NCBI GenBank assembly: GCA_903845295.1
Contig: CAIMWV010000035.1
Location: forward strand, 924-64,923
Length of the DNA: 64,000 nucleotides
Direction of reading: 5' to 3'
Origin: Candidatus Staskawiczbacteria bacterium
GTDB taxonomy: Bacteria > Patescibacteriota > Minisyncoccia > Minisyncoccales > Staskawiczbacteraceae
In this document: one piece after another, positions 1 through 64,000 of the stretch
How positions within the stretch are numbered: position 1 is the stretch's first letter
Layout: the number at the start of each line of letters is the position of its first letter
The notes under the pieces: generated by a model
What the model was told of the DNA's origin: nothing
The model's input: the letters and a program-made list of their open reading frames with translations, nothing else
Databases searched by the model: none
Translations under genes and position numbers: made by a program

Positions 1-329
1 TCTTTTGAAAGAAAATCTGAAAGCTGGTTTTTAATCTGGTTAAATCCTTCTATCCACTTGTGGTCCTTCAATTCGGCTGGTACGTGCGATTCGGCCAAAT
101 AAATATTATCTAAAATCGGAATTATTTTTAAAATTAATTCTTCGTTGGCATATTTTGCAAGCTGGCCGAATTTTTCCATTTCATCTTTTTTGTAGTTCAA
201 AAAATCAGCTCGTTCCCTTTTCCAGCCGTTTAAATACTCCTCGCACTTTGCCTTCGCTTCCTGCAGCTGTTTTTGCAGTTCTTCAACTTCACCAATTCCC
301 TCTTTTTTATTTTTTGTATCTTCTTCCAT
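1..329 (-). CDS. grpE: GrpE nucleotide exchange factor (partial; start codon at 329, 3' end beyond window)
   Basis: Manual translation of minus strand 329->1 gives MEEDTKNKKEGIGEVEELQKQLQEAKAKCEEYLNGWKRERADFLNYKKDEMEKFGQ..., matching the GrpE N-terminal coiled-coil and RERADFxNYKKR signature. It is immediately downstream of hrcA, the classical hrcA-grpE order. Not in the ORF track because it is truncated by the window edge. Confidence 0.8.
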   Translation of the reverse strand, partial: MEEDTKNKKEGIGEVEELQKQLQEAKAKCEEYLNGWKRERADFLNYKKDEMEKFGQLAKYANEELILKIIPILDNIYLAESHVPAELKDHKWIEGFNQIKNQLSDFLSK

Positions 330-337
330 ATTAAAAA

Positions 338-811
338 TTAAAAATTCTCGAGCTCTCGCAAGAGTTTAGTTATGATATCCTCGTTATCCTCGCAGATTTC
401 ACGTGCCGGCCCTAAAATCGTCAAAGCCCTGAATATTGTGTCTTTTTCCGGCGTGTGGGAAATTTCAAGCATTTCGGATATTTCCATTAAGGATTTCATT
501 TCACGCTCTATTTGTTGGTGGGCCGTCCTAATTTGTCGCACAATAAAATCTGATAAATTTTGTTCCCCTTGTGAAACAAATTTATCGGCAAAATATCTGT
601 AAGCTTTTTTAGTTGGAATCCTGCCGGCTGATGTGTGCGGCTGTTCTATAAACCCTTCCTTGGTCAAAACTTGCAGATCGTTTCTTATTGTTGCCCCGCA
701 AACATCCAAATCCGTAACTTTTTTCAAAGCCTTAGAACTCACAGGTTCGTCTGTGCTTATATATTCCTTAATCAGAAAGTCTAATAGTTTCTCTTGTCTC
801 TGAGTAATCAT
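338..811 (-). CDS. hrcA: HrcA heat-inducible repressor, short form (157 aa; winged-helix N-terminal region only)
   Basis: The N-terminus MITQRQEKLLDFLIKEYISTDEPVSSKAL...GATIRNDLQVLTKEGFIEQPHTSAGRIPTKKAYRYF matches the HrcA wHTH domain. It ends 8 bp before the grpE start, so it is complete but about half the usual ~340 aa. Confidence 0.75.
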   Translation of the reverse strand: MITQRQEKLLDFLIKEYISTDEPVSSKALKKVTDLDVCGATIRNDLQVLTKEGFIEQPHTSAGRIPTKKAYRYFADKFVSQGEQNLSDFIVRQIRTAHQQIEREMKSLMEISEMLEISHTPEKDTIFRALTILGPAREICEDNEDIITKLLRELENF

Positions 812-853
812 TTATTGAATACGTTGGTATAAATTTTATTGAGCTTGCACCCT

Positions 854-922
854 TCATTGAAAAAATATATAGAAGGCCGTAATCAGAAAGTCTAATAATT
901 TTTCTTGACGTTCCGTAATCAT
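854..922 (-). repeat. Duplicated 5' end of hrcA (44 bp including the start codon), forming a 22-codon mini-ORF MITERQEKLLDFLITAFYIFFQ
   Basis: Positions 879-922 are near-identical to 768-811 (gtaatcagaaagtctaata...gtaatcat). Translation of the copy reproduces MIT(E/Q)RQEKLLDFLI. Confidence 0.6.
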
Positions 923-933
923 GTTTAGATAAT
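905..933 (+). promoter_or_regulatory. Sigma70-like promoter candidate TTGACG-N17-GATAAT reading toward the GC-rich island
   Basis: TTGACG at 905-910, a 17-nt spacer, GATAAT at 928-933 on the plus strand. It lies inside the hrcA 5' duplicate. Confidence 0.35.
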
Positions 934-948
934 AATTATATTTTACTC

Positions 949-975
949 TTGTCACTCTTGCCTGTCAAGTGCCAA
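949..975. promoter_or_regulatory. Weak CIRCE-like inverted repeat (TTGTCACTC-N9-AAGTGCCAA) upstream of hrcA
   Basis: Each half matches the CIRCE consensus TTAGCACTC-N9-GAGTGCTAA at 7 of 9 positions with the correct 9-nt spacer. About 140 bp upstream of the hrcA start. Confidence 0.3.
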
Positions 976-1662
976 AAATGAATTTGTACAAAAAAAGAGA
1001 GGCAACCCATTTCGTGCTGTGTAGCTCGATTTGAGTTGCCCCTTTACTGCATACCCGGACGTGTTTGACGCGCTTGCGCCGACAGAAATGGCCTAATGGC
1101 CAAGTTGGCTGCCAGAACATAAGCGGTCCGCTTTTCACGTCAATGGGATTTGTCTTTTCTTGACGGTGTTAAAGAACTTGTCAGTTGTGCGCGTGTTGGT
1201 CCGGCCCTAACCACAGATCTTAGCCGTGTGGGCTGGCGCGCACCCATGATGAGCGTTCACCTATCCCTCCTCCTTTCTGTTCCGGTGAAGTTCCGATGTG
1301 TTGTCGCGTGTGTGAGGGCAGCCGCTGTGCCTAAAGACCCACAATGAGCCCGACAACGGTTATGCCCAGATACTACACCAAAACGCCTAGAAGACAGCAC
1401 CCTTACGATCGTGAACCACGATCATTCCTCCTTGTCTAGCATCACCTTACCAGCCAATAGACCCGCTTCGGGTTACTGACAAGATGATGCGTGACAGTGG
1501 TCGCGCCGGCGCGTCATTCGGACAAAATGAACAAACTCGCGCAGACAGCCATAGGCGCTTTCCTCCCTTCTTTGCAGAATGTACAACAGTCTGCCAGCCT
1601 CTCCGGCTGCAAACCTCCAAGGCGTACCTTACGCCTTTATGTTACATATAGTATCACATAAT

Positions 1663-1696
1663 AAAAGCCCTGTCAAGCATGACGGGGCTTTTATTA
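1663..1696. terminator. Bidirectional rho-independent terminator (GCCCTGTCA-AGCA-TGACGGGGC flanked by A and T tracts)
   Basis: 9-bp stem with one G-U pair. TTTTATT follows on the plus strand and an A-run precedes it, giving a U-tract on the minus strand. Confidence 0.7.
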
Positions 1697-1711
1697 ATCT
1701 TATCAAATTTC

Positions 1712-2890
1712 TTAGCTTAATCGGCGAGACATTATAATAAATAATATTAAGCCAATCAAGGAAAGCGCTGCTGCATAAAATAGTGCAGCACTATCGCTTA
1801 TTGTCGTCCACAAAAGCCCGCCGATGATTCCGGCGCCTAACGAAGAAAAACCAATTGCCATGTTTAAGAATCCCTGGCCGGTTGCGAGTAGCTCTCCATG
1901 GAGCGATTTTGCAGCCAGCATTCTTTGCATGCCGTCAGTGGCGGCTGAATAAATTCCCAGAATAATAAAAAAAAGAGTAATTGCCAATAAATGAGACGTT
2001 AAAGCCAGCCCAATATAGGAAATAGCAGCCAATAAAAAACCGAGCGCAATAACAGCCCTCTCCCCTATTTTATCGGCTAATTTGCCTAAAGGAATTGCGA
2101 CGATAACAAAAGTCAAACTGTATACAAAATACATTAAGGGCACATCGGCGATAGAGCCGGCATCTTTGGCTTTCAGCAAAACCAATCCAATGGGCAGAGT
2201 CCCCAGCCCAAAGACAAAAAGCGCGCTGACAATAAAAATAAATTTTTTATGGGTTTTAAAAAGGCTCCAGTCAAGCTTAATTCTTTTTGCCTGCTTTTCC
2301 AATTTTTCAACTTTAACGTCTTTTACAAAAACAAAACTTCCTATTGCCAAAAGCCCCAGAAAAAATGCTATCAAAAACAGTGCTTTATATCCGTCTTTTA
2401 TCCAGAAGATAATCAAAAAACCCAATAACGGCCCGAAAGTAGCTCCCAATGTGTCCATGGCCCTGTGGAAGCCATAAGATAGGCCTAATTCCGTTTCTGG
2501 AGCTGATTCGGCAATTAGTGCATCTCTGGGACTATCCCGAAAGCCCTTGCCTATCCTGTCAATTACGCGAAGCGCAAAAACCTGCCAGAAATTATTAACA
2601 ATGACTAGAAATAATCTTGTTAAGGTTGAAAGTGAGTATCCTAAAACAGCCGGCCTTTTCCTTTCGCCTATTTTATCTGACATCCAGCCGGAAATTAACC
2701 GGAAAACGCTTGCCAGTGCATCTGCGGTGCCTTCAATCAGGCCCACAAAAAAAACCGGTGCTCCAAGCACGGTTGTTATGAACACGGGCATCACAGATTG
2801 CACCATTTCACCGGAAAAATCATTAAAAAAACTCACCAGCCCCAAAAAGAAAACATTGCGTTTTATCCCAAAAATTTTATCTTTTAACAT
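1712..2890 (-). CDS. MFS transporter
   Basis: 392 aa, about 12 predicted TM helices, MFS-type motifs (GxLSDKIGRR-like sequence GWMSDKIGERKRP). Confidence 0.8.
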   Translation of the reverse strand: MLKDKIFGIKRNVFFLGLVSFFNDFSGEMVQSVMPVFITTVLGAPVFFVGLIEGTADALASVFRLISGWMSDKIGERKRPAVLGYSLSTLTRLFLVIVNNFWQVFALRVIDRIGKGFRDSPRDALIAESAPETELGLSYGFHRAMDTLGATFGPLLGFLIIFWIKDGYKALFLIAFFLGLLAIGSFVFVKDVKVEKLEKQAKRIKLDWSLFKTHKKFIFIVSALFVFGLGTLPIGLVLLKAKDAGSIADVPLMYFVYSLTFVIVAIPLGKLADKIGERAVIALGFLLAAISYIGLALTSHLLAITLFFIILGIYSAATDGMQRMLAAKSLHGELLATGQGFLNMAIGFSSLGAGIIGGLLWTTISDSAALFYAAALSLIGLILFIIMSRRLS

Positions 2891-2976
2891 GTAAATTTTT
2901 TATTATATTCCATTATTTTATCATTTCTGGAGCCCATTTGTAAATAAAAAGCTGCCTCTCGGCAACTTTTTTATCT

Positions 2977-3225
2977 TTATTGTTTGTTTTCTTGATGCTC
3001 GTGGTCGTGATCACAGCAGTGTCCATGCATTTTTTCCTGGATTTTTCCTGTCCACCAATAGCCTGAGCATATCGGGCACCTTCCCTGGCGCATAAGCATC
3101 TTTATGCCGATTGCTAAAAAGATTATTGCCCAGAACAATCCCCAAAAATTTGTGCCGACAATAATGCCCATTGCGTTTAATAATAAAAACAACCCTAAAA
3201 TTATGAAAACGATTGCTAAAAACAT
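2977..3225 (-). CDS. Small membrane protein with a His/Cys-rich C-terminal tail (HGHCCDHDHEHQ)
   Basis: Two hydrophobic helices followed by a CxxC and a His-rich tail, suggesting a possible metal-binding protein. Confidence 0.45.
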   Translation of the reverse strand: MFLAIVFIILGLFLLLNAMGIIVGTNFWGLFWAIIFLAIGIKMLMRQGRCPICSGYWWTGKIQEKMHGHCCDHDHEHQENKQ

Positions 3226-3335
3226 GAATTTTCGAACGAACGAGGAAATTCATCCTGCGTCCTCAAGGGACGAAGGATATCCTTTGCGACGTTCGCTGTA
3301 AGTTAGCTAAATTGATTTATTATAACACCTGCAGC

Positions 3336-4838
3336 TTAAACTTCAACAAAAGCCTCTTCTCCTTTGTGCCCTTCGCGCATTTTTTCTTTAGAAACTTTTA
3401 TAAGCAAAGACAGCGCACTTCCGACAAGTAATAAAATAGAAGCCCAAATAAAAACTGGTTTGTATGCGTCTATTTGCGCTTTTAATATAATCAATTCCAC
3501 TGCCTGTTTATAAATTGCCGGGTTCGTAATTTTTATAACACTACGATAAGCGGTGTTCAAAACATTGCTGTTGGTTGTATTGGTTAAAATTGTGCCGAAA
3601 ACCGCAATTCCAAAAGCTCCGGCGATATTTCTGCCAAGAGCCAATATAGATGAGGCGATTCCCATTTCTTCGGTTGGAACGATAGCGGCGATTACCGACG
3701 TACGCTGGGCCATGCCAAAACCCATGCCAAAGGCCATTATTGAGAGAGGGATAATAACTGTTAAGGCACTTGATCTTGGGTCTAAATATGAAAATAAATA
3801 TATCCCTACGGCAGCCACAAGCGTACTGGCAAAAATTACATATCTTGGTTCTACTTTTCCAGTTAAACTTCCTCCTATTGGAGAAGCAATCATCATGAAA
3901 ATTGCCATTGGTATAAATAAATATCCCGTTTGTGTGGCATTATATCCCAAATAGGTTTGACAAAATACCGGAATCAAAAATACAGCCCCCATCATTGCCA
4001 TAAAAACAACAAAGTTATTTAAAAGAGTATTCACAAAAACGCTATTTTTGAAGAATTTAAGGTCAACAATCGGCTCTTGCGCTTTTGATTCTACAAATAA
4101 AAATATAATAGTAAATAAAATCGTAGAAATATAACAAATTATGCTCTGATATGCAAACCAGCCCCAGGCGTTGCCCTGGTCAAGAACTAAAACCAATGAT
4201 GAAAGAGCGACGCCAAGAGTAATTGCGCCCCACCAGTCAAAATGTATAGTTTTATGTTCTGACACAGATTCTCTTACAAAAATAAAAGCCATTATAAGCC
4301 CGGCAATTCCAACTGGGATATTCAACAAAAATATTGATCTCCAGCCAAAGGCGTCAATCATCGGCCCGCCTATCAACGGCCCAAAAACAACAGCCGCAGC
4401 AAAGGAAGCTGACCATAATCCCAGTGCCTGCGCCCTTTCTTTTCCTTGCTGAAAAGTTACAGCCAAAATTGCCATGGCTGTGGGATAGTCAGCAGAACCT
4501 GCGATTGCCTGGATAATTCTGAAAACAATCATTGAGCTTAAATTCCATGCAAATCCGGCCAAAGCTGACCCAAAAATAAAAATTGTAAAACCTAAAATAT
4601 AAACTTTTTTTCTGCCAACTGTGTCTCCTAGTTTTCCCCAGATAGGAACAAAAACCGCGTTAGCTAATATGTACGCGGTTGCAATCCAGCCGGCTGATAA
4701 AACCGTGATTTTAAAATCAATTATTATTTTTGGCAGGGCCAAGTTCACAATTGTCGAGTCCAATCTGCCCAAAAAAGTTCCGATAATTACTGTCAGCAAT
4801 ACAAGCCATTTAAAATTTTTGTGGTTTTCGTCAATCAT
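3336..4838 (-). CDS. DHA2-family MFS drug:H+ antiporter (EmrB/QacA-like, 14 TMS)
   Basis: 500 aa. N-terminus LDSTIVNLALPKI...GKLGDTVGRKKVYILG is typical of EmrB/QacA. Confidence 0.85.
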   Translation of the reverse strand: MIDENHKNFKWLVLLTVIIGTFLGRLDSTIVNLALPKIIIDFKITVLSAGWIATAYILANAVFVPIWGKLGDTVGRKKVYILGFTIFIFGSALAGFAWNLSSMIVFRIIQAIAGSADYPTAMAILAVTFQQGKERAQALGLWSASFAAAVVFGPLIGGPMIDAFGWRSIFLLNIPVGIAGLIMAFIFVRESVSEHKTIHFDWWGAITLGVALSSLVLVLDQGNAWGWFAYQSIICYISTILFTIIFLFVESKAQEPIVDLKFFKNSVFVNTLLNNFVVFMAMMGAVFLIPVFCQTYLGYNATQTGYLFIPMAIFMMIASPIGGSLTGKVEPRYVIFASTLVAAVGIYLFSYLDPRSSALTVIIPLSIMAFGMGFGMAQRTSVIAAIVPTEEMGIASSILALGRNIAGAFGIAVFGTILTNTTNSNVLNTAYRSVIKITNPAIYKQAVELIILKAQIDAYKPVFIWASILLLVGSALSLLIKVSKEKMREGHKGEEAFVEV

Positions 4839-5519
4839 TTATTTATATATCCACAGTTTGGCCGACATCCCATTTTTCAGTTCCGGATATTGCGCTATAT
4901 TGAATCTTACTTTAACATCAAAATCCATTTCTTGCCTTGTACCCGATATATTGAAAACAATATCTCCCGCGTTTGAGGTCGGGCTTATTTCATCTACAAT
5001 TCCGGAATATTCTTTTGAGCCGAAAGTATCAACAGTGAAAATAGCTTCTTGCCCGATTTTTATATCCTTTAACCCCTTATCTTCTTGGACTTGCCCGACA
5101 ACTCTTAAATCATTTGGATTTATCATTGTGGCTACTGCCTGGGCTGGCGCGAAAGAAGCTCCTATATTTGTGTTTATAGATAGAATTTGGCCGTCTGAGC
5201 TGGCTTTTATCAATTCGTTGCCGATTCTGGCGATAGGTGCTGACATTTTAACTAAATCTCCGACATTAACATATACTTCCTGCAGGGTTCCGCCGACTGT
5301 CGGAGCTAAATTAGTCACAGGAGCTGATACAGAAGCATTTTCTATATAAACCCTTGCAGAAACAATGTTCCAATATATAAGCCCTCCAATGCCGGCTAAA
5401 ATTATTAAGCCAAATGCAATTACTATGATTATTCTATTGCGGGTGCCTTTTATTATTTTTTCTTCCTTGGCTTCCAAAACTCCGACAACAGAAGATATTT
5501 TTTCTAAATTAGTTTCCAT
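4839..5519 (-). CDS. HlyD-family membrane fusion protein (EmrA-like, short)
   Basis: N-terminal TM helix followed by a beta-barrel/lipoyl-like region with GDLVKMSAPIARI motifs. Start abuts the stop of the MFS pump gene. Confidence 0.7.
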   Translation of the reverse strand: METNLEKISSVVGVLEAKEEKIIKGTRNRIIIVIAFGLIILAGIGGLIYWNIVSARVYIENASVSAPVTNLAPTVGGTLQEVYVNVGDLVKMSAPIARIGNELIKASSDGQILSINTNIGASFAPAQAVATMINPNDLRVVGQVQEDKGLKDIKIGQEAIFTVDTFGSKEYSGIVDEISPTSNAGDIVFNISGTRQEMDFDVKVRFNIAQYPELKNGMSAKLWIYK

Positions 5520-5550
5520 GCTATTTAAGTTTATTTAAATAAAAATTTTA

Positions 5551-6996
5551 TTAATAAGCAAAGACTTTTTCTCCTGATTTTAATCCGGAGGTTATCTCAA
5601 TATTTTTACCATCCCTTAATCCCACGGTAACCTCTTCGGGGTCTTTCTGGGAGTTTCCCTTATCCACTATCACAAAATATTTTCCGTTTTGCTGTATGAC
5701 AGCTGATATGGGAATCATCAGCACATTTGAATGCTTATCGGAAATTACAGTTATATTTGCTGTCATTCCGGGTTTTATCCTGTCATCTGAATTCTTGAAT
5801 TTTAGTTTCGCCCCATAGGCAGCTATCCCGTTTACAAACGAGGGGGCTGAATCTACTGAAATAATTGTTGCCGGAAAATTAACATTATTTCCATAAGCAT
5901 CCAATGATATATTGGCCTCATTTCCAACCTTTGCTTCAGACAAGTCAACTTCCGGAATATTGGTGTCTATTTCTAAATTATTGTTTGAGATTGTTATAAC
6001 CGGCACATTTGAAGACATTATTTGTCCTACAACAGCGTTATCTTTATCAACCTGGCCGTCAAACAATGCCCTTATTACTGTTTTTGAAATTTGCGTTTTA
6101 ATTGCATTGATGTTTGCCTGGGCACCTTCAATTTGGGCGTTTGTCGTTGTTATAGTGGCCGAATTGTTGACTTTCAATGATGTTATTGCCTGTATATTTG
6201 CTGATGTTGTTATGATTTCTGCATTAATGCTTGCGTTAGAAGCGCTTATGATATTTCTTTCTGCAGAAGATAATGTATCTATGATGGGAATAGCATTAAT
6301 TAAATCATTCATATCTTGTAGGGCGATTTTTGCAGCCGAAAGCGCCCCATCAGTATTGGTTTGAGTTGGATTTTGTATTGCGTTTTGTATTGATCCGAAG
6401 GCTCCTCCATTTAACGCGGCTAATTCCTCAGATGTATATAAAATAGCATTTGGTTGCCCCAATAAAGATAAAACTCCTTTGTCCTTTGCGTTAAAGAGAG
6501 GAATATTTTGGCTGTTTTCTGTTTTAAAATGATTATTCTGAAGATCAGTAATAGTTAGCAAAATGTCTTTTGCCGTTGATACAGATTTTTGCGCCGCGCT
6601 CAAACTGGTTGCGTAGACAGACTGCAATCCCGCATCTGTTTTGCTTTTTACCGTATCAATATTCAATGCGTCCAACTGGGCTTGCGCCTGTTTTAATTGC
6701 GCCTGCAACAGGGAGCTGTCAATCGCTAAAAGCGCCTGTCCGGCATAAATTTTATCGCCGACTTTAACATAATTTGCCACAATTTTACCCTGTGTTTCAA
6801 AAGCTAAATCAACGCCCTGAGACGCCTTTACCTGTCCCGCTAAATTTATCTCCTCTGTAATATCGCCATTCTTTGCCTCTACTGAAGGTAATTTTAGCGG
6901 CGTGCCCATACCAAATAAAAAATATAGCAATGCGGCAATTATAATTGCTAATATTACGATTGCAGTTATCAATAATTTTTTAGACATTTTATACAT
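5551..6996 (-). CDS. HlyD-family periplasmic adaptor with a long coiled coil
   Basis: N-terminal TM helix, lipoyl-like hairpin (VKVGDKIYAGQALLAID), long alpha-helical Q/A-rich segment, C-terminal beta domain. Confidence 0.75.
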   Translation of the reverse strand: MYKMSKKLLITAIVILAIIIAALLYFLFGMGTPLKLPSVEAKNGDITEEINLAGQVKASQGVDLAFETQGKIVANYVKVGDKIYAGQALLAIDSSLLQAQLKQAQAQLDALNIDTVKSKTDAGLQSVYATSLSAAQKSVSTAKDILLTITDLQNNHFKTENSQNIPLFNAKDKGVLSLLGQPNAILYTSEELAALNGGAFGSIQNAIQNPTQTNTDGALSAAKIALQDMNDLINAIPIIDTLSSAERNIISASNASINAEIITTSANIQAITSLKVNNSATITTTNAQIEGAQANINAIKTQISKTVIRALFDGQVDKDNAVVGQIMSSNVPVITISNNNLEIDTNIPEVDLSEAKVGNEANISLDAYGNNVNFPATIISVDSAPSFVNGIAAYGAKLKFKNSDDRIKPGMTANITVISDKHSNVLMIPISAVIQQNGKYFVIVDKGNSQKDPEEVTVGLRDGKNIEITSGLKSGEKVFAY

Positions 6997-7399
6997 GAAT
7001 TTTACTGAATATTTTTATTAATGTTTTTTTATCTTTATCGCTCAATTTGCTGAAAACTTTTCTGATAGTATTGCGTATTTTTTTATACTTTTTCTGCAAC
7101 GTTATGTGCCCCTCTTTAGTCAATGCTATGTATACCAACCTTCTGTCATCTTTGGTTTTGACCCTTTTTAGATTACCTTTTTTCACCAGGTTATCAATTA
7201 TAGGGGTAACTGACGGCGGCTTTATGTGCAAATGTCCGGCTATAGATTTCATTGTTGTAGTTTCCTTGTCCCGGACAAACTTCAAGGTTTCGAATTCCGA
7301 ATCTGTAAAATCCGTCAAACATTTGCTTGTATGTATTTCTTCCCTTATTAATCTGCCGACATTGAATATGACAGATAATAGCTTTTCATTGGTTTCCAT
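6989..7399 (-). CDS. MarR-family transcriptional regulator
   Basis: 136 aa. Winged HTH region TLKFVRDKETTTMKSIAGHLHIKPPSVTPIIDNLVKKGNLKRVKTKDDRRLVYIALTKEG. Confidence 0.85.
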   Translation of the reverse strand: METNEKLLSVIFNVGRLIREEIHTSKCLTDFTDSEFETLKFVRDKETTTMKSIAGHLHIKPPSVTPIIDNLVKKGNLKRVKTKDDRRLVYIALTKEGHITLQKKYKKIRNTIRKVFSKLSDKDKKTLIKIFSKIHV

Positions 7400-7405
7400 T
7401 TTTGT

Positions 7406-7418
7406 TATCTAACAGATA
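7406..7418. promoter_or_regulatory. Palindrome TATCT-AAC-AGATA 7 bp upstream of the MarR start; candidate MarR operator
   Basis: Perfect 5+3+5 palindrome overlapping the ribosome-binding region of the marR-like gene. Confidence 0.35.
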
Positions 7419-7535
7419 GTTTGATTACCTAACTATTAGATTTTAAGTATATTATAAATTTGGATCCATGTCAAGTCTTTACCGCAAATTTGCTAAAATT
7501 TTAGGTGAAGACGCAAGCCTCAAACGAAAAACCAG

Positions 7536-7564
7536 GCTACGGCCCGGTTTTTCGAAATTTATTG
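7536..7564 (-). terminator. Terminator hairpin (AACCAGGC-TAC-GGCCCGGTT) after the secreted-protein gene
   Basis: Stem with A/T tracts on both sides. Confidence 0.5.
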
Positions 7565-7604
7565 GTTAATCGCTGTTTTAGTCACGATACTTTTCAGTTT
7601 GCCT

Positions 7605-8045
7605 TTACTGAGGTGTTTGTGTAGGGGGAAAACCCGGAGATGTTGATGTTGGCCTGTTTTGTCCTGCGGGCATTATTTGGATTAATCGCGCAGTCTCGCT
7701 ACCGTCAGAATTATTTGTACCCGTCACGCCTACTAATGTTCCTGCTGACAAATCATTTGTTGTTCCTGAAACGGTTTTACTGATTTGAGTCGCATCAGAA
7801 TAAAAAATTATTTTTGAACCGCTACTAGGTAAACTAATAGTAATGCTTTGGCTATCCTTGGATAAAATAGTTCCCGAAGTAAACCCGCTTTGGGAGGCCC
7901 CTGGACCCGCGCTACGTAATGCTCGAGAAGCACGGGTAGCGTACGGAGATTGGCTTTTTCCATAACTCATTCCAATATAAAAAGCTCCTCCGCCCACGAC
8001 TAGCAATACAATTATTGCTATAACTATTAACGATATCTTTTTCAT
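7605..8045 (-). CDS. Hypothetical secreted or membrane-anchored low-complexity protein (S/T/G-rich)
   Basis: N-terminal TM or signal helix followed by S/T/G-rich sequence. Confidence 0.45.
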   Translation of the reverse strand: MKKISLIVIAIIVLLVVGGGAFYIGMSYGKSQSPYATRASRALRSAGPGASQSGFTSGTILSKDSQSITISLPSSGSKIIFYSDATQISKTVSGTTNDLSAGTLVGVTGTNNSDGSETARLIQIMPAGQNRPTSTSPGFPPTQTPQ

Positions 8046-8101
8046 ATTTTAAAAATGTTATTTTATATTATTTTTTTCAACTTTTAATTATTATTCGTAT
8101 A

Positions 8102-9334
8102 TTATTCGTATCTTAATGCCTCTATGGGGTTGAGTTTAGCGGCTCTTTTAGCCGGATAATAGCCGAAGATAATTCCGATACCGGCTGAAACAGCAACCGC
8201 TAAAAGTACTGAGAATAATGAAACTTTTGTCTGGTAGAAATTAAAATATTTGACGCCCCAGGAAATTATCCATCCCAAAAAAACTCCCACTATTCCGCCG
8301 GAAAATGTCAGGACGACCGCCTCTGTCAAAAATTGGAATGTGATATCTTTAGCTTTTGCTCCAATTGCTTTGCGCAGGCCTATTTCTCTTGTCCTTTCTG
8401 TAACTGTGGTAAGCATCATATTCATAATGCCGATTCCGCCCACAAGCAAGGAAATCCCGGCAATGGCTCCAAGCAAAATTGTAAGAGTCTGGCTTACGCT
8501 TGAGATGCTCGACAGTATGTCTGCCTGGTTTTGCACGGTAAAGTCTGCAATCGTCGGGTCTGAAATGTTGTGACGGCTTAATAATAAGCTTGTAACATCA
8601 TTCTGGGCGTTTGTCATCAGATTCGGGCTGCTTATCTGAAGATCAATTTCTGATAGATATTTATTGCCGGAAAAATATCTTTGCGAAACAGTATATGGAA
8701 TATAAATTCTGTCATCTTGGTTTTGAAACCCGCTTCCGCCTTTTGTGTTCGTAACTCCCACAACTTTAAATTCCATTTTATTAATTTTTATTGTCTGCCC
8801 GATTGCATCACTGGCTACAGCGTCAGCTCCAAACAAATCTGTTATGACAGTAGGGCCGAGCACCGCAACTTTTGAAACATTATTTACATCTTGGGAAGAA
8901 ATAAAGGATCCCTGATCAATGCTCAAATTCCTTACTGCAGTATAAGTGTCGCTGGTTCCCATTACTGATGTGTTTGTATTGTTCCCTTTGTAAACCACCT
9001 GGTAGCGTCCCGTAACTTCCGGAGTCATATATTGCACAGAAGAAACTTCGCTTGCAACCGCATCAGCATCATCAATAGTAAGCGACTGGGCTGTTCCTCC
9101 TGCAGAACGAACCGAATAACCAATATTCCTTGCGGCTCCGGGCATTATCATCAGAAGATTAGACCCGGTTGATTCGATGCTGGCTTGAATTGATAGCGTC
9201 GCTCCCTGACCTACAGATACCATAATAATCACAGAGCTTATTCCAATAACAATACCCAAAATAGTGAGACTTGTTCTGGCTTTGTTCGACGATAGCGCTA
9301 AAAATGTTTCTTCTAATGTGTCTGTGAGTTTCAC
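8102..9334 (-). CDS. ABC transporter permease, MacB/FtsX family (GTG start)
   Basis: 410 aa. N-terminal TM helix, large periplasmic domain, C-terminal FtsX-like 3-TM bundle. Confidence 0.85.
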   Translation of the reverse strand: MKLTDTLEETFLALSSNKARTSLTILGIVIGISSVIIMVSVGQGATLSIQASIESTGSNLLMIMPGAARNIGYSVRSAGGTAQSLTIDDADAVASEVSSVQYMTPEVTGRYQVVYKGNNTNTSVMGTSDTYTAVRNLSIDQGSFISSQDVNNVSKVAVLGPTVITDLFGADAVASDAIGQTIKINKMEFKVVGVTNTKGGSGFQNQDDRIYIPYTVSQRYFSGNKYLSEIDLQISSPNLMTNAQNDVTSLLLSRHNISDPTIADFTVQNQADILSSISSVSQTLTILLGAIAGISLLVGGIGIMNMMLTTVTERTREIGLRKAIGAKAKDITFQFLTEAVVLTFSGGIVGVFLGWIISWGVKYFNFYQTKVSLFSVLLAVAVSAGIGIIFGYYPAKRAAKLNPIEALRYE

Positions 9335-9460
9335 CCGTTAGAGGTCTGTCTTTATATGGCTAAATAGTCAATTTTAGACAAACTTTTATATTTAATAAAT
9401 CCCGCCGGTCAGCTAAAAAAATTTTATTAAAAATTTTTCCGCCAAAGACCCCTAACGGGT
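9333..9460. repeat. Inverted-repeat element E1: 15-bp arms ACCCGTTAGAGGTCT / AGACCCCTAACGGGT enclosing about 100 bp of AT-rich DNA. It fills the whole spacer between the ABC ATPase stop and the permease start.
   Basis: The arms are reverse complements with one mismatch. Core CCCGTTAGA / TCTAACGGG is shared with elements at 24912-25046 and 62847-62953. Confidence 0.55.
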
Positions 9461-9461
9461 T

Positions 9462-10184
9462 TCATCGTTTTTTGTGATCTTTGGTGTCGCTTACTATCAG
9501 GCCGTCTTTAAGAGATATAATTCTGTCTGCATGCAGAGCCACATCATGTTCGTGAGTGATGAGAATAATCGTTCTGCCATGTTCTTTGTTAAGTTTTTCA
9601 AAGGTTCCCAAAACGATTTCACCGGTTTTTGAGTCTAGGTTTCCCGTTGGTTCGTCGGCTAAAATTAAAGTCGGGTCATTGACTAATGCTCTGGCGATTG
9701 CAACCCTTTGAATTTGTCCGCCGGAAAGCTGATTAGACAGGTGGTTAAAATATTCTTCATCCAGTCCGGCTGCTTTCAAGGATTTTTTTGCTCTTTTTTC
9801 GCGTTCTTCTCTGGCAACGCCGGTATAAACCAAAGGCAAAGATACGTTTCTTATAGCAGTGGCTCTCGGCAAAAGATTAAACGCCTGAAAAACAAATCCG
9901 ATTTTATTTTTTCTTATATCAGCCAATTCGTCTTCGTTCAATGTTGAGACATCTTTGCCGTCTAAAAAATAAGTTCCGGATGTAGGCGTATCCAGCGCTC
10001 CCAAAATATGCATGAGCGTTGATTTGCCGGAGCCAGAAGGCCCCATAATCGCGACAAATTCTCCGTCTCTTATCGTAAAGCTCACTCCAGAAAGAGCTTT
10101 AAAGCCAACACTTCCTGTCTGATATATTTTTACTATATTTTTGACCTCAATCATGGTATTATGGCGGTCCGCCTGGCCCTCCAA
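9462..10184 (-). CDS. ABC transporter ATP-binding protein (MacB/LolD-type)
   Basis: Walker A GPSGSGKST, signature LSGGQIQRVAIARAL, Walker B ILADEPTGNLD. Confidence 0.9.
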   Translation of the reverse strand: MEGQADRHNTMIEVKNIVKIYQTGSVGFKALSGVSFTIRDGEFVAIMGPSGSGKSTLMHILGALDTPTSGTYFLDGKDVSTLNEDELADIRKNKIGFVFQAFNLLPRATAIRNVSLPLVYTGVAREEREKRAKKSLKAAGLDEEYFNHLSNQLSGGQIQRVAIARALVNDPTLILADEPTGNLDSKTGEIVLGTFEKLNKEHGRTIILITHEHDVALHADRIISLKDGLIVSDTKDHKKR

Positions 10185-11862
10185 TTAGAGTTTGAGTTGC
10201 CTGTCTTGTTGTTCTGCTTGTGCTAGAAGTAGTGCTGGTGGCGGATTTCACGCTGGAAATTGTCCTGGCAACAACCTGATCGCCTTCAGACAACCCGCTG
10301 GTTATTTCTGTATTTGTATTGTCGGCAACGCCTATTTGCACTGTCTTTTGGGTTGGCGCAACTTCAGAAATAAATCCTTGGCTGGCCGCCGGGCTGGTTA
10401 AATCTTGTTTCTGGCTAAGAACTAAAACGTAAGAACTATTATTTTTTGATTTAACTGCGCTGTTGGGCACCGTTAAAACATTTTGTCTTGTATCTGTAAT
10501 AACATTGGCGCTTCCGCTCATGCCCGGTTTTATCTGGCTGTCTATAATATCCAAAGCAATTTTTGCTCCGTAGCTTACTACGCCCTGGCTCACAGTTCCG
10601 ACCGTATCAACATCTATGACAGATCCTGTAGTAGTCAAGTCTGGCAGGGCGTCAAAAGTTATGGTTACTTTCTGGCCTAATTTTATTTTTACAATATCAA
10701 CTTCATTAAAAGAAGTTTCAATAATTTCCTGTTTGGTAACAATCGACCCTAAAACAGCTCCTGAAGAAACCGTGTCCCCAGCTTTAACCGTAGAATCTGA
10801 CGCAGAAATAATGCCATCTATGGGTGCGTATATATAATATTTTGCCAGATTATCTTTGGCATCAGCAAGCGCATTTTCATATTGCTGTATGCTAAGATTT
10901 TGTGATTGTGTATCTACACCAACCTTGGAAAAAGATTCTTCTTTTGTAGCTATATCCGACTTCGCGCTTGAAAGTGCGGCTGCGTCTTTGATAAGTAATG
11001 AAAGAGAATCGCTCAATTGAGTATCCTGTGTTGTGGTTGTTGCTGCCGTTATAGGTGTTGTTAAACTTTTTGAAACAATAATTTTTTGATACATTTGTAC
11101 AAGGTTAGAGGTTTGCCTGATTAAGTCCAGGAATGTTTCAGTAGAATCATAACTTCCACTAATTGCATTTTCAATTTGAGAAGGCTGAGAATTTTTGCTG
11201 AGCGGCCATGTTGTCTCTTCAAGCGCATCTAATTGTGTTTGTATATTTTTGTATTTTTGTTTAGCATCAGTCGTCCAAAAAGTCAGGTCGCTTGGATTAT
11301 TGTCATAAAAACGAACAAAATCGAGGTAATAATTAATATCGCTGTCGCCACCCCTATAACTGCTTTCCAAAAACATACTGTCTAAATTGGCTCTCATGGA
11401 TGTCAAATCATTAAAGGCGGTTGTTAAAGCGTCTAGTCCATTACTATATGACGTGTCAAGTGCATCTTTAGCGGTACCATTGATGTCCTGCGATGATAAT
11501 TGGGCGTTTGTTAAATCATTTTCTGCGCCTTGCACTGCTTTCTGAGCATCTCGCGAGTCAATTTGCGCCATAAGCGTTCCGGCCTTAACTTCCGTATCTT
11601 TTGGGATATTAATATATACAATTTTTCCCGAAACTTCCGGCGCGATGTCTACTTGGTCGGAAGCTGAAACTTGCCCGGTTCCGGAAACAGAGGAAATTAT
11701 TGTTCCTTTTGTGACAGCAGCCAAAACATAACGGGTCACTCCGCTGGTGTTGGTTGATGACCGGTGCCACCAGTATCCTCCGCCTAATAAACATAAAATT
11801 ACTATTACGCTTATTATTTTGTGCTTGAATATAATCTCCTTTATTTTGCCAAAAAAATTCAT
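10159..11862 (-). CDS. MacA/HlyD-like periplasmic adaptor with S/T-rich low-complexity insert and tail
   Basis: N-terminal TM helix, lipoyl-like motifs, C-terminal beta domain (VKPGMSGSANVITD), long S/T-rich tail. Confidence 0.65.
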   Translation of the reverse strand: MNFFGKIKEIIFKHKIISVIVILCLLGGGYWWHRSSTNTSGVTRYVLAAVTKGTIISSVSGTGQVSASDQVDIAPEVSGKIVYINIPKDTEVKAGTLMAQIDSRDAQKAVQGAENDLTNAQLSSQDINGTAKDALDTSYSNGLDALTTAFNDLTSMRANLDSMFLESSYRGGDSDINYYLDFVRFYDNNPSDLTFWTTDAKQKYKNIQTQLDALEETTWPLSKNSQPSQIENAISGSYDSTETFLDLIRQTSNLVQMYQKIIVSKSLTTPITAATTTTQDTQLSDSLSLLIKDAAALSSAKSDIATKEESFSKVGVDTQSQNLSIQQYENALADAKDNLAKYYIYAPIDGIISASDSTVKAGDTVSSGAVLGSIVTKQEIIETSFNEVDIVKIKLGQKVTITFDALPDLTTTGSVIDVDTVGTVSQGVVSYGAKIALDIIDSQIKPGMSGSANVITDTRQNVLTVPNSAVKSKNNSSYVLVLSQKQDLTSPAASQGFISEVAPTQKTVQIGVADNTNTEITSGLSEGDQVVARTISSVKSATSTTSSTSRTTRQATQTLIGGPGGPP

Positions 11863-11881
11863 TTTAAAAAAATCTATGATA

Positions 11882-12400
11882 TTAATTAGATTGAGTATTA
11901 AGTGTTCCTGCTGGCGGATTATTTGTTGGTGGGGTCTTGCTTGAAGGCGCCGGTGGCGCAGGTATAACTCTTATAAGTTCTGCCTGTATTTGGCCTGAAT
12001 TGTCCGGTTCGCCTATAACAACAACGTTGTCATCTATTTTAAGATCGGATAATTTTATATTTTTTCTCTGGTATATGATTGTTGTTTTGTCGCTTACTAA
12101 AATATTCTTTTCAACATTATCCCTGCCTTTTATGGTAAGAACCTGGCCGTTAATCGTAATTATCTGCCCATATATTCCGTTGCCGTTAGTAAATTCATTG
12201 CCCATGAAATCTCCAAAAAATCCGCCCTGGGGCCCGCCGAAATTTCGGTGATATTCGTCCGCCCACCTGAAGGAAAAGTCAGCTTTTTTTGTTCCGACAA
12301 AAACACCCAGACCAAAAACAAAAGCTAAAATAATTAACCCCGCTATGCTTAAAATAACTGTTTTGAATACCTTTGATTCGAAAATATTATTTTTTTCCAT
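11882..12400 (-). CDS. Hypothetical membrane-anchored protein with a Pro-rich C-terminus
   Basis: One TM helix. Directly downstream of the anti-sigma-like gene. Confidence 0.45.
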   Translation of the reverse strand: MEKNNIFESKVFKTVILSIAGLIILAFVFGLGVFVGTKKADFSFRWADEYHRNFGGPQGGFFGDFMGNEFTNGNGIYGQIITINGQVLTIKGRDNVEKNILVSDKTTIIYQRKNIKLSDLKIDDNVVVIGEPDNSGQIQAELIRVIPAPPAPSSKTPPTNNPPAGTLNTQSN

Positions 12401-12783
12401 TAGTTTATCGCTAAGCGACCATTATTTTTAATAATTTTTATATTTTTTATCAGAGACTTAGCCGATTGCAGAAATATCAGCAAAACAGCTAAAAACAATG
12501 CCGCGCTCGCAGCAGGCAAAGTTTCTAAAAGAATCATCGCAAAGCTTTGCCAGTATGTTGCCACTGAAGAAAAATCAGAGAAAATCAAATAAAAGAAATT
12601 AATGAATCCGGATTGGCCGAAATCAGCTAAAAGTATTTTGAGAACCGGCACAAACGCCAATAAAGATCCTGTCAGCATGACAGAAAAAATGATTATCCTT
12701 CTTAAAACCAAAAGACGCTCTTCTTTATGAATGCGCTTTAATATTTTTTCCAGTAATCCTTTTGGCGGGTTTATGGTGGTCAT
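12400..12783 (-). CDS. Membrane protein, putative anti-sigma factor partner of the ECF sigma
   Basis: 127 aa with several TM helices. Follows the ECF sigma gene in the same operon. Assigned by position only. Confidence 0.35.
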   Translation of the reverse strand: MTTINPPKGLLEKILKRIHKEERLLVLRRIIIFSVMLTGSLLAFVPVLKILLADFGQSGFINFFYLIFSDFSSVATYWQSFAMILLETLPAASAALFLAVLLIFLQSAKSLIKNIKIIKNNGRLAIN

Positions 12784-12839
12784 AATGCTAGTAAAATACT
12801 ATCCATAAATTAATACGCTGCACCGGTGAGTTTCGGTTC

Positions 12840-13397
12840 TTAATTTTCTTTTATATTCTTTCTTAAATTTATAAGGCTTCTTCGATACCTGCTTTTGACG
12901 GTATTGACCGATTCCTGGAACGTTTCGGCAATTTCCTTGAAACTCAAGCCGTCGGTGTGCCGCATATTTATAATCTTCTGTTCTTTTTCAGTCAGCCCTT
13001 CAAAGGCCACTAATAAGGTTTTTTTATCGCTAAGTTTTTCTATTAAGTTCAAAGGGGTCGCAACAATATTATCAACCAAAGGATTCTGCCCTTTTTCATT
13101 TTCGAACTTTGAGAATGGTATGCTCTTTTTCTTCCTCAGAAAATCAATTGATGTATTTTTGGCTATCTGGAAAATCCACGGCTTGAAGCTTTTCTCTTGT
13201 TTAAATTTTCTGATATTTTTCCACACTTTGACGAAAACCTCCTGGGTTATATCTTCGGCATCGGCTTCAGTCCCCACATTTTTGTAGACAAAACCATAAA
13301 TTGACTTTAAATACCTGGCAATCAAAATCTCTAGCGACTTTTCTTCGCCCTTCAGATATTGCCGTATTAATTCTTTATCTTCTGATTTTATAGGCAT
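12840..13397 (-). CDS. ECF-subfamily RNA polymerase sigma-70 factor (start taken at MPIKSEDKELIRQ; ORF track extends to 13457)
   Basis: Region 2 (DAEDITQEVFVKVWKNIRKF) and region 4 (LTEKEQKIINMRHTDGLSFKEIAETFQESVNTVKSRYRRS). Confidence 0.8.
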   Translation of the reverse strand: MPIKSEDKELIRQYLKGEEKSLEILIARYLKSIYGFVYKNVGTEADAEDITQEVFVKVWKNIRKFKQEKSFKPWIFQIAKNTSIDFLRKKKSIPFSKFENEKGQNPLVDNIVATPLNLIEKLSDKKTLLVAFEGLTEKEQKIINMRHTDGLSFKEIAETFQESVNTVKSRYRRSLINLRKNIKEN

Positions 13398-13445
13398 TCT
13401 TACATATGCTACCCTTATATACTGCCACAAAAACCGCTTTTTTAA

Positions 13446-13458
13446 AATGTCGCACAAT
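13446..13458. repeat. Copy a of the 13-bp palindromic motif (AATGTCGCACAAT; consensus ATTGT-CGC-ACAAT)
   Basis: Intergenic, between GDH and the ECF sigma gene. Confidence 0.7.
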
Positions 13459-13494
13459 AAATATTTCGCAACATTTTATTAAAATAATGTTTAA

Positions 13495-14625
13495 TTAATA
13501 CCTCGCCTGTTTCTTCGTAATTCTGTTTACAGCTATTTCCATTCCCACGTCCCGCGGGTTTTTGTTTTCACTGACGCTTTTCTTCAATATAATCCTGACA
13601 TTTTTCGTAATTTTTTTATCTATTGTATCCATCATTCTTTTAGGATTATAACCGCGGTATTCAGCATAAGAAGAAATCACTCCTCCGGCATTAGCAATGA
13701 AATCTGGAACGACCCAGACTCCCTTCTTGAAAAATTCTTTTTCTATTTCTTCTGACATCGGAATATTACCTGCTTCAACAATCATCTTAGTTTTAATTTT
13801 GTCCTTGTTGCTATTGTTAATGACGTTTGTGACAGACGCTGGGATTAAAATATCTGTTGGAACCTCCCAAAATTTTTCAGCTGAAATTTTTTGGCCGTAG
13901 GGATAATCTTTCAAAGTTTTTTTATCTTTTATGATTTTTTCCAGTACTTCGTGATCAAATCCGCTTTCCTGGAAAATTGTGGTTTCCGCGTCAGCTAATG
14001 CAATAACTTTAGCCCCCATTTGTGTTAAAAATTTATAGGCGAATGTCCCTACGTTTCCAAAGCCATGGATGGCTACTCTGGCTCCGTTCATGTTTATTCC
14101 AAGAATTTCTGCCGCAGTTTCTGCGGTTTTTGCAACTCCAAATCCGGTGCTTCCATATTCATGCGGAATTCCGCATTTTTCGCCCGTCTTGCCGAATGCC
14201 TTCATACAGTAATTAGCCGGCTTGCCGGTAGCCGACCTCCAATCCCCTGTTGCCTCTACAAACCATTGCATTTCCTGCTCGCCTGTCTGGACGTCGGGAG
14301 CTGCAATATATTTTTTAGGGGTTAGCAATTTAACAGCCTTTGCAAAGCTTTGGACAAACTTCTTTTTCAGTTCAGGAGTTCCGCCTTTCCATATTATCCC
14401 GGCCTTAGCTCCGCCGAAAGGCAGATCAGCCAAAGCATTTTTAAATGTCATTGTCCTGGCCAGCCTGAAAACCTCCTCGGCCGTCACATTGGGAGTCATT
14501 CTGATCCCCCCTTTCCCGGGTCCTAAAACAGTATTGTCTATAACTAAAAAACCCTCCATTTTTAATTCGGGGTCATAAATATTTATTACATATTCGGGAC
14601 CAAACTCGTCTTTTAGGATTTCCAT
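13495..14625 (-). CDS. Glu/Leu/Phe/Val dehydrogenase family (glutamate dehydrogenase-like)
   Basis: 376 aa. Motif KGGIRMTP...GGAKAGI and NAD(P) Rossmann GFGNVG. Confidence 0.85.
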   Translation of the reverse strand: MEILKDEFGPEYVINIYDPELKMEGFLVIDNTVLGPGKGGIRMTPNVTAEEVFRLARTMTFKNALADLPFGGAKAGIIWKGGTPELKKKFVQSFAKAVKLLTPKKYIAAPDVQTGEQEMQWFVEATGDWRSATGKPANYCMKAFGKTGEKCGIPHEYGSTGFGVAKTAETAAEILGINMNGARVAIHGFGNVGTFAYKFLTQMGAKVIALADAETTIFQESGFDHEVLEKIIKDKKTLKDYPYGQKISAEKFWEVPTDILIPASVTNVINNSNKDKIKTKMIVEAGNIPMSEEIEKEFFKKGVWVVPDFIANAGGVISSYAEYRGYNPKRMMDTIDKKITKNVRIILKKSVSENKNPRDVGMEIAVNRITKKQARY

Positions 14626-14700
14626 ATTTGTTTTATATTTCTCATTTTTTAATTATTCATCAAGTTAATTATATCAGTACGTATTTTTTCTGCAAAAGTG

Positions 14701-15093
14701 TCACTTTATTATGCTTCCGGGCGGAATTTCCTTGTCCGGATGTAATAAAACCGGGTTGCCGTTATCTGACGGGCATAAAATCATTCCTTGCGATTCCAGG
14801 CCCTTCAGCATACGCGGAGCCAAATTATAGGCAAAAGGGCACTCTTTACCAATTAACGCCTCTGGGGCGTAAAATTGCGCTATTCCAGCGATAATCTGGC
14901 GCTTTATGCGTCCTTCAGTCTTATCCTCTTTCACTTCTATCCACTCGCCTGCAGGCTCCGGAACAATAGGTGCGGCGCCAAAATCAACAACAAGTTTCAT
15001 TAATTTTTCCGAACCTTCAACTTTCTCGGCGCTTAAAATTTTTCCGATTCTTATATCTAATTTTTTGAAATCTTCGAATGAAATTATATCCAT
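14701..15093 (-). CDS. tRNA-binding domain protein (CsaA/Trbp111/EMAP-like)
   Basis: MDIISFEDFKKLDIRIGKILSAEKVEGSEKLMKLVVDFG matches the OB-fold tRNA-binding domain. ORF track start 15138 is probably an N-terminal over-extension. Confidence 0.7.
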   Translation of the reverse strand: MDIISFEDFKKLDIRIGKILSAEKVEGSEKLMKLVVDFGAAPIVPEPAGEWIEVKEDKTEGRIKRQIIAGIAQFYAPEALIGKECPFAYNLAPRMLKGLESQGMILCPSDNGNPVLLHPDKEIPPGSIIK

Positions 15094-15120
15094 GTTTTTA
15101 AAATTTAATTTTATTCTAAA

Positions 15121-15133
15121 ATTGTCGCACAAT
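15121..15133. repeat. Copy b of the 13-bp palindromic motif (ATTGTCGCACAAT, perfect)
   Basis: 7 bp downstream of the helicase-nuclease stop and 27 bp upstream of the tRNA-binding protein ATG. Confidence 0.7.
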
Positions 15134-15138
15134 AACAA

Positions 15139-18084
15139 TTACTTTTGCGCAAAATCGCAGATTTCCTTGAAGTCGCAGTATTGGCACTGCCAGCCGGGCG
15201 TGGCCGTAAATTCGCTGTTTTTTATTTTTTCTATTTCTTGAACTATTTTTGACTTTTGGTTATGCAAATCATTTTCTGAACCTAAAAATGAGGCAAATTT
15301 TCCGTCGTCTAAATAATAATACGCAAGATGCTCGGGTTTTAAATGCAAAACTTCCTGAGCCGCTATCTGATAAATCAAAAGCTGTTCTTTTGCTTCGAAG
15401 TCCAGCTTGTCTTTTGATTGCCCTGTTTTGTAATCAATAATTACAACTCCATTTTTCCCCTGGTCAATTCTGTCGATTACTCCAAACAATGTGTGTTCGC
15501 CTACTTTCAGGTTAAAAGGCATTTCCAGGGCCAAGGAATCGTTTATTTTCAGAATTTTCGGAGGATTTTTGGAAAACTGGCCATAAAACTCTTTTATTAT
15601 CTCTTTTCCCTTTTTATAATATTCTTCTTTTTGCTTTTTTGATTCATACCATTCGTCAATCCAATTCTTTTCATATAGTTTTGCTAATTCATTGAAAACA
15701 TCTTCTTTCTTCTTTGTTTTCTTCGCCGGTTTTTCTCCAAACAAGGTTTCTTGTGCAACTTTTTTTTCTTCGTTAACCGATTTCAAAAATTCATGCAAGG
15801 TATTGTGCATTGTTTTGCCGAAAGAAAAAAATGCTTTGCCCCGGGTCGGCACCTTTAAGATAAATGCAAACTTGTACTGTAACGGACATTTTTCAAATGC
15901 AGCAAGCTGAGAATACGAAAAATGCTCCGGCAAATATTGCGGTTGGACTTTATTTTTTAGCCTATCTATTGGTTTTGGTTTTTCAGCTAAAATTCCCCCT
16001 TTCTCCATTTCTTTCTTATTGTCACTGCCTGCTTTATAATTCATTTCCGATAAAAATCTTGATATTTTCTTTTTTCTTTGGCCGCCGTAATCGTCAGCTG
16101 ATGTAAAATACAATCCTTTTTTAGCCCTTGTCATTGCCACATAGCAAAGGCGCCTTTCTTCCTGTAAATGCACATCTCCTTTTGGTTTTATGTCTTTTAT
16201 CAGGGCGTCAGGAAGCTCAATCGGGTCTTTTCTTTGGTCTGTCGGGAATCTTCTATCCACCATATTTACCAAAAACACGTATTTGAATTCCAAACCCTTT
16301 GCCCCATGGATTGTCATAACTTTTATCATGTCCGGTCCCCTTTCCGGATCAAATTCCAGCTTGCCTTCTTCTCCGGATTCTAACTCCAAATTCATTTCTT
16401 CCATGAAGTTTTTCAAGTTTGGCTCAACCGTCGTTTCCTCAAAGGTTTTTATTTTTTTATAAAACTGATTCAACAAATCAATTTTTTCTTCTTCATTTTT
16501 GTTTATTAAATATTTTAGATAGCCGGAATCCTCTAAAAACGAAACCAAGACTTCAGAGACTCCTTTTTCCCGCGCTTGACTGCTGTGTTTTTTTATTAAG
16601 CTTAAAATAAAAACTACTTTTTCCTGCGTTTTTGCTGAAATTCCCGGTATCAACGGCAATTGGTTCAAGGCTTCAAAAAGAGACAATGTTTTCCTGCGGC
16701 AAAACTGTGTGATTGTTGCTATATCTGCTTCCGGAATTTCTAAAAACGGCAAATTTAAAATTCTATAGACAGCCGTTCCTTCATGATAGTTGTCCAGCAA
16801 TTTAAAATAAGATACCACGTCCAAAATTATCGGTTTTGAATATAATCCCCTGGATGCCAAAAACTGGTAAGGCAGGTTAGCTCTTTCCAAGGCTCTTATA
16901 AATGGAGCGGCAGAATCGTTTGCGCGCACCAAAATGGCAAAATCGTTATATGTCGCCTCCTTATCCTTTTTTAAAATTTCTAAAATCTTTTTTAAGGTTT
17001 CACCCACTTCCTGATCCAAATTTTTAGTATGTATGTTTTCTATAGTTCCCTTCTCCTTTGTATCAGCGATGAGTTTTTTGTTTATTTTAGTTTGGAACTC
17101 TAGTCTATCCGGATCATTTTGTTTTATGAAATTATATGACTGGTCCAGAATATTCTGGGTTGACCTGTAGTTCCTGATAAGCGAAATCTGCTTTGCCTTG
17201 GGAAAATCTTTGCTGAATTGTACAATATTTGAAAAAGAAGCTCCCCGCCAGCGGTAGATTGCCTGGTCGTCATCAGCGCATACGGTTAAATTATTTTTGG
17301 GAGCGGCTAAAAGTTTGATTAATTCGTACTGCGCCCAGTTTGTATCCTGGAATTCATCAACTAAAATATATTTAAATTTCTCCCTGTATTTTTTCAAAAT
17401 CAACGGGCGCTTTTTAAAAAGCTTCAGGCAATAATTTATCAGGTCGCCAAAATCCAGCGCGCTGTTTTGCAGCAAAATCTGCTGGTAGGTATGATAAGCT
17501 TCAGCAATCTCTTTGATTCTCTCTACCTCTTGCGATTCCGGACCCTCGTCTCTTGTTTTCAGGCTGTCGGCGTATTCTAAATAATTTTCGGGATAAAGTG
17601 CCTCGTCTTTGCAATGGGAAAAATGGGAAATCAATGCCTGTATGAATTTTGTAGGATTTCCCAACGCCCTGTAATAATTCAAGTCAAACTTGTCTAAATT
17701 ATGGCGCGCCAAAAGCCAGCCGGAAGTGCCATCCAAAATTTTAAAATCCGGGCTGAGCCCGATATCTAAGGCATTATCGCGCAAAACCCTCTCGCAAAAA
17801 GAATGAAAAGTTGAAATCCACAAATCAACATATCCGTATTCTAAAAGCCTGTCTACCCTTTCCTCCATTTCAAAAGCTGCTTTCTCTGTAAAAGTAACAG
17901 CCAGAATTTCTTCGGGCGGAGCTAGTTTTTTTTCAATCAAACTTACGATTCTCTGGGTTATTACGGTCGTTTTACCGGTTCCTGCCCCGGCCACAATCAA
18001 AAGCGGGCCTTTATTATGAAGCATCGCTTCTTTTTGCTCTTTATTAAGTTTTAACAAATCTGACGGCATAAAATTATAATTCAT
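15139..18084 (-). CDS. UvrD/PcrA-family helicase fused to a C-terminal PD-(D/E)XK (RecB/Cas4-like) nuclease with a Cys cluster
   Basis: Walker A GAGTGKTTV near the N-terminus and UvrD helicase motifs. C-terminus carries CPLQYKF...IIDYKTG...ELLIYQIA...CQYCDFKEIC. Confidence 0.85.
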   Translation of the reverse strand: MNYNFMPSDLLKLNKEQKEAMLHNKGPLLIVAGAGTGKTTVITQRIVSLIEKKLAPPEEILAVTFTEKAAFEMEERVDRLLEYGYVDLWISTFHSFCERVLRDNALDIGLSPDFKILDGTSGWLLARHNLDKFDLNYYRALGNPTKFIQALISHFSHCKDEALYPENYLEYADSLKTRDEGPESQEVERIKEIAEAYHTYQQILLQNSALDFGDLINYCLKLFKKRPLILKKYREKFKYILVDEFQDTNWAQYELIKLLAAPKNNLTVCADDDQAIYRWRGASFSNIVQFSKDFPKAKQISLIRNYRSTQNILDQSYNFIKQNDPDRLEFQTKINKKLIADTKEKGTIENIHTKNLDQEVGETLKKILEILKKDKEATYNDFAILVRANDSAAPFIRALERANLPYQFLASRGLYSKPIILDVVSYFKLLDNYHEGTAVYRILNLPFLEIPEADIATITQFCRRKTLSLFEALNQLPLIPGISAKTQEKVVFILSLIKKHSSQAREKGVSEVLVSFLEDSGYLKYLINKNEEEKIDLLNQFYKKIKTFEETTVEPNLKNFMEEMNLELESGEEGKLEFDPERGPDMIKVMTIHGAKGLEFKYVFLVNMVDRRFPTDQRKDPIELPDALIKDIKPKGDVHLQEERRLCYVAMTRAKKGLYFTSADDYGGQRKKKISRFLSEMNYKAGSDNKKEMEKGGILAEKPKPIDRLKNKVQPQYLPEHFSYSQLAAFEKCPLQYKFAFILKVPTRGKAFFSFGKTMHNTLHEFLKSVNEEKKVAQETLFGEKPAKKTKKKEDVFNELAKLYEKNWIDEWYESKKQKEEYYKKGKEIIKEFYGQFSKNPPKILKINDSLALEMPFNLKVGEHTLFGVIDRIDQGKNGVVIIDYKTGQSKDKLDFEAKEQLLIYQIAAQEVLHLKPEHLAYYYLDDGKFASFLGSENDLHNQKSKIVQEIEKIKNSEFTATPGWQCQYCDFKEICDFAQK

Positions 18085-18100
18085 TTTACACCGACCGCGG

Positions 18101-18129
18101 AAAATTTACAAAAAAAGCCCGCAATGTCT
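18101..18129 (-). terminator. Rho-independent terminator (GCCCGCA-loop-TGCGGGC with a T7 tract on the minus strand)
   Basis: 7-bp GC-rich stem preceded on the plus strand by A7. Confidence 0.7.
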
Positions 18130-18184
18130 CATGCGGGCCTGCAAAACTCGAATCACTCGAATACGGCCTAGGATTTCGGGCCGT

Positions 18185-18370
18185 TTACCAAAATGAACTT
18201 AGCCGCCTGACTGGGGCCTGTTGGGGTGTTTCAATGGCGGGTGTATCTTCTTCGCCCTTCATCCTCCTTCTCATCCAAGGCGAAATATCGGGTGCTTTAT
18301 TCGCGTAAATATCAACGTGCGGTCCGTGTCTTTTCTCTTTCTTTTTTGATCTCGATGCTTTTCTGCTCAT
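18185..18370 (-). CDS. Small, highly basic 61-aa protein (hypothetical)
   Basis: Good SD (GAAAGGAGACTACG-ATG), flanked by terminators on both sides, K/R-rich. No family recognised. Confidence 0.45.
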   Translation of the reverse strand: MSRKASRSKKKEKRHGPHVDIYANKAPDISPWMRRRMKGEEDTPAIETPQQAPVRRLSSFW

Positions 18371-18451
18371 CGTAGTCTCCTTTCGCCTAGGAAAAACCGC
18401 TTAAAACATATTTTTATATAACATAATAATTGATTTGCTGCAAATATCAAT

Positions 18452-18478
18452 CAAAAACCGCCTTTCGGCGGTTTTTGA
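18452..18478 (-). terminator. Terminator (AACCGCC-TTTC-GGCGGTT with T-tract) after the surface protein gene
   Basis: 7-bp stem, UUCG-like loop, flanking A/T tracts. Confidence 0.65.
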
Positions 18479-18489
18479 TCGTTTGGATT

Positions 18490-20043
18490 TTATATTTTTC
18501 CTTTCAGCCAATCTGCGAAGACATAGACTTCACCTGAAAAGTAAAACCATAAGCCTGCGGCAATAATTAATAATGGCAGAAAGAATGAGTCTGTAAAAAA
18601 GTCATTGGTTAGTCCGGTTGATACGGTCGAAGCGCCGTATACTAAGGTTTTATTCACAACAACTGTAGCACTGCTGGTTTGTGTGCCTGCTTCAGTGCTG
18701 GTTACAGTTGCATTACTGGCTATAGTAGTGGCTCCGTAGCTGAAATTTCCCGCGGACGCCACTTGTACCTGATATGCCACCACAGTTGCCTGGCCGGCAT
18801 AAACTGTGCCGATATTTACTCCGGAGGTTATATCGCCGCCGTAGTTGGAATTTGTATTTACCATCAGATTCCCTCTATAGATAAGATCTGCGGGTAAAAT
18901 ATCCCTGACCGTCACGTTATGCACATCCTGGCCGTTAGCCTGCAAGGTTATGGCAAAAGTCAAAATGTCAGACGGACTGGCGCTAACCGATGAAGACCAA
19001 TTTAAGTTTCTTGAAGTAAGATTTATCACCTGTTTAGTTATTGTAAGGGAACCATTGCCATAATAATAGCCGTTTCCGGATCCCAAGGTGGTAAAAGTCA
19101 TGTCCTGGCCATAAACAGTTCCATAATTGCCTTGCGCAACCGCCCTGAAGTGGTATGTGGTACCAGAATTCAAATTTTCAATGTTTTGCATAAATGTCCC
19201 TGAATAACCTATAAACTGTTGGGACGTTGTATTGTTATAGTTAGATGTTGTCCCCCATTGGAAATAGACATAATTTGTTGCGGATGAATTAGCGCTGGAT
19301 AATGAGCCATTCAAGGTTACCTGAAAATTAGAAACGTACGTTGCATAATTTGTCTGAACATAGCTATTATTGCCGTTATTGTTTGAATTCATATAAACTA
19401 TCATGCTGTCCGAATTTGAACTTCCATAATTGTTGGTAACAGTAAGCGTGCAGGTATAAGTTATTTGATTATTATAATTGCTTACATATGGAGCCGTATA
19501 AACCGGCTGGGCAATATTATAACTTAATAATGTGCCGCCATTGCATGACCAGGAATAATTCAACGCATATCCGTTCGGATCATACCCGGAACCTTGCAAG
19601 GTTACAGTTTGTCCGGAGGTCAAATATAAATCCGGCCCGGCATTTGCTGTCAAAATATTGCCGTTTGACTGCCCTGTGACAAAAGTCATGTCCTGGCCGT
19701 AAACTGTTCCGTAGTTGTTTTGGGATACAGCTATAAAATGATAGGTTGTGTTTGGGGCCAATCCGGATATTGTTTGGCTGGACAACCCTGTGTAACTCTG
19801 CGTTGTGCCGGAAGTTTGATAGCCGTACGAGGTGCTGGTCCCCCACTGGAAATAAACTGTTGTGCTGCCATAACTGCCAAGGTACGTCACTGAAGCGTTA
19901 AGAGTGGCTGAATTATTTTGAATGTTTGTCGCGGAATTTGTCTGTATCTGGGGTGCAAATTGGGCTGAAACTCCCTCACCAAAAGAAAAACAAAGAACGG
20001 CAGTTACTCCGACCAAAAATATTAGTTTTGCTGTTTTTTTCAT
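18490..20043 (-). CDS. Large surface protein: signal peptide, two FN3/PKD-like repeats, DUF11-like domain, C-terminal TM anchor (paralog of 42281-44410)
   Basis: Repeated TTYHF(I/R)AV(S/A)QxNYGTVYGQDMTF blocks. DUF11-like LTITKQV...PSDILTFAITLQANGQDVHNVTVRD. C-terminal GASTVSTGLTNDFFTDSFFLPLLIIAAGLW hydrophobic anchor. Confidence 0.6.
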   Translation of the reverse strand: MKKTAKLIFLVGVTAVLCFSFGEGVSAQFAPQIQTNSATNIQNNSATLNASVTYLGSYGSTTVYFQWGTSTSYGYQTSGTTQSYTGLSSQTISGLAPNTTYHFIAVSQNNYGTVYGQDMTFVTGQSNGNILTANAGPDLYLTSGQTVTLQGSGYDPNGYALNYSWSCNGGTLLSYNIAQPVYTAPYVSNYNNQITYTCTLTVTNNYGSSNSDSMIVYMNSNNNGNNSYVQTNYATYVSNFQVTLNGSLSSANSSATNYVYFQWGTTSNYNNTTSQQFIGYSGTFMQNIENLNSGTTYHFRAVAQGNYGTVYGQDMTFTTLGSGNGYYYGNGSLTITKQVINLTSRNLNWSSSVSASPSDILTFAITLQANGQDVHNVTVRDILPADLIYRGNLMVNTNSNYGGDITSGVNIGTVYAGQATVVAYQVQVASAGNFSYGATTIASNATVTSTEAGTQTSSATVVVNKTLVYGASTVSTGLTNDFFTDSFFLPLLIIAAGLWFYFSGEVYVFADWLKGKI

Positions 20044-20136
20044 AGATTTTCAGGACTATATATCATAGTATATAGCGCATAGTCCTCACCTCCACACTCT
20101 AATCTTATTTAAATTTTTGTCAACATTTTTTATTTT

Positions 20137-22143
20137 TTAGCGCTTGAGGTTTGCAAGGAAAAAATCGGGCAGATTTCCTCTTACTATAATATTCGATGCT
20201 TTGATTGTACTCGATTGCTCGTTATAAATATTTTGGCATTCAGCAATTGGTAAAGATTTAGGTGCACCCTTCGGGTCGGTCAGAGATTCGCAGAAACCAT
20301 GCGTAAAAATGCCATCATCGTCTGCCTGATATACCAAATTTTGGGTTAAAATGGCGTCTATTCCTCCGGAAACAAGCTTAAAGTGCGTTTCAACCGGAGT
20401 CTTTGTATTTAATAAATCCTGCCCCAATATGGTTTTTGGCGCAACAATTCCTAAAAGATTTGTTATTGTCGGATATATGTCCAAATGGCTGCCGGGAATA
20501 TCGCTTATCCCTTTTAACTTTGTTCCGGGAGCTAGAATAATCATCGGCACTTGGCTGTTTGCCAATGCCGGCAAAACATTGCTTTGCCCCAAAGCCTGCG
20601 ATATATTCGTAAAACTTCCGTGGTCGCCCCAGATAAGTATCAATGAATTATTATACAAGCCATCTTTTTTCAACTCGCCGATAAATTCCCCGATTGCCTT
20701 ATCTGTATAGTGTATGCTTTGTAAATACCCTTGCTGCATCCAGTCAAGCTTTGAGTCGGTTGGAATTTTTAGTGTTTGTAAATCGTCAGGTAAAATAAAC
20801 GGGGTATGAGAACTCATTGTAATCAGGGTTGCCATAAACGGCTGTCTCGCACCCTTTATTTGAGAATTAGATAAAAGGCTGTTGAAACTCTCCAATCTTG
20901 GCAGTGATTGAGAAAATAAATCTTCATCTCCCAGATCAGAAGGTCCTTTACCGACAGATCTGGTCACAACATAATCGTCTAAATCATAAGCTTTATGATA
21001 TCCTAATCCGGGATAAATATTTGACCTGTTCCAGAAAGTCGGCACGTCTCCGTGCAGAGAATAAGTTTTATATCCGTTGTTTACAAGGAGTTGGGGCAAT
21101 GCCGTGTATGTATTTTTGGCGTAATCTATAAAAACCACATCGTCGGGCAAGGGATACAATGAATCCATTGTAGAAAATTCCGCATCAGCAGTATTGCCAG
21201 GGCCGACTTGCGTATAATAATTATCAAAATACAAACCGTCTTTGGATAACTGATTTAAATTTGGAGTAATTTCCTGCCCGCCCATTGTTTGGTTGATGAC
21301 AGCGTTTTCCAGCGATTCCACCTGGATAATTATAAGATTTTTCCCTTTTTCAACGCCAAAATATTTTTTAGCGCCTATAGGCTGCACCCTGCTTTCTGCA
21401 AATGCCTTTAAAAAATTTTCATCACTGGCTGAAATTAAATTGCTTCTTAAAATAGTTTTAAAAGTGTCTTCGAGGAAAAAATTCATAATGCCCATTTTGC
21501 CCACCAGTGATTTTAAATCGTACACATCGGTATAAAGCCTGCTCGTGCTCCCCCACTCTTTTTTTTCTGTATATAAAAGATATTTATATCCGAAAAATAC
21601 TATAGCTATCATCGCCGAGGCAATGATTATTTTTTCCCATTTTGGCAAAACAAATTCTGTAGGTGGTTTTTGAGCATTTTTTTTAAAGGAAAAAAGAAAT
21701 ACAAACAAGACTATTGCAAAATTACTGAAAAACAGCAGCAATTCAGGAGTAAGTAAGATTCTTATGGTGCCCGAAACGCTATCTGCTTCACCTATATATT
21801 TTATTGCGGAGAATTGCAAAAAACTCTGCGAATACCTGTAATATAAAAATTGCGCAGTAAAAATCAAAGATACTAAAAAAGAAACTAAAAAAAGATATAT
21901 ATATTTATATCTTTTTTTGAAAAGCAAAGCCGGGCCGTAAAAAACAATCCCCAGAGCAAAAGCAACCCAAAAAAGCCGTGCAAAATACGCTTTTGAATAA
22001 ATGTTGAGCCATTCATTAAACGCGAAGTTTTGTATTGTAAATAAAACTGCTAGCAGCAGCGGTAAAGATAAAACCTTTGTATAACCAACTATTCTTCCTT
22101 TGTATTTTTCAAAAGATGATTTTATAAATTCTATATATTGCAT
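20137..22143 (-). CDS. LTA synthase family protein / sulfatase-like phosphoglycerol transferase
   Basis: N-terminal multi-TM region followed by an alkaline-phosphatase-superfamily domain (SHTPF, WGDHGS motifs). Confidence 0.8.
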   Translation of the reverse strand: MQYIEFIKSSFEKYKGRIVGYTKVLSLPLLLAVLFTIQNFAFNEWLNIYSKAYFARLFWVAFALGIVFYGPALLFKKRYKYIYLFLVSFLVSLIFTAQFLYYRYSQSFLQFSAIKYIGEADSVSGTIRILLTPELLLFFSNFAIVLFVFLFSFKKNAQKPPTEFVLPKWEKIIIASAMIAIVFFGYKYLLYTEKKEWGSTSRLYTDVYDLKSLVGKMGIMNFFLEDTFKTILRSNLISASDENFLKAFAESRVQPIGAKKYFGVEKGKNLIIIQVESLENAVINQTMGGQEITPNLNQLSKDGLYFDNYYTQVGPGNTADAEFSTMDSLYPLPDDVVFIDYAKNTYTALPQLLVNNGYKTYSLHGDVPTFWNRSNIYPGLGYHKAYDLDDYVVTRSVGKGPSDLGDEDLFSQSLPRLESFNSLLSNSQIKGARQPFMATLITMSSHTPFILPDDLQTLKIPTDSKLDWMQQGYLQSIHYTDKAIGEFIGELKKDGLYNNSLILIWGDHGSFTNISQALGQSNVLPALANSQVPMIILAPGTKLKGISDIPGSHLDIYPTITNLLGIVAPKTILGQDLLNTKTPVETHFKLVSGGIDAILTQNLVYQADDDGIFTHGFCESLTDPKGAPKSLPIAECQNIYNEQSSTIKASNIIVRGNLPDFFLANLKR

Positions 22144-22591
22144 TTTCGCCGTTTTTATAATAAGCCTGAAGAAATTCTTCTTTAATAATTTTAGCGTCCA
22201 TTTTTGCCAAATCTTCTTCGTGCTTTTTAAAAAGCTTCTGCGAAGCTTCTCTCAGGTGCATGCTTAATAATGCGGGTTTCCCTTGCTTTTTGGCTTTATT
22301 TTGCATTTTTTTTATGAGCTTCTGAGCCATTTTCCAACCTATGCCTTGCCTCTGGGCTTCCGGCATAACTGCTATATCCTCTAAATATACAGTGGAATCT
22401 TCCTTGTCAACAGCTATTAAATATGCAATACCGGGAATAATAATCGAATATTCTAAGCCGTTTCCTTTTTTAATGTCTTCCAAAAGAGCCTGTCCCTGCC
22501 GAAGTGCTTTAGGATAAATCCTTTTTTCCATTTCCAATATTTCAAGAAAATCCTTTTCCGATAAAGATTTTATTTCAAACTTTTCCGCCAT
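22109..22591 (-). CDS. GNAT-family N-acetyltransferase
   Basis: Motif A region YLEDIAVMPEAQRQGIGWKMAQKLI. Confidence 0.75.
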   Translation of the reverse strand: MAEKFEIKSLSEKDFLEILEMEKRIYPKALRQGQALLEDIKKGNGLEYSIIIPGIAYLIAVDKEDSTVYLEDIAVMPEAQRQGIGWKMAQKLIKKMQNKAKKQGKPALLSMHLREASQKLFKKHEEDLAKMDAKIIKEEFLQAYYKNGENAIYRIYKIIF

Positions 22592-22611
22592 AATTTTTTT
22601 ATCACAGATAA

Positions 22612-23304
22612 TTAAATTGAAATAGAAAGTTTGCGCGTTTCTCCGGGCTTAAGGCTTCCTATTTTAATATCGCCTATGCGTACACGCTTTAGAGAAGAAA
22701 TTGTGTAGTTAAGTTCATTAAGCATAATCCTGATCTGGTGGCGCTTTCCCTCGTTTAGGATTATCTGGATTTTTGAATTATTTATGATTCTTGCTTTTGC
22801 CGGGAGCAGTTTGCCGAGAGCCTGTGTTTCCATGCCTGCCTGAAAAATTTTCACAATTCCTGGACGCAAAGGTTCTTTTACCGTAACCAGATATTCTTTT
22901 TCATATTTTTTGCTGTCAGATAAAACTTCTCTCGCAAAACGGCCGTCATTTGTCAGCAACAGCAAACCTTCAGAACTTTTATCCAACCTTCCGATTGGAT
23001 AAAGCCCTTTCTCCTTCCATTCAGTAATTACGCTTTGTTTCCCGGGTAAATCCTGTGTAGGCAGGTTTCTCGGCTTATAGTAAGCTAAATATTGATATTC
23101 TTTTGTTTTTCCCTTTACCAAAACTTTATCCTTTTCATTTACCATTGCTCCATTGTCAATGCGTTTTCCGTTAACAAAAACAAGCCCGCTTTCAACGAGC
23201 TTATCGGCTTCCCTTCTTGAAGCCAAACCCTTATCTCTCAAATATTTGTTAATCCTTATAGGATAATCCATTTTAGTAATTCGGCGCCTTCTTAACCTGG
23301 TCAA
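22612..23304 (-). CDS. Pseudouridine synthase (RsuA/RluB family) with an S4 domain
   Basis: S4-like N-terminus (RINKYLRDKGLASRREADKLVESGLVFVNG) and catalytic GRLDKSSEGLLLLTNDG. Confidence 0.85.
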   Translation of the reverse strand: MTRLRRRRITKMDYPIRINKYLRDKGLASRREADKLVESGLVFVNGKRIDNGAMVNEKDKVLVKGKTKEYQYLAYYKPRNLPTQDLPGKQSVITEWKEKGLYPIGRLDKSSEGLLLLTNDGRFAREVLSDSKKYEKEYLVTVKEPLRPGIVKIFQAGMETQALGKLLPAKARIINNSKIQIILNEGKRHQIRIMLNELNYTISSLKRVRIGDIKIGSLKPGETRKLSISI

Positions 23305-24820
23305 GGCCGTGAGGATGGGATTCTTTCAAGCCGGCGAGGGTAATCCTGCGGAAATCAGCAGTTTTTTGCAAGTCGGCTATATTTTTTGCTCCGCAATATC
23401 CCATTCCACTCCTTAATCCTCCCAATAGTTGGTGAACAATGTTTGAAACGTCTCCTTTAAAATCTATTTCGCTTTCAATGCCTTCCGGAATCAGTTTGTC
23501 CTCAGGGCTTGAAGCTTGGCCGTAACGCTCCCTGGAGGCTTTATTATCCCTCATCGCTCCTAAGGATCCCATACCCCTGTAAACCTTTACCTGTTTTTTA
23601 TCCTGGCGGAAAATCACTTCTCCGGGAGATTCTGTAGTTCCGGCCAGAAGCTTGCCCAGCATAACTGTATTTGCGCCGGCTGCCAGAGCAATTGTGATGT
23701 CGCCGGAATATTCAATTCCGCCATCAGCGCAGACAGGCACGCCCGAACCCCTCAAGGCCTTAGAACAGTTGTAAACCGCTGTAACCTGCGGACAGCCTAC
23801 TCCGGCAATGATTCTCGTGGTACAGATAGAACCTGGTCCTTGGCCGACTTTTATGCCGTCTGCTCCGGCCTCTGTTAAGCGTTTGGCTGATTCTGGCTCT
23901 GAAATGTTTCCGGCTACAACATCTATATTAGGATGGTGTCTCTTGCAATGTTTAACCATATCTATAACCCCGGCTGAATCGCCGTGGGCCGTGTCAATTA
24001 CCACAACATCTGTTTTTGCATTTGCTAAAAGCTCCATTCTTTGCTTTGCTTGCTCTCCCACACCTATAGCTGCCCCAACCCGCAGCGTCCCGTCCGGCGC
24101 CAAATTATAATCGGGAGAAAGGCCCGCAACAATACGTTTAACATCGGCCAGTGTAAAGATGCCTGTCAGTTTTTTTTGCCGATTGAATACCGGCAGAATC
24201 TTTATCCGGTTGGTCATCATAGTTTTATATGCCGCTGATATGTCCGTTCCAATCGGGGCGCTGATCATTTTTTTTGCCATTATGTCAGATATTTTTTTGG
24301 TTCCATCCATACAGAATTTAAAATCGCTGCTTGAAACAATACCGACAACATTGTCTGAATTATCAAGAACGGGAAAGCTTAAAAATGTATATTTTTTCAT
24401 CTTCACAAACTCCAAAACTTCTTTTACTGTTTGGCTGGCATGTATGCAAATGGGATCGGGAATAAAAGCGTTTAACTTGTGCTTTACCTTCCGCACAGCT
24501 GAAGCTTGATTTTCGGGCGACAAATTTTTATGGATAATCCCCAATCCGCCAAGCTGGGCCATAGCAATGGCCATTTCGGCCTCTGTAACCGTGTCCATCG
24601 GGGCTGATATAATCGGCATATTTAAGCTGACGTTCCGGGAAAACTGTGCGGCAAGATCAGCATCTTTTGGAAGGATTGAGGAGTAATTGGTTTTCAGCCG
24701 GACATCGTTGTAACCTAAAGCCAATCCGGATTCCGCCATTTTATCAAAAAATCCGTAACAATTTCTTTGTGTGTCTTTAACCTTTCTTTTGGGGTTTTCT
24801 TTTTGTGGCAATTGTGGCAT
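23273..24820 (-). CDS. guaB: IMP dehydrogenase (true start probably internal, near MAESGL)
   Basis: IMPDH catalytic loop [14 protein letters not shown] pair, GGxGxxxD motifs. Confidence 0.9.
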
Positions 24821-24911
24821 ATAATTAATTACCTAAATATATCAAAAAAGGCCTTTTCAGGCAACATCTGGCTGTTTTTTATATAGATTGTTAAAAATTT
24901 GTTAAAGATGC

Positions 24912-25046
24912 ATAACCCCGTTAGAAGTTTGCCCCCGCAAAATTATTATTTTGTATTCCAGGATTTTAATAGCAATCTATGGCGACAAAAGTTTAGAAAA
25001 ACTTTTGTCGCGTCGGCATTTGATTATAAACTTCTAACGGGGTATA
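24912..25046. repeat. Inverted-repeat element E2: 16-bp perfect arms ACCCCGTTAGAAGTTT / AAACTTCTAACGGGGT enclosing about 100 bp, including a perfect 13-bp inner hairpin (GCGACAAAAGTTT / AAACTTTTGTCGC at 24961-24992). It sits in the divergent guaB / pgi intergenic region.
   Basis: Perfect terminal inverted repeats. Core CCCGTTAGA shared with E1 and E3. Confidence 0.55.
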
Positions 25047-25208
25047 ATATTAAAATACAATTGATAAGTAAATTAAATAAATTATAGAAATTACTTCTTA
25101 ATTTATATAATTAATCGTTCGGTCGGATAACAATATTTTAGCTCGCACGAATAAAATAAATTTTATTCGCGTCTCGCTCAATATTCTTCTCCTCCCTCCC
25201 TCATATTT

Positions 25209-26195
25209 ATGGAAATTGAAATGGAAAAAGCGATTAAAGGTTTTCCTGAACAGCTAAAATTCAAGCCAATAATTAAAAACAAAGAAAATCTGGCTAAGGC
25301 AGAAAGGTTTATAGTATCCGGAATGGGAGGCTCTCACCTTGCGGCTGATCTGATAAAAACCTGGAATCCGGCTTTTGATTTAATTGTCCACCATAATTAC
25401 GGATTGCCGGAAGTGCCCGATTTGGAGAATTATCTGATAATTTTCAGTTCTTATTCCGGCAACACAGAAGAAGTAATAGACGGTTTTAATATGGCAATTG
25501 AAAAGAAACTTCCTGTTGCCTGTATTTCTATCGGAGGGAAATTACTGGAATTGGCTGAAAAATATAAAAAGCCTTACATCCAAATGCCCGATACGGGCAT
25601 ACAACCCCGATCAGCTTTAGGATTTAATCTGGTTTCATTATTAAAATTGCTCGGAGAGGATAAAGCTCTTTCAGATATCGCAAAAGCCGCCGATTCAATT
25701 GACATGGAAAAATTAAGGCAGGATGGCGAGTCTTTAGCTAAAAGGCTTAATAATTTTATTCCTATAATTTATGCTTCCGGCATAAACGAGCCCGTTGTTT
25801 ACAATTGGAAAATAAGATTCAATGAAACCGGAAAAATTCCTGCTTTTTGCAACACTATTCCAGAACTTTGCCATAATGAAATGGTGGGATTTGACGGCGG
25901 AGATAAAACAAAGGATCTTTTAAAGCATTTCTATTTTATATTTTTGAAAGACAAGGCAGACCATCCGCGTAATTCTCTCAGAATGGACATCTTGAAAGAT
26001 ATTTTCAAGGAAAAAGGGTTCCCCGTAGAAATTCAAGAACTTGAGGGAAAAAATATATGGGAAAAAGTATTTTCATCATTATCGCTGGCTGACTGGGCAT
26101 CTTATTTTACTTCGCAACGATATGACTTAGAATCTGAGGCGGTAAAAATTGTAACCAAATTTAAAGAGTTAATAAAGGAAAGAGGCGGTAAATAA
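25209..26195 (+). CDS. Bifunctional phosphoglucose/phosphomannose isomerase (SIS-domain, archaeal-type PGI/PMI)
   Basis: SIS motif FIVSGMGGSHLAADL and a C-terminal PGI/PMI-like domain. Confidence 0.7.
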   Translation: MEIEMEKAIKGFPEQLKFKPIIKNKENLAKAERFIVSGMGGSHLAADLIKTWNPAFDLIVHHNYGLPEVPDLENYLIIFSSYSGNTEEVIDGFNMAIEKKLPVACISIGGKLLELAEKYKKPYIQMPDTGIQPRSALGFNLVSLLKLLGEDKALSDIAKAADSIDMEKLRQDGESLAKRLNNFIPIIYASGINEPVVYNWKIRFNETGKIPAFCNTIPELCHNEMVGFDGGDKTKDLLKHFYFIFLKDKADHPRNSLRMDILKDIFKEKGFPVEIQELEGKNIWEKVFSSLSLADWASYFTSQRYDLESEAVKIVTKFKELIKERGGK

Positions 26196-26206
26196 TATAA
26201 GCGACC

Positions 26207-26788
26207 ATGAAAAAAACAGCATTAGTAATTGTTGCCCACCCCGACGATGAAACAATATGGATGGGCGGAATGATCCTTAATTCCAAAGATATAGATTGGA
26301 CTATTTTTTGCCTTTGCAGAGGAAACGACCCTGTAAGGGGTCCTCGTTTTAAAAAAGCATGCGAATATTACGGCGTGCGCAGCCTGATGTCTGATTTGGA
26401 AGATGAGGGGATATTAAATATTGAAAAAAGCCTGCCGGAAATTAAAAAAAGGGTTATAGATAATTTCGCCAATAAAAAATTCACATATATTTTTACCCAT
26501 GGCTATAACGGAGAATACGGCCACGAACGCCATTTAGCAGTCCACCTCGCGGTAAAAGAATTGGTAAAAGAAAAAGTATTAATTTGCGAGAAACTTTACT
26601 TTTTCTCTTATCAGTTAGAACAAACAGACATTAGCAATTCCCTGCCCTCTGATATTGTCGTGGAATTAGATGAGCAGATATTGGCAAAAAAAAGGAACGT
26701 CCTTGAAAAAATATATGATTTGGGCGGAGATTACTTTGAAAAAAACAAGTTTTTACGCGAAGAGACATTTAATTTGTCGGACGTTTGA
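26207..26788 (+). CDS. PIG-L/LmbE-family N-acetylglucosaminyl deacetylase
   Basis: AHPDDE motif (VIVAHPDDETIWMGG) and HxxH region. Confidence 0.8.
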   Translation: MKKTALVIVAHPDDETIWMGGMILNSKDIDWTIFCLCRGNDPVRGPRFKKACEYYGVRSLMSDLEDEGILNIEKSLPEIKKRVIDNFANKKFTYIFTHGYNGEYGHERHLAVHLAVKELVKEKVLICEKLYFFSYQLEQTDISNSLPSDIVVELDEQILAKKRNVLEKIYDLGGDYFEKNKFLREETFNLSDV

Positions 26789-26860
26789 GTGTTCAGGCAT
26801 TTTTATAAAAGAATCCCAGCCTTTTGGCTGGGATTCTTTGTTTATACGGCCAACTGAATC

Positions 26861-28102
26861 CTAGTTTTCCGTCTTGGATTCTTGGTTTACACGGGCGGCT
26901 ATTTTTTCTAAAGATTTGAATAGGAGCCTGAACTGACGTTCAGTGGAAAATCTTACCCTGACCGTTTTCAACGCATTTTTAACGAATTTTTTCCTATTTT
27001 CCTCGTCATAGAGAAGATTCTCAATTTTTTGCATCAATAAACTGGAGTTATCCGGCTCGATCAAAAAACCGTCTTGGTTGTCTGTGATTATTTCGGGAAC
27101 GCCGCCTAAATTTGTGCCTATCACGGGCGTTCCGCAAGCCATAGCCTCGAGGTAAACCTGGCCAAAAGTCTCGCTTTCCGAAGCAAGGACAAATACGTCG
27201 GCTCCATTATAAACACAGGGCATTTCATCAAGACTAAATTCTTTGCAAATAACCCTTCCTGTTAAATTATTCAGCTGTATATAGCCGTTTAATTTATCCA
27301 TCGCCTGGCGGTATTCTTCCCTGAATGTTTTAGGCGCCTTAGCTATTGCGATAAGAAGCACCAAGTCTTCATTTTTGGGGGCCAACTGGGAAAAAGCCTC
27401 CAAAAGGGTAATTATCCCTTTCTCTTTTAAAATATCTTTTTTGCCGTCTGTGATACGGGAAGCGTGCAATATAACCTTTGAATTCTTGGAAAGCTTCAGC
27501 TTGTTTGCCAACTGGCAGTTGTTAGCATCCGGCCTGAATTCCTTTGTATTCACCCCTAAATAGTGTGTTTCAAGCTTATTTATATTAACCTTTTTGTCAA
27601 AAAAATCTCCTGCGACGCTTTTACTGACGCAAAAAATCCTTTCCCAGAATAAACCATTAACGATAGACTCCTGCATTTTCGTCACGGCAAAAGAATGCGC
27701 CCTTAAAACCAACGGTATATTTTTTGTAAAGCACACCATATTCAAAATCAAGCTATAATTAGTAGGCAAGTCTGCATAAAAATTCTCGGCAACAACAATA
27801 TCTATTTTTTGTTCATTTAATAAATTTTCAAGAAAAAGAAAGAATTTTTTTGATTTTTCTTTTAATTCGCTATCCGGTATTTGCTTTTTATCAGATATCC
27901 TCTTATAACTTAGCTCTAAAAAATTACTTTTGTAAATTGAGACATTGCCTATCGTATCCAAACTGTCTTCCTTATTTGTGGGCACCAAAAAAACCGCTTC
28001 AATATTTTTTTGGCAGCAATAATCAATTAAATTTTTCACATAACGTTCCACTCCGCCAAGGCTTAGTTCAGAATAATCTGGACTTATAATAAGAGTTTTC
28101 AT
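26861..28102 (-). CDS. Glycosyltransferase family 4 (GT-B fold)
   Basis: E-x7-E region ETFGQVYLEAMACGTPVIGTNLGGVPEII. Confidence 0.8.
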   Translation of the reverse strand: MKTLIISPDYSELSLGGVERYVKNLIDYCCQKNIEAVFLVPTNKEDSLDTIGNVSIYKSNFLELSYKRISDKKQIPDSELKEKSKKFFLFLENLLNEQKIDIVVAENFYADLPTNYSLILNMVCFTKNIPLVLRAHSFAVTKMQESIVNGLFWERIFCVSKSVAGDFFDKKVNINKLETHYLGVNTKEFRPDANNCQLANKLKLSKNSKVILHASRITDGKKDILKEKGIITLLEAFSQLAPKNEDLVLLIAIAKAPKTFREEYRQAMDKLNGYIQLNNLTGRVICKEFSLDEMPCVYNGADVFVLASESETFGQVYLEAMACGTPVIGTNLGGVPEIITDNQDGFLIEPDNSSLLMQKIENLLYDEENRKKFVKNALKTVRVRFSTERQFRLLFKSLEKIAARVNQESKTEN

Positions 28103-28273
28103 GGTGTTTTAAAACTACCTTAATACTCCCTAATACTGTACATAATAGCACGAAATTGCCCAAAAGAACAGTCAATAGCTGCTCTGTCAAACCGAGCACA
28201 TTTAACGCCATCTGCCGGCTTAATTTAAGCCCGTAAACAAAAGTCTAGATATTATTGCTATTTTTAACGGCGA

Positions 28274-29440
28274 TTGATAGTATTAAATAATAAAGTTTTA
28301 AAATTTATGGCAAATAATTCTGAAAACTGGATTCAAAAAATATTGGAGCCTGCCGGCATTAAAATAAATGGGAAAAATCCATGGGATATAAGAATAGCCA
28401 ATCCAGATTTTTACAACCGCGTAAAAGCACAGGGGTCTTTGGGCCTGGGAGAATCATATATGGATGGCTGGTGGGAATGCGACAAATTGGATGATTTTTT
28501 TTACAGAATTTTATCCAGCGATATCACCAGCCGGATCGGCCTATCTCTGCCTGTTTTGCTGGATTTTATACGGGCCAAATTTTTTAATCTTCAGGCAATC
28601 GGACGGGCATTTCAGATTGGAGAACGGCATTATGACATTGATAATAATCTTTTCAGGTCAATGCTTGGAAAAACTATGGCTTACAGCTGCGGCTATTGGA
28701 AAAACGCCAGGAATCTGGACGAAGCTCAGGAATCAAAGCTAGATTTAATCTGTAAAAAATTAAATCTGAAAAAAGGCGACCATGTTCTGGACATCGGGTG
28801 CGGCTGGGGAAGTTTTGCTTATCATGCGGCAAAAAATTATGGGGTTGAAGTGCTTGGAATCACCGTCTCAAGAGAACAAATTAAAATGGCAGAAAAAATA
28901 TGCAAAGGCCTGCCGGTAGAATTCAGGCTGCAGGATTACCGAGAATTAAATAAACCTTCAATACAAAGGAAATTCAGCCACATTGTTTCAATCGGGATGT
29001 TTGAGCATGTCGGACCGAAAAATTATAAAACATTTTTTGAAATAGCAAAAAATTGCCTGAAAAAAGACGGGCTTTTTTTGCTTCACACAATCGGAAGCCA
29101 AAAAACCAGCGCTGGTACAGACCCGTGGGTAAACAAATATATATTTCCAAACGGCAAGCTCCCCTCTTTAAAACAAATTGCCTCAGACGTTGAAAATTTG
29201 TTTATGATAGAAGATGTCCATAATTTTGGCGCCGACTACAATAAAACTTTAATGTCTTGGCATGAAAACTTTGAGAAAGCCTGGCCGAAATTAAAAAGTA
29301 AATATGACCAACGGTTTTACCGGATGTGGAATTATTATCTTTTGTCTTACGCCGGAGCTTTCCGGGCGAGAGATCTCCAGTTATGGCAGATTGTTTTATC
29401 TCCGCATGGATTTCCCGGAGGGTACAAATCAATAAGGTAA
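28274..29440 (+). CDS. cfa: Cyclopropane-fatty-acyl-phospholipid synthase family SAM-dependent methyltransferase
   Basis: SAM-binding motif VLDIGCGWGSFAYHAA and a CMAS-family C-terminus. Confidence 0.8.
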   Translation: MIVLNNKVLKFMANNSENWIQKILEPAGIKINGKNPWDIRIANPDFYNRVKAQGSLGLGESYMDGWWECDKLDDFFYRILSSDITSRIGLSLPVLLDFIRAKFFNLQAIGRAFQIGERHYDIDNNLFRSMLGKTMAYSCGYWKNARNLDEAQESKLDLICKKLNLKKGDHVLDIGCGWGSFAYHAAKNYGVEVLGITVSREQIKMAEKICKGLPVEFRLQDYRELNKPSIQRKFSHIVSIGMFEHVGPKNYKTFFEIAKNCLKKDGLFLLHTIGSQKTSAGTDPWVNKYIFPNGKLPSLKQIASDVENLFMIEDVHNFGADYNKTLMSWHENFEKAWPKLKSKYDQRFYRMWNYYLLSYAGAFRARDLQLWQIVLSPHGFPGGYKSIR

Positions 29441-29450
29441 ATTTTATACA

Positions 29451-29483
29451 AAAAACACCCTTAAAGGGGTGTTTCTCTTTATT
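29451..29483 (+). terminator. Terminator (ACACCC-TTAAAG-GGGTGT followed by a T-tract)
   Basis: Hairpin plus TTTCTCTTTATTT after the cfa stop. Confidence 0.6.
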
Positions 29484-29530
29484 TAAATATGCAAGGTCTA
29501 GCTAAGAGGCATTAATGCCTAGCTATGGCA

Positions 29531-30286
29531 CTATTTTTGCATAGTCTCAGTTTTTTCCCTTTTACTGCTTGATTCGGAATAGGATCTTGGCACCTTCCCC
29601 GGGATCTTTAAAAACTTACGTATGCTATCGCGTATACTAATTCTCATTTTATCAAAAATATTGGGTTCTTGAACCTTCTGTTCCTTCAATGGGATATATA
29701 GTGGTTCTCCCGGGCCCATTTTTGAAACATCCTCATTTAAATTGATTCCGCTTGCAATATCCCCCTCGGGGAGGTCTTCTGTGGTTTCGTTTTTCGGATT
29801 TTTTATTTCCGGCGCAGCATTTTGCGGAGTTTCTGTTACCCAGTCTACATTGGCAAGTTTTTCATAAAGTTCTTCAGTTTCCTTACGATGGGGTTTTAGT
29901 CTCATTTTACTGCTTGATTTAGATCCGGGTTTGATTCTTTTTGTTTCATTTTTTGCCTGCTGTCCGGACTGTTCTGGACTTTCTGCCACACCGGTTGGCT
30001 CGCCGGATTCGCCGGCTGTCCCACCTTCTTCTAATGTTGCTATCTCTCCCCCCGGCTCTGTATTAAATTTTCCTGATTCGATTGACATAAAATATATGAA
30101 ATTATTTTTTATGAGTTTTATTATACCACATATTTCAAAAATACAAAAGTTTTGTAAAGGTTTGATTAAAATTGCAAAAAAAAGAAGCAGAAAATCCTGC
30201 TCCATACTGCTGAACACGTCTCTGTTCCAGCTTTGAATTCTCGGAGAAACCGCTATTTCGGGCTGCCTGAAACGCAATCCGGGCAA
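29531..30286 (-). CDS. Hypothetical charged low-complexity protein (real start probably internal, MSIESGKF)
   Basis: E/K/P-rich sequence with no recognisable domain. Confidence 0.35.
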   Translation of the reverse strand: MPGLRFRQPEIAVSPRIQSWNRDVFSSMEQDFLLLFFAILIKPLQNFCIFEICGIIKLIKNNFIYFMSIESGKFNTEPGGEIATLEEGGTAGESGEPTGVAESPEQSGQQAKNETKRIKPGSKSSSKMRLKPHRKETEELYEKLANVDWVTETPQNAAPEIKNPKNETTEDLPEGDIASGINLNEDVSKMGPGEPLYIPLKEQKVQEPNIFDKMRISIRDSIRKFLKIPGKVPRSYSESSSKREKTETMQK

Positions 30287-30546
30287 ACCTCAATGTTTGG
30301 GGTCAACTGGATGAAACCGCTCCCGCAATTTCTGCAAGGAATGATTTTTTCGCGCCTTTCACGCCGGTGGCAGGTGGCGGCAATCAGATAAAGCACTGCA
30401 GCCATAAAGGCGATGCACCCAATGCCGGCGTACAAAAGGCCGACTGCTATTTCTTTCCTTACCAGCGCAAAAAGCGCCAGCACCAAAAAAAACAACAACA
30501 TGGCCACTCCTGCACAGAGACCTAAAAGCGGTTTATTCATCAGCAC
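30253..30546 (-). CDS. Small membrane protein with a C-terminal zinc-ribbon (CRNCG...CPDC)
   Basis: Two TM helices followed by CxxC-x15-CxxC. Confidence 0.45.
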   Translation of the reverse strand: MLMNKPLLGLCAGVAMLLFFLVLALFALVRKEIAVGLLYAGIGCIAFMAAVLYLIAATCHRRERREKIIPCRNCGSGFIQLTPNIEVCPDCVSGSPK

Positions 30547-30690
30547 CCTCCTTCAACGAACCATACTCTACGCACAATGCGCAAAGTTACTGGTTTTTGC
30601 CAGTCCCCAGTCCTTATATAATAATCTTATTTTTGACCATTGTCAATTGTGTATTACATAAATATCTTGACAATTATCCCTTTATCTATC

Positions 30691-30720
30691 AAAAAAGCCA
30701 CCTTAATCAAAGGTGGCTTT
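30691..30720 (-). terminator. Terminator (GCCACC-TTAATCAAA-GGTGGC with T6 on the minus strand)
   Basis: Stem preceded by A6 on the plus strand. Downstream of the tRNA-Gln copies on the minus strand. Confidence 0.65.
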
Positions 30721-30730
30721 GTCGCACAAT
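30718..30730. repeat. Copy c of the 13-bp palindromic motif (TTTGTCGCACAAT)
   Basis: Between the degenerate tRNA-Gln copy and the terminator hairpin. Confidence 0.7.
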
Positions 30731-30744
30731 GGAATTTGCTGCGG

Positions 30745-30820
30745 GACCTGCCTGCCGGCAGGCTTTGATTCTAACCAAGGTACTAGCCTTCAAAGGGCCA
30801 TGTCTACTTCACCCCGCCAA
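30745..30820 (-). pseudogene. Degenerate tandem copy of tRNA-Gln (retains the anticodon arm CCTTCAAAGGGCC and a T-arm-like segment; D-arm replaced; contains an inserted GCCTGCCGGCAGGC palindrome)
   Basis: About 45 nt are near-identical to the intact tRNA-Gln 80 bp away, but the acceptor and D-arm pairing is lost. Confidence 0.5.
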
Positions 30821-30845
30821 ATTTATCTTTACTTTTGAGCAAAGC

Positions 30846-30916
30846 TGCGGGACTTGGATTCGAACCAAGATACTAGCCTTCAAAGGGCCATGTCCTACCA
30901 TTAGACGATCCCGCAG
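30846..30916 (-). tRNA. tRNA-Gln (anticodon TTG)
   Basis: Manual fold: acceptor TGCGGGA/TCCCGCA, D-arm GTCT/GGAC, anticodon stem TGGCC/GGCTA with loop CTTTGAA, T-arm CTTGG-TTCGAAT-CCAAG, discriminator G. Confidence 0.9.
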
Positions 30917-31160
30917 CTTTGCTCAAAAACCTTTTTAATGTGGCACCGCCATGCCAACTTTTGATTTGCTTTTCTCTTTGCCTAGCTTTCCCGTAATCTT
31001 TATATTCTTGAAAATAAATTATGCTCCATAGAGTGCCAAGTTTAGTCGAATATACTTCCCCGCGATTGTGTTTCAACAAACGCTTTTTCGGGTCTAACTT
31101 TGTAATCCCTACATAATGTTTTCCTTTGTCATTTTCAAGAATATAAAGATTACAATTCAT
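30873..31160 (-). CDS. GIY-YIG nuclease superfamily protein (COG2827/YhbQ-like). Start taken at MNCNLYIL. The C-terminal ~15 codons overlap tRNA-Gln on the same strand.
   Basis: GIY-YIG core LYILENDKGKHYVGITKLDPKKRLLKHN...YSTKLGTLWSIIYFQEYKDYGKARQREKQIKSW. Confidence 0.65.
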   Translation of the reverse strand: MNCNLYILENDKGKHYVGITKLDPKKRLLKHNRGEVYSTKLGTLWSIIYFQEYKDYGKARQREKQIKSWHGGATLKRFLSKAAGSSNGRTWPFEG

Positions 31161-31174
31161 CAATTTAAATTTGG

Positions 31175-31201
31175 CGGGGCAAGTTAGACGATCCCGCAAT
31201 A
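31175..31201 (-). repeat. Duplicate of the first 15 nt of tRNA-Gln (TGCGGGATCGTCTAA) lying upstream of the GIY-YIG gene
   Basis: Exact 15-nt match to the tRNA-Gln 5' end followed by divergence. It falls inside the over-extended N-terminus of the ORF-track GIY-YIG ORF. Confidence 0.45.
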
Positions 31202-31236
31202 ATAGATTCACTACTGAAAGATTCTTTTTTATAATA

Positions 31237-33042
31237 TCATTTTTTTCCAGATTTTTCAATTGTTTGGCCGCCAGATTGCAGATAAAAATTTTCTTCTGAA
31301 AAATCTAGTTGCTTGGTTGTTTTATCAATTTTTACCGTCAACCCGAGCCCGTTACGTACATTTTCATTAAAGTATTGGTCAAAAATAAAGTTTCCAAGAG
31401 AATAATAAATTCTCTTGCCGTTATAAACCTCCGGGACACCCCCCGGGCCTTCTATCACATGCGGATGGGCGCCAACAACCAAATCTGATCCCGCGTCTAT
31501 AAATTGGCGGGCCAGCTCCTCTTGTCCATCTGTAGGCGTTAAAGAGTATTCTACTCCCCAGTGGCTGAACACAACCACAATATCTGACTCAGATTTTATT
31601 TTCTTTATCTCGTTGATCGTAGCTTTTTGTTCATCGCCAATATCGTTGCCTGAAAATTCGTTATAACTTACAAATGCAATTTTAATGCCTCCTATATCTT
31701 CAACCGCGCTCTTTTCCCCGCCTGGTTCGCCAAAATAATCAACGTTGGCGCCGCTCAAATATTTTTCCGTAGAATTCAAGCCTTCTTGGCCAAAATTTAA
31801 AATATGATTATTTCCCAGATCAACTAATCTGATATTTTCCATAAAAAGGGTTCCGGCTAGGCTAGGGTCAAAGGTAAAAAAATAATTGTCTATACTGCCC
31901 GGAATTGTTCCGGAGCTAATTGATTTATTATCTGTGATGGGGCCCTCAAGGTTTGCAACGACTAAATCATTATCTGAAAGCAATGGAGATATTTTATCAA
32001 AAATAAATTCATTGCCGCCGTTATTTTTTGCATAATATCTTATTCCGCGGTCAAACATCAAATCACCAACGAATAAAATTTGCGCATAATCTTTTTTTGC
32101 ATAATAGCCGGACACATAGCTTGTCACTGAATTTTCATCTTCGCCGGATACGTCAAAAGAATTTTTATTATCAACAATGGTAAAATTATCTTGGTTCCCC
32201 GTTAAAAATCCTCTCAATGTTGCAAGGCATTGTTTGCAATCATTCGTAACTTGATTGATGTCATCTGCGTTTAAATTATCCAATGCATCTGTGCTTTTTT
32301 TGTCATTTGCTTTTGCCTCCTCTACAGACGAATCATGGGAAAAATCACTGCTGACTATTAAAATAGAGCTGTTATGCGATATTTTTTTGATTTCCCTCCC
32401 TAAATCTAAAAAATCAGCATAGGGCAAATTATTCCTTAATACTAGCGGCACAATTTTTGCATTTGGAAAAAACTTTTTAACAAATGGTATCTCTACATAA
32501 ATCCCGTGTTCAAGGCCCAAAACAGAATCTTTTGTTTCGACTCCTCCGTTATCTAACAAAGATTTAACTGAATTGCAGTCTGTCTGTAGTTGGCCGAATG
32601 GCGTAGTCCAATCAAGATAACTTGTGTAAGCAATTGTTTCCGGCTTGAAATAATTATTGTAATGGTCAGGGGAAACTAAAAAAACAGTTAAAATTTTATC
32701 GCTGCCAATCCTATTATAAAAATCGGCGATTAATTGTTTTGCCAGAAAATGATGTGAAATTATTCCGGCATCGGCATTGGCCTCCTGCGCCGGATTTTTC
32801 AATTTCGAAAAGACATCTTTATATTCCTCGGGATTATTGAAAACACTGGCTAAAAAGGTCTGCTTCTTAATTTGAAACACACTCCTTGGGTTGCCTTGAT
32901 AATTCTTAACAAAAAAAACACCAGCCGTTGTTATTAAAATAACAACGGCCAGAGTTATTAATGCTGATATTAAGGTTATTTCACCAAATCTTTGTTCCAC
33001 CATGGCATTTGCAATTTTTGCGGCGCGCTGGAATATTCCCAC
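31237..33042 (-). CDS. Fusion protein: N-terminal MEMO1/AmmeMemoRadiSam-system-protein-B-like domain plus C-terminal CapA-family (PGA_cap) metallophosphatase
   Basis: The C-terminus has CapA motifs (FVGDLMFDR, DLVVANLEGPIT, GNNHILNFG, FSHWGVEYS, VVGAHPHVIEG, YSLGNFIFDQ). The N-terminal ~280 aa resembles the MEMO/LigB fold (SHHF...SPDHY), assigned with lower confidence. Confidence 0.6.
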   Translation of the reverse strand: MGIFQRAAKIANAMVEQRFGEITLISALITLAVVILITTAGVFFVKNYQGNPRSVFQIKKQTFLASVFNNPEEYKDVFSKLKNPAQEANADAGIISHHFLAKQLIADFYNRIGSDKILTVFLVSPDHYNNYFKPETIAYTSYLDWTTPFGQLQTDCNSVKSLLDNGGVETKDSVLGLEHGIYVEIPFVKKFFPNAKIVPLVLRNNLPYADFLDLGREIKKISHNSSILIVSSDFSHDSSVEEAKANDKKSTDALDNLNADDINQVTNDCKQCLATLRGFLTGNQDNFTIVDNKNSFDVSGEDENSVTSYVSGYYAKKDYAQILFVGDLMFDRGIRYYAKNNGGNEFIFDKISPLLSDNDLVVANLEGPITDNKSISSGTIPGSIDNYFFTFDPSLAGTLFMENIRLVDLGNNHILNFGQEGLNSTEKYLSGANVDYFGEPGGEKSAVEDIGGIKIAFVSYNEFSGNDIGDEQKATINEIKKIKSESDIVVVFSHWGVEYSLTPTDGQEELARQFIDAGSDLVVGAHPHVIEGPGGVPEVYNGKRIYYSLGNFIFDQYFNENVRNGLGLTVKIDKTTKQLDFSEENFYLQSGGQTIEKSGKK

Positions 33043-35717
33043 CCTTGCCAGGTCTGGTCCGTATATCTCTTTGCCAGAGGCCCCGTGAACTCATAATATG
33101 AATAAACAAGTCCTTTGGTCAAGCGCGTGCCGTTGGCATCTTTAACTGCAACATAGATATAATTTGGAATGCCGTCCGCCTCGTAAAGTATCTGGCCCTT
33201 TTTTGCATCAGTATGTACATCAGCAATTACAGCGGACCTGGCGTTACTTTCCAGTGAAACCTGCGAGTCCGGCGCCTGCAAAATTTGGTCTAATTGGCCT
33301 GCGCTTAATCTTAGTTTTTCAAAATCGTCATCGCTTATTTTTGTATTTTGCAATTCTGAAACTGCAATTGTCCTGTAAAACTTCAAAGAATCCAAAAATG
33401 TAGTATTGCGCGATTCAAAATTGCTCGGCAATATTCCAAATTGCTTTAAACCATCGTCCGTTAAATTTACCAGCGATATCAACCGATCAAAAAATACCAC
33501 ATTCGGTTCAACATATCCTTTTGGAACAGGATTTGGCGGCGGAGTTTGGCCAGGCCCTCCGGCGCCCAGCTCAGCATAACTTTGTTTTGCATAAAGCAGA
33601 GTATCGTGTTTTAGCTCAGTCCACGAGCCCAAAAATGTCTGCAAGGTTTTTTTGTCCCAATCTTCAGATTTTACAAACATCGGGTATCCTGTTTTAGTGA
33701 TGCTGTCCGTAAATAATGATTTTATCGTATAAAGCCATGACCAGTATATATTTTGAGTCCATTGCTGCTGGGTTGTTTTATTAAAATAATCCTGCAGAGT
33801 TGCCATTCTGTTTGCTAAAACCTTATCGGAATTCGGCGCGTTATCTTTTATCCAGGCGTCTAAGAGCGCAGCCGATTCTTTGCTGCCCATCAAGGTAGAA
33901 ACCATTAAAGCGGTAGGCATACTCGGCAATTTTTGGCCTGTCGCCGGGTCAGGAGTTTCATCACCTTGCGTCAAGGTCGAAAATATGAAAGCATCTGGCG
34001 TAAATCTCTGGCCCATAAATCTGAATCCCTTTGTTGTTTTTTGCAAATCCTCTTTTGTTGTGCTGGTCACACTGTTTGAAACGATTACAGAAGACATTAT
34101 CTGCGGATTCGGGTAGGTCAGCAATTCATCCTGCAATTTATTAACGGCAGAATCACTTTCATCAGAGATTGTAAATCCTGTTTTTGTTTCTGCCTGATTA
34201 TATTCGTAAACCGTCAGGTCATCTGATTTGCCGACAAAGAATGTTGTCGGCTGGTAAATTGATTCCCATTGTTTCAGTTCATCCGTAGAAAGAAGCTGGG
34301 TGATATTTGCCGCATCTCGGGTTAATTCCGGGCTCTTCAGTAAAAAATTCATCCTGCCATAAAACATCATTGCCCTGAAATAATCTCTGAGTATCACATT
34401 TTTTGTATAGTGGCTCCGCGGGCCAAATTGGGTATAATCTTCCGACATATCGGGCTGATATTTGCCCATTAAAGGCGACGGGGCCGGTTGATTTGCATCA
34501 AAAATTAATGTGATTTCCTGCTTTGCAATATTTTTGGCGTTGTCTGAAACATTATTTGATTTTGCCAAGGAATCTGTTAATGCCAAAACAGCGGCTTTTG
34601 TGTCTGATTTTGAATCATCCACAAAATTTGCCTGTTTAAATTTATTGTAATCAGCCGTTGCATTCTCTAAAATTGATGAAGTCACCAAAAAGTATGAAGA
34701 CAAGCGTTCATAACTGTCTTTTTGATTTTGATCCGTTGTGCCTGAATAAGCGCCGGCGGATTGTTTCAATAAATTTTTGCTTAATTCGTCGAGCGTCGGA
34801 TAAAAATTGTTTTCTTCAATATATGAAAATTCTTCATCGATTAATTTATGGTAGGTATGTGTTAAAAAGTCAGTGGTGACAAAAACAGAATTTTGCGGCT
34901 GTCGCTCATAATCGGCGTATCCCCCGCCTATCGCACCGTATAAAGTTGTCCAATCGTCATTTCTTCTGGCATTTTGGCTGCTTGTATCGCTTGAATAAAA
35001 TTTATCATTATTTCTTGTGATAAAAAAATTATCTGTTGTTAAGGAATTCGTTTCTGCCGTTGAAAAATTTCCGCTGGTCTTTTGGAAATTATTAAGGTTA
35101 GTTAATTCGCTTAAAGACAACTGGTAATTTGGAATTGCCGGGGTATACTTTGTGCTTTCTAGGCTATATTTAGCGAAAGCTGGCTCTACAAAATTATTGG
35201 CAGTTGCAGCGGGACTTGTATTCTCGTTACTCTTTGTTTGCGTCGGAATGATTTTATTAAGCAGATCTGTCTGGGTCACAACCAAATATCCCGCCCCGCA
35301 CAAGAAAACAACAACAATCAAAACCAATAAAAGTTTTAAAACTAAATGAGATTTTCTTGTCCCTGGAATATTAGCTTGCGGTGATTGCTGGATTTGCGGT
35401 TGCGGCTGAGGTTGTGGTTGAGCTTGTGTTTGTTGCTGTGGTTGCTGTGGTCGCGGTTGCACCTGTGGCTGAGATTGTGTCGGCTGAGGCTGAGGTTTGG
35501 GCTGATATTGGGGCTGTTGCTGCGCTTGGGGCTGGATTTGCGGTTGCGGCTGAGGTTGTGGTTGAGGTTGGGTTAAAGATGCAAGGGCATCATTGACCTC
35601 TGCTTCCGTCCATCCGTTTTTGTATAACAAAGTACGGGTCTGATCTTCGCTTTGACCGGCCTGCCTTGCTTTTTTTATATAATCTACTAATTGTTGTTCC
35701 AACATATTTTTTTGCAC
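32976..35717 (-). CDS. Large membrane-anchored protein: cytoplasmic N-terminal domain, PQ-repeat linker, one TM helix, ~700-aa extracytoplasmic domain of unknown function (GTG start)
   Basis: (PQ)n / QPQ repeat region, hydrophobic helix LLLVLIVVVFLCGAGYLVV. No catalytic motifs recognised. Confidence 0.5.
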   Translation of the reverse strand: MQKNMLEQQLVDYIKKARQAGQSEDQTRTLLYKNGWTEAEVNDALASLTQPQPQPQPQPQIQPQAQQQPQYQPKPQPQPTQSQPQVQPRPQQPQQQTQAQPQPQPQPQIQQSPQANIPGTRKSHLVLKLLLVLIVVVFLCGAGYLVVTQTDLLNKIIPTQTKSNENTSPAATANNFVEPAFAKYSLESTKYTPAIPNYQLSLSELTNLNNFQKTSGNFSTAETNSLTTDNFFITRNNDKFYSSDTSSQNARRNDDWTTLYGAIGGGYADYERQPQNSVFVTTDFLTHTYHKLIDEEFSYIEENNFYPTLDELSKNLLKQSAGAYSGTTDQNQKDSYERLSSYFLVTSSILENATADYNKFKQANFVDDSKSDTKAAVLALTDSLAKSNNVSDNAKNIAKQEITLIFDANQPAPSPLMGKYQPDMSEDYTQFGPRSHYTKNVILRDYFRAMMFYGRMNFLLKSPELTRDAANITQLLSTDELKQWESIYQPTTFFVGKSDDLTVYEYNQAETKTGFTISDESDSAVNKLQDELLTYPNPQIMSSVIVSNSVTSTTKEDLQKTTKGFRFMGQRFTPDAFIFSTLTQGDETPDPATGQKLPSMPTALMVSTLMGSKESAALLDAWIKDNAPNSDKVLANRMATLQDYFNKTTQQQWTQNIYWSWLYTIKSLFTDSITKTGYPMFVKSEDWDKKTLQTFLGSWTELKHDTLLYAKQSYAELGAGGPGQTPPPNPVPKGYVEPNVVFFDRLISLVNLTDDGLKQFGILPSNFESRNTTFLDSLKFYRTIAVSELQNTKISDDDFEKLRLSAGQLDQILQAPDSQVSLESNARSAVIADVHTDAKKGQILYEADGIPNYIYVAVKDANGTRLTKGLVYSYYEFTGPLAKRYTDQTWQGWEYSSAPQKLQMPWWNKDLVK
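35388..35566. repeat. 33-bp direct DNA repeat (GGATTTGCGGTTGCGGCTGAGGTTGTGGTTGAG) present twice 146 bp apart within the PQ-repeat-coding region
   Basis: Exact repeat at about 35388-35420 and 35534-35566. Degenerate GGTTGNGG(C/T)TG periodicity lies between the copies. Confidence 0.7.
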
Positions 35718-35834
35718 CCTTCATATAGAAAATATATAAGGGGCTGTTAAAAATAAATATTATTCTATCATTATACCACAATGTCAATAATGCAACCTGT
35801 GTATAAAAAAATCGTGATATGTATCACGAAAAGA

Positions 35835-35847
35835 ATTGTCGCACAAT
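35835..35847. repeat. Copy d of the 13-bp palindromic motif (ATTGTCGCACAAT, perfect)
   Basis: 36 bp downstream of the dnaX stop and about 120 bp upstream of the 913-aa gene. Confidence 0.7.
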
Positions 35848-35882
35848 GGATATTAAGCAACATTTTAAAATGTCGATTAATA

Positions 35883-36980
35883 TCAGGTAATATGAGTGAT
35901 GTTTATTACTGCCAATTCAAGCGGCAATTGAGGAACAGCCGAATATTTAATCTTATTTTCTGCATCAATGAAGAACTCCAGCATATTCTGCAGGTCTTTT
36001 TGGGCCAGACTGGATGTTTGCCCTTTCATTTTCTCAAGCTCCTGATGTGACAGTCCTGAACTCTGCAGATTCAGGAAATTTGGATTTATTTTCAAAAGCA
36101 GCTCCTGGCGGAGATAAAAAACCAATGTTTTGGTAAATTCCTGCAAATCAACGCCGTTATCCACTATTGAATTTAAAAACATAATCGCATCTTTCGTGTT
36201 TTTAGAAATGAGACAATCAACGAAGCGGGAAATTTCTCCAACCTCAACAATTCCCAGCAGCTCTTTTATGTCCTCGGTTTTTATCAAACCCCGCTCTCCA
36301 AAACTCAGGCACTCATCTAACAAAGATTCCGCATCCCTAAAAGATCCGCGCGAATTCAGGGCAATTAAGGACAATGCCGAGTCGTCAAATTTTACATTTT
36401 CTTTTTTAGATATAAATTCCAATTTTTTTATGATTTCCGGCACCTGCAGGCGCTTAAAATCAAACTTCTGGCATCTTGATAAAATAGTCGGCAAAACTTT
36501 ATGCAATTCCGTTGTAGCCAAAATAAAAATTGCATGGGCCGGCGGCTCTTCAAGGGTTTTTAAAAGCGCATTAAAGGCAGGCTTGCTTAACTGATGGCAT
36601 TCGTCAATTATGAATATTTTGTATTTTGATTTTATCGGCGTAAATTTTATTCCCTCAATCAATTCCCTGACGTCATCTACTCCGGTGTGCGAAGCTGCAT
36701 CAATTTCAATCAAATCCATTGATTTTCCGGCCATAATTTCCAAACAAGAAGAACATTTATTGCACGGCTCCGCGGAAGCCGGGCTTTCGCAATTTATAGT
36801 TTTAGCAAAAATTCTGGCAATTGTTGTCTTCCCGCTCCCCCTCGGGCCGGAAAACAAATAAGCATGGGAAATATTGTTTCCTTTTATAGAGTTAGTCAGT
36901 GTCTTGACCACATGCTCTTGCCCGATAACTTCGCCAAACGTCTGCGGCCGATATTTTCTGTATAATACTAGATTGTTCAT
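35883..36980 (-). CDS. dnaX: DNA polymerase III subunit gamma/tau (short form)
   Basis: YRPQTFGEVIGQEHVVKTL...YLFSGPRGSGKTTIARIFAK, zinc module CNKCSSC, DEAR-like DECHQLS. Confidence 0.9.
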   Translation of the reverse strand: MNNLVLYRKYRPQTFGEVIGQEHVVKTLTNSIKGNNISHAYLFSGPRGSGKTTIARIFAKTINCESPASAEPCNKCSSCLEIMAGKSMDLIEIDAASHTGVDDVRELIEGIKFTPIKSKYKIFIIDECHQLSKPAFNALLKTLEEPPAHAIFILATTELHKVLPTILSRCQKFDFKRLQVPEIIKKLEFISKKENVKFDDSALSLIALNSRGSFRDAESLLDECLSFGERGLIKTEDIKELLGIVEVGEISRFVDCLISKNTKDAIMFLNSIVDNGVDLQEFTKTLVFYLRQELLLKINPNFLNLQSSGLSHQELEKMKGQTSSLAQKDLQNMLEFFIDAENKIKYSAVPQLPLELAVINITHIT

Positions 36981-37089
36981 ATTATTTTTTAAATACTATA
37001 AATTTACAGCCTTCTATATTTTTTTATATGAAGGGTGCGAGCAGTTTATGATGTTTATAGTTATCATCCATTTTGTCTATTTGTTATTT

Positions 37090-37641
37090 CTATTTCTTGA
37101 AAACTATGAACTTATATCCTAAAAAATTCCATGTTCCGGCTCCTATGGCTGCGAGTATTATACTTAATTCTACCCAAAGTTTTGCCGGAATTCCAATTTT
37201 TATCTTGCCTAAAAAATAGAATAAAATGACATTTATAAATAAACCGACCATTGCAACCATAAAAAATTTCGCCATTTCTTTATGCATGTCCTCTCTTTCG
37301 TGCTTTTCAAATGTCCAGTGCTTGTCGGAAAAATATTTTACAAAAGTTGCGACTATAAATGAAACTGCTTTTAAAGGGAGCGGAAATGGAATAAATAAAA
37401 ATAAAAATTGAAAAACTTTTATATCAACAACATCAGCAAACGCTCCGGCTAAAACAAATTTTCCGACCTGATGCACAAATAAATATTTTCTTCCTATCAA
37501 ATCAACCAGCCACAAGCCGATTACCGAAAGCACCGGCAAAACAATAAAAAAAATCAACCAATATTTTTTAAAAAAATCTGCTGCTATCCATGAAACTGCC
37601 AATCCGCAAATAATAGCTAAAATTATATCTAATTTTTTCAT
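37090..37641 (-). CDS. GtrA-family membrane protein
   Basis: 183 aa, 4 TM helices, C-terminal GTWNFLGYKFIVFKK characteristic of the GtrA family. Confidence 0.65.
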   Translation of the reverse strand: MKKLDIILAIICGLAVSWIAADFFKKYWLIFFIVLPVLSVIGLWLVDLIGRKYLFVHQVGKFVLAGAFADVVDIKVFQFLFLFIPFPLPLKAVSFIVATFVKYFSDKHWTFEKHEREDMHKEMAKFFMVAMVGLFINVILFYFLGKIKIGIPAKLWVELSIILAAIGAGTWNFLGYKFIVFKK

Positions 37642-37701
37642 CTTTATTAAAATAAGTTTACCACAAATAAACCACTATTAACAAATATAGGAAAATTTGT
37701 T

Positions 37702-38358
37702 ATGATTTGCTATACTGAGCGTATGAAAAATTTATTAAATGATTTTAAAGATTTCCTGGAAAAAATCGACCATTATAGGGACGAGTTGCTTTTTCTTTTT
37801 ATAAAACCATGCTGGCCTAAAAAAATCTCTCCAAACCATTTAACATATGCAAGGGTTGTCATAGGCTTATCGTTGTTTATCTTGCTGTTCTTTTTTGGCA
37901 TAGAAAATAAGCTCCTAATAATTTCTTTATTTTGTGCGGGGGCCTTAACAGATCTTTTCGACGGTTCTGTTGCAAGGGGCCTGAATAAGATAACTGAGCT
38001 TGGCACCATGCTAGATCCGATAGCTGACAGGGTTTTAATTGTTCCTATAGCGGTTTACAGCTTGTATGGAGATCAAAAATGGCTGCTTTTACTCCTGCTT
38101 TTAGCAGAAGTGGCTGGCGCGCTTGTTTCTGTATTTTATAAATCAAAAGAGGCGCGTGTAAACATAAACATTTTTGGCAAGACTAAAATGGTTTTATTGT
38201 CGATCGTGTTCGTTGCGCTTTTAATAGTTTGGCCGAACACACCGTCTGTCTTTTTTATTGATATTTTATGGATTTCTCTGATTTTTTCTCTTTTGAGCAT
38301 TTTTACAAGAATATTAGAATTAAAAAATAAAGGATATGTCAAATTTAAAAATATATAA
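37702..38358 (+). CDS. CDP-alcohol phosphatidyltransferase family protein
   Basis: Motif DLFDGSVARGLNKITELGTMLDPIADR (D-G-x2-A-R-x8-G-x3-D-x3-D). Confidence 0.8.
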   Translation: MICYTERMKNLLNDFKDFLEKIDHYRDELLFLFIKPCWPKKISPNHLTYARVVIGLSLFILLFFFGIENKLLIISLFCAGALTDLFDGSVARGLNKITELGTMLDPIADRVLIVPIAVYSLYGDQKWLLLLLLLAEVAGALVSVFYKSKEARVNINIFGKTKMVLLSIVFVALLIVWPNTPSVFFIDILWISLIFSLLSIFTRILELKNKGYVKFKNI

Positions 38359-39739
38359 TACGCTTTCCGGCAAAAAAGACTTATTCAAACCCATCAAGGG
38401 CAAGAAAGTTAACCTTTTTGTCTGCGGACCCACCGTCTATGATTATTCCCATTTGGGACACGCCAGAAATTATATTATTTTTGATTCATTCGTAAAATAT
38501 CTGAGGCACATCGGCTTTAATGTTTTTTATTTGCAGAATATAACCGATTTAGATGACAAAATTATAGCCCGCGCAAGGGAAAAGGATGTTTCGCCTAAAG
38601 ATCTGGCAGTGGCCTTTGAAAAAGAGTATTTGAAGGATATGAAGCTTCTGGGAGTAGACAGCGTTTCAAAATATGCCGAGGCTACGAGCTATATAAAAGA
38701 AATAATCAGCCAGGTGCAAAGACTCCAGGATAAAGGTTATGCCTATAAAATTGAAGGCGACGGAATCTATTACAATATTGCTAAATTTAAAAACTACGGC
38801 AAACTCGCCGGCAGGACAGCCCTTGAAGCAGAGGATGCTGTTACCAGGATAGACTACAGTAAAGACAAAAAAAACAGAGGCGATTTTTGCCTGTGGAAAT
38901 TCACTGAAGAATCAGGACTGTCTTGGCCCGCTCCTTTCGGCAAAGGGAGACCAGGCTGGCACATAGAAGATACCGCAATTACAGAAAAGTTTTTTGGGCC
39001 GCAATATGACATACACGGAGCGGCCAGAGATTTGATATTCCCCCACCATGAGGCGGAAATAGCGCAAATGGAAGCTGTCTCAGGCAAATCGCCACTGGTA
39101 AAATACTGGATGCATGTAGGATTTTTAACTGTCAGCGGCCAAAAAATGTCCAAATCCCTGGGAAATTTTATTACGATAAGCGATTTATTGAAAAGATGCC
39201 CGGCCAACTATTTAAGGTTTTTTGTTGTTAAAAATTTATGGCGCGCGCCGATCGACTATTCTGAGTCCCTGATGATAGAAGTGAAATCGGCAGTTGAGAA
39301 AATTGAAGAATTTTTAAGAAAGATAAAATCCGTAAAATCAGCCAAACCGTCAAAAGAAGTAACTTCAGAAATTAAAAAGTTAAAGGAAAACTTCTATAAA
39401 GAATTAGACGATGATTTCAACACTCCAAGGGCATTCGCCGTAATGTTTGAATTTATCAACAAGACAAATGCACATTTAGACAAGGATCTGATCTCAAAAA
39501 AACAAGCCGGCGATATTTACAAATTTTTCCGGGAGATTGATAAAATTTTCGGAATTATTAATTTCGAAAAAGTAAATAAAGCCATCCCTGCTGAAATAAA
39601 AAAACTGGTCAAAGAAAGAGAACTTCACCGAAAAAACAAGGAATGGCAAAAAGCCGACCAAACACGATTACAGATTGAAAAGCAAGGATTTACCGTAGAA
39701 GACACAAAAGACGGCCCCGCCATTAAATCTATTGCATAA
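38336..39739 (+). CDS. cysS: Cysteine--tRNA ligase
   Basis: HIGH motif (HLGHARN), KMSKS, zinc-binding Cys, class I Rossmann fold order. Confidence 0.95.
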   Translation: MSNLKIYNTLSGKKDLFKPIKGKKVNLFVCGPTVYDYSHLGHARNYIIFDSFVKYLRHIGFNVFYLQNITDLDDKIIARAREKDVSPKDLAVAFEKEYLKDMKLLGVDSVSKYAEATSYIKEIISQVQRLQDKGYAYKIEGDGIYYNIAKFKNYGKLAGRTALEAEDAVTRIDYSKDKKNRGDFCLWKFTEESGLSWPAPFGKGRPGWHIEDTAITEKFFGPQYDIHGAARDLIFPHHEAEIAQMEAVSGKSPLVKYWMHVGFLTVSGQKMSKSLGNFITISDLLKRCPANYLRFFVVKNLWRAPIDYSESLMIEVKSAVEKIEEFLRKIKSVKSAKPSKEVTSEIKKLKENFYKELDDDFNTPRAFAVMFEFINKTNAHLDKDLISKKQAGDIYKFFREIDKIFGIINFEKVNKAIPAEIKKLVKERELHRKNKEWQKADQTRLQIEKQGFTVEDTKDGPAIKSIA

Positions 39740-39784
39740 TTTACTTGCTTTTGCTATGCAAGATGTATAAGATATAGTATTATC

Positions 39785-41146
39785 ATGGCTAAAGAATTAA
39801 CGGAAAAACTTCCTCCGCAGAATAATGAAGCAGAAGAATGCCTGCTGGGGTGCTTGATGTTGGACAAAGACGCAATTGTCAAAGTAATCGATTTTATAAA
39901 AGCCGAGGATTTTTATAAAGGCATCCACCAGGATATTTACCAGGCAATGGCTGACCTTTATGAAAGGTCAAACCCAATCGACATACTTTCGGTTTCAGCC
40001 AGATTGAAAGAAAGAAATAAATTAGAAAGCATCGGAGGGTCGGCATATTTAACCTCTTTAATAAATACAGTTCCAACCGCAACCCATGTTTCCAATTACG
40101 CAAAAATTGTAAGAGAAAAAAAGATTTTAAGGGACTTGATTTCAGCTTCACAGGAAATCGGCTTGTCTGCTTTTGATGAATCAGAAGAAGTTGATGTTTT
40201 ATTGGACAAGGCCGAAAAAACTGTTTTTGGAATCGGACAAAGATCATTAACCCAGACCTTTTTGCCGATAAAAGATATACTCTCGGACACTTTTGAAAGA
40301 TTAGACGATCTTTCTAAAAATCAGGGGAAAATGCGCGGAGTTGCCACCGGCTTTACTGACTTAGATAAAATTTTAGGAGGCCTCCAGAAATCTGATTTAG
40401 TAATTTTGGCAGCCAGGCCTTCAATGGGAAAAACTTCACTGGCTTTAGATATTGCCAGAAATGTGGCAGTTCTTAAAAACGAACCAGTCGGACTTTTCAG
40501 CCTTGAAATGTCTAAAGACCAGCTGGCTGACAGACTTTTGGCCTCTACGGCAAACATTAATTTATGGAATTTAAGAAACGGCCGGCTTACGTCAGACGAT
40601 TATTCAAGACTACAACACGCAATGGGAAGCTTATCTGAGGCGCCTTTGTATATTGACGACGCAGGATCCGTAAATATTCTGCAAATAAGAGCTATGGCAC
40701 GCAGATTGCAGGCGAATAAAGGTTTGTCATTGATTGTTATAGATTATCTGCAATTAATGGAGCCAATGAATAGATTTCAGTCAGCCGTGCAACAGGTAAC
40801 AGAAAACTCCAGGGCCTTAAAAATGCTGGCTAAAGAATTAAATGTGCCGGTTCTTGTGCTTAGCCAGCTATCCCGCGCAGTTGAGGCTCGTGTTCCGCAA
40901 ATCCCAAGATTAGCTGATTTGAGAGAATCAGGAGCTATTGAACAGGACGCTGACGTTGTACTAATGATTTACAGAGAAGACAAATATAACGAAAACTCAT
41001 TGAGTAAAAACATCGCGAAAGTGTTTATTGAAAAACACAGAAACGGACCGACTGGAGGCATAGAATTATATTTCGACGAACACAGAGTAAGTTTTAGAAA
41101 CTTAGATAAAAACGAATATTCGCCGGAAACCGGCGAAGTTGGATAA
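39785..41146 (+). CDS. dnaB: Replicative DNA helicase DnaB
   Basis: N-terminal helical domain (PPQNNEAEECLLGCLM) and RecA-like domain with Walker A ARPSMGKTSLAL. Confidence 0.95.
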   Translation: MAKELTEKLPPQNNEAEECLLGCLMLDKDAIVKVIDFIKAEDFYKGIHQDIYQAMADLYERSNPIDILSVSARLKERNKLESIGGSAYLTSLINTVPTATHVSNYAKIVREKKILRDLISASQEIGLSAFDESEEVDVLLDKAEKTVFGIGQRSLTQTFLPIKDILSDTFERLDDLSKNQGKMRGVATGFTDLDKILGGLQKSDLVILAARPSMGKTSLALDIARNVAVLKNEPVGLFSLEMSKDQLADRLLASTANINLWNLRNGRLTSDDYSRLQHAMGSLSEAPLYIDDAGSVNILQIRAMARRLQANKGLSLIVIDYLQLMEPMNRFQSAVQQVTENSRALKMLAKELNVPVLVLSQLSRAVEARVPQIPRLADLRESGAIEQDADVVLMIYREDKYNENSLSKNIAKVFIEKHRNGPTGGIELYFDEHRVSFRNLDKNEYSPETGEVG

Positions 41147-41171
41147 ATATTGCTAAGCGAACAGTCATAAA

Positions 41172-41795
41172 ATGGATTCAATTGATAAACTAATAAATAT
41201 TTTTAAAAAATTTCCGACGGTTGGCTCAAGGACAGCCGGCCGTTTTGTTTACTATCTGATGAAACTGCCCAAAGAAAGAATAGACGAACTTACCAGCGCG
41301 ATTATTGAATTAAAAAACAAAATAAAACTATGCCAACTTTGTTTTAATCCATTTGAGCCCTTCGACACGGCTCAGGGTAAAGGTAACGGCCTGCTATGCC
41401 CGATTTGCCAGAATCCATCAAGAAATAAAAATTTGCTTTGCATAGTTGAAAAAGAAACCGACTTGCTGTCAATTGAAAGCACTAAAAAATATAACGGGCT
41501 GTATTTTATTCTGGGCGGAACAGTGGCAACGATGAGAAAGGAAGATATGAGCCAATTAAGGATTGAAGAATTAAAAAAAAGAATCAGGGGTAATAATTTT
41601 TCAGAAATAATAGTTGCCCTAAACCCAACGCCGGAAGGAAGAACGACATCTGTTTTAGTCGAATCCACAATAAAAGAAGTAAACCCTTCGCCTGCCTTTA
41701 AGATAACTCATTTGGCAAAAGGAATTCCTGTCGGAGGTGAACTCGAATACGCTGACGAAGAGACTCTTGAATCCGCCCTCGAAGGAAGAAAATAA
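41172..41795 (+). CDS. recR: Recombination protein RecR
   Basis: HhH motif, C4 zinc finger CQLC...CPIC, Toprim domain. Confidence 0.9.
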   Translation: MDSIDKLINIFKKFPTVGSRTAGRFVYYLMKLPKERIDELTSAIIELKNKIKLCQLCFNPFEPFDTAQGKGNGLLCPICQNPSRNKNLLCIVEKETDLLSIESTKKYNGLYFILGGTVATMRKEDMSQLRIEELKKRIRGNNFSEIIVALNPTPEGRTTSVLVESTIKEVNPSPAFKITHLAKGIPVGGELEYADEETLESALEGRK

Positions 41796-41832
41796 AAAAT
41801 CACGTTTTTTACCGTATTTTTTTATTTCTTAA

Positions 41833-41845
41833 TTTGTCGCACAAT
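41833..41845. repeat. Copy e of the 13-bp palindromic motif (TTTGTCGCACAAT)
   Basis: Convergent intergenic region between recR (+) and the metallopeptidase gene (-), 11 bp after the latter's stop. Confidence 0.7.
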
Positions 41846-41850
41846 AGAAA

Positions 41851-42237
41851 TTACTTTCTTTTCTTCTTTTCTGCTTGGCGGACCCTATGCTCGTCCATGC
41901 CGAAGTGATGGGCTATTTCATGCCAGACCGTGTCTTTAACGGCTTTTTTTATATCATCTCTGCTGGAAAAAACTTTCTCAATCGGATTTTTAAAGATTGT
42001 TATTTTATCAGGCAAAACCTGGCCATACTGTTCCCTTTTTGTTTGCGGAACTCCTTCATATAATCCAAAAAGTAACGCTCCGCGGAGTTTCAATTTTTCT
42101 GTTTGGAAAGGAGTTGGATCATCTTCCACAACTATTTCCACGTTCTTTAGTTTCTCCAGGAATTTTTCATCAATAGCATCTATCCCCTCTTTTACTAATT
42201 GTTCGAATTCTTCGTGTATCATGAATTTACTATACAA
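41851..42237 (-). CDS. Zincin-like metallopeptidase family protein (HExxH; DUF1025-like)
   Basis: 128 aa with WHEIAHHFG motif near the C-terminus. Confidence 0.55.
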   Translation of the reverse strand: MYSKFMIHEEFEQLVKEGIDAIDEKFLEKLKNVEIVVEDDPTPFQTEKLKLRGALLFGLYEGVPQTKREQYGQVLPDKITIFKNPIEKVFSSRDDIKKAVKDTVWHEIAHHFGMDEHRVRQAEKKKRK

Positions 42238-42280
42238 GCAAAAAGGCGTTTTAACAACGCCCTTTTGCTTTTTATTTCAT

Positions 42281-44410
42281 CTAGTTTCCTAACTTTTGTA
42301 TTTGGGCTATTCTGGCCGAAAGCTCTTTCTCTGCTTTATAACCTCTGCGAATTTTTTTCTTATTGTCCAGCCATTTTTCAATTCCGTAAAACATTCCGGA
42401 TCTCCACATCCAAAGGCCGATTAAAGTTATCAGCAATGGCAAGAAGAATGAATCCACCCAGAAGTTATTGGTTAAACCGGTTGAAACTGTGCTGGCTCCG
42501 AGTACCGCTCCGAGTACCGTTGATCTTGTGACAAAAACTGTTGCGCTGGCTGTAGGAGTATATCCATATGTAGAACTTGTCACGGAAACATTATTATTTA
42601 CGGTAGTGGTTCCGTATGAAAAGTTTTGAGCTGAAGCTACCTGCGCCTGATATGTTATTGTCACTGTCTGGCCGGCATATATTGTATTCAAGCTTATGCC
42701 TGATGTGATGCTTCCTGAATAATTGTAATTATTGTTATTGCAATTGCTGTTATTGCCCGTGCAAGCGACAATCAGCTGATTATTGTAGATAAGGTCTGAC
42801 GGAAGCGTATCCCTGACGAACACATTTTGTACGTCCTGGTTTCCGGTTGCCCGCAAAGTTATCATAAACATCAGCATATCTGAAGGACTGGCGTAGGTTG
42901 AAGTTGAAAATCCTGAACCGGTAGTAAGATTTTTGACTGTTTTAGCCACAGTCAAAGGGTCTGTGATATTACTATTCTGGCACGCATTGTTGTAGCATCC
43001 GTTTGCACAGTATTGGATAAGATTCTGTTGGTTTCCGCATGAATCATACCAGTAGAGACTGTTGCCTGAACACCTCTGTTGGTAGTTTGAAGTACAGTTG
43101 TTGTTTATACAAGCGCCGTTTGAGCATCCGTTTGCACAGTACTGGATTAGATTACCTTGGTTTCCGCATGAGTCATACCAATAAAGGCTATTGCCTGAAC
43201 ATCTCTGTTGGGCATTCGGGGTGCAGTTGTTATTTAAACAAGCGCCGTTTGAACATCCGTTTGCACAGTATTGGATAAAGTTTCCCTGATTGCCGCATGA
43301 GTCATACCAATAAAGGTTGCTACCGAAGCATCTTTGCTGGTAGTTTGGAGTGCAATTATTTGTACAGCTGCCATTAGTACATACCTGATTTCCGGTACAG
43401 GTTGTTTGCAATTGAGATGTTGTTGAGTTTGAACAAAAACTAGATACTGTTCCGGGATAATGACAGGTATAATTAATATAATTCTGATAAACACTGTTTC
43501 CCTGGCAAAATAACCCGCCTACAAGTCCATTGGTTCCGCACTGAGAATCAGAGCTGCATATAATATTACCATTGTTTACGCAAGCGCCGTTTTGGCAAGT
43601 TTGGTTTCCGTTACAGGTTGTTTGCAATTGAGATGTCGTTGAATTTGAACAAAAGCTGGATACTGTTCCGGGATTATTACAGGTATAAGTGATATAATTT
43701 TGATAAACACTGTTTCCCTGGCAAAATAATCCGCCTACAACTCCGTTGGTTCCGCATTGAGAACTGGAACTGCATACAATATTGCCTCCTCCATTGACCG
43801 TAACTGATCTTGTGCCTGTTACGGCTTGTCCGGCAGATGATACTAAAACCGAGGCGGTATAGTTTCCTGCGCTCTGGTATGAAGTCTGGCAGGTTGAAGA
43901 ACCTGTATCAGGACAGCCTGACCAAGTGTAGGTGTAAAAACCTGAACCGCCGGTCGGAGAAGCACTGAATGTCACTGTCTGGCCGACATTAGCCGGGTTG
44001 GGAGAAACGCTTACAGTGACTCCTAAAGGGTTAGCTTGCTGTCCGTTGACTGTGACTAATCTTGTGCCTGTTACGGCTTGTCCGGCAGATGATACTAAAA
44101 CCGAAGCGGTATAGTTTCCTGCGCTCTGGTATGAAGTCTGGCAGGTTGAAGAACCTGTATCAGGACAGCCTGACCAAGTGTAGGTATATGAACCAGAACC
44201 TCCGCTTGGAGAGGCAGTGAATGTCACTGTCTGGCCGACATTGGCAGGGTTAGGAGAGACAGAAACTGTGACCCCTAGACTATCTGCTTTTACCGCTAAT
44301 GGCAAGGCTGCAGAGATTATTAAAACGCTTAAAATAAGGACAGTTGTAAAACCTCCTTTTAAAATTTTGTTTTTCATGATGCTTTTTGTCATATTATTTA
44401 AAACTAACAA
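42281..44410 (-). CDS. Large repetitive surface protein: signal peptide, 2 PKD-like repeats, 2+3 Cys-rich repeats, DUF11-like domain, C-terminal TM anchor with cytoplasmic basic tail (paralog of 18490-20043)
   Basis: Repeats GVTVSVSPNPANVGQTVTF(T/S)ASP(S/T)GGSG(S/F)YTYTWSGCPDTGSSTCQTSYQSAGNYTASVLVSSAGQAVTGTR x2 and NNCT(P/S)N(Y/A)QQRC(F/S)G(S/N)(N/S)LYWYDSCGNQ(G/Q)N(F/L)IQYCANGC x3. C-terminal GASTVSTGLTNNFWVDSFFLPLLITLIGLW. Confidence 0.6.
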   Translation of the reverse strand: MLVLNNMTKSIMKNKILKGGFTTVLILSVLIISAALPLAVKADSLGVTVSVSPNPANVGQTVTFTASPSGGSGSYTYTWSGCPDTGSSTCQTSYQSAGNYTASVLVSSAGQAVTGTRLVTVNGQQANPLGVTVSVSPNPANVGQTVTFSASPTGGSGFYTYTWSGCPDTGSSTCQTSYQSAGNYTASVLVSSAGQAVTGTRSVTVNGGGNIVCSSSSQCGTNGVVGGLFCQGNSVYQNYITYTCNNPGTVSSFCSNSTTSQLQTTCNGNQTCQNGACVNNGNIICSSDSQCGTNGLVGGLFCQGNSVYQNYINYTCHYPGTVSSFCSNSTTSQLQTTCTGNQVCTNGSCTNNCTPNYQQRCFGSNLYWYDSCGNQGNFIQYCANGCSNGACLNNNCTPNAQQRCSGNSLYWYDSCGNQGNLIQYCANGCSNGACINNNCTSNYQQRCSGNSLYWYDSCGNQQNLIQYCANGCYNNACQNSNITDPLTVAKTVKNLTTGSGFSTSTYASPSDMLMFMITLRATGNQDVQNVFVRDTLPSDLIYNNQLIVACTGNNSNCNNNNYNYSGSITSGISLNTIYAGQTVTITYQAQVASAQNFSYGTTTVNNNVSVTSSTYGYTPTASATVFVTRSTVLGAVLGASTVSTGLTNNFWVDSFFLPLLITLIGLWMWRSGMFYGIEKWLDNKKKIRRGYKAEKELSARIAQIQKLGN
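42900..43800. repeat. Tandem, near-identical coding repeats (about 240-bp PKD-like units and about 130-bp Cys-rich units) within the surface protein gene
   Basis: Visible reiteration of GCATCCGTTTGCACAGTA(C/T)TGGAT and TGTTTGCAATTGAGATGT blocks. Confidence 0.6.
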
Positions 44411-44570
44411 AATATTGCTAGTTATTTGTTAAATTTTAATGATATTCGATTATACCAAATTAAATTAAACTTGTCAATAGCTAGAGCCTTCATCCTGCTC
44501 CAGATACTATACCACGATAGATATCAAGCAATGTTTAAAAAAACGCCGCTTATTGTCAAGCAACGTAACT

Positions 44571-44594
44571 AAAAACCCGTTTTTACGGGCTTTT
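44571..44594 (-). terminator. Weak terminator (CCCGT-TTTT-ACGGG with flanking A/T tracts) after rplU
   Basis: Short 5-bp stem flanked by A5 and T4. Confidence 0.45.
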
Positions 44595-44596
44595 AA

Positions 44597-44905
44597 CTAT
44601 TTAATTCCTGTAATTTCTATTTCTGTATATGGCTGTCTATGGCCGATCTTCCTGCTTTCCCTTTTTTTAGGCTTATATTTGTAGATGATTATTTTATCTC
44701 CTTTTCCATGGCTCAAAACTTTCGCTTCAACTTTTGCATCCTTTACTAAGGGGTTTCCAATCTCAATTTTCCTATTTTTTTCAACCAACAAAACATCTGA
44801 AAAAGAAAATTCTTCCCCTTCTTTTTTATCTAATTTTTCCACCTTTATTTTGTCTCCCGGCTGGACAAGATATTGCTTGCCGCCTGTTTTTATTACTGCA
44901 ATCAT
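44597..44905 (-). CDS. rplU: 50S ribosomal protein L21
   Basis: MIAVIKTGGKQYLVQPGDKIKVEKL...KIIIYKYKPKKRESRKIGHRQPYTEIEI. Confidence 0.9.
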   Translation of the reverse strand: MIAVIKTGGKQYLVQPGDKIKVEKLDKKEGEEFSFSDVLLVEKNRKIEIGNPLVKDAKVEAKVLSHGKGDKIIIYKYKPKKRESRKIGHRQPYTEIEITGIK

Positions 44906-44949
44906 TTTAGTTTAAATTTTAATATAATAATATCCTATCAAAAAAATGC

Positions 44950-46008
44950 CTAATCGTCAAGCGTCGGACGGTTAACGTCGTCTATTTCTATGTTTGCTTC
45001 GCCCGATGTAAGCCTGGCCACGTCTTTATCAATTTTTTCAAATTCGCCGCCGGCACTATTATATGAACCAACTGTATTGCTGAGATGGACCCCCAATTTT
45101 TTCATGTAATCTGCATGGCTTAATACGTGGCGTTTTAGCATTGCAACCCTTTTTATGATCTCTTTTGTTGATTCTTCAATTTTAAGGGAATTCAATCCTT
45201 GGAGGATGGTTTGCAAATAAGCTAAAAAGGTTGTCGGCGAAACAATCACAACGTGTTTTTCTTTAAATGCATACTGGACTAAATCCTGCGTATTAACCTT
45301 TACGGCCCCAACCTCATTTATCAGCAAATCATAGTATATCGCCTCATGAGGGATAAACATTAAAGCAAAATCCATAGTTCCCATTGACGGTTTCACATAT
45401 TTTGCCGTTTCGTCAATTCTCATTTTTAAATCTGCCTTAAAAATTTTCTCTAATTTTTCTTTTTCGGCAGGATTTTTTTCCTCCACTATCCTATTGTAAT
45501 TTTCCAAGCTGAATTTTGAATCAACAGGAATAATCCTATCTTTTATAAAAACAGCCGCGTCAACGATCAAGTCTTTGCCTGTTTTGTCATCCACGCCAAG
45601 CGCATACTGCATTTTGTAAGTACCTGGCGGTAAAACATTCTTTAAAAGGGTTTCCAAATAATATTCTCCCAAAATTCCCCTTTGTTTCGGGTTCTTTAAA
45701 ATATCTTGTAAATTTTGGAGCTGGCCGGCAAACCCTACCACTTGCCGATTTGTTTCATCAAGTTTCGTAAGTCTCTCCATAACATCCCCTATAATCTTTG
45801 TAGATTGGCTGAACTGAAATTGCACACTCTTGCTCGATTCGGACAGCTTGGAGTCTAAAACCTGGGAAATTTGATTTAACTGCTGCTGCAACATGAGCAA
45901 AGATCCTTCTTCTTTCTTCTCTACCTCCGGCTTATTTTTAAGCAATAAAAAAATAGCGACCACCACCCCAGCTGTAATTATAAATAATAAAATAGTCGAT
46001 ATATCCAT
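44950..46008 (-). CDS. rmuC: DNA recombination protein RmuC
   Basis: N-terminal TM helix, coiled coils, conserved C-terminal RmuC region (DFALMFIPHEAIYYDL...VVIVSPTTFLAYL). Confidence 0.8.
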   Translation of the reverse strand: MDISTILLFIITAGVVVAIFLLLKNKPEVEKKEEGSLLMLQQQLNQISQVLDSKLSESSKSVQFQFSQSTKIIGDVMERLTKLDETNRQVVGFAGQLQNLQDILKNPKQRGILGEYYLETLLKNVLPPGTYKMQYALGVDDKTGKDLIVDAAVFIKDRIIPVDSKFSLENYNRIVEEKNPAEKEKLEKIFKADLKMRIDETAKYVKPSMGTMDFALMFIPHEAIYYDLLINEVGAVKVNTQDLVQYAFKEKHVVIVSPTTFLAYLQTILQGLNSLKIEESTKEIIKRVAMLKRHVLSHADYMKKLGVHLSNTVGSYNSAGGEFEKIDKDVARLTSGEANIEIDDVNRPTLDD

Positions 46009-46012
46009 GTTT

Positions 46013-48541
46013 CTAAGATACCACAGAATCGCTTGGTTTCCAATAATGGAAATAAATAAGCTTTGTAGTTTCGCTTAATACAGAATAAGCTATCAATAAT
46101 CCAAAAACTATCAATAAAGGTATAAATGGAGGTGTAACAAAGTGGAATATTCTCTGGCCAATAGTGAAAAATGGTAGAAGTGTTATAAAAACCCCATCTA
46201 TCACCGAAAGCATCACTAGAGCCGCACCTGGTTTTTTTGCTTTCCAAAATTTGCGCCTTGTTCTAATTATAAATATTAAAATTAGTTCAGACAAAATACT
46301 CTCGATGAACCATAAGGTCTGTATATTTGCTGGTGACTGTTTGTAAAAAATTGCAAAGAAAATAAAATCGAAAATAGTACTGATCAAAGCTAAAATCATT
46401 ATTAAGGGTAAAACAGAACTTAGCTGATACATTTTTGGTTTTTTCAACTCTTCTATGTCAACCGAATCTGTAGCAACGGATATTAACGGGAAATCTGATA
46501 GAAGATTTCCTAACAAAATCTGGACTGGTAGCATTGGCAGATAATTTATGAATAAAGATATTACTGCTACAGAATAAAAATTACCGAAATTACTGGCCAA
46601 CATACATTTTATATATTTATTAATATTGGAATAGATTTGTCTGCCAAATCTAATACCATCTATGATAACCTTTAAATCTTTTTTTAATAACACAACGTCT
46701 GAAACTTCTCTTGAAACATCAGAAGCAGATTGAACAACGATTGCCACATTAGCAATTTTTAATGCCGGTGCATCGTTAATCCCTTCACCCAAAAATCCGA
46801 CATCATATTTTTTCTGAAGAGATTTTACTATTTTATATTTTAATTGCGGAGATATTCTTGCAAAAACCTGTTTTTCGTTGCAGGTATCATCGAATTCTTC
46901 TGTTGTCATTTTTTGCAAGTCATCTGCTGATACAACATCCGTTGGTTTGCTGATTAACTTTATTTTGTGAGCAACGTAACCCGCCACCTCTTTTGAATCT
47001 CCAGTGATAACCTTTACCTTTACTCCCAATTGTTTGGCAAGTTTTATCGCTTCTTCGGTGCTCTTTTTCAGCGGATCCTCAAAAACAAAATACCCCAAGA
47101 AGCTCAGGCTCTTTTCATCTTCTGCAGTAACTTTATCTTTTGATATTTTTTTAAAAGCAACTGCTAAAACTCTTCTGCCCTCTTCACCCTCTCTTTGCGC
47201 GTCTTCTTTAATTTCTTTTTTTGATGATCTGTCGCTTAATTTTGTACACAAATCCAAAAGAATTTCCGGCGCGCCCTTTACTATCAAAAACCTGTTCCCT
47301 TTTTTATCTTTTATTACAAAACTAGATCTCATTCTATAAGAATCAAATGGAAGCTCGTAAAGCATTTCATATTTTTTATATTCATGCCAAAAATCCTCAG
47401 GAGATTTTTCAAAAAGCGCCAAGTCAAAAGGATTCAAAATTGACTCTTTGTGGTCATTTACATCGGAACTTAAAATCCCATACAATAAGCACTTCCTTCT
47501 ATCCGATGAAACAATTTTTTCTAAAGAAAGCTTATTTTCCGTTAAGGTCCCTGTTTTATCTGTGCACAACACCTCGATGTTTCCTAAATCTTCAACGGCA
47601 GTAAGCCGTCTTACAACAACATGTTGTTTCGCCATTTCCAGGCTTCCTTTTGATAAAGAAAGAGTAACAACTGCAGGCAGCGCCTCTGGCAGAATGCTTA
47701 TGATTAATGCGACCGAAAAAAGAAGCAGCTCAAAAAAATCGCTCAAACCTTTTATTAAAAGGTTTGCAGCAAATAAAAGTATTATGGTCACTAAAACTAT
47801 TTTTAGTACAAGCTTACAAAAATAAATTATATCTCTTTCATAAGCGGATTCTCTTGATCCAAAAGAAACCATTTGGGCAATTTGGCCAAATGCCGTACTT
47901 TGACCAATATCTATTACAACCGCATGAGCTTTGCCAGAAATAACGCACGTACCAGAAAAAAGTATATTTTTGGCTTTAAAAATTTCGTCCGTGCTTTGTT
48001 TTAATGCTTCAGAAATTTTAGCCACGGGGACAGACTCTCCTGTCAAAGATGATTCGTCTATTAAAAAGTTCTCTAAACTTATTACACGTAAATCAGCTGG
48101 CACCCTGTCGCCGGATTCCAATAAAACTACGTCCCCTGGTACGAGGTCTTTTTTATCTATTATTTGTTCCCTACCCTGTCTTAAAACCTTCACGTTTTGC
48201 GGTACAAATTTCCTTAAAAAATAAATGGCCCTTTCCGCTTTATACTCCTGAAAAAAACCAATCATGATATTTAAAATAACCACGATAACTATAACAAAAA
48301 AATCTGTTTTCTCACCTACAAAAAATGAGATTAAGGCGGCCCCAAAAAGCAGATAAGTAAAGGGTGATTTTAATTGCCGTACAAAAACTTCCCAAGTATT
48401 GATGTTTTTTGATTTTATCTCGTTTAAACCATATTTTTTCTGAGCCAAAACAACTTCTTTTTTTGAAAGCCCCTCTTCATGCGCCCCAAGCGATTCCATT
48501 GAATCCTCGATGCTTTTTGATGTATATTCAGAAAAAATCAT
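46013..48541 (-). CDS. Cation-transporting P-type ATPase (type II, Ca2+/Mg2+-like)
   Basis: DKTGTLT phosphorylation motif, TGES, GDGINDAPALK, 10 TM topology. Confidence 0.9.
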   Translation of the reverse strand: MIFSEYTSKSIEDSMESLGAHEEGLSKKEVVLAQKKYGLNEIKSKNINTWEVFVRQLKSPFTYLLFGAALISFFVGEKTDFFVIVIVVILNIMIGFFQEYKAERAIYFLRKFVPQNVKVLRQGREQIIDKKDLVPGDVVLLESGDRVPADLRVISLENFLIDESSLTGESVPVAKISEALKQSTDEIFKAKNILFSGTCVISGKAHAVVIDIGQSTAFGQIAQMVSFGSRESAYERDIIYFCKLVLKIVLVTIILLFAANLLIKGLSDFFELLLFSVALIISILPEALPAVVTLSLSKGSLEMAKQHVVVRRLTAVEDLGNIEVLCTDKTGTLTENKLSLEKIVSSDRRKCLLYGILSSDVNDHKESILNPFDLALFEKSPEDFWHEYKKYEMLYELPFDSYRMRSSFVIKDKKGNRFLIVKGAPEILLDLCTKLSDRSSKKEIKEDAQREGEEGRRVLAVAFKKISKDKVTAEDEKSLSFLGYFVFEDPLKKSTEEAIKLAKQLGVKVKVITGDSKEVAGYVAHKIKLISKPTDVVSADDLQKMTTEEFDDTCNEKQVFARISPQLKYKIVKSLQKKYDVGFLGEGINDAPALKIANVAIVVQSASDVSREVSDVVLLKKDLKVIIDGIRFGRQIYSNINKYIKCMLASNFGNFYSVAVISLFINYLPMLPVQILLGNLLSDFPLISVATDSVDIEELKKPKMYQLSSVLPLIMILALISTIFDFIFFAIFYKQSPANIQTLWFIESILSELILIFIIRTRRKFWKAKKPGAALVMLSVIDGVFITLLPFFTIGQRIFHFVTPPFIPLLIVFGLLIAYSVLSETTKLIYFHYWKPSDSVVS

Positions 48542-48551
48542 TGATAAATAT

Positions 48552-49514
48552 CTAAAATTTAATAAAAATCTCTGTTAATAAAAATACAATATACACAGAA
48601 AGCAGGGCTAATCCTTCTTTTTTAGTCAGTTTTTTTCCTGAAGCGATAAACAGGAGATAAAATATACAAGCTATTACCATAAAAATTCTGGCTATGAAAA
48701 ACGGAGAAAAATCTTTGATTTTAAATGGTGCTGCAAGAGCAACTATGCCCAAAACAAGAGTTCCGCAAACTATTACAGAGGCCATCATATCTCCGAGAAC
48801 TATCCAGTTTTCCTCTTTTCTGGCAGATATAACTGCAAAATATGTTTCGGGAAAACAGTTCCCTAAAGCAACAACCAAAAGACCTACCAGGCCCAAGGAA
48901 ACATTAAGGGCTTGGGCAAAATATTGGGCTGCATAAATTACTGCATAAGAGGCCGCTAAGAGTGTAATCAATATAATAATCAGCTTAAATAAAGCTAAAA
49001 CAAAAAGTGATTTTTTATCAATATTTTTTATTGATTTGTCATCATAAACTTTTTTAAATCTTGAGTCTTCAGAAAAAAGCCACCAAGCGTAAGCAAAAAA
49101 ACAAAAAATCAATATTACCCCGTCTATTCTATCTAACCCGCCTGTTCTTAATACTAGAATCCATGGCAAAACTGCTACAACGGATGTCATAACTGCGCTA
49201 CTCTGCACCATTTTGCTTTCAGTGGAAATAAATTTTTTAGACATCAGAACCGCTATTGCCATAGCAAGAGATAGGTCAACTAAATTACCACCCATAATAT
49301 CTCCGAAAGAAATCTGCTGCAATCCGCGCAAAGCGGCGTTCAAATCAACAAACAAATTGGGCAGAGAAGATGCAAAACCCAAAATGAAAAAAGCAATAAT
49401 AAATTCTCTCCATCGTAAATATTTAGCAATCTCTGTAAGAGTTTTTATCAGCTCAGCGCTAAGCCATGAAAGGATAAGGCATGCGGCAAAAAAAATGAGT
49501 ATTTCTATAATCAT
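48552..49514 (-). CDS. Ca2+:cation antiporter (CaCA/YrbG-like) membrane protein
   Basis: 320 aa, about 10 TM helices, duplicated alpha-repeat-like regions (GNLVDLSLAMAI / LGNCFPETYFAVI). Confidence 0.6.
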   Translation of the reverse strand: MIIEILIFFAACLILSWLSAELIKTLTEIAKYLRWREFIIAFFILGFASSLPNLFVDLNAALRGLQQISFGDIMGGNLVDLSLAMAIAVLMSKKFISTESKMVQSSAVMTSVVAVLPWILVLRTGGLDRIDGVILIFCFFAYAWWLFSEDSRFKKVYDDKSIKNIDKKSLFVLALFKLIIILITLLAASYAVIYAAQYFAQALNVSLGLVGLLVVALGNCFPETYFAVISARKEENWIVLGDMMASVIVCGTLVLGIVALAAPFKIKDFSPFFIARIFMVIACIFYLLFIASGKKLTKKEGLALLSVYIVFLLTEIFIKF

Positions 49515-49526
49515 AAAAAATTAAAA

Positions 49527-50660
49527 TTATTTAATGAAATATACTATCTCGTAAATTACTCCGAGTAAAAAAACCAGTGATAACGGATAAATTACAATAT
49601 TCTTGCCGCCAATTTTTTTATACATCAATAAAATTAAAATTCCGTCAATTCCAAGCAGGATGCCGCCTATGAAAGATACCAACGGCACAAAAGATCTTAA
49701 TCCGAGCAAGAAAAGTATTAATGGCGGGACACAAGTTATTACAAACGCCTGCCAATGCTTGATTTTTAAATCAAACATGAGGGTTTTTTTGAAAATAATT
49801 CCCTGCGTGATAAAGGCGGTAAAAGTTGCCAAAGCTCCGAGCAGAAGGGAAATTGAGATTAATACACCCGGCAAAAAACCTTTTAATCCGGTTAATGCCG
49901 TCTGGTCAGTCTGCTTTCCTGAAATTCCTAATACCAAAAGTATAAATAAAAGGTAAAAAACTGAAATTATTACAGTAGAAATTGTAATTATAGTTTTTAA
50001 CCTCTTTTTCGGGTGGCCTTTCGGGCCTATAAGCATTTCCTCCACTTCGGGTATCAACCCGATCCCCCAAAGCGCAAACAGCAGCGTACCATACGGCAGA
50101 AAAAAACTGCTGAGACCTGAATTGCCGGCAAAAAAAATATTGCTTAATTTTATTTGAGAAAACCCTTCTATAAATATAAAAAAAAGAGCGGTAAAAAGCA
50201 GGATTAGAACCCAAAACTCCACCCTTTCGATTACTTTTATGTCAAAATATATGATAATGCTGACTGCCAAAAAATAAATAAGTACATAAGTCAAAATATC
50301 TCCGGAAAATACCGGTGAAAGCGCAGTTGTCAGAAATTGCGCACCGACTATTAAATAAACCAGCAGTATTCCAAAAACTGCAAATATTGTAGAGACCATT
50401 GCATAAATCCCTCCCCATTTTCCTAAGTAATAACCCACAAATCCGGGAAATCTTTTGAAATCGGGCGTCTTTAAGCTTAGTTTGCAAAAAATCAAATTAA
50501 TCGCAACAATTAAGGCTGTTATAATCAAAAAATAGCACAGCATCAGCCAGATGCCGGTCTGAAGGGCTATATACGGCAAAGATAAGAAGCCGACCCCGAT
50601 CATTCCCCCGGAAAAAACAGCAATAGGATAAATATAGTTTTTAAATAAATCCTTAAACAT
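49527..50660 (-). CDS. Polytopic membrane permease (amino-acid transporter-like, Trp/Tyr permease or HAAAP-like)
   Basis: 377 aa, about 11 TM helices, N-terminus VFSGGMIGVGFLSLPY. Confidence 0.45.
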   Translation of the reverse strand: MFKDLFKNYIYPIAVFSGGMIGVGFLSLPYIALQTGIWLMLCYFLIITALIVAINLIFCKLSLKTPDFKRFPGFVGYYLGKWGGIYAMVSTIFAVFGILLVYLIVGAQFLTTALSPVFSGDILTYVLIYFLAVSIIIYFDIKVIERVEFWVLILLFTALFFIFIEGFSQIKLSNIFFAGNSGLSSFFLPYGTLLFALWGIGLIPEVEEMLIGPKGHPKKRLKTIITISTVIISVFYLLFILLVLGISGKQTDQTALTGLKGFLPGVLISISLLLGALATFTAFITQGIIFKKTLMFDLKIKHWQAFVITCVPPLILFLLGLRSFVPLVSFIGGILLGIDGILILLMYKKIGGKNIVIYPLSLVFLLGVIYEIVYFIK

Positions 50661-50760
50661 TATTACATTTTACTACAAAAATACCTCTGCCGGTATGGGG
50701 ATAACTATTTAAACAAAAATAGACAAAATAACGTTTTTGTTCTATAATAAAATAAATTTT

Positions 50761-50835
50761 GGCCCCATCGTCTAGCCTGGTCTAGGACATTTGCTTCTCA
50801 AGCAAGTAACACCAGTTCAAATCTGGTTGGGGCCA
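50761..50835 (+). tRNA. tRNA-Glu (anticodon CTC), CCA encoded at 50836-50838
   Basis: Acceptor GGCCCCA/TGGGGCC, anticodon stem TTTGC/GCAAG with loop TTCTCAA, T-arm ACCAG-TTCAAAT-CTGGT. Confidence 0.9.
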
Positions 50836-50862
50836 CCAATTATTTTATATTGAATACGGATT

Positions 50863-52707
50863 ATGGATTTTACATTTAAAAAAATCTTCCAGCCACCTGT
50901 CAGAGAATATACAACAGCAGTTTTTGTGCTGATTGGATTATTTTTAGATTACTTTTTTGGATTCAAAAATATCCTCTTGGTTATTGCCGTAATCGGATCA
51001 ATCGTTCCATTAATAAATGGCGTTTTACCATTGATAAGGGGTAAAATTACCATAGACACATTTAACGCGTTCGCATTGATAATCACGTTTATTACCAGAG
51101 AATTCCGTTCGTCGGCATTTATCATATTAATGTTATCATTTGCATATATCCTTGAATGGCACATGACAAACAGGAAAAACAGGGCAATAGACAGGCTTAT
51201 GAAATTAAAGCCGGTGAAAGCGTTTATAGAGAGGGGCGGGATGATTGAGGAAATTAAGACAGAAGATATTAAAAAGGGCGATATCCTTGTTGTGGAAGAA
51301 GGACTACAAATTCCAACAGACGGAGTGGTCGTTTTTGGCGAAGCATCAGTAAACGAAGCTATAATTACCGGAGAATCTATGCCAGTCAAAAAAAATGTAT
51401 CAGATAATGTTTTTGGCTCAACTGTTAATATAAACGGTACAATAAAAATAAAAGCAACCAGGGTTGGCAAAGATTCAACAATCGAACGCATCGCCGGACT
51501 TATCAACGAAGCATCAAAACATAAATCTCACTCTGAAAAAATAGCTGATCGTTTTGCTAAAGTATTCTTGCCGTTCGTACTTATCGTCGGAGCTATTACA
51601 TATCTGATAACTCATAACATTTTATATGTCGCTTCATTATTTTTAATAGCTTGCGCTGACGATATGGCTGTTGCAATACCACTGGCTATTACCGCTTCAA
51701 TCGGAAAAGCTGCAAAAAGAGGCATGATCATCAAGGGAGGAGAATGGTTGGATGTTCTTTCAAGAGTTAAAACAATTGTAATTGATAAAACCGGGACGCT
51801 TACTTACGGAGATTTGAATATAGCAAAAACCGTTATCAAGAATGGCATCTCGCCAAAAGATTTTTGGACTTTCGTCGGCATCGCAGAAAAATTATCCGCC
51901 CACCCGTCTGGGCGCGCAATTTATAAAGAGGCTATGAATTACACCAGTACTATTCCCGATCCCGAATCATTCGCTGTTATCAAAGGTACCGGCGCATCTG
52001 CAACATATAAATCTCACGAAATTATCATTGGGAATTCCGATGTCCTATCGGCTGCAAGAATTCCCAAAGATTCTATATTCTTTCAGGAAATAAAAGAGCT
52101 GACTGAAAAAGAGAATTTGCCGGTTGATGTGGTTGTTTTAGATTCAAAAGTCATCGGGTATATTTTAGTCCGCGACATACCTAGGGCTGAAGCGAAGGAA
52201 AGCATTAATAAATTAAGAAAAATCGGCATAGAAAAGATTACGATGTTTACCGGCGATGCAAAGAATATAGCTGATCAAATCGGAAAGGAACTGGGGATTT
52301 CCGATATAAAACCAGGAATGAAGCCGGAGGATAAGTTAGTTGAATTAGAGAAATTAATTGCCAAGGACGGTAAATTGGCTATGATTGGCGATGGAATCAA
52401 TGACACTCCTGCTTTAATGAGGGCTGATATAGGAATTGCAATGGGGGGAGCCGGAACTGAAGTGGTGATGGAAACAGCAGATGCGATAATTTTTACAGAC
52501 AAGCTTAATCTTTTGCCGGAGATGATTTTATTGGGACGCAAAACTATGTCGGTCATCCGGGGCGATATGTTAATATGGTTTTTAACAAACGTCATCGGTT
52601 TTGCCTTGGTCTTTCTGGGTTTTGTAAATCCGGCACTAGCGGCATTTTATAATTTCGCCACCGATTTCTTCCCCCTTATAAATTCAAGCCGGCTTTTCAG
52701 GGATTAA
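50863..52707 (+). CDS. P-type ATPase (HAD-like, no N-terminal metal-binding domain and no CPx motif; substrate unclear)
   Basis: DKTGTLTYGD, TGES-like TGESMPV, GDGINDTPAL, 6-8 TM helices. Confidence 0.8.
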   Translation: MDFTFKKIFQPPVREYTTAVFVLIGLFLDYFFGFKNILLVIAVIGSIVPLINGVLPLIRGKITIDTFNAFALIITFITREFRSSAFIILMLSFAYILEWHMTNRKNRAIDRLMKLKPVKAFIERGGMIEEIKTEDIKKGDILVVEEGLQIPTDGVVVFGEASVNEAIITGESMPVKKNVSDNVFGSTVNINGTIKIKATRVGKDSTIERIAGLINEASKHKSHSEKIADRFAKVFLPFVLIVGAITYLITHNILYVASLFLIACADDMAVAIPLAITASIGKAAKRGMIIKGGEWLDVLSRVKTIVIDKTGTLTYGDLNIAKTVIKNGISPKDFWTFVGIAEKLSAHPSGRAIYKEAMNYTSTIPDPESFAVIKGTGASATYKSHEIIIGNSDVLSAARIPKDSIFFQEIKELTEKENLPVDVVVLDSKVIGYILVRDIPRAEAKESINKLRKIGIEKITMFTGDAKNIADQIGKELGISDIKPGMKPEDKLVELEKLIAKDGKLAMIGDGINDTPALMRADIGIAMGGAGTEVVMETADAIIFTDKLNLLPEMILLGRKTMSVIRGDMLIWFLTNVIGFALVFLGFVNPALAAFYNFATDFFPLINSSRLFRD

Positions 52708-52767
52708 TTATACTGGCAAGTATAAAAGCTAAAAATTTTATTCGAAACGATTATCTGTAAGTATAAA

Positions 52768-52799
52768 TAAAAATCGATGCTTTCAGCGTCGATTTTTTA
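52768..52799. terminator. Bidirectional terminator (ATCGATGCT-TTC-AGCGTCGAT flanked by A5 / T6)
   Basis: 9-bp stem with one G-U pair. Convergent between the P-type ATPase (+) and ftsI (-). Confidence 0.7.
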
Positions 52800-52812
52800 T
52801 GAAAAATAATAT

Positions 52813-54534
52813 TTATTGCTTCGCATTCACATCATAATCCGGCGGAATCTGCCAATAGTTAATAATATACTGTGCTAATTGTTTAAAAATAGGAACTGCT
52901 GAAAGGGCTGACTTGGAAACTTTTGGATCATCTAATTTTACCAATATCAAAAACTGCGGATTGAAAGCCGGGCCATAGCCAACATAGCTCTGGATGGTTT
53001 TGTCCAAATCATATCCTTTTCCGTTTTTTAATGGAACCTGAGCCGTGCCTGTTTTACCGCCCAAATAATAACCTGGAATTTTTGCCACTCCATTAAAACC
53101 CTTATCAGCAACGTTAATTAACATTGAGTTCAGCTGGGAAATTGTCTGCTGAGAAACAATCGGCTGGGATATTTCCGGTTTTGTATCGGTCTCATCTCCC
53201 CCGTTAACAATTTTCTCAACTATATATGGCTTTACTAATTTTCCCCCATTAGCTATAGCACAAAAACCTCTGGCAATTTGTATAGGAGTCAGTCCAATTC
53301 CCTGTCCAAAAGAAGCCGTGGCAAAATTAAAATCTGGCCCATTTTTTAAATTATCATTTTTAGAATAAACCTCTCCCTGAAGGTCAATCCCTGTTTTTGA
53401 AGTAAACCCAAATTTATCGATATAACCAAAAAATGTTTTGTGCGGAATTTGTTGTTCTGCAAAAACCGCTCCGGTGTTGATTGAATTTTCCAAAACCTGA
53501 GTCATCGTCTGTTTGCCGTAAATTTCGTTAGCAAAGTTATGTATTGATTTTAACCCAAAAGTCAAAACGCCCATGTCTATATAAGTTGTGTCTGGAGTTA
53601 TTTTGCCCTCGTTTAGTGCGGCTGCCATTGTAAAAGGTTTCATTATGGATCCCGGCTCAAAAAGTTTTTGCACAGCGGAGTTTTGGAAAATACTCAAGTC
53701 TGTTTCTTTTGAGTATTGATTAGGATCAAAGTTGGGAAAATTCGCCAATGCCAAAATCTTTCCAGTATCAGGTTTCATGACTATTATCTGGCCAGAGTCT
53801 ATATCATCTTTTTTTTGTTCCTGCTTTAACAGGGCCTCCGCCTGAAATTGTATATTATAATCGATTGTTAAATATATATCTGAACCATCTAAAGATATCT
53901 GGTTGTCATTTGAAAAAATGGAATCCAATCCCGACCTTTCCTCTTGGACCCCGGATTTGCCTTTTAAAATATCTTCGTAGTAATCTTCGACGCCGTATTG
54001 GCCAGACCCAGAGCCCCCAAAAAAACCAATCGTCTCGGACGCCATCTCCCCTTGCGGGTAAAATCTTTGTGGCACATTTTGCCAGGACAAGCCATTGAGA
54101 TTTAATGCTTTGATTTTATCTAAATCTGCAGTTGATAAATTTTTTTTTAAGATAATATAAGAATCTTTGCTATTTAATTCTGAAAGTATCTGGTCTTGCG
54201 TCTCGCCAATGTTTTTACTTAGAGCCTCTGCAAAAGCTGCTTTATCTTTAATATCTTTCGGATTTGCAGAGATTGTCCAGCTGTCTTTATTTATAGCCAA
54301 GCTTTTTACTTCGCCTGATCCCCGGCTGCCTTTCGTTTCTTGGCTGTTTTCACAAAAAATCTGGCCGCGGGAACCTACAATATTGTTAAAAGCAACCTGC
54401 TGGCCAAGAGCTTGCGCCTCATAAAGTTTGCGGTCTAAAATCTGCAGAAAAAACAGGCGGCTAATAATAGCTGCCCCGAAAATAAAAATTAAGATTAAAA
54501 TTGTGTTTACGCGCCAATTGGTAAACTTTTTCAT
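52813..54534 (-). CDS. ftsI: Peptidoglycan D,D-transpeptidase FtsI / class B PBP
   Basis: N-terminal TM helix, dimerisation domain, transpeptidase motifs SIMKPF (SxxK), SxN, KTGTA. Confidence 0.9.
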   Translation of the reverse strand: MKKFTNWRVNTILILIFIFGAAIISRLFFLQILDRKLYEAQALGQQVAFNNIVGSRGQIFCENSQETKGSRGSGEVKSLAINKDSWTISANPKDIKDKAAFAEALSKNIGETQDQILSELNSKDSYIILKKNLSTADLDKIKALNLNGLSWQNVPQRFYPQGEMASETIGFFGGSGSGQYGVEDYYEDILKGKSGVQEERSGLDSIFSNDNQISLDGSDIYLTIDYNIQFQAEALLKQEQKKDDIDSGQIIVMKPDTGKILALANFPNFDPNQYSKETDLSIFQNSAVQKLFEPGSIMKPFTMAAALNEGKITPDTTYIDMGVLTFGLKSIHNFANEIYGKQTMTQVLENSINTGAVFAEQQIPHKTFFGYIDKFGFTSKTGIDLQGEVYSKNDNLKNGPDFNFATASFGQGIGLTPIQIARGFCAIANGGKLVKPYIVEKIVNGGDETDTKPEISQPIVSQQTISQLNSMLINVADKGFNGVAKIPGYYLGGKTGTAQVPLKNGKGYDLDKTIQSYVGYGPAFNPQFLILVKLDDPKVSKSALSAVPIFKQLAQYIINYWQIPPDYDVNAKQ

Positions 54535-54908
54535 CTAACGTTATTTTGTTGGACCGTAGCGACTGAACTGTCTGAAATCTGGATATATTTTACTGAAGTG
54601 GTTTTTTGAAAATTTAATGCTTGTATTTTTTCAAGAGCTTGGCCTAAAAAACTGCTCTCTGCAAAAGAAACCTCTAAGTTTTTATTTTCATCTGAAAGTT
54701 TGCTGATCTGCTTTTCATAACTGTTTATCTGATAAGATCCTCGCGTCAGGTCATTTATCTGCCAGACATAAAAAACCAATAAGGCTAAACTCATAAAAAA
54801 TCCTATAAAGCAAACTGCCTTCCAATTTATTTCCGGAAGACTTACAGAATTGATTTTAGCTTGTAAGTTTTTTTGTATTCTATGATAACTTATTGTTGCT
54901 GTTGTCAT
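54531..54908 (-). CDS. ftsL: Cell division protein FtsL-like (single TM + coiled coil)
   Basis: 125 aa. TM helix FIGFFMSLALLVFYVW followed by a heptad-like region. Position between rsmH and ftsI. Confidence 0.65.
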   Translation of the reverse strand: MTTATISYHRIQKNLQAKINSVSLPEINWKAVCFIGFFMSLALLVFYVWQINDLTRGSYQINSYEKQISKLSDENKNLEVSFAESSFLGQALEKIQALNFQKTTSVKYIQISDSSVATVQQNNVR

Positions 54909-55034
54909 AATTATGAAGGAGTGAGATATAAGAAATTCTGAGCGAGAGAAAATGAAAATTTATTTTTTATTTTCTCGAGTAAGTAGTTTGTTATATCGAC
55001 CGAGCGATTAATTATATAAATTGCGGAGCAATCT

Positions 55035-55922
55035 CTATAATTTAACCGCTACTCTCAGCTTCGCAGATCTCGCCCGAGGATTTTTTCCAAGCTCGTCTCT
55101 GCTTGCTGTTATTGGTTTTTTAGTTAATATTTTTATTATTCCTTTTTTTGATTCGTTTGCTAAAAAATTTTTAATGATCCTATCTTCTAAAGAATGGAAA
55201 GAGATTACTGCTAATCTTCCTTCCGGCGCTAAAATTGAAATAGCCTGAGGCAAGACTTTTTTAATGTTTTCTAATTCATCGTTGACCGCGATTCTTAATG
55301 CTTGAAAGGTTCTGGTCGCATAATGAATTTTCCCCCGCCAATATGCGCTTGGCGTTGCGTCTTTTATAATTTCTATTAACTGGAATGTACTTTTAATTCT
55401 TCCCAGTTTCCGATGCTCTACGATATTTTTTGCAATCTTTTTGGCGAACTTTTCTTCACCGTAATCCTTTAAAATTTCCTCAATTTTTTCTTCCGGCCAG
55501 TCATTCACAATTTTCTCTGCTGTTAGATAGCCTGTCTCGTCGTTATATCTCATGTCTAATCCCTGGTCTATTTGAAAAGAAAATCCCTTATGCGCGGCTG
55601 CCAGCTGCGCTGACGACATCCCTAAATCCAATAAAATTCCATTAACCGGGCCGAAATTCCTTCTTTCAATGATTTCCGTTAAATTTGTGTAAGAATCATT
55701 AACTAAAACTATCCTATCTTTAAAGATTGCCTCCAGCCATTGGCTTGCTGAAATTTGTTGCGGATCTAAATCAATCCCTAAAACTTTTCCTTCCGGTCCA
55801 TTTCTTTTGAGTATATCTTCTGTGTGTCCGCCCTCGCCTATCGTACAATCAACAAAATTTTCTTTCTGCTTAGGATCCAGATATTCTAAAACTTCTTTTT
55901 TAAGAACTGCTGTGTGTATCAT
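55035..55922 (-). CDS. rsmH: 16S rRNA (cytosine1402-N4)-methyltransferase RsmH
   Basis: HTAVLKKEVLEYL...DCTIGEGGHT...GILLDLGMSSAQL...RLAVISFHSLEDR. Confidence 0.95.
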   Translation of the reverse strand: MIHTAVLKKEVLEYLDPKQKENFVDCTIGEGGHTEDILKRNGPEGKVLGIDLDPQQISASQWLEAIFKDRIVLVNDSYTNLTEIIERRNFGPVNGILLDLGMSSAQLAAAHKGFSFQIDQGLDMRYNDETGYLTAEKIVNDWPEEKIEEILKDYGEEKFAKKIAKNIVEHRKLGRIKSTFQLIEIIKDATPSAYWRGKIHYATRTFQALRIAVNDELENIKKVLPQAISILAPEGRLAVISFHSLEDRIIKNFLANESKKGIIKILTKKPITASRDELGKNPRARSAKLRVAVKL

Positions 55923-56000
55923 AATTACAAATGAGGGAAAAATGAAAATTCATTTTCATTTTGACCGAATGCGGAATTATATAAATTACGGCTGCAATTT

Positions 56001-56432
56001 CTATATTCCTAAACCTCCTAATTTTGAAACAATTTCGTCAACTCCTTTTTCCGCTGCTTTTTTATAAGTTTCCCATTTTTCAGAGTCCCATATTTCTAAT
56101 CTGTTGGACAAGCCGCATATAACAACGTTTTTTTTCAGGCCGGCATAATCTTTCAGATAATCCGGTACAAGTATTCTTCCTAATTTATCTAAAGATACTT
56201 CCATGGCGCCGGCCAGAATCATTCTGGTAAAAGACCTTGCTTCCGCCTGGCTTATCGTCAGGCTTCCCAGCTTGTCTGACATTATTTTCCATTCAGCTTC
56301 CGTATAAACGGCAAGACAGCCCTCAATTCCCCTTGTGATTATTACTTTATCTCCTAGCTCGCCTCTGAATTTTGCAGGCAAAGCTAATCGCTTTTTATTA
56401 TCAATTGTATGTTCGTATTGGCCGATAAGCAT
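56001..56432 (-). CDS. mraZ: Transcriptional regulator MraZ
   Basis: Tandem MraZ/SpoVT-AbrB-like domains (MLIGQYEHTIDNKKRLALPAKFR... and RLEIWD). Confidence 0.9.
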   Translation of the reverse strand: MLIGQYEHTIDNKKRLALPAKFRGELGDKVIITRGIEGCLAVYTEAEWKIMSDKLGSLTISQAEARSFTRMILAGAMEVSLDKLGRILVPDYLKDYAGLKKNVVICGLSNRLEIWDSEKWETYKKAAEKGVDEIVSKLGGLGI

Positions 56433-56460
56433 ATATAAAGATATTCACTTGATTTGATAG

Positions 56461-56494
56461 TTCTCCCACATTTATCCACAGATTCCCACTTCAT
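56461..56494 (-). promoter_or_regulatory. Three direct repeats GTGGG-N5-GTGGA-N5-GTGGG (minus strand) with exact 10-bp spacing, just downstream of a TTGACT-N18-TATAAA promoter candidate (56499-56528); candidate MraZ operator
   Basis: CCCAC at 56465, TCCAC at 56475, CCCAC at 56485 on the plus strand. The arrangement resembles the GTGGN direct-repeat MraZ binding sites described in E. coli. Confidence 0.5.
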
Positions 56495-56605
56495 CTTATT
56501 TATAGTCCACTTTATGATACTTAGTCAACACCTTTGGCCAAAGACCTATTTTGTTCGTAAATAGGCCTATTTTTCCACCAGTTATCCACAGTTGAATTTT
56601 CGATA

Positions 56606-56618
56606 ATTGTCGCACAAT
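56606..56618. repeat. Copy f of the 13-bp palindromic motif (ATTGTCGCACAAT, perfect)
   Basis: Between two TTATCCACA boxes in the leuA / mraZ intergenic region. Confidence 0.7.
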
Positions 56619-56697
56619 GAGGGTTATCCACAAATTTGTAATAAAATAAGCTCCACCGAAGTGAAGCTTCAGCTGTTGAGGTTTTACACTCTAACAA

Positions 56698-58362
56698 CTA
56701 TGCTTTACTGCCCCTGTTAAGGGCACTTATAACCGCCTTGATCGAGGCCTGCTCGATGTTCGTATCTACTCCCGCTCCCCAACACATGCTTCCGTCAGGG
56801 AATTGAAGTTTGATATAAGAAATCGCGCTGGCCTCTTGGCCTGCTCCAAGCGCATGTTCAGCTTGATCAAGAACGCGTACATGGCAAATCTTTTCCAGTG
56901 AGCGGACGAATGCATCAATCGGCCCATTACCTTCTCCAGCCAACTGAAGATCCCTGTCTTCAAAAACAACGACTGACTGACAGTGGCATTTGCCAATTCC
57001 TGTGTCGGCCTCTGTATTGGACTGAAAGTGTTCGAGCCAGTAAGGAGCACCGCGCTCAACATATTCTGTCCAAAGCATTGCTTTCAATTCTGCGGATGTG
57101 ACTTCGCGGCCCAGAGCATCGATTTTCTTGCCCGCTATTGCACCGAATTCGCGCAGCATATCCTTAGGCAGATGGAGCCCGCACTCATTTTCCAGAAGCC
57201 ATGCTATGCCTCCCTTGCCAGATTGCCCGTTGACTCTTATCACTTCTTTATATTCCCGGCCGATGTCCCGAGGATCTATGGAAAGATAGGGCACATTCCA
57301 CGGAGCATTCCCGTCTTGGTCTCTTGCCCGCAATCCTTTGCGGATTGCGTCCTGGTGAGAACCGGAAAACGCAGTAAATACCAGCTCTCCGCTGTAAGGC
57401 TGGCGGGGAGGCACTTTCATCCCGGTACAGCGCTCATATATCTCGCGCAAAGAATCGATATCGGAAAAATCCAATTCCGGATCGATTCCCTGGCTGAACA
57501 AATTAAGCGCCACCGTCACAATGTCCAGATTTCCTGTCCGCTCCCCGTTTCCGAAAAGCGTGCCTTCCACGCGCTCTGCGCCTGCAAGCAGTCCAAGTTC
57601 TGTAGCAGCGACTCCTGTCCCGCGGTCATTGTGCGTATGAAGGCTTATGACTGCGCAATCGCGCCGGGACATGTTGCGGCAGAACCACTCGATCTGGTCT
57701 GCATGGACATTCGGAGTTGCCATCTGGACGGTATCGGGCAGATTGAGGATTATTTTATGTTGAGGCGTCGGCCCCCACACATCCATTACCGCCTCGCAAA
57801 CCTCGAGGGAGAAGTCTACCTCAGTCGCCGAAAAACTCTCTGGCGAATATTCAAAGGAAACTTCCGTTCCTTGAAGCCCTGCTGCATACTCCTTGACCCA
57901 CTTTGTCCCCTGCGCCGCCAGATCAACCACTTGCGGCTTCTCAAATCCAAAAACGATCTTGCGCTGAGCCGGCGAAGTAGAGTTGTATAAATGGATGGTC
58001 GCTTTATTTGCGCCAGCCAAAGACTCTGCTGTCCGCCTGATCAGGTCATCTCTAGCCTGCGTGAGAACCTGTATTGTCACGTCGCTCGGGATTAAGCGGC
58101 CTTCAATCAAGCGGCGGGTAAATCCGTATTCTGTGGGAGAAGCGGACGGAAATCCGATTTCAATTTCTTTGAATCCGCACTTGACCAGCATTAGAAACAT
58201 CTCTAGCTTCTGCTCGACGGTCATAGGTACCGCCAGTGCCTGGTTCCCATCGCGCAGATCAACGCTGCACCACCTTGGTGCTTTCGTGGTTGTCCGGCTC
58301 GGCCATTGGCGATCTTTGAGTTGAATGCCGTGAAACTGGATGTATTTGCCTGTCGGGTTCAT
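56698..58362 (-). CDS. leuA: 2-isopropylmalate synthase, long form with C-terminal LeuA allosteric/dimerisation domain
   Basis: HMGL-like TIM barrel (RDGNQAL...HTHNDRGTG) and C-terminal LeuA-dimer region. The gene is visibly more GC-rich than its neighbours and the GC-rich stretch contains many spurious overlapping ORFs on both strands in the ORF track. Confidence 0.9.
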   Translation of the reverse strand: MNPTGKYIQFHGIQLKDRQWPSRTTTKAPRWCSVDLRDGNQALAVPMTVEQKLEMFLMLVKCGFKEIEIGFPSASPTEYGFTRRLIEGRLIPSDVTIQVLTQARDDLIRRTAESLAGANKATIHLYNSTSPAQRKIVFGFEKPQVVDLAAQGTKWVKEYAAGLQGTEVSFEYSPESFSATEVDFSLEVCEAVMDVWGPTPQHKIILNLPDTVQMATPNVHADQIEWFCRNMSRRDCAVISLHTHNDRGTGVAATELGLLAGAERVEGTLFGNGERTGNLDIVTVALNLFSQGIDPELDFSDIDSLREIYERCTGMKVPPRQPYSGELVFTAFSGSHQDAIRKGLRARDQDGNAPWNVPYLSIDPRDIGREYKEVIRVNGQSGKGGIAWLLENECGLHLPKDMLREFGAIAGKKIDALGREVTSAELKAMLWTEYVERGAPYWLEHFQSNTEADTGIGKCHCQSVVVFEDRDLQLAGEGNGPIDAFVRSLEKICHVRVLDQAEHALGAGQEASAISYIKLQFPDGSMCWGAGVDTNIEQASIKAVISALNRGSKA

Positions 58363-58471
58363 GGCGAAATCCTTTCATTCGATCGGGTTGTTTGCCACAC
58401 TAAGATTGTAAAGGTGCTATCCCTTACACTCACGCCAAAATTTTCAAAAACTTTGGCGTGAGTGTAAAAAT

Positions 58472-58496
58472 CAAAAATCCTCCATCAGGAGGATTT
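58472..58496 (-). terminator. Attenuator terminator in the leuA leader (AATCCTCC-TGAT-GGAGGATT + UUUUUGAUUUUU on the minus strand)
   Basis: 8-bp stem followed by a U-tract on the leuA-sense strand. About 25 nt downstream of the leader peptide stop and 110 nt upstream of the leuA ATG. Confidence 0.5.
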
Positions 58497-58519
58497 TTGA
58501 TATAGAATTTATATTTGAT

Positions 58520-58621
58520 TTATATTCTTTTATCTTTATCAAAAACCTCCTGGCTTACCAAAAGCAGGCTTAACAACAAATTCAGCTGGAGGTTTAATTT
58601 TTTATCGCCTATATTTTGCAT
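58520..58621 (-). CDS. Leu-rich leader peptide (33 aa: MQNIGDKKLNLQLNLLLSLLLVSQEVFDKDKRI), probably leaderless or near-leaderless, upstream of leuA
   Basis: Manual translation of the minus strand. 9 Leu in a 14-residue stretch. The ATG lies about 7 nt after the -10 AATAAT of a TTGACA-N17-AATAAT promoter (58629-58657). Confidence 0.45.
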   Translation of the reverse strand: MQNIGDKKLNLQLNLLLSLLLVSQEVFDKDKRI

Positions 58622-58663
58622 ATGATGTATTATTGCAAAAACAAGTTATTCTGTCAACACCTT

Positions 58664-58676
58664 ATTGTCGCACAAT
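58664..58676. repeat. Copy g of the 13-bp palindromic motif (ATTGTCGCACAAT, perfect)
   Basis: 13 bp after the Clp-like gene stop and 7 bp upstream of the -35 box of the leuA-leader promoter. Confidence 0.7.
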
Positions 58677-58692
58677 AAAATAAAACACAATG

Positions 58693-61305
58693 CTAACCTT
58701 GCTTAGCCGGATTTACAATCAACTCAAAATTTTCCGGGTTGACTTCAATTTTATCCCCTTTTTTTATCTTATCGGATAAGAAAGCTTCTGCAACGGCATT
58801 TTCCACTTTATCCTGGATGACTCTTCTCATTTCTCTGGCGCCGAATTCCGGCTTGTAAGACAATTCAACGATCTTTTCTTTCAAAGGCTCGGTAATTTTT
58901 AAATCGATGTCTTTTTCTTTCAAATTTTTCTGGAGCGCCGATAAAGACAATTGAGCTATCTGCATTAAATTATCTTTTGTCAGGGGATGGAAAATTACAG
59001 TGGCATCAAAACGGTTTACAAATTCCGGCCTGAAAATATTTTTTTCGAAGATGGCATTCAATAATTTATCTTTTTCCAACGCCTGGTTGGATTCCACCTG
59101 TTTAAAAATCATGTCTGCGCCGGCATTTGATGTGCATATGATTATCGTGTTTGCAAAAACAACCTTCCTGCCCTGGCCGTCTGTTATGTGCCCCTCATCT
59201 AAAACTTGCAAAAAGAGATTTAAGATATTCGGATGGGCTTTTTCAATTTCATCCAGCAAAATGAGGGAAAACGGAGTTTCCCTGACAGGAGTCGTCAAAA
59301 GCCCTTGCATTTCTACGGGCGAAGTAGCTCCGATCAGCCTTGGGATATCTGAAATCGCCTGGAACTCTGACATATCGAGAGTTATCATTTTCTTTTCTGA
59401 ACCGAAATAAATTTGGGCCAGCGCTTTTGCGGTCTCGGTTTTTCCGACACCGGTAGGACCTAAAAATAAGAATGTCCCCATGGGCCTGGTTTTTGAGCTG
59501 ATTCCCATCCTTGCCCTCCTCATGGCGATTGATATTTCTTTTACTGCTTCTTCTTGGTTTACAATTCTGCTGTGAATCAGATTTTCTAAATTAAGCAAAA
59601 CTTCTTTTTCTTTAACTGCCATTTTACCGACTGGTATATTGGTTTTTTTAGAAACAATTTCAGCTATGTGGTGGGGCAAAACAACTTTTTCTTTTAACTT
59701 TTGCACATAAACAGCCGATTCGTCTAAAACATCCAGGGCTTTTTTAGGAAAAGGCAAAGAAGGCATATACCGCGCGGTCAAATTTACGATCTCGCGGATG
59801 GCCGGATACAACACCAAAATTTTGTGCGCATATTCTAATTCTAAAGCAGCTGATTGCAAAATATTTATTGTTTCCGCTTCGGTAACCTCCGAAACCTCAA
59901 CCTTTTCAAATAAATTTGCAAAGGAAGGATTCTCTTCTATATTTTTATGGAGTCCCTCATACGATGTTATGCCAATGAATTGGAAACTGGGTATCGGCAG
60001 GTACTTTGAAAGCATCCCGGATATGTCAAAAGCTCCTGCTTTTTGTACTTTTTGCCCGACAAAATTTTCAAGGTCATCAATGACTAAAATTACGTTCCCC
60101 GACGAAGCAACCTCCGCAAACATCTGGTCTAAAGCAGATTCCAATTTTTCAAAATCCGGTATTCGCGCGGCCAACAAAACAGCATCGAGCTCTACTACTC
60201 TTTTGTTATTTAATTGAGGCAAAGACATCCCTAAATAACATCTTTGGGCAAGAGCTTGGATTATACTTTTTCTGCCGGTTCCGGCATCTCCGACAATCAA
60301 AACATTGGCCAGACTGGATTTAGCCAAAATCACCTCGGTCTCCTCTATTTCTTTTTCATGGCCTATGATTTCCCTGAATTTCCATTTTGAAACAATTTTT
60401 TTCCAGTCAACAGAAAATTTGTCTAGAGTTATGGTATATCCGGATGAAAAATTTTTGCCCAAAGACCCTTTTCTCAATAAATTTTCGTATGTCCAAAATT
60501 TTCTGTTCTTTTCCATCAGATCTTCTGCGGAGTCTATCCATAAGGTTAAATCCTTGACATCTTCCGGCTTTAAATTAAAATCAACCAAAGTTTTTTTGAA
60601 AAAATCGTCTTCTGATGCTAGGGCAACTAAAATTTCCTTTTCCCCGATACTACAGTGCTGTCTGTCGGTTGAAACTTTAAGCGCAAGCTCTATTGTTTTT
60701 TGAAAGTCGTCTGAAAATGAATCCCCGGCAATATCCTGTTTTTGCATTTTTTCCAAATAATTTTTTATGTCAGCCTGCAACTTTTTAGGATTCAACCCCA
60801 ACCGTATGCAAATTAAGTTTATATCTTTGCTAAATTTTACAGCAGAATAAAAGAGCGAAGTTGAATTAATTGGAACTCTCTTCTTTTTACAAAAATCAAT
60901 TGAATCTAAAACAATTTTCGCTGCCTCAAAATTTAAAAATTCTGCCAGATTATAACTGGCTGGATGTGCGGCTGCATTCAAAATATCTATTTTATTTTCC
61001 GGCTTTTTAATTTTCAGTTCTGTAAACAAATCAATGTTCCAAAAAATAAGATAAAGAGACAGGAACAAAGCCAGCGTTTTTGCTGCAGAATATCCGGAAG
61101 TAAGATTTAAGAAAGAAAATCCTACAAGCAAAAATGCAATCAGAAACAGAATCAAAAAAACATTCTTTAAAATTTTGGCAAACTTAAATAAGGGAAAATT
61201 TTCCCTTCTTACTGCCTTAAAAATCTCTGTATTTTCTAAAGCAAAATTAAATGGCATACACTTAGTCCTATTGTTTAATAAAAAAATAAAATCCCGCTGT
61301 TGCAA
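58693..61305 (-). CDS. ClpA/ClpB/ClpC-family AAA+ ATPase with an N-terminal membrane anchor and a degenerate first Walker A
   Basis: Two N-terminal TM helices. Clp_N-like repeats. D1 GDAGTGRKS is non-canonical. D2 is canonical (GPTGVGKTETAKALA, sensor and Arg-finger regions, ClpB_D2-small). Confidence 0.7.
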   Translation of the reverse strand: MQQRDFIFLLNNRTKCMPFNFALENTEIFKAVRRENFPLFKFAKILKNVFLILFLIAFLLVGFSFLNLTSGYSAAKTLALFLSLYLIFWNIDLFTELKIKKPENKIDILNAAAHPASYNLAEFLNFEAAKIVLDSIDFCKKKRVPINSTSLFYSAVKFSKDINLICIRLGLNPKKLQADIKNYLEKMQKQDIAGDSFSDDFQKTIELALKVSTDRQHCSIGEKEILVALASEDDFFKKTLVDFNLKPEDVKDLTLWIDSAEDLMEKNRKFWTYENLLRKGSLGKNFSSGYTITLDKFSVDWKKIVSKWKFREIIGHEKEIEETEVILAKSSLANVLIVGDAGTGRKSIIQALAQRCYLGMSLPQLNNKRVVELDAVLLAARIPDFEKLESALDQMFAEVASSGNVILVIDDLENFVGQKVQKAGAFDISGMLSKYLPIPSFQFIGITSYEGLHKNIEENPSFANLFEKVEVSEVTEAETINILQSAALELEYAHKILVLYPAIREIVNLTARYMPSLPFPKKALDVLDESAVYVQKLKEKVVLPHHIAEIVSKKTNIPVGKMAVKEKEVLLNLENLIHSRIVNQEEAVKEISIAMRRARMGISSKTRPMGTFLFLGPTGVGKTETAKALAQIYFGSEKKMITLDMSEFQAISDIPRLIGATSPVEMQGLLTTPVRETPFSLILLDEIEKAHPNILNLFLQVLDEGHITDGQGRKVVFANTIIICTSNAGADMIFKQVESNQALEKDKLLNAIFEKNIFRPEFVNRFDATVIFHPLTKDNLMQIAQLSLSALQKNLKEKDIDLKITEPLKEKIVELSYKPEFGAREMRRVIQDKVENAVAEAFLSDKIKKGDKIEVNPENFELIVNPAKQG

Positions 61306-61678
61306 TAAATGGAATCAATATCCATAACAAAAAAAATATCAGCCCGGCAAAAATAACAAAAATTTGGAAAAAAATTCCGACTGCAATTAAGATAATCCTG
61401 ACTAAGGCTCCTAAAATTCTGGAAATTGCATTTGAAATAAGGGTGCTAAAAAATTCTCCAACATCAAATCCTTTAGGATAATTCCATTTATATTTGCGCC
61501 ACGGAGCAAAAAGCGATTTTAATAAGAGTGGAACTGAAAAATAATTTAGGGCAAATAAAATATAGTTTTTCCAAACTCCCAGTAAAAATTTCGGCATTTC
61601 ATAAAAATGCCAAAATAACCACACTACAAAAATATTTTTCTGCCCGCCGGCAGACATAGTTTTCTCTGCGATTTCCAT
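61268..61678 (-). CDS. Hypothetical polytopic small membrane protein
   Basis: 136 aa, 3-4 predicted TM helices, no motif recognised. Confidence 0.4.
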   Translation of the reverse strand: MEIAEKTMSAGGQKNIFVVWLFWHFYEMPKFLLGVWKNYILFALNYFSVPLLLKSLFAPWRKYKWNYPKGFDVGEFFSTLISNAISRILGALVRIILIAVGIFFQIFVIFAGLIFFLLWILIPFIATAGFYFFIKQ

Positions 61679-61679
61679 A

Positions 61680-62006
61680 TTATTTAATTAATTTTACACC
61701 AATTTCAGCAATCTTGCCACCGCCATAAATCAAAATCCATATTAAAAGCAGCCAAGTCACGAGGTTCAAAGTATTATCTATAAAATCAACTGGCAAAACT
61801 TTTATCAAAGCGTTTTGAATTTGCCCTTGGATATCAAGAGCGCTCACGTTTTGATTTACTTTTAGGGAAGTTGGCCTCACAAAAACCTGCGCTGGCATTG
61901 CCTTACCTGTAAAAATTCCATAAGTCTGCCATAACGGCAAAACTATTAACAAAACCCCGATAATTAACAAAATGTAACCTACAATTTTATTTGAACTCAT
62001 TGTCAT
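61680..62006 (-). CDS. Hypothetical small membrane protein (2 TM)
   Basis: 108 aa. Hydrophobic N- and C-terminal helices. Confidence 0.4.
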   Translation of the reverse strand: MTMSSNKIVGYILLIIGVLLIVLPLWQTYGIFTGKAMPAQVFVRPTSLKVNQNVSALDIQGQIQNALIKVLPVDFIDNTLNLVTWLLLIWILIYGGGKIAEIGVKLIK

Positions 62007-62385
62007 TTAATAACTCCTGGCGGATGTCTTCGGGGATTGGTATTTCCTCACCGGGTTTCGAAATCCCCGGATACCGCCAGGCGCTAATTATTTTTCGAAC
62101 CTGCCCTGAGCCGTGCCGAAGGGATTCTTTTACGTCTTTATACATTAACCAAATTTCTCCCGGGGCTTTTTTCGGCCTTTGCCAAGCCTTAGACAGGCTT
62201 ATTTGCTTTGTTTTGAAATAAACTTTGTTTGTTTTCATCGCGGCTAAGGTTCCAAGCACAATCCCCTTTTCTTTCCGTTCCGGCCTGTAAAGTATGCCCA
62301 GCAACTTTTGTTTCGAAAGCCCGTACTGTTTCATTTTTATTTTAGAATGTTCGGTCCAAAAAAGTTTTCTAAAATTACCGGCCAT
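61987..62385 (-). CDS. Hypothetical basic protein
   Basis: 132 aa, K/R-rich, no recognised domain. Confidence 0.35.
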   Translation of the reverse strand: MAGNFRKLFWTEHSKIKMKQYGLSKQKLLGILYRPERKEKGIVLGTLAAMKTNKVYFKTKQISLSKAWQRPKKAPGEIWLMYKDVKESLRHGSGQVRKIISAWRYPGISKPGEEIPIPEDIRQELLNDNEFK

Positions 62386-62735
62386 CAGTTCACTATTTTA
62401 ACTTTGTTTAAATCAAAGACCTCCTTTACTTCAATAACTACTGCATTTCTAACCTTATATTCTTTATTTTTCTGAACGCACATCTCAAAATATTTCCCCG
62501 AAGAAAAAATCTCAACATGACCTTTAATTCTAAAATACCCTCCAATAACGCAAATCCGGGGATTTTCTTTAAGGTTTTTAATCGCAGTCACCATTTGGCA
62601 ATCTGCAATCAATAATTTATCATGAAAAAAACCTAACGAAATTACAACATTCGCATTGGGATTTCCGCTCCGCGATGATGTGGCTAAAACTAATTCTTTG
62701 CCTTCTTTAAAATTATTTTTCCAGTTTATTGTCAT
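62385..62735 (-). CDS. Pyridoxamine 5'-phosphate oxidase-like FMN-binding split-barrel family protein
   Basis: 116 aa. Pattern VLATSSRSGNPNANVVISLGF...RICVIGGYFRIKGHVEI is typical of the PNPOx-like fold. Confidence 0.55.
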   Translation of the reverse strand: MTINWKNNFKEGKELVLATSSRSGNPNANVVISLGFFHDKLLIADCQMVTAIKNLKENPRICVIGGYFRIKGHVEIFSSGKYFEMCVQKNKEYKVRNAVVIEVKEVFDLNKVKIVN

Positions 62736-62846
62736 AAAAATTTGTGGGCGCGTGTGGACTCGAAAAGTTGCCCGAAGGCATCGCCTCCTCGCTTCGCTCG
62801 TCGCGATTCAGGGAGTCCCGCTTTGCGGGACGACCTCACCGACTTG

Positions 62847-62953
62847 CCCCGTTAGATATTTTTGTGGGCATTATAGGGGTCGAACCTATGGCCTTTCCGA
62901 TGTGAACGGAACGCTCTACCGCTGAGCTAAATGCCCATAGATATCTAACGGGG
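62847..62953. repeat. Inverted-repeat element E3: 13-bp perfect arms CCCCGTTAGATAT / ATATCTAACGGGG that enclose tRNA-Val
   Basis: Perfect inverted repeat. Same CCCGTTAGA core as E1 and E2. Confidence 0.55.
62865..62936 (-). tRNA. tRNA-Val (anticodon CAC)
   Basis: Acceptor GGGCATT/AATGCCC, D-arm GCTC-AGCGGTA-GAGC, anticodon stem TTCCG/CGGAA with loop TTCACAT, T-arm ATAGG-TTCGACC-CCTAT, discriminator A. Confidence 0.9.
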
Positions 62954-62961
62954 TGAATGAA

Positions 62962-62993
62962 CGGTGCGCTCTAACCAGCTGAGCTACGTGCCC
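62962..62993 (-). pseudogene. tRNA 5' half (acceptor + D-arm + 5' strand of anticodon stem: GGGCACGTAGCTCAGCTGGTTAGAGCGCACCG) with no contiguous 3' half
   Basis: Canonical acceptor and D-arm sequence. The complementary anticodon-stem strand CGGTG occurs only about 150 nt downstream, after the inverted-repeat-flanked tRNA-Val, at 62805-62809. Confidence 0.5.
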
Positions 62994-63069
62994 TTTATCC
63001 TATTAAAGAATTTTACCACTTTTGCAACAAAAAATCACGCTTTGCGCAGCGCGATTCTGGCTGTTTTCC

Positions 63070-63543
63070 CTATTCCTCGGGAAAACCAATAACTTGTATT
63101 TTCGGATATTTTTCTAATTCTTTCTGTTTTTCCGCAACGCGCTCAGAAAGAGTCAGGATGAAAATTTTGTCAAAACCAATGTAGGCAGTTAAGACAAAAA
63201 CATCTCCATTGATGTGGCAAAGCACTGATCCGATGTCTAGCACCGGAATAATTACCGTTGCCACAATTCCACGCGCCGCAAGTAAATCCTGAAGCAGCTC
63301 CTGATTCATTTCCAAGACATCTCTCGCCAATTGGCGCTCTTTAAGACTCTGAGTTTCTCTGCCGAGAGGACCGTGTTTTCCGGTCGGAAAACCTGCATTC
63401 TTGAATGCTTGGTTTATATTGACACCGCCGCCCACGAGAATGACAGTAAAATTGTGTGCAGCAACTTCTCTTAGCCACTCAATTACGTCTGCTCTGTCCA
63501 CCAAATCGCCTGAAATCTTCACCAGCGCTGTTGGTCTGGCCAT
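63070..63543 (-). CDS. Short amino-acid-kinase-fold protein (N-lobe-like; PyrH / isopentenyl-phosphate-kinase-like glycine-rich motifs)
   Basis: ALVKISGDLV...FTVILVGGGVNINQAFK resembles the KxSGE...GGG(N) amino-acid-kinase N-lobe. At 157 aa it is too short for a canonical kinase. Confidence 0.4.
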   Translation of the reverse strand: MARPTALVKISGDLVDRADVIEWLREVAAHNFTVILVGGGVNINQAFKNAGFPTGKHGPLGRETQSLKERQLARDVLEMNQELLQDLLAARGIVATVIIPVLDIGSVLCHINGDVFVLTAYIGFDKIFILTLSERVAEKQKELEKYPKIQVIGFPEE

Positions 63544-63612
63544 GTGCTGACCTCCGAAAGTTAGAAAAAAGGACTAAATATAAATTAACAAAAAATTATA
63601 AAAATGTCAACG

Positions 63613-63625
63613 ATTGTCGCACGAT
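63613..63625. repeat. Copy h of the 13-bp palindromic motif (ATTGTCGCACGAT)
   Basis: Directly after the rplL terminator and 3 bp before a TTGACA hexamer upstream of the amino-acid-kinase-like gene. Confidence 0.65.
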
Positions 63626-63655
63626 AAAACAGCCCCGCTAATGCGGGGCTGTTTT
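63626..63655 (-). terminator. Rho-independent terminator after rplL (CAGCCCCGC-TAAT-GCGGGGCTG with U-tract)
   Basis: 9-bp GC-rich stem flanked by AAAA / TTTT. Confidence 0.75.
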
Positions 63656-63664
63656 ATCGAATTG

Positions 63665-64000
63665 TTATTTAATCTCAACTTTTGCTCCTGCGGCTGCAAA
63701 TTTCTTTTGGATTTCAGCTGCTTCCTCTTTCTTAATTCCCTCTTTAACTATCTGGGCTGTGCCGGCTGCGGCTGCATCGACTAAATCTTTGGATTCCTTC
63801 AGTCCCTTTGCAGTCACATCCCTGACAACCTTAATAACCTCAATTTTTTGGGCTCCAACTTCTTTTAACTCAACATTAAAAGATGTCTTTTCCTCAACCG
63901 GAGCGGCTGCGGCTGCTGCCACTGCGACTGGAGCGGCTGCTGAAACGCCGAATTTATTCTCCAAAACTTTTACAAGTTCTGCCAGTTCTACAACTGGCAT
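63665..64000 (-). CDS. rplL: 50S ribosomal protein L7/L12 (N-terminus probably continues beyond the window edge)
   Basis: Ala-rich hinge [18 protein letters not shown] and C-terminal domain EFDVELKEVG-like ([35 protein letters not shown]). Confidence 0.9.

Follow-up and report, generated by a model that had tools for sequence, protein, structure and literature searches.

A tRNA-Gln gene split at its D loop around a GIY-YIG nuclease gene and a second tRNA-Gln in Candidatus Staskawiczbacteria

In the 64,000-nt stretch of Candidatus Staskawiczbacteria DNA analysed here (the window), a single tRNA-Gln gene on the minus strand is split at the TGG of its D loop, and a GIY-YIG gene and an intact tRNA-Gln lie inside it. 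The insert measures 377 nt and stands in place of the D-loop TGG (positions 16-19) of the resident gene, separating a 5' part (nt 1-15) from a 3' part (nt 20-73). Its ends form inverted arms, CTTGCCCCGCCAAATTT and AAATTTGGCGGGGTGAAG, and the cargo between them consists of the GIY-YIG ORF and, directly after it, an intact tRNA-Gln(UUG). The inner tRNA-Gln replaces the destroyed resident one. What is left of the old gene is a 5' stub of 15 nt on the upstream side and, downstream, a 3' part in decay; the promoter and terminator of that gene now flank the whole unit. We think it fairly probable that the resident tRNA-Gln(UUG) was invaded by a small selfish nuclease cassette of the homing type, which brought its own replacement tRNA. 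The features of the locus are as follows:

31231-31259, minus strand: sigma-70-like promoter of the resident tRNA-Gln, TTGAAA-17-(TG)TATTAT, in an AT-rich flank that is homologous in relatives, where it lies directly 5' of a plain tRNA-Gln
31184-31198, minus strand: outer tRNA-Gln 5' fragment, nt 1-15 (TGCGGGATCGTCTAA), an exact repeat of 30915-30901
31166-31183, minus strand: left arm X of the insert, CTTGCCCCGCCAAATTTA, inverted repeat with arm Y
30873-31160, minus strand: GIY-YIG nuclease ORF, 95 aa, ATG at 31160, TAG at 30875-30873 (Pfam PF01541)
31131-31153, minus strand: arm a of IR1, a 23-nt perfect inverted repeat within the CDS (codons 3-10), from the repeat search
30993-31015, minus strand: arm b of IR1, from the repeat search and part of the MFE fold
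30833-30928, minus strand: IR2, an inverted repeat forming a 20-bp perfect stem around the inner tRNA (7-bp acceptor stem plus 13-bp extension)
30845-30915, minus strand: inner intact tRNA-Gln(UUG), called by ARAGORN and by Rfam RF00005 (61.3 bits, E 3.6e-12)
30807-30825, minus strand: right arm Y of the insert, TAAATTTGGCGGGGTGAAG, inverted repeat with arm X
30739-30806, minus strand: outer tRNA-Gln 3' part, a 42-nt stretch 93% identical to the inner tRNA plus 13 nt matching the acceptor 3' end
30747-30762, minus strand: 16-nt GC palindrome, CCTGCCGGCAGGCAGG, in the outer copy, separating the T arm from the acceptor 3' strand
30719-30729, minus strand: motif TTGTGCGACAA, downstream of the outer copy
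30688-30720, minus strand: intrinsic terminator, an 11-bp GC-containing hairpin (30720-30694) with a T run, aligned as terminator-like in the Rfam scan

The promoter at 31231-31259 would drive the whole unit. The outer 5' fragment runs from the acceptor 5' strand through that of the D stem to the second base of the D loop, and the outer 3' part spans the D-stem 3' strand, the anticodon arm, the T arm and the acceptor 3' strand. Alignment to the inner tRNA, presumably the functional gene, shows that this 3' part has degenerated: its D stem is short of one nucleotide, it carries C56A and a mismatch in the T stem, and the palindrome is inserted; the same type of palindrome occurs in the 5' fragment of locus L018 and in a third fragment of L034. 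CTTG-CCCCGCC ... GGCGGGG-TGAAG is the invariant core of the two arms. The 5' fragment is linked to the 3' copy by a 24-nt inverted repeat (31189-31166 / 30825-30802) that is absent from an earlier sequence-only reading of this DNA. The 20-bp perfect stem around the intact tRNA had likewise gone unnoticed there; the final codons of the GIY-YIG core supply its 5' strand. In the predicted fold of the transcript, one cloverleaf lies within another (MFE -169.8 kcal/mol, z -8.7).

The sequence-only reading had described a tRNA-Gln(TTG) locus bracketed by partial duplicates, the typical scar of site-specific insertion, and its elements are all present: the exact 15-nt copy of the 5' end (31198-31184 against 30915-30901), the intact tRNA (30915-30845), the degenerate 3' copy with its GC palindrome (30806-30739 and 30762-30747), and the motif copy and terminator downstream (30729-30719 and 30720-30694). 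The end of the CDS within the tRNA also proved real, the overlap comprising 43 nt, that is, 14 codons and the stop. What did not hold is the relation between these parts, as the intact tRNA is cargo inside the insert, and the two fragments, taken for independent partial duplications, are instead two halves of one gene, split at the D-loop TGG. A 15-nt match has a chance expectation of about 1e-4 in 64 kb, and this exact 15-mer, the 42-nt match at 93% identity and the recurrence in about 20 genomes exclude chance likeness of short fragments. Partial tRNA repeats beside foreign DNA are typical leftovers of integrase-type integrative elements, but such a scar should show a repeated segment from the tRNA 3' end and an integrase-encoding element of kb size. 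Here a single gene accounts for both repeats, its 5' stub and its 3' remainder, the insert measures just 377 nt, no integrase is encoded in or next to the unit, as the sequence-only reading had stated, and the ORFs around the site include no recombinase. We therefore give next to no credence to an integrase scar or to chance.

Insertion into a resident tRNA-Gln gene, also proposed from the sequence, is borne out at the same site in relatives. Five syntenic relatives (L035, L036, L037, L163 and L164) have an empty site, a plain tRNA-Gln without ORF, arms or fragments, in the conserved order DUF3160, Memo/PGA_cap, tRNA-Gln, with a neighbour protein 65-69% identical. In the closest relative, L034 (neighbour protein 80% identical), the ORF is absent; the resident flank runs straight into an intact tRNA, after which come IR2 and Y arms that lack their partners, and then the 3' copy. 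From its sequence, this form seems to match a deletion of the nuclease gene between the two 15-nt repeats. The conserved site thus shows a presence/absence polymorphism, with five plain forms and one ORF-less derivative. No polymorphism was found within the species when strains were traced through an identical neighbour protein, the cassette being present in 8/8 near-identical strains. Between the window and L038, FtsX is 41% and the nuclease 80% identical. We rejected this contrast as a weak test of horizontal transfer; with dS ~1 and dN/dS ~0.1, purifying selection alone suffices to account for it.

The same module is found in about 20 other Patescibacteria genomes. An intact tRNA-Gln begins 0-9 nt after the ORF in 20 of the 21 Patescibacteria loci (the tRNA of L013 is partly masked and was read by eye for this count), and most of these loci also have the fragment and arm X upstream and arm Y and the 3' part downstream. 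In all relatives examined the GIY-YIG gene adjoins a tRNA, and in L005 the tRNA after the ORF itself bears two hairpins. In other genomes, the outer acceptor halves pair with each other, the 5' fragment with the far-downstream acceptor 3' strand. In L002, L012, L016 and L017 the outer acceptor differs from the inner tRNA by compensatory changes, indicating that inner and outer genes have separate histories; in L006 and L034 the outer 3' parts are identical to the inner tRNA. IR2 is present in 20/20 Gln-linked loci with many compensatory changes, its non-Watson-Crick pairs being G-U in 18 cases versus A-C in 7. Across 12 loci, the GC core and the CTTG flank of arm X are invariant, and the distal AT part, which often contains the ORF start codon, covaries. 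A single GIY-YIG subfamily shows linkage to tRNAs of four identities (Thr, Lys, Met and Phe), Bacteroidota have arrays of tRNA-Pro, ORF and tRNA-Pro with the D arm CCCCGCC-NNN-GGCGGGG, and in a tRNA-Val nest the arm ends are the same but inversely oriented. The viral contigs scanned held no relatives.

The protein matches Pfam PF01541 with an E value of 9.5e-13 (48.7 bits, cut-off 22.6). Its catalytic core of 80 aa ends at about 30921, and the last 14 codons and the TAG are tRNA sequence; in many homologous ORFs the reading frame likewise continues across the tRNA up to a final FGGVK and stop, supplied by arm Y and the TAG after it. Y6, Y16, G18, R27 and E63 do not vary among 29 relatives, and H31 hardly does. 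Over positions 1-68, the family profile matches the structures of BH0048 (1zg2, E 2.6e-6) and EF2693 (1ywl, E 1.3e-5), and it also matches eukaryotic SLX1 (7wme, E 3e-3). Judged by these matches, the protein is a UPF0213 / YhbQ / COG2827-like single-domain GIY-YIG of the SLX1-like branch. Like those proteins it has no appended DNA-binding domain, and to our knowledge no link of UPF0213/YhbQ or SLX1 proteins to tRNA genes or to a cognate hairpin has been described. No second Pfam domain or DNA-binding module (NUMOD, IENR1, HTH) was detected, only the 80-aa core being conserved, whereas Seg- and Mob-type enzymes such as I-TevI and SegB combine a catalytic domain with a DNA-binding module. NCBIfam has no model matching the protein, hence no curated subfamily, PADLOC gave no match and PHROGs a weak one only; these results rule out a known defence system or named family. 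The nuclease is under purifying selection (dN/dS 0.08-0.17), and synonymous divergence among cassettes is saturated (dS ~1). Among close relatives, the IR1 arms differ at 1/46 positions versus 44/194 in the rest of the ORF (p = 6e-4). IR1 is retained in the close relatives L038 and L039; as a family-wide feature it was rejected, being specific to the closest subclade.

The GC hairpin of the arms also occurs in closed form. In at least 37 D loops, belonging to tRNAs of about 12 amino-acid identities, precisely (T)TGG/CGG gives way to such a closed hairpin; an intact tRNA lies beside each of them, with the same anticodon in the 9 loci checked by eye. Among the matches listed, the hairpin has the same orientation as the tRNA in 32 cases and the reverse in none, a GIY-YIG gene lies within ~300 nt in 17/80 hairpin loci, and the copies, which come from many samples, are confined to tRNA genes and lack a target-site duplication. 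Set against MITE- and REP-like elements, the relevant traits are the same ends in at least 37 D loops, this proximity to GIY-YIG genes (17 of 80 listed loci) and the missing target-site duplication. The 64-kb window holds one other hairpin copy. Hairpins are also found between nt 33 and 34 and in the T arm, always in loops of the cloverleaf, and several kinds of GC hairpin occur, in redundant tRNA copies only. The outer copies of L072, L092 and L106 are called as tRNAs once the hairpin is swapped for TGG. P-nucleotide-like repair products were rejected as the source of the palindromes, the hairpin core being the same in unrelated tRNA contexts.

Under the homing-type invasion that we favour, the nuclease would cut tRNA-gene DNA at or near the conserved D-loop segment, and an allele with the cassette would serve as template for repair of the break, homology being provided by the tRNA halves and their flanks. 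Repair would copy the nuclease and the rescue tRNA into the gene, an intron-less homing with a built-in rescue copy, and the hairpin replacing TGG would make the split copy uncuttable. In the RNA, arm X would pair with arm Y across the ribosome-loading region, IR1 would bury codons 3-10, and IR2 would set the tRNA on its 20-bp stem; in the folding model, the three together probably keep nuclease translation low and guide tRNA release. The nuclease gene could later be lost through recombination between the 15-nt repeats, as apparently happened in L034. The sequence-only reading had put forward the GIY-YIG protein as the candidate mobility factor, a role that would fit the family-wide linkage. 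We infer the D-loop target from the insertion point only, the same 3-4 nt being replaced in at least 37 D loops.

Several findings count against the cassette reading. The D loop of the inner tRNA is the same as the presumed target, so that the inner tRNA should be cuttable too; the 80-aa protein has no DNA-binding domain, unlike SegB or I-TevI; fixation in all 8 strains with dS ~1 gives no sign of recent transfer; and the scan of viral contigs yielded no relatives. In addition, the arm core is invariant while the protein is only ~50% identical, implying a hairpin function beyond the needs of simple homing. A tentative extension, which we regard as possible rather than probable, is a natural 'break-and-rescue' parasite of tRNA genes, in which a minimal, structure-reading GIY-YIG nuclease would recognise the D loop in practically any tRNA gene, leave a hairpin in place of G18-G19 and persist through an intact tRNA copy. 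The D loop would perhaps be recognised as folded single-stranded DNA at the transcribed gene.

One alternative is a domesticated, resident system, in which the GIY-YIG protein would have a host function at tRNA genes or transcripts, such as structure-specific processing or repair where tRNA loci are highly transcribed and rich in hairpins, the split copies would be by-products of local tandem duplication, and the GC hairpins would be REP-like palindromes accumulating in dead copies. Strong purifying selection (dN/dS 0.08-0.17) with old divergence (dS ~1), fixation in 8/8 near-identical strains, a protein without DNA-binding domain whose nearest structures are single-domain UPF0213 proteins and the structure-specific nuclease SLX1, and the several kinds of GC hairpin restricted to redundant copies all agree with it, as does a hairpin core invariant across phyla, which suggests a specific partnership of protein and hairpin. 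We nevertheless judge a resident function unlikely. The unit is lineage-specific at a syntenic site that is empty in five relatives, L034 lost the ORF without visible consequence, one protein subfamily sits on at least four tRNA identities, and selfish repeats typically form tandem arrays and truncated copies such as those in Bacteroidota. Moreover, random duplication does not explain the replacement of the same 3-4 nt in about 12 tRNA identities, in one orientation among the matches listed.

A further alternative places the event at the RNA level. The insert would then be a huge D-loop intron or processing scaffold, from which RNase P and RNase Z would free the inner tRNA, while the outer halves, held by X:Y and IR2, would be cut and ligated into a second tRNA-Gln, and the closed hairpins would be ORF-less mini-introns of bacterial tRNAs. 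In archaeal tRNA introns and split tRNAs (Nanoarchaeum, Caldivirga), EndA cuts bulge-helix-bulge junctions and the exons yield functional tRNAs. The layout here resembles them in the interruption at loop positions, the D loop included, in the GC-rich complementary sequences that join the halves, comparable to the leaders of split tRNAs, and in small inserts of one family at several positions of several tRNAs. The restriction of hairpins to cloverleaf loops (D loop, nt 33/34, T arm), the fixed orientation of the D-loop hairpin, the covarying stems with G-U exceeding A-C pairs (18:7 and 11:4), the two hairpins in the tRNA following the L005 ORF, the tRNA-callable outer copies of L072, L092 and L106 and the intact 3' sequences of L006 and L034, identical to the inner tRNA, are consistent with RNA-level processing as well.

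In contrast to the archaeal cases, the host is a bacterium, the interrupted copies are redundant, and decayed here, and the insert holds a whole second tRNA. The outer gene in the window is so degenerate that ARAGORN rejects it even after removal of the inserts, and the intron reading therefore fails for this window. Except for L005, whose wider context is beyond view, the hairpin-bearing copies examined all have an intact neighbour tRNA, which makes them redundant, and the inner and outer anticodons are identical. The junction consists, from sequence and fold, of the 4-bp D stem, a 2/1 internal loop, 3 bp, a 1/2 loop and a 14-bp helix; by eye, neither a bulge-helix-bulge nor a kink-turn fits. 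A scan of positions 29500-32500 against Rfam (E <= 1) detected no group I core or other intron RNA, only the tRNA and a terminator-like chance match. A group I intron was accordingly discarded, as the unit has no ribozyme core and lies in the D loop, not the anticodon loop. The reversed arm ends of the tRNA-Val nest point to an element acting on DNA, and we know of no bacterial enzyme set for such splicing. Taken together, these points make RNA-level processing quite improbable at this locus. In a bolder variant, hairpin-bearing tRNAs may be spliced in bacteria, in genomes other than the present one.

Among known systems, the cassette that we favour is, by its layout, analogous to SegB of phage T4, a free-standing GIY-YIG homing endonuclease of the T4 tRNA gene cluster that recognises a 27-bp site with the conserved tRNA T-loop motif at its centre, spreads by break repair and takes neighbouring tRNA genes along (PMC2330249). 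Both are GIY-YIG genes among tRNA genes with a site, presumed in our case, built on a universally conserved tRNA motif. SegB is larger, lies between genes, targets the T-loop motif, is phage-borne, and lacks bounding inverted arms, a conserved GC hairpin and a nested tRNA; the cassette has all three of these, lies inside a gene on a Patescibacteria chromosome, and would target the D loop. The rRNA genes (16S and 23S) of CPR bacteria contain insertions and introns bearing homing endonucleases, mostly at the tops or bases of stem-loops; most are LAGLIDADG genes in group I/II introns or unspliced inserts, GIY-YIG genes were sparse in that survey and judged to lie outside homing, and its main text does not include tRNA genes (PMC11270868). 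The organism group, the placement of endonuclease genes in conserved stable-RNA genes and the pattern of gain and loss are similar, but those insertions carry no replacement copy of the interrupted gene, and the cassette does. In synthetic 'home-and-rescue' or 'cleave-and-rescue' drives, an essential gene is broken by a nuclease cassette that also supplies a functional version of it. The logic of disruption and carried copy is the same, except that the rescue copy of the synthetic drives is recoded to be uncuttable, whereas the inner tRNA of the cassette keeps the presumed target sequence.

We found no description of tRNA-nested GIY-YIG cassettes or of D-loop hairpins in the literature searched, and the architecture, which recurs on many tRNA genes of ultra-small bacteria, looks like an undescribed selfish element that breaks a tRNA gene and supplies a replacement. 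It explains GIY-YIG "proteins" with tails of the type AAGSSNGRT...GSNPSPAAL...FGGVK as translated tRNA, that is, gene calls running through tRNA genes, and it distorts tRNA gene counts and pseudo-tRNA calls, hairpin-bearing copies being missed or miscalled. The element would add a second, chromosome-borne example, after T4 SegB, of a nuclease exploiting conserved tRNA motifs, with the distinctive twist that it is nested within the gene being replaced. If the break-and-rescue proposal is true, the closed hairpins would represent a novel kind of mobile mini-insertion specific to tRNAs, in a family extending over Patescibacteria and Bacteroidota at the least. If an 80-aa nuclease does find D loops without a DNA-binding domain, its mode of recognition, through structure, a partner hairpin or RNA, would be of interest, and the system could open a first way to the function of the UPF0213/YhbQ family, which is large and uncharacterised.

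The tRNA-Gln locus consists of one tRNA-Gln gene (outer tRNA-Gln), disrupted in its D loop by a cassette carrying a GIY-YIG nuclease gene and an intact copy of the same tRNA (inner tRNA-Gln). All the elements listed in the sequence-only reading (15-nt copy, GIY-YIG ORF, intact tRNA-Gln, degenerate copy, GC palindrome and terminator) were found on the minus strand.

Features of the tRNA-Gln locus
31259-31231, minus: sigma-70-like promoter, upstream of the 5' stub
31198-31184, minus: 5' stub of the outer tRNA-Gln, TGCGGGATCGTCTAA, identical to nt 1-15 of the inner tRNA-Gln(TTG)
31183-30807, minus: 377-nt insert, standing in for the D-loop nucleotides TGG
directly 3' of the 5' stub, minus: arm X, CTTGCCCCGCCAAATTTA, complementary to arm Y
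ATG 31160 to TAG 30875-30873, minus: GIY-YIG ORF (Pfam E 9.5e-13)
30915-30845, minus: inner intact tRNA-Gln(TTG), within the insert
3' of the inner tRNA, minus: arm Y, TAAATTTGGCGGGGTGAAG, inverted repeat with arm X
directly 3' of arm Y, minus: 3' part of the outer tRNA-Gln, starting TAGACATGGCCCTTTGAAGGCTAGTA..., from the D-stem 3' strand through the acceptor 3' end
end of the unit, minus: terminator hairpin, an inverted repeat

The 5' and 3' fragments, initially taken for partial duplicates, are real, but they are the two halves of one tRNA-Gln gene rather than separate duplicates. The ORF does end inside the inner tRNA, as suspected, overlapping it by 43 nt, and the inner acceptor stem is prolonged by 13 perfect base pairs into a 20-bp stem (IR2). 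The predicted RNA of the unit is a cloverleaf within a cloverleaf (MFE -169.8 kcal/mol; z -8.7 vs shuffles). The outer 3' part bears three substitutions, a 1-nt deletion and an inserted 16-nt GC palindrome; because ARAGORN made no call on the outer tRNA-Gln even with insert and palindrome taken out, this gene is dead in the window genome. The scar of an integrative element, proposed initially, was ruled out by the ORF content and repeat anatomy at the site, and chance resemblance of the fragments by the repeat matches.

The nuclease CDS also contains a 23-nt perfect inverted repeat, IR1 (31131-31153 and 30993-31015; codons NLYILEN vs FQEYKDY). IR1 is kept in two close relatives (22/23 at locus L038, 19 nt at locus L039) despite otherwise saturated synonymous sites, with changes at 1/46 arm sites vs 44/194 elsewhere in the ORF (p = 6e-4), and is missing from remoter members of the family. 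The repeat presumably folds in the mRNA into a stem that hides the ORF start.

The upstream neighbour of the cassette encodes a Memo/PGA_cap fusion, close homologues of which occur in Staskawiczbacteria-like Patescibacteria. The order DUF3160, Memo/PGA_cap, tRNA-Gln is conserved in five relatives (neighbour protein 65-69% identical), all of which provide the empty site sought: a plain tRNA-Gln, with ORF, arms and fragments absent. On this comparative evidence, the cassette is a lineage-specific insertion into a resident tRNA-Gln gene. At L034, the locus of the closest relative (neighbour protein 80% identical), the intact tRNA-Gln abuts the resident AT-rich flank. Behind it come the right-hand strand of the 20-bp stem, which no longer has a partner, then arm Y and a 3' copy that is intact. 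Recombination joining the 15-nt direct repeats seen in the window would give this layout, and is therefore a route by which the nuclease gene can be lost. The full cassette is present in 8/8 near-identical strains (public assemblies), among which no polymorphism was seen, and cassette comparisons, in which synonymous sites are saturated, revealed no recent transfer.

A protein search returned 137 relatives, whose called ORFs translate through the tRNA (...KAAGSSNGRT..F/SG..YLGSNPSPAAL...); many terminate FGGVK*, encoded by arm Y together with the TAG in the outer D stem, and some start RDRLTCPAK, corresponding to the 5' stub plus arm X. The ORF abuts a tRNA gene elsewhere too: an intact tRNA-Gln (UUG or CUG) lies 0-9 nt downstream in 20/21 Patescibacteria genome loci (the partly masked tRNA of L013 being judged by eye), and most have stub and arm X upstream and arm Y and 3' part downstream. 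The 5' stub base-pairs with the far-downstream acceptor strand, and compensatory changes set outer and inner tRNAs apart at seven loci, which therefore had two functional tRNAs that evolved separately. The cassettes compared all share the same arm cores and CTTG/TGAAG flanks; the distal AT part of the arms covaries and often includes the start codon. At all loci the inner acceptor stem is lengthened by 13-15 bp. This extension shows many compensatory changes, and its mismatches are more often G-U (18) than A-C (7), pointing to a stem that acts as RNA. Purifying selection acts on the nuclease (dN/dS 0.08-0.17, with synonymous sites saturated between cassettes), and domain and profile searches found no DNA-binding module in it.

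Homologous ORFs reaching arm Y (alignment A1) mostly use the ...FGGVK* frame (~15), with ~4 ending ...LAG* and essentially none in the third frame; where the order is tRNA/ORF/hairpin-tRNA, the ORF likewise closes ...LAPP..GGVK* across the closed hairpin. The frame across tRNA and hairpin may be maintained for some reason, one possibility being that RNase P cleavage would otherwise yield a stop-less mRNA. At locus L012 (~665-720), the outer tRNA-Gln is otherwise well formed but has the ochre-suppressor-like anticodon TTA, the inner one being TTG. L038 and L039 are complete Gln cassettes ~3 kb apart in opposite orientation on one 33.8-kb contig, differing at 20-24% of nucleotide sites (pS 0.53, pN 0.14). 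Each adjoins duplicated pieces of FtsX and DNA-alkylation genes. A serine recombinase gene is also next to each, full-length in one case and truncated in the other, and the pair may reflect an inverted segmental duplication or a segment that can invert.

We scanned metagenomes for closed hairpins, in which arms X and Y are joined by a short loop without an ORF (CTTGYCCCGC-N2-30-GCGGGRTGRAG); counts are lower bounds among the matches listed. At least 32 matches fall within tRNA D loops, every one oriented like its tRNA (reversed, 0). At least 37 hairpins that have a matching intact tRNA nearby take the place of precisely (T)TGG or CGG, which make up the G18-G19 segment; they lie in Tyr, Ile, Phe, Gln, Thr, Met, Val, Ser, Ala, Lys and other tRNAs. 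The intact tRNA is adjacent in each, with the same anticodon in 9/9 compared by eye. A GIY-YIG gene lies within ~300 nt of the hairpin in 17/80 of the loci listed. The layouts comprise fragment-with-hairpin/ORF/tRNA, fragment/tRNA, fragment/tRNA/ORF/hairpin-tRNA, tRNA/ORF/hairpin-tRNA and the nested form of the window, and a single GIY-YIG subfamily is linked to Thr, Lys, Met and Phe tRNA genes. Relatives in Bacteroidota (35-45% identity) have a normal tRNA-Pro and, 3' of it, up to three tandem units, each an ORF with its stop codon in the next tRNA and a tRNA-Pro with the D arm CCCCGCC-NNN-GGCGGGG; decayed copies have additional hairpins instead of the T arm. Nuclease, hairpin and intact tRNA are thus linked family-wide. 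A domesticated structure-specific nuclease, with the hairpins as REP-like passengers, would agree with the selection data and the SLX1-like affinity of the protein, but we consider it unlikely, as it leaves unexplained the empty sites, the ORF-less derivative, the spread across many tRNA identities and the precise site and orientation.

A second hairpin type, found 3' of the GIY-YIG ORF at four loci (L004, L005, L015, L016), has a GC stem covarying between genomes followed by (A)TAAA, and always lies in the anticodon loop between nt 33 and 34; its removal restores a perfect anticodon loop at L004 and L015. Only at L005 (1746-1860) is the ORF-following tRNA itself interrupted, by two hairpins in the anticodon loop, suggesting either a decaying cassette or that such hairpins are tolerated or removed. 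The hairpin pattern also matches an unrelated conserved leader, ..ACCTGAAT[CTTGCCCCGC-TTC-GCGGGATGAAG]CGTCTAATTTT..CAAGGGGCTCCTCATGAAAAT, 5' of an ORF at nine marine and sediment metagenome loci, which may be an undescribed cis-regulatory RNA.

The window has a second nested tRNA (62744-62993, minus strand), with no nuclease gene and a predicted nested cloverleaf fold (z -4.9). The outer tRNA-Val is split in the anticodon loop, and its 3' half carries several GC hairpin inserts.

Features of the tRNA-Val nest and 11-mer positions
62993-62958, minus: 5' half of the outer tRNA-Val
62957-62941, minus: first arm, TTCACCCCGTTAGATAT, preceding the inner tRNA-Val
62936-62864, minus: inner intact tRNA-Val(CAC), between the arms
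62859-62843, minus: second arm, ATATCTAACGGGGCAAG, 3' of the inner tRNA-Val
533, 13447, 15122, 30719, 35836, 41834, 56607, 58665, 63614, minus: 11-mer TTGTGCGACAA

Reverse-complementing the arm ends gives exactly those at tRNA-Gln, and the nest is therefore the same element type in opposite orientation. An RNA-level intron or split tRNA would account for the confinement of hairpins to loops and for the G-U bias; this explanation is nevertheless very improbable. It fails in the window because the outer gene is decayed and because every hairpin copy examined adjoins an intact tRNA, L005 excepted (wider context not seen); moreover, the window locus has neither a bulge-helix-bulge motif nor a ribozyme core, and the tRNA-Val nest has the same arm ends inverted.

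An insert of ~50-60 nt (..CGCGACGA.GC...GAGGAGGCGATGC.TTCGGGCAACTT) lies just 5' of the T loop in the dead tRNA-Val copy (62764-62813) and in a third tRNA-Gln 3' fragment of L034 (~5075-5135), and seems to be a further insert family specific to tRNA pseudo-copies. The 11-mer motif noted earlier occurs nine times (seven exact) vs 1.1 expected, on the minus strand only. Three inspected copies are intergenic, by terminators or just 5' of promoter-like sequence, and it also lies 5' of the tRNA-Gln promoter at L034. The motif has no relation to the cassette and probably serves as a regulatory or operator-like site.

The tRNA D-loop segment is among the most conserved DNA sequences of any genome. 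We propose that the nuclease cuts the DNA of tRNA genes at this segment or close to it, and that the cassette would then be copied in through repair from a cassette-bearing allele, with tRNA halves and flanks as homology arms; out-of-register repair would generate the tandem arrays and the 3' fragments piled downstream of active genes. RNA stems (X:Y over the start region, IR1 at codons 3-10 and IR2 enclosing the tRNA) plausibly keep translation low and steer processing. Difficulties for this homing reading are that the inner tRNA retains the presumed target, that the protein has no DNA-binding module and that neither recent transfer nor within-species polymorphism was seen; the invariant hairpin core implies some role, such as a binding site or immunity.

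The nearest systems on record are T4 SegB and, in rRNA genes of CPR bacteria, insertions that bear endonuclease genes. SegB, a GIY-YIG homing enzyme within a tRNA cluster, has a site built on the conserved T-loop motif, takes tRNA genes along when spreading, and is a direct precedent for GIY-YIG homing at tRNA genes (PMC2330249). The study of the CPR insertions found GIY-YIG genes only sparsely, and its main text makes no mention of tRNA genes (PMC11270868). We would class the cassette as a homing-type nuclease at tRNA genes, a kind already known. The full-text literature, whose coverage leaves out most subscription-journal papers, yielded no description of GIY-YIG cassettes nested with tRNAs or of hairpins in D loops. 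The architecture, in which one gene sits within the gene that it replaces and is joined by a dedicated hairpin, is therefore classed as undescribed in the literature searched. The nuclease and hairpin family has a broad reach, extending over ~12 tRNA identities and at least two phyla.

Follow-up and report, generated by a model that had tools for sequence, protein, structure and literature searches.

The leuA gene of a Parcubacteria/Staskawiczbacteria-like CPR bacterium is probably best explained as a functional long-form 2-isopropylmalate synthase (IPMS) gene that was imported long ago, forms a leucine-controlled unit of its own, and carries a GC excess unrelated to recent transfer. The window, that is, the whole 64-kb stretch of DNA (64,000 nucleotides) that was analyzed, holds this gene between a group of cell division genes and a Clp-like ATPase:

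56698-58362, minus strand: leuA, long-form 2-isopropylmalate synthase, 554 aa (ORF and translation; GC 52.4%, GC3 54.4%)

The original prediction had described this ORF as far richer in GC than its surroundings, and measurement bears out both the ORF and its deviation. Compared with the 50 other ORFs of the window, leuA stands out in GC (0.524 vs. a mean of 0.384, sd 0.031, maximum 0.457; z = 4.4), GC3 (0.544 vs. 0.369, z = 4.1), and GC1 (z = 3.5), and less so in GC2 (z = 1.5). In a 200-nt profile, GC rises from 0.29-0.37 in both spacers to 0.48-0.58 within the gene. Codon usage departs from that of the host genes as well: Arg codons of the CGN and AGR types number 26 and 7 in leuA, compared with 184 and 411 in host genes, and TTA accounts for 4% of Leu codons instead of 34%. 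While the observed GC content is 52.4%, the same protein written in host synonymous codon usage would reach 45.8%, and the host coding mean is 38.8%; about half of the excess is due to amino-acid composition and about half to synonymous codon choice. The protein is rich in Ala, Gly, and Arg and poor in Lys, Ile, and Asn, and the synonymous offset peaks in the codon families of Ile, Lys, Glu, Val, and Arg and vanishes in those of Ala, Gly, Pro, His, and Asp. The gene does contain the window's longest antisense ORF (plus strand, 56983-57990, 335 aa); the statement that long spurious ORFs occur only here goes too far, since other parts of the window also have overlapping ORFs, though shorter ones (120-240 aa). 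An assembly chimera was ruled out, as the identical LeuA protein occurs on 7 contigs from several samples with unchanged flanks.

By sequence criteria, the enzyme is, as had been proposed, a bona fide long-form 2-isopropylmalate synthase, predicted to convert acetyl-CoA and 2-oxoisovalerate into 2-isopropylmalate under leucine inhibition. It passes the cutoff of the full-length equivalog model TIGR00970 (leuA_yeast; 716.5 bits vs. 697.4) and that of NF002991 (800.5 bits vs. 455), and its Pfam domains are HMGL-like, IPMS_D2, and LeuA_dimer. The last of these, the allosteric Leu-binding dimerization domain (PF08502, residues 420-550, E = 1.5e-23), keeps its GNGP motif. In a phmmer alignment with Mycobacterium tuberculosis LeuA (1SR9; E = 3.9e-163), the metal ligands and catalytic residues R80, D81, E218, H285, H287, H379, and Y410 (Mt numbering) are all identical. 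Also fully conserved is the 2-oxoisovalerate (ketoisovalerate) pocket, which we take, following Koon et al. 2004, to consist of L143, H167, Y169, S216, N250, P252, and T254 (Mt numbering). The three-part layout of TIM-barrel HMGL-like domain, IPMS_D2 linker, and LeuA_dimer allosteric domain is that of M. tuberculosis and Corynebacterium glutamicum LeuA, although the mycobacterial repeat insertion is missing. Compared with known long-form LeuA proteins, this one differs in belonging to a CPR/Parcubacteria genome, in evolving faster than its neighbors (dN 0.20-0.25 vs. 0.08-0.16), and in having a composition at odds with that of its host. It is under purifying selection (dN/dS = 0.13 against locus L088, which has the closest LeuA homologue).

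The original prediction asked what this enzyme is used for in a recipient with apparently little amino-acid biosynthesis. Pfam or NCBIfam scans of almost all ORFs of 120 aa or more in the 64-kb window, apart from leuA, the ClpB-like gene, and the dcw genes, detected no leu or ilv gene, and in eight CPR contexts no leuB, leuC, leuD, or ilv gene was seen in the roughly 20 kb around leuA. CPR bacteria are generally regarded as lacking amino-acid synthesis. Given both points, a full pathway is only assumed; our working assumption is that leuA serves leucine synthesis and that the other pathway genes lie elsewhere in the genome. A role outside leucine synthesis, whether as a citramalate or homocitrate-type synthase, as a source of 2-isopropylmalate as an end product or metabolite exchanged with a host cell, or as a leucine sensor, would suit the lack of leuBCD and ilv genes nearby, the CPR lifestyle, and the faster evolution of LeuA. 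We regard it as very improbable, since models for citramalate synthase (CimA, TIGR00977) and homocitrate synthase (NifV, TIGR02660; LYS20, TIGR02146) yield only 75.7, 100.6, and 88.4 bits against cutoffs of 450, 462.9, and 413.6, and every residue of the 2-oxoisovalerate pocket is retained. Together with the catalytic residues, the Leu-binding domain, and the Leu-codon attenuator described below, these scores favor a leucine-controlled IPMS over the citramalate, homocitrate, or moonlighting functions suggested earlier. Solitary long-form leuA genes are normal in prototrophs, and the displacement of this gene in relatives by a non-orthologous short-form IPMS, along with Leu-codon control, ties IPMS activity to leucine supply. 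An ELFV dehydrogenase in the window (13495-14625) was considered as a Leu/Val dehydrogenase that could furnish 2-oxoisovalerate; it was rejected, being nearest to archaeal GdhA and far below the NCBIfam cutoff. Nothing relevant on isopropylmalate synthase turned up in literature searches covering Patescibacteria, CPR, Parcubacteria, and Paceibacteria.

Judged by its sequence anatomy, leuA is a transcription unit of its own, with a putative promoter, a Leu-rich leader ORF, a three-hairpin attenuator, and a terminator. In the order of transcription, its elements are as follows:

58664-58676, minus strand: motif ATTGTGCGACAAT, just upstream of the -35 box; promoter-linked and general in the genome
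58629-58657, minus strand: sigma-70-type promoter, TTGACA, 17 nt, (TG)AATAAT; 11/12 matches, extended -10 TG
58520-58621, minus strand: predicted leader ORF of 33 codons, MQNIGDKKLNLQLNLLLSLLLVSQEVFDKDKRI, with 9 Leu in 13 codons (58559-58597)
58537-58595, minus strand: region 1:2 hairpin, AAACCTCC (58588-58595) with GGAGGTTT; -14.5 kcal/mol, centroid fold
58486-58553, minus strand: antiterminator 2:3, CCAGGAGGTTTTTGATA (58537-58553) with TATATCAAAAATCCTCCTG (58486-58503); -22.0 kcal/mol, MFE fold
58466-58500, minus strand: attenuator terminator 3:4, stem TCAAAAATCCTCC / GGAGGATTTTTGA, loop TGAT, then TTTTT; -20.3 kcal/mol, centroid fold
58425-58466, minus strand: perfect 15-bp hairpin TACACTCACGCCAAA / TTTGGCGTGAGTGTA after the attenuator terminator (sequence and fold)
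58406-58418, minus strand: conserved motif AGCACCTTTACAA between attenuator and cargo gene; left edge of the variable cassette
58370-58375, minus strand: ribosome-binding site AAAGGA, 7 nt upstream of the leuA ATG (direct reading)
56641-56669, minus strand: leuA intrinsic terminator AAGCTTCAC-TTCG-GTGGAGCTT followed by ATTTTATTA (terminator scan); right edge of the variable cassette

The TTGACA box and a TAATAT-like -10 box are kept in related leaders. A second copy of ATTGTGCGACAAT at 56606-56618, upstream of mraZ, makes this 13-nt motif a direct repeat flanking the leuA unit. Its interpretation as an insertion scar was rejected, because the motif occurs 9 times in the window when 1 mismatch is allowed (2.2 are expected at up to 2 mismatches), and each of these copies is on the minus strand, close to a promoter.

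The leader ORF, predicted from sequence, has no Leu-rich counterpart among the intergenic mini-ORFs of the window and draws on a mixture of all Leu codon types. In the folding models, the 1:2 hairpin encloses the Leu codon run and is predicted to sequester region 2 when no ribosome is stalled, whereas the 2:3 pairing is mutually exclusive with the terminator. The minimum free energy structure contains 2:3, and the centroid contains 1:2 and 3:4; the whole leader folds with z = -7.1. The 2:3 pairing is also the RNAalifold consensus of 19 leaders (13 pairs). In that alignment no covariation was found in the attenuator pairs, because the terminator core is invariant and was partly selected by the search pattern: 15/19 leaders were retrieved by searching for that very core, which introduces an ascertainment bias. 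Across more than 20 loci the attenuator architecture is kept, again with invariant core pairs in a sample partly chosen by core sequence. In equilibrium folding with a masked ribosome footprint the terminator is often still favored, and the argument for attenuation leans on co-transcriptional order.

Transcription would thus start at the sigma-70 promoter and run into the 33-codon, Leu-packed leader ORF. When charged tRNA-Leu is plentiful, the ribosome would reach the stop codon and cover region 2, or 1:2 would fold, allowing 3:4 and the U-run to terminate transcription. When it is scarce, a ribosome stalled in the Leu run would free region 2 for the 2:3 antiterminator, and leuA would be transcribed. 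As LeuA retains its Leu-binding allosteric domain, feedback inhibition may add a second layer of control.

Homologous Leu-run leaders precede the slot in L005, L089, L090, and L092 and in 15/16 further metagenomic loci, and five other Paceibacterota contexts (L003, L006, L093, L110, and L111) have a second variant that differs in sequence but not in layout. Leu-run leaders also lie upstream of this type of leuA in other phyla, which bears on the earlier idea that the regulation was built in the recipient. The 15-bp hairpin is identical in L088, and L005 has at this position a hairpin of another sequence whose arms are likewise fully complementary. The motif AGCACCTTTACAA, unique in the window at 0 mismatches, recurs as close variants downstream of the terminator in L088, L089, L101, L103/L105, L108, and L109, whichever gene follows; L005, L090, L106, and L107 have weaker or interrupted matches.

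The leader resembles the classical attenuators of the Escherichia coli leu, trp, and his operons and the Rfam family Leu_leader (RF00512) in its codon-run ORF, its three mutually exclusive hairpins, and its terminator before the gene. It differs from them in controlling a single gene rather than leuABCD, in matching no Rfam leader by sequence or structure at E up to 1 (chance hits on hairpins aside), and in persisting in relatives whose downstream gene differs or is missing. Within 56350-58800, neither Leu_leader (RF00512) nor leu/phe leader or T-box models matched at E up to 1. Sub-threshold matches (E up to 1) at 58409-58531 belong to unrelated families on both strands, reflect hairpins only, and were discarded; at gathering level, the window yields three tRNAs and nothing else. 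The actinobacterial LEU element (Seliverstov et al. 2005, PMC1262725) consists of a leader ORF with a Leu run ahead of leuA. It is described as forming a pseudoknot, through pairing of the Leu run with the Shine-Dalgarno sequence of leuA, and a terminator is often missing. Both systems place a Leu-run ORF directly upstream of a long-form leuA, but the leader described here has a U-tailed terminator and an antiterminator about 100 nt before the ribosome-binding site.

The unit lies between a ClpB-like AAA ATPase gene (58693-61305) and the mraZ-rsmH-ftsL-like-ftsI genes (52813-56432), and profile scans agree with the earlier description of a leuA gene alone between the dcw cluster and a Clp-like ATPase, with no leuBCD or ilv gene in the window. 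This isolation is no sign of foreignness, since a solitary gene with its own leader is usual in the long-form LeuA subfamily and free-living Desulforhopalus, Coraliomargarita, Spirochaetia, and Spartobacteria also carry solitary long-form leuA genes. Three DnaA-box 9-mers had raised the possibility of a replication origin in the window; it was rejected, as the cumulative GC skew has no turning point there.

The same order (clpB-like, leader, leuA, mraZ-rsmH-ftsL-ftsI) and the same GC excess are found in L088, L005, L089, L090, and L092, with LeuA identities of 66-80%; one of these five relatives, a Staskawiczbacteria MAG from NCBI, has host proteins with 72-86% identity to those of the window. 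As the slot and the GC excess are shared by relatives only 66-80% identical, the transfer would be old. Among 5.8 billion proteins, the closest LeuA homologue beyond identical copies shares 79% identity and comes from L088, itself syntenic, and the best non-syntenic homologue reaches at most 74%.

A recent horizontal acquisition from a GC-rich donor, leaving an unameliorated signature and a gene that possibly serves a non-leucine function in an auxotroph, would account for the outlying GC and GC3 and for a choice of Arg and Leu codons that looks foreign, and the closest relatives outside the CPR are indeed Verrucomicrobia with 63% GC. It is, however, largely refuted by the conserved synteny, and we give it hardly any weight: the slot and its offset persist at 66-71% LeuA identity with synonymous sites saturated between syntenic loci, and no integrase, tRNA, or insertion scar was found near leuA, the flanking 13-mer being a genome-wide promoter motif. 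Nor does the locus look like a recent genomic island, the same site being occupied in five diverged relatives and no close donor homologue being present. The horizontal acquisition originally suggested probably stands as an origin foreign to the host lineage, in keeping with codon usage unlike that of the host; recent acquisition is not supported.

In neighbor-joining trees, the CPR-type LeuA proteins form one clade (bootstrap 85%) whose sister is a Verrucomicrobia/Planctomycetes clade (100%), both together receiving 100%; since only this method was used, long-branch or compositional attraction could yield a false CPR clade. The topology supports the foreign origin that had been proposed for the family, which was probably acquired from a Verrucomicrobia/Planctomycetes-type donor. 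The leuA family may have entered Parcubacteria once, long ago, and would since have been inherited in this Staskawiczbacteria-like family at one fixed slot, between the clpB-like gene and mraZ.

A rival reading makes the GC excess a relic of the old import: leuA would have entered the family ancestor with a GC3 above 80% and would still be decaying slowly toward host composition, other GC-rich genes in the slot being separate later imports. In its favor, leuA GC3 follows that of the host while remaining higher (31, 36, 45, and 54% vs. 20, 20, 29, and 37%). All CPR leuA genes retain Arg CGN codons, whose conversion to AGR is slow, and a rough F81-type estimate from third-position retention, a low-power test, lets 15-40% of the initial offset survive. 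A shared-GC memory test at conserved four-fold sites gave observed values equal to expected ones, although in a back-of-envelope model it has almost no power if the ancestor was GC-rich, and it is given no weight here. Slow amelioration nonetheless seems unlikely, because sister CPR leuA genes have GC3 values of 21-52%, several at or below that of their host, where a donor GC3 above 80% is needed at the root of the family; because the AT-rich leader beside leuA is fully host-like, as the original prediction had noted; and because unrelated genes in the same slot show the same offset.

This last point comes from 16 related metagenomic loci in which the same leader occupies the same slot with another gene behind it. 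Their slots contain a short-form leuA (L106 and L107), a small orphan ORF, or next to nothing, and in most of them the cargo is again GC-rich. DNA homology between the window and these loci resumes at about 56667, and the homology boundaries are sharp. Relative to its neighbors, GC3 is 10 to 26 points higher in slot copies of either leuA form and 7 to 25 points higher in other cargo. The effect is a tendency: outside the slot, L009 shows +14, whereas L093, L110, and L006 show -5 to -10. Searches for leuA remnants in the loci without leuA (tblastn E up to 50; blastn word size 7) found none. The small ORF family was considered as a relic of the LeuA N-terminus, which it resembles (C-x-x-RDGN...VP), but the hits, though at consistent positions, have E values of about 1-4 and are not significant. 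Loci with and without long-form leuA are interleaved in host-gene trees. Divergence between the window and L088 is mosaic: the leader is identical over 100/100 nt, leuA has dS = 1.03, and mraZ has dS = 0.43.

These observations suggest that the slot acts as a cassette site, in which the leader and the flank toward mraZ are retained and the gene between them would be swapped or lost in close relatives. Conserved flanks, sharp boundaries, unrelated cargo, and mosaic divergence are shared with integration hot spots and gene-cassette sites. Unlike these, the slot has no integrase, attachment repeats, or mobile-element genes, and it holds a resident amino-acid-sensing promoter and leader that would drive whatever cargo is present. 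A more speculative reading, less likely than not, is that the leucine leader of this family is a resident, starvation-responsive expression socket with exchangeable cargo (long-form IPMS or its non-orthologous short-form counterpart, an orphan family of 85-aa proteins, receiver-like ORFs, or no gene at all, with reading into mraZ), and that frequent recombination, possibly with GC-biased repair, keeps cargo GC3 10-25 points above that of the genome. That a short-form IPMS can replace the long form behind the same leader, under leucine control, suggests that IPMS activity itself is under selection, for leucine.

Selection for expression during leucine starvation could also raise GC as a by-product, through avoidance of codons that are in heavy use and sensitive to starvation (TTA, AGA, ATA, and AAA), through stabler GC-rich mRNA, or both. 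TTA is nearly absent from leuA and other cargo (mostly 0-3 codons) and makes up about 30-70% of Leu codons in neighboring host genes or the adjacent clpB-like gene; the concentration of the offset in some codon families, noted above, points in the same direction, and the pattern fits the selective-charging theory attributed to Elf et al. (2003). Leucine limitation should, however, affect Leu codons only, the attenuated leuA genes of L093 and L110 have host-like or lower GC3, and the leader itself mixes its Leu codons, and we consider this account improbable. Under the preferred reading of an old import in a leucine-controlled unit, half of the GC excess would stem from the conserved protein composition, and the other half would be the synonymous offset common to any gene in the slot. 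Its maintenance by cassette turnover through recombination, possibly with GC-biased repair, is a weakly supported guess. Shared synteny, protein composition, and the slot-wide offset together indicate that the GC excess is no sign of recent transfer.

CPR/Patescibacteria are commonly portrayed as incapable of amino-acid synthesis. A conserved IPMS under purifying selection behind a leucine attenuator implies that this family would sense leucine through translation and answer with a biosynthetic enzyme, and that ribosome-mediated attenuation would operate in reduced CPR cells. The occurrence of the same leader before another IPMS type or unrelated small genes offers a natural experiment on regulatory sockets and the evolution of their cargo. 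The leuA slot likewise provides a concrete test case in which recombination, rather than foreign origin, may hold the composition of a gene apart from that of its genome, and it cautions scans for transferred genes that a strong outlier in GC and codon usage need not be a recent arrival. Should the genomes prove to be without leuBCD, a lone leucine-controlled IPMS would imply an exchange of 2-isopropylmalate or keto acids with a host cell, and such an exchange would mean that CPR symbionts share pathways in a new way.

The leuA ORF (56698-58362, minus strand) encodes 554 amino acids and scores 716.5 bits with TIGR00970, the NCBIfam model of long-form leuA (curated cutoff 697.4), its Pfam domains being HMGL-like, IPMS_D2 and LeuA_dimer. 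Aligned to M. tuberculosis LeuA (1SR9; E = 3.9e-163), the product conserves the metal ligands D81, H285 and H287, the catalytic residues R80, E218, H379 and Y410, and L143, H167, Y169, S216, N250, P252 and T254 of the 2-oxoisovalerate pocket (assignments after Koon et al. 2004); the regulatory domain keeps its GNGP motif. In comparison with the closest relative, on contig L088 (80% identical), dN/dS is 0.135/1.03 = 0.13, and the gene is intact and under purifying selection. Since the identical protein with the same neighbours occurs on seven contigs from several samples, the locus is not a chimera.

The original prediction saw an AT-rich, host-like leader before the gene. An AT-rich spacer of 330 nt is present, but it holds more than that, namely the anatomy of a leucine attenuator.

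Elements of the leuA transcription unit
58657-58629, minus strand, promoter TTGACA-17-(TG)AATAAT, 11/12 matches
58621-58520, minus strand, leader ORF MQNIGDKKLNLQLNLLLSLLLVSQEVFDKDKRI, 9 Leu in 13 codons
58537-58595, minus strand, hairpin 1:2, -14.5 kcal/mol
58486-58553, minus strand, hairpin 2:3 (antiterminator), -22.0 kcal/mol
58466-58500, minus strand, hairpin 3:4 (terminator) followed by TTTTT, -20.3 kcal/mol
56669-56641, minus strand, leuA's own terminator

The last element makes the leuA unit monocistronic. Folding of the entire leader gives z = -7.1, with the antiterminator in the minimum free energy structure and 1:2 plus the terminator in the centroid, and its ORF is the only Leu-rich intergenic mini-ORF in the window. 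From this anatomy and from precedent, the spacer elements would act as a leucine attenuator controlling leuA. Homologous leaders (...LLLSLLLL...QEVFDK) precede leuA at four related loci (L005, L089, L090 and L092), while the short contig L088 carries a partial leader identical to that of the window; five further Paceibacterota contexts have a second variant (NLLALLNLRKKGGDFACV, with another terminator) in front of a leuA of this clade. Leu-run leaders also stand before long-form leuA in Spirochaetes, Desulfobulbales and some Opitutales, and in Actinobacteria they are known as the LEU element (PMC1262725). The leader matches no Rfam family and, its paired cores being invariant, covariation lends the attenuator no support.

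Between the attenuator terminator and the leuA ribosome-binding site lie a perfect 15-bp hairpin (58425-58466), of which L005 carries a compensatory version, and the motif AGCACCTTTACAA (58406-58418), kept in relatives whatever the cargo. The 13-mer ATTGTGCGACAAT has nine copies in the window with at most one mismatch (2.2 are expected with up to two), at 532, 13446, 15121, 30718, 35835, 41833, 56606, 58664 and 63613, all on the minus strand. Every copy is on the gene-coding strand, and several coincide with a gene start or shortly precede one; the copy at 58664-58676 precedes the -35 box in the leader promoter by 6 nt. The sequence probably serves this organism as a promoter-linked element or as a binding site for a regulator.

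The gene is flanked by a ClpB-like AAA ATPase upstream and by mraZ-rsmH-ftsL-like-ftsI downstream, and no leu or ilv genes were found among the larger ORFs scanned in the window, as predicted. The remaining genes are typical of small genomes (transporters, DnaB, DnaX, RecR, CysS, IMPDH and PKD-domain surface proteins). The window's only three perfect DnaA-box 9-mers (TTATCCACA) cluster in one orientation in the leuA-mraZ spacer (56465-56632), one of them within a 10-bp-periodic GTGGG/GTGGA/GTGGG triplet just 5' of mraZ that, as sequence, resembles a MraZ operator. At 13495-14625 (minus strand) lies a 376-aa Glu/Leu/Phe/Val-family dehydrogenase, nearest to archaeal GdhA yet far under its cutoff (218 vs 750 bits); if a Leu/Val dehydrogenase, it could make 2-oxoisovalerate from valine. 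Some 650-700 nt at 1000-1690, likely minus strand, lack an ORF, have 48-58% GC in a 39% GC genome and are strongly structured (MFE -280 kcal/mol, z = -4.8), with terminator-like hairpins on both sides; they match no Rfam family at E up to 0.1 and could be a large non-coding RNA of unknown kind or a dead gene.

Horizontal acquisition had been proposed for leuA; a recent one does not agree with its distribution. The order clpB-like, leader, leuA, mraZ-rsmH-ftsL-ftsI recurs on L088, L005, L089, L092 and L090, whose LeuA proteins are 80%, 70%, 71%, 71% and 67% identical to that of the window, and it often continues through a permease, a Na/Ca exchanger, a P-type ATPase and RmuC. Among named homologues, the nearest belong to MAGs of Candidatus Paceibacterota and Candidatus Staskawiczbacteria, the latter taxon being placed in the Patescibacteria/Parcubacteria group; one Staskawiczbacteria MAG, GCA_026395275.1 (L092), shares the window's gene order with host proteins 72-86% identical. 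Across the window-relative pairs host proteins are 54-86% identical, and leuA synonymous sites are saturated (host genes, dS 1.3-2.9). A bootstrapped neighbour-joining tree groups 53 CPR-type LeuA sequences (85%) in an internally star-like clade; its sister is a Verrucomicrobia/Planctomycetes clade (100%), and the pair has 100% support. On this evidence the family looks to have crossed between phyla once, long ago, and to have stayed resident since, subject to the caveats of neighbour joining and long-branch effects. The isolation of the gene is uninformative, since leuBCD also lie apart from long-form leuA in Desulforhopalus singaporensis, on a Coraliomargarita chromosome of 3 Mb, and in one MAG each of Spirochaetia and Spartobacteria.

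The compositional contrast itself was borne out. GC in leuA is 0.524 against a mean of 0.384 for the 50 other window ORFs (sd 0.031, max 0.457; z = 4.4), GC3 is 0.544 against 0.369 (z = 4.1), and the 200-nt GC profile steps sharply at each end of the gene, with spacers at 0.29-0.37. That spurious ORFs abound only in leuA was overstated; the longest antisense ORF of the window (335 aa) does lie within the gene, but shorter spurious ones occur elsewhere. Recoded with host synonymous preferences, LeuA would have 45.8% GC, against 52.4% observed and 38.8% in host coding sequence, so about 7 points of the excess come from amino-acid composition (Ala, Gly and Arg up; Lys, Ile, Asn and Phe down) and about 6.6 from codon choice. 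Arg CGN/AGR usage is 26/7 (host 184/411), TTA provides 2 of 46 Leu codons (host 34%), and GC3 for Ile, Lys, Glu and Val is about twice that of the host. In AT-rich Verrucomicrobia the native leuA is 1-8 points GC-richer than its flanks, which fits the amino-acid component. On L090, GC3 is 7.5% for the ribosomal protein L7/L12 gene (5791-6192) and about 20% for the genes beside it, so highly expressed genes of the family are pushed lower in GC3, opposite to leuA.

At all syntenic loci of relatives, no neighbouring gene reaches the GC3 of leuA, whereas in other contexts of Paceibacterota genomes the same clade shows a mixed offset.

GC3 of leuA against neighbouring genes
L088, syntenic: 0.57 vs 0.35
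L092, syntenic: 0.45 vs 0.29
L089, syntenic: 0.36 vs 0.20
L090, syntenic: 0.31 vs 0.20
L093, other context: 0.21 vs 0.31
L110, other context: 0.21 vs 0.26
L006, other context: 0.49 vs ~0.58
L003, other context: 0.35 vs ~0.29
L111, other context: 0.52 vs 0.45
L009, other context: 0.36 vs ~0.21

The offset tends to go with the slot between the clpB-like gene and mraZ. Scanning metagenomes for the leader core (GGAGGTTTTTGATAAA, 20-50 nt, TCAAAAATCCTCC) returned 16 loci, all in this position, 15 with a Leu-run leader ORF and none with long-form leuA. Two (L106 and L107) carry a short-form leuA of 520-523 aa (HMGL-like, HCS_D2 and LeuA_dimer), 24-28% identical to the window's LeuA. Seven (L095, L097, L099, L101, L103, L104 and L105) carry, directly 3' of the leader, an orphan ORF family of ~85 aa (MC.xRDG[KN][FI]VVP...W[WI]GQ...W[VI][QE].PEY) with only four clusters among 5.8 billion proteins, no Pfam match and a weak, non-significant resemblance to the N-terminal DLRDGNQ region of LeuA. 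Two hold receiver-like ORFs of ~110-130 aa, and L094 and L108 have almost no cargo, with 350-550 nt lacking a convincing gene before mraZ and the division cluster; there, leucine starvation might cause read-through into mraZ. Most of these loci have GC-rich cargo, about 10 of the 16 clearly so: GC3 is 0.50-0.57 for short-form leuA (0.31-0.35 in the adjacent clpB-like gene) and 0.38-0.57 for the small ORFs (0.23-0.36). The short-form enzyme forms a separate, deep clade (identities of 52-72%, the next being 45-49%), and it is also found outside the slot, there with its own Leu leader and only a weak offset.

DNA homology between the window and other-cargo loci ends just past AGCACCTTTACAA and restarts at ~56667, at the leuA terminator. 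Loci with and without long-form leuA are interleaved in host-gene trees, and those without it hold no leuA remnants. Divergence from L088 is a mosaic: the leader is identical over 100 nt, even in an AT-rich linker where other relatives differ freely, identity in leuA is 66-89% per 100 nt (dS = 1.03), the mraZ promoter is 98% identical and mraZ itself has dS = 0.43 and dN = 0.003. Adjoining segments thus differ in age, as expected if cassette and flanks recombine independently. Slow amelioration and starvation-related codon selection are rival explanations of the GC offset. The leading proposal is that recombination may uphold it, either because repair is GC-biased or because alleles are imported repeatedly.

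As to use, citramalate, homocitrate and moonlighting roles had been raised. LeuA scores 76-101 bits with the citramalate and homocitrate synthase models (cutoffs >410). Leu-codon control, the retained allosteric domain and the fact that a short-form, non-orthologous IPMS has taken the place of the long-form one after this leader argue that the selected trait would be IPMS activity tied to leucine supply, rather than any of those roles. On L006 (10001-15076), in a 50% GC genome, a leuA of the same clade with a variant-2 leader is followed by ridA, an ilvA-like threonine dehydratase and aspartate kinase, the only one of the leuA contexts seen in which further genes of amino-acid biosynthesis lie close by.

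The reading as an old, resident, leucine-attenuated cassette replaces that as a recent foreign gene of unclear use. Enzyme and attenuator belong to known kinds; that Parcubacteria have them, that the cargo can be exchanged while the leader is conserved, and that the compositional offset lasts are new, and we found no literature on any of the three. In none of eight CPR contexts does a leuB, leuC or leuD lie within ~10 kb of leuA; if these genes are absent from the genomes, an IPMS standing alone under leucine control would suggest that intermediates are exchanged with a host cell.

Follow-up and report, generated by a model that had tools for sequence, protein, structure and literature searches.

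What controls leuA, the gene encoding 2-isopropylmalate synthase, in a small genome of the Candidate Phyla Radiation (CPR), and what is the function of the short leucine-rich reading frame that lies between its promoter and the gene? CPR genomes are generally thought to lack amino-acid biosynthesis, and regulation by leader-peptide attenuation, although known for decades, was not found to be reported for the CPR (Patescibacteria) in the literature searched. An earlier note on this DNA had proposed that a leader peptide rich in Leu codons and a set of alternating RNA pairings control a terminator in front of leuA. The core of this proposal was supported by the computational tests that were run on the window, the 64,000-nucleotide stretch of DNA under analysis, and on its relatives, and we consider it quite probable, from features of the sequence, that the element is a ribosome-mediated leader-peptide transcription attenuator tying leuA transcription to the supply of charged tRNA-Leu. 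The positions of the features are listed in Table 1.

Table 1. Features of the leuA leader, of leuA and of the adjoining regulatory elements, in window coordinates
Feature	Position	Strand	Description or basis
Sigma-70-type promoter	58629..58657	minus	-35 TTGACA 58657-58652, 17-nt spacer, -10 AATAAT 58634-58629, TG before -10
Leader peptide ORF, 33 codons plus stop, MQNIGDKKLNLQLNLLLSLLLVSQEVFDKDKRI	58520..58621	minus	homologous ORFs in relatives
Regulatory Leu-codon run, codons 9-21	58559..58597	minus	read from the sequence
Segment 1, AAACCUCC, codons 9-12	58588..58595	minus	pairs with GGAGGUUU of segment 2; anti-antiterminator ("protector")
Segment 2, CCAGGAGGUUUUUGAUA, codons 23-29	58537..58553	minus	RNA sequence conserved in L174-L176
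Segment 3, UAUCAAAAAUCCUCCUG	58486..58502	minus	pairs with segment 2 (antiterminator) or segment 4 (terminator)
Segment 4, GGAGGAUUUUU	58473-58483	minus	followed by GAUUUUU
Intrinsic terminator, AAAAAUCCUCC-UGAU-GGAGGAUUUUU then GAUUUUU	58466..58498	minus	RNAfold and conservation
Second hairpin, 15-bp perfect stem (21 bp extended), no U-tract	58424..58467	minus	predicted fold
leuA Shine-Dalgarno sequence, AAAGGA	~58375-58370	minus	sequence
leuA, long-form 2-isopropylmalate synthase, 554 aa	56698..58362	minus	NF002991, 800 bits versus cutoff 455; TIGR00970, 716.5 versus 697.4
Terminator after leuA, AAGCUUCAC-UUCG-GUGGAGCUU then AUUUUAUU	56640..56669	minus	terminator analysis

The leader ORF carries Leu at positions 9, 11, 13, 15, 16, 17, 19, 20 and 21, encoded in order by UUA, CUC, CUG, UUG, UUG, UUA, CUG, CUU and UUG. 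This amounts to nine Leu in 13 residues, a slightly higher density than the nine within 14 residues that had been counted earlier for the same 33-codon ORF. Of the 610 small ORFs with an ATG start found on either strand of the 64-kb window, this one ranked first by Leu density. When the 330-nt intergenic region was shuffled 5000 times with its dinucleotides preserved, no shuffle contained nine Leu in a stretch of 13 residues; the maximum was eight, which occurred once. A short ORF rich in codons for the amino acid of the downstream gene, here leuA, is a mark of the attenuator class. A second ORF, starting from a UUG after the AGGAGG of segment 2, was rejected, with a spacing of only 3 nt and with neither its length nor its sequence conserved.

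The TTGACA-N17-AATAAT promoter described earlier is present on the minus strand, and the promoter scan found 11 of 12 consensus positions matched. The leader ATG begins 7 nt past the -10 hexamer, in agreement with the earlier placement of the ORF start at about the predicted 5' end of the transcript. No Shine-Dalgarno sequence precedes the leader ORF, and its translation would therefore depend on leaderless initiation. A TTGAC(A/T) element, a spacer of 16-17 nt and a -10 box were found at the same place in the relatives L174-L177 and in leaders of a sister clade, and the distance from the -10 box to the ATG is 6-9 nt in each of the nine CPR-clade leaders, which suggests, from promoter geometry, that translation of the leader probably proceeds on a leaderless mRNA.

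The four segments that had been proposed to pair alternately (1:2 as protector, 2:3 as antiterminator and 3:4 as terminator) were all found. The alternative-structure folding suggested in the earlier note was carried out with RNAfold and duplex folds and gave the three helices as mutually exclusive alternatives, and 1:2 and 2:3 also form in L174-L176. The 2:3 helix comprises 16 bp with one bulge (-21.9 kcal/mol), the 1:2 helix 8 bp plus 3 (-14.4 kcal/mol), and the 3:4 terminator 11 bp with a 4-nt loop and a U-tract (-14.2 kcal/mol); the z-score for folding of the whole leader was -7.1. Further marks of the attenuator class are thus present: a terminator between the ORF and the gene, an antiterminator that excludes the terminator, and an upstream helix that excludes the antiterminator. 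The 3:4 hairpin was missing from the output of a simple terminator scan, which gave instead a weaker, non-conserved hairpin inside the ORF (58564-58547), so that the terminator call rests on RNAfold and on conservation of the terminator in all window-type homologs. Since the terminator stem is invariant among these homologs, it provides no covariation.

The following sequence of events is proposed. Transcription would begin 0-2 nt from the leader ATG, with the leader probably translated as a leaderless mRNA. If Leu-tRNA runs short, a ribosome would stall in the run of nine Leu codons and cover segment 1, leaving segment 2 free to pair with segment 3 as the latter emerges; segment 4 could then not form the terminator, and RNA polymerase would read into leuA. 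When Leu-tRNA is plentiful, the ribosome would pass segment 2 and reach the stop codon, segment 2 would be covered or re-captured by segment 1, and segments 3 and 4 would form the terminator, giving a transcript of ~150 nt that ends near 58472. In this scheme we infer the transcription start, the translation of the ORF, the stalling and the response to leucine from the sequence.

Folds of the RNA up to segment 3 were preferred for testing the outcomes of stalling and of arrival at the stop codon. Equilibrium minimum free energy folds of the full leader with ribosome masks gave mixed outcomes and were not relied on, since the switch would be decided kinetically and such folds represent this poorly; in all four homologs the equilibrium stability of 2:3 exceeds that of 1:2. 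When the A site of the masked ribosome was placed on a Leu codon, each of the four homologs formed 12-16 bp of 2:3 before segment 4 was made. A ribosome placed at the stop codon blocked 2:3 in L174-L176. In the window, where the stop codon lies four codons further downstream than in L175 and 14 nt past segment 2, segment 2 was not covered and the mask fold kept 15 pairs of 2:3, so that termination under Leu excess would need kinetic re-formation of 1:2.

A lack of conservation of the ORF or of the pairing segments in related genomes had been named in the earlier note as a result that would refute the proposal, and this refutation did not materialise. Homologous leaders of the same design were found before syntenic leuA genes (leuA-mraZ-rsmH-ftsL-PBP) in four diverged relatives, L174, L175, L176 and L177; L176 is labelled Candidatus Staskawiczbacteria, and the further relatives L002 and P0005 are labelled Candidatus Paceibacterota. 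On the basis of these labels the window is placed, with probability, in the Paceibacterota. LeuA of L174, L175 and L176 is ~70% identical to that of the window. The genes upstream differ among the relatives, which indicates that the leader travels with leuA. The search for the Leu-rich mini-ORF upstream of leuA orthologs, also suggested earlier, revealed in these four relatives both the substitution pattern of a translated run and pairing segments maintained at the RNA level. Four differences in the Leu run separate the window from L175/L176; three of them are synonymous, one Leu codon replacing another, and the remaining one adds a further Leu. The RNA sequence of segment 2 (AGGAGGUUUUUGAU) is preserved, yet its translation differs, being QEVFDK in two sequences and RRFLMKK or RGFLIK in the other two. 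In the 2:3 helix, L176 has a compensatory change, from GAUA/UAUC to GAUG/CAUC (A:U to G:C), and L174 a wobble-compatible one, and the 1:2 helix is kept in relatives via C-to-U changes that give G-U pairs. Both the maintenance of the Leu codons by synonymous change and the fixed distance of the ATG from the -10 box in nine leaders argue that the leader frame is translated.

The covariation evidence from the four full homologs thus consists of one double change and several one-sided changes. The leader alignment comprises four to five distinct rows, for which formal covariation statistics would be weak, and contigs L081 and L082 are identical and hence uninformative for covariation. As the MAFFT alignment of the leaders mis-registers the terminator loop, the helices were judged by per-sequence duplex and constrained folds.

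The distribution of Leu leaders was examined at 145 leuA loci drawn from several phyla. A mini-ORF with at least five Leu in seven residues was present upstream of leuA in the sense orientation at 44 of the 145 loci and in the antisense orientation at none of the 145. The earlier note had regarded such a mechanism as unexpected in a reduced low-GC genome, a view that did not hold, as Leu leaders stand before members of this leuA family in two clades of the CPR and also in Spirochaetota, Desulfobulbales and Verrucomicrobiota. A sister CPR clade (L164, L166, L086, L089 and L172) has a Leu leader of its own, type B, which is likewise conserved and provided with a terminator. It shares with the window leader the gene family, the promoter-to-ATG geometry, a Leu-rich ORF (e.g. 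MIRYAQNLLALLNLRKKGGDFACV), a common AACCUCC element, a terminator and alternative pairings, but it differs in the sequences and arrangement of its segments (terminator CCAGCUC...GAGCUGGUUUUGUUUU), has a conserved peptide tail, GGDFACV, and is without the second hairpin. No Leu leader was found before leuA in L002 (Paceibacterota, 63% identity) or in L173, indicating that the element is not universal in CPR leuA.

Downstream of the attenuator, a perfect 15-bp hairpin had been reported at 58425-58470. The hairpin is real, but that end coordinate lies a few bases too far, since its 15-nt arms occupy 58425-58439 and 58452-58466 and can be extended to 21 nt at 95% (58424-58467). In L177 an A:U pair of this hairpin is replaced by G:C, a compensatory difference between the closest strains; a hairpin of different sequence occupies the same position in L175, L176 and L167, and L174 has no hairpin there. 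Judged from these substitutions, pairing in the second hairpin is under selection. With a single copy in the window, a dispersed repeat was rejected; a terminator was likewise rejected, no U-tract being present on either strand, and a sequence-specific operator is disfavoured because the pairing is kept while the sequence differs between lineages.

The terminator after leuA defines the gene as a monocistronic unit. leuA is compositionally foreign, with a GC content of 52% versus 35-40% in its neighbours, and its GC3 is 15-20 points above that of its neighbours in all four genomes examined. The earlier description of an apparently foreign leuA is therefore borne out by composition; it is less apt as to position, for leuA lies next to mraZ in relatives too, at ~70% identity, and the acquisition is accordingly old or recurrent. 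Compared with L163/L177, the window has flanks of 93-100% identity but a leuA of only ~80% nucleotide and 79% amino-acid identity, and leuA appears to be exchanged between strains. A more far-reaching reading, in which promoter, leaderless Leu leader, attenuator, second hairpin, leuA and terminator would form a self-contained leucine-regulated cassette that is recombined among Paceibacterota strains, is speculative and in our judgement rather unlikely. The leader and hairpin would then serve as the left recombination anchor, and the second hairpin would be a new structure-selected module for processing, stability control or a second read-through checkpoint. Compatible with this reading are the contrast in identity between flanks and leuA, the GC3 excess of leuA, the compensatory change in the second hairpin and the hairpins of different sequence at the same place.

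Other explanations of the leader were weighed against the attenuator. The promoter, ORF and terminator might constitute an independent small gene, encoding a hydrophobic peptide or a small RNA, with leuA transcribed from a separate downstream promoter. The unit does have a strong promoter and a terminator of its own, a weak promoter-like match (TTTACA-17-GAAAAT, 9/12) lies inside the second hairpin, and there are weak, sub-threshold sRNA-like Rfam matches, which reflect a generic hairpin with a terminator. However, the element is always found directly upstream of leuA, even where the upstream neighbour differs, and the enrichment of Leu-run ORFs is specific to that position. Conservation of the peptide does not extend past the Leu run, the frame over segment 2 changes, the hydrophobic stretch of only ~10 residues is too short for a membrane helix, and the 16-bp complementarity of segments 2 and 3 would be left without a role, all of which make an independent gene improbable.

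It is slightly less probable still that the hairpins are switched by a trans-acting factor, such as an RNA-binding protein, an uncharged tRNA or a small molecule, with the ORF being incidental. A pair of terminator and antiterminator alone would suffice for such a switch, and the lack of a Shine-Dalgarno sequence would fit an incidental ORF. An incidental ORF, however, is hard to reconcile with Leu codons that are maintained by synonymous change and with an ATG whose distance from the -10 box stays within 6-9 nt across nine independent leaders. Moreover, neither the T-box leader (RF00230) nor any riboswitch family gave a match at E up to 10 in 58000-59000, or at the gathering threshold in the homolog loci.

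Translational control as described for the actinobacterial LEU element, in which no terminator is involved and the Leu run pairs with the leuA Shine-Dalgarno sequence, has the long-form leuA family and a predicted leaderless Leu leader in common with the window (PMC1262725, PMC8079986), and a Leu-run leader ORF is indeed present upstream of leuA. This type of control is nevertheless very improbable here, because leuA is preceded by a canonical, conserved terminator with a U-tract, and a base stem of the Leu run with the Shine-Dalgarno sequence is not apparent: the duplex was no better than those of shuffled runs in four sequences, with -5.5 kcal/mol in the window versus a shuffle mean of -9.2. 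A chance ORF with chance hairpins in an AT-rich intergenic region, where UUA, UUG and CUU are frequent, is effectively refuted by the shuffled sequences, the fold z-score, the enrichment upstream of leuA and the conservation of the design in diverged relatives.

The attenuator reading thus places a long-known type of switch in little-studied bacteria with tiny genomes. If it is correct, a conserved, apparently leaderless Leu attenuator in the CPR would mean that these organisms couple transcription to translation, initiate on leaderless mRNAs and sense the charging of tRNA-Leu. The element would also mark leuA as a regulated gene, which raises the question of the role of a lone, compositionally foreign leuA. 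The two un-catalogued leader families, of the window type and of the sister type, could become covariance models, as could the many Leu leaders of Spirochaetota, Desulfobulbales and Verrucomicrobiota.

Comparison with catalogued leaders was made through Rfam. No match reached the gathering threshold in the window or at 11 homolog loci, and neither the enterobacterial Leu_leader (RF00512) nor the Leu/Phe leader (RF01743) was among the 41 matches at E up to 10 in 58000-59000; the permissive matches were noise from generic hairpins with terminators, e.g. Phe_leader on the opposite strand at 31.7 bits versus a gathering threshold of 55. The earlier note had likened the element to the enterobacterial leu leader. 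Both share their logic, in that 1:2, 2:3 and 3:4 pairings follow a short Leu-run ORF ahead of leuA, but the element is not a relative of that leader, as no homology in sequence or structure could be detected. E. coli leuL has four consecutive Leu codons. The window leader, unlike enterobacterial leuL, has nine dispersed Leu codons of five kinds and no Shine-Dalgarno sequence, starts at the predicted 5' end of the transcript, precedes a monocistronic long-form leuA rather than a leuABCD operon, and is followed by an extra long hairpin past the terminator.

The Leu/Phe leader of Lactococcus, a low-GC bacterium, also works through a leucine-rich attenuator peptide; the window leader has no Rfam match to it. 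The leaders of Lactococcus and S. aureus have ORFs that depend on Shine-Dalgarno sequences and lie before multi-gene operons. A leucine-rich attenuator peptide of the S. aureus ilv-leu operon is reported to repress branched-chain amino-acid synthesis (PMC5794164).

Leu-run leader peptides directly upstream of leuA, as in the window, are reported from actinobacteria, including Corynebacterium (PMC5784534, PMC4046766) and Streptomyces lividans, in which leuL1 is a leaderless Leu leader identified by RNA-seq (PMC8079986); the leaderless start of the window type is predicted from promoter geometry in nine leaders. The actinobacterial LEU element is described as being without a typical terminator, with a Leu run that pairs with the leuA Shine-Dalgarno sequence or forms a pseudoknot (Seliverstov et al. 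2005, PMC1262725); as cited in that article, mutation of the Streptomyces coelicolor leuA leader gave results inconsistent with classical attenuation. The window leader differs from the LEU element in its canonical, conserved terminator, and in a pairing of the Leu run with the Shine-Dalgarno sequence that is not above that of shuffles, and it shows no sequence similarity to the actinobacterial leaders. Because of the conserved leaderless start, the actinobacterial leuA leaders are the nearest precedent for the leader described here (PMC8079986).

The intergenic region upstream of leuA contained the elements that an earlier note had claimed for it, namely a promoter, a Leu-dense leader ORF, four segments capable of alternate 1:2, 2:3 and 3:4 pairing, and a perfect hairpin between the attenuator and the leuA start (hairpin 2). 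In these pairings, 1:2 is the protector, 2:3 the antiterminator and 3:4 the terminator.

Coordinates and sequences of features in the window and in the leuA loci of relatives
Feature	Locus	Position	Strand	Description
ClpC/ClpB-like ATPase gene	window	58693-61305		
Intergenic gap	window			330 nt, between ATPase gene and leuA; leader features on minus strand
Promoter	window	58657-58629	minus	TTGACA-17 nt-AATAAT; score 11/12; TG ahead of -10 box
Leader ORF	window	58621-58520	minus	ATG start; product MQNIGDKKLNLQLNLLLSLLLVSQEVFDKDKRI
Segments 1:2	window	58595-58588 (segment 1)	minus	AAACCUCC with GGAGGUUU; -14.4 kcal/mol, short extension included
Segments 2:3	window	58553-58537, 58502-58486	minus	CCAGGAGGUUUUUGAUA with UAUCAAAAAUCCUCCUG; 16 bp, one bulge, -21.9 kcal/mol
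Segments 3:4	window		minus	AAAAAUCCUCC-UGAU-GGAGGAUUUUU, then GAUUUUU; 11 bp, -14.2 kcal/mol
Hairpin 2	window	58467-58424	minus	15 bp perfect, 21 bp at 95%
leuA	window	56698-58362	minus	long-form 2-isopropylmalate synthase
leuA terminator	window	56669-56648		just past leuA
Leader peptide	L174			MNKNPLSLLSLLLLDKQSRGFLIK
Leader peptide	L175			MENVIQKKINLNLLANLLLSLLLLGSSQEVFDK
Leader peptide	L176 (Staskawiczbacteria)			MKKLGIKKLNLQLSLLLSLLLLPDHRRFLMKK
Leader peptide	L177			identical to window's; ORF with one synonymous difference
Sister-clade leader	L164	3750-3945		
Sister-clade leader	L166	3787-3932		
Sister-clade leader	L086	3768-3914		
Sister-clade leader	L089	3789-3938		
Sister-clade leader	L172	1977-2132		

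Nine of the 13 residues at leader positions 9-21 are Leu, specified by five different Leu codons. The 5000 dinucleotide-preserving shuffles of the intergenic region yielded no ATG ORF of this Leu density, and of the window's 610 small ATG ORFs, counted on both strands, the leader ORF ranked first. The fold of the whole leader was also much stronger than that of shuffled sequences (z-score -7.1). The Leu-rich leader and its pairing segments are real and not a product of chance.

The leader ATG lies 7 bases past the -10 hexamer, and no Shine-Dalgarno (SD) sequence was found upstream of the window leader ORF. A TTGAC(A/T) box, a 16-17 nt spacer and a -10 box ending 6-9 nt before the ATG were shared by the window, by three relatives with the same leader (L174-L176) and by five leaders of a sister clade, giving a predicted 5' UTR of 0-3 nt; an SD-like match preceded one of the eight homolog leaders scanned (L174). 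Conservation of this promoter-ATG geometry across nine independent sequences argues for translation of the leader from a leaderless mRNA.

LeuA was searched against genomes, metagenomes and a protein collection. The exact protein was found on seven metagenome contigs, whose leaders are identical and therefore carry no information on covariation. Among the nearest other relatives (63-79% identity) are MAGs that carry the labels Candidatus Paceibacterota and Candidatus Staskawiczbacteria, and more distant ones belong to Verrucomicrobiota, Spirochaetota and Desulfobulbales. The Leu-rich mini-ORF that the earlier note proposed to look for upstream of leuA orthologs was found, as part of a complete window-type leader, in four relatives (L174-L177), each with leuA-mraZ synteny and two (L174 and L176) with the full leuA-mraZ-rsmH-ftsL-PBP order. 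The upstream neighbor varies (window, clpC; L176, a 140-aa ORF; L174, the gene for a 1120-aa protein), which indicates that the leader travels with leuA and not with clpC. One further contig (L163) begins at leader codon 21, an assembly break inside the leader, and three from different samples (L167, L168 and L169) share one start base, 157 nt upstream of leuA; such breaks in independent assemblies may reflect strain heterogeneity around a conserved leader and a resulting fork in the assembly graph.

Three of the four differences between the Leu runs of the window and of L175/L176 were synonymous Leu changes (UUG/UUA, CUG/CUA), and the fourth was Val to Leu. The RNA of segment 2 (AGGAGGUUUUUGAU) is conserved but its reading is not: the window and L175 give Q-E-V-F-D there, and L176 and L174, in another frame, give R-R-F-L-M or R-G-F-L-I. 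Conserved RNA across a change of frame is the hallmark of an RNA pairing element in the tail of a leader ORF. A true compensatory change occurs once in the 2:3 helix (GAUA/UAUC to GAUG/CAUC, L176), and L174 has an A-to-G substitution there that still permits wobble pairing. The 1:2 helix is preserved by C-to-U changes yielding G-U pairs and is longer in L175 (12 bp, -18.0 kcal/mol). The terminator stem is invariant except for a top pair lost in two sequences, and thus gives no evidence for or against the structure.

Each leader was also folded to the end of segment 3, taken as the point of decision, under a 28-nt mask around the ribosomal A site. When a Leu codon occupied the A site, 12-16 bp of the antiterminator formed in each of the four homologs; a ribosome placed on the stop codon blocked this helix in L174-L176 (0-6 pairs). 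The stop codon of the window lies four codons further on and leaves segment 2 exposed, so that termination under Leu sufficiency must use segment 1, which would recapture segment 2 behind the ribosome. This recapture is the weakest step of the proposed mechanism for the window sequence. A simple terminator scan also reported a terminator-like hairpin within the leader ORF (58547-58564, CUUUUGG-UAAG-CCAGGAG then GUUUUUGAUA), which draws on segment 2 and part of the Leu run and is not conserved in L175 or L176.

Hairpin 2, situated downstream of the terminator and upstream of the leuA ribosome-binding site, has a single copy in the window. The closely related L177 differs by a perfect compensatory change (ACACUC...GAGUGU to ACGCUC...GAGCGU), and hairpins of other sequence occupy the same site in L175, L176 and L167 (region -32, -21 and -26 kcal/mol, respectively); L174 has no hairpin at this position. 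Selection thus acts on pairing and not on sequence, which favors a role as RNA (or DNA) structure over that of a sequence-specific operator. A terminator was rejected because a U-tract is absent on both strands. Our best guess is a putative structural insulator or 5' stabilizer of the read-through leuA mRNA. A short motif 3' of hairpin 2 (58395-58423), roughly GA(C/U)AGCAC-N-UUUA(A/C)AA, recurs at equivalent positions in L163, L167 and L174-L176, including the hairpin-less L174; its spacing does not fit a sigma-70 promoter.

The leuA product scored 800 bits against NF002991 (cutoff 455) and 716.5 against TIGR00970 (cutoff 697.4). Downstream come mraZ and rsmH, then a small ORF that is presumably ftsL and a penicillin-binding protein gene, so that leuA, with its own terminator, is a monocistronic unit directly upstream of a cell-division cluster. 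Between the leuA terminator and mraZ (56433-56640) there are several direct repeats of (U)GUGGAUAA and GUGGGA-like boxes, resembling the GTGG-type repeats that MraZ binds at its own promoter. The suggestion that leuA is foreign was borne out by its composition (GC 52% and GC3 54%, against 35-40% and 30-40% in its neighbors), and a GC3 excess of 15-20 points was likewise present in the syntenic L174, L175 and L176. In comparison with L163 and L177, contigs from other samples, the leader is 99-100% and the mraZ side 90-98% identical, but leuA shows only about 80% nucleotide and 79% amino-acid identity; over the region compared (56500-58420), the divergent block begins just past hairpin 2 and extends about 150 nt beyond the stop codon of leuA. 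The presence of two leuA alleles in near-identical backgrounds points to allele replacement by recombination. The leuA-mraZ adjacency is common to lineages at about 70% LeuA identity, so that leuA is either a long-standing resident of this lineage or a gene replaced repeatedly in place. No other leu or ilv genes, including leuB and leuCD, were found among the 41 larger window ORFs scanned; the only related enzyme among them was a Glu/Leu/Phe/Val-type dehydrogenase (376 aa, 13495-14625), with a possible link to branched-chain amino-/keto-acid metabolism.

Leucine leaders are also found elsewhere. Of 145 non-redundant leuA loci, 44 had within 400 nt upstream, in the sense orientation, an ATG mini-ORF containing a stretch of 7 residues with 5 or more Leu; no locus had one in antisense. 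Many MAGs of Spirochaetota, Desulfobulbales and Verrucomicrobiota (L006-L140) have such mini-ORFs ahead of long-form leuA, MQITSLALLLLLSTMPTRTAAEVGEM and MAIRLGLALLLSLLLALLKLERFERTSCVA being two examples. The sister clade within the Candidate Phyla Radiation (CPR; L164/165, L166/170, L086, L089 and L172) has a different conserved Leu leader, e.g. MIRYAQNLLALLNLRKKGGDFACV, with its ATG 6-7 nt past the -10 box, its own alternative helices, a conserved peptide end, GGD(F/L)ACV, and conserved RNA that includes the terminator (CCAGCUC...GAGCUGG(U/C)UUUGU). A Leu leader is absent before some CPR leuA genes (L002 and L173). In L164, the genes after leuA (5977-9076) encode a RidA-like protein, a threonine dehydratase (PALP and Thr_dehydrat_C) and an aspartate kinase, a hint that this CPR-like genome has a small branched-chain or threonine-related gene cluster. 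In L089, the 23S rRNA match (1-3400) spans 3400 nt for 2788 model positions, implying roughly 600 nt of inserted sequence.

Anatomy and comparison together make it very probable that the window leader is a Leu leader-peptide transcription attenuator. RNA-seq of Streptomyces lividans has been reported to show leaderless leader peptides before leuA (PMC8079986), Corynebacterium diphtheriae has a leaderless ilvB leader as well (PMC5784534), and Leu leader peptides are reported before leuA in Corynebacterium (PMC5784534, PMC4046766). The actinobacterial LEU element was described without a terminator and with the Leu run paired to the leuA SD (PMC1262725), whereas the window leader has a terminator and its Leu run pairs with the leuA SD no better than shuffled runs do. 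The classical leu attenuation logic that the earlier note had recognized agrees with both anatomy and comparison, yet the leader, although proposed to work alike, fits no catalogued family: at the gathering score, Rfam gave none for the window, nor for any of the 11 homolog loci that were scanned (both CPR leader types plus three other loci). What sets the window leader apart is its conserved predicted leaderless start, a hairpin 2 selected for structure, its Paceibacterota-like CPR host lineage and its attachment to a compositionally foreign, apparently exchangeable leuA.
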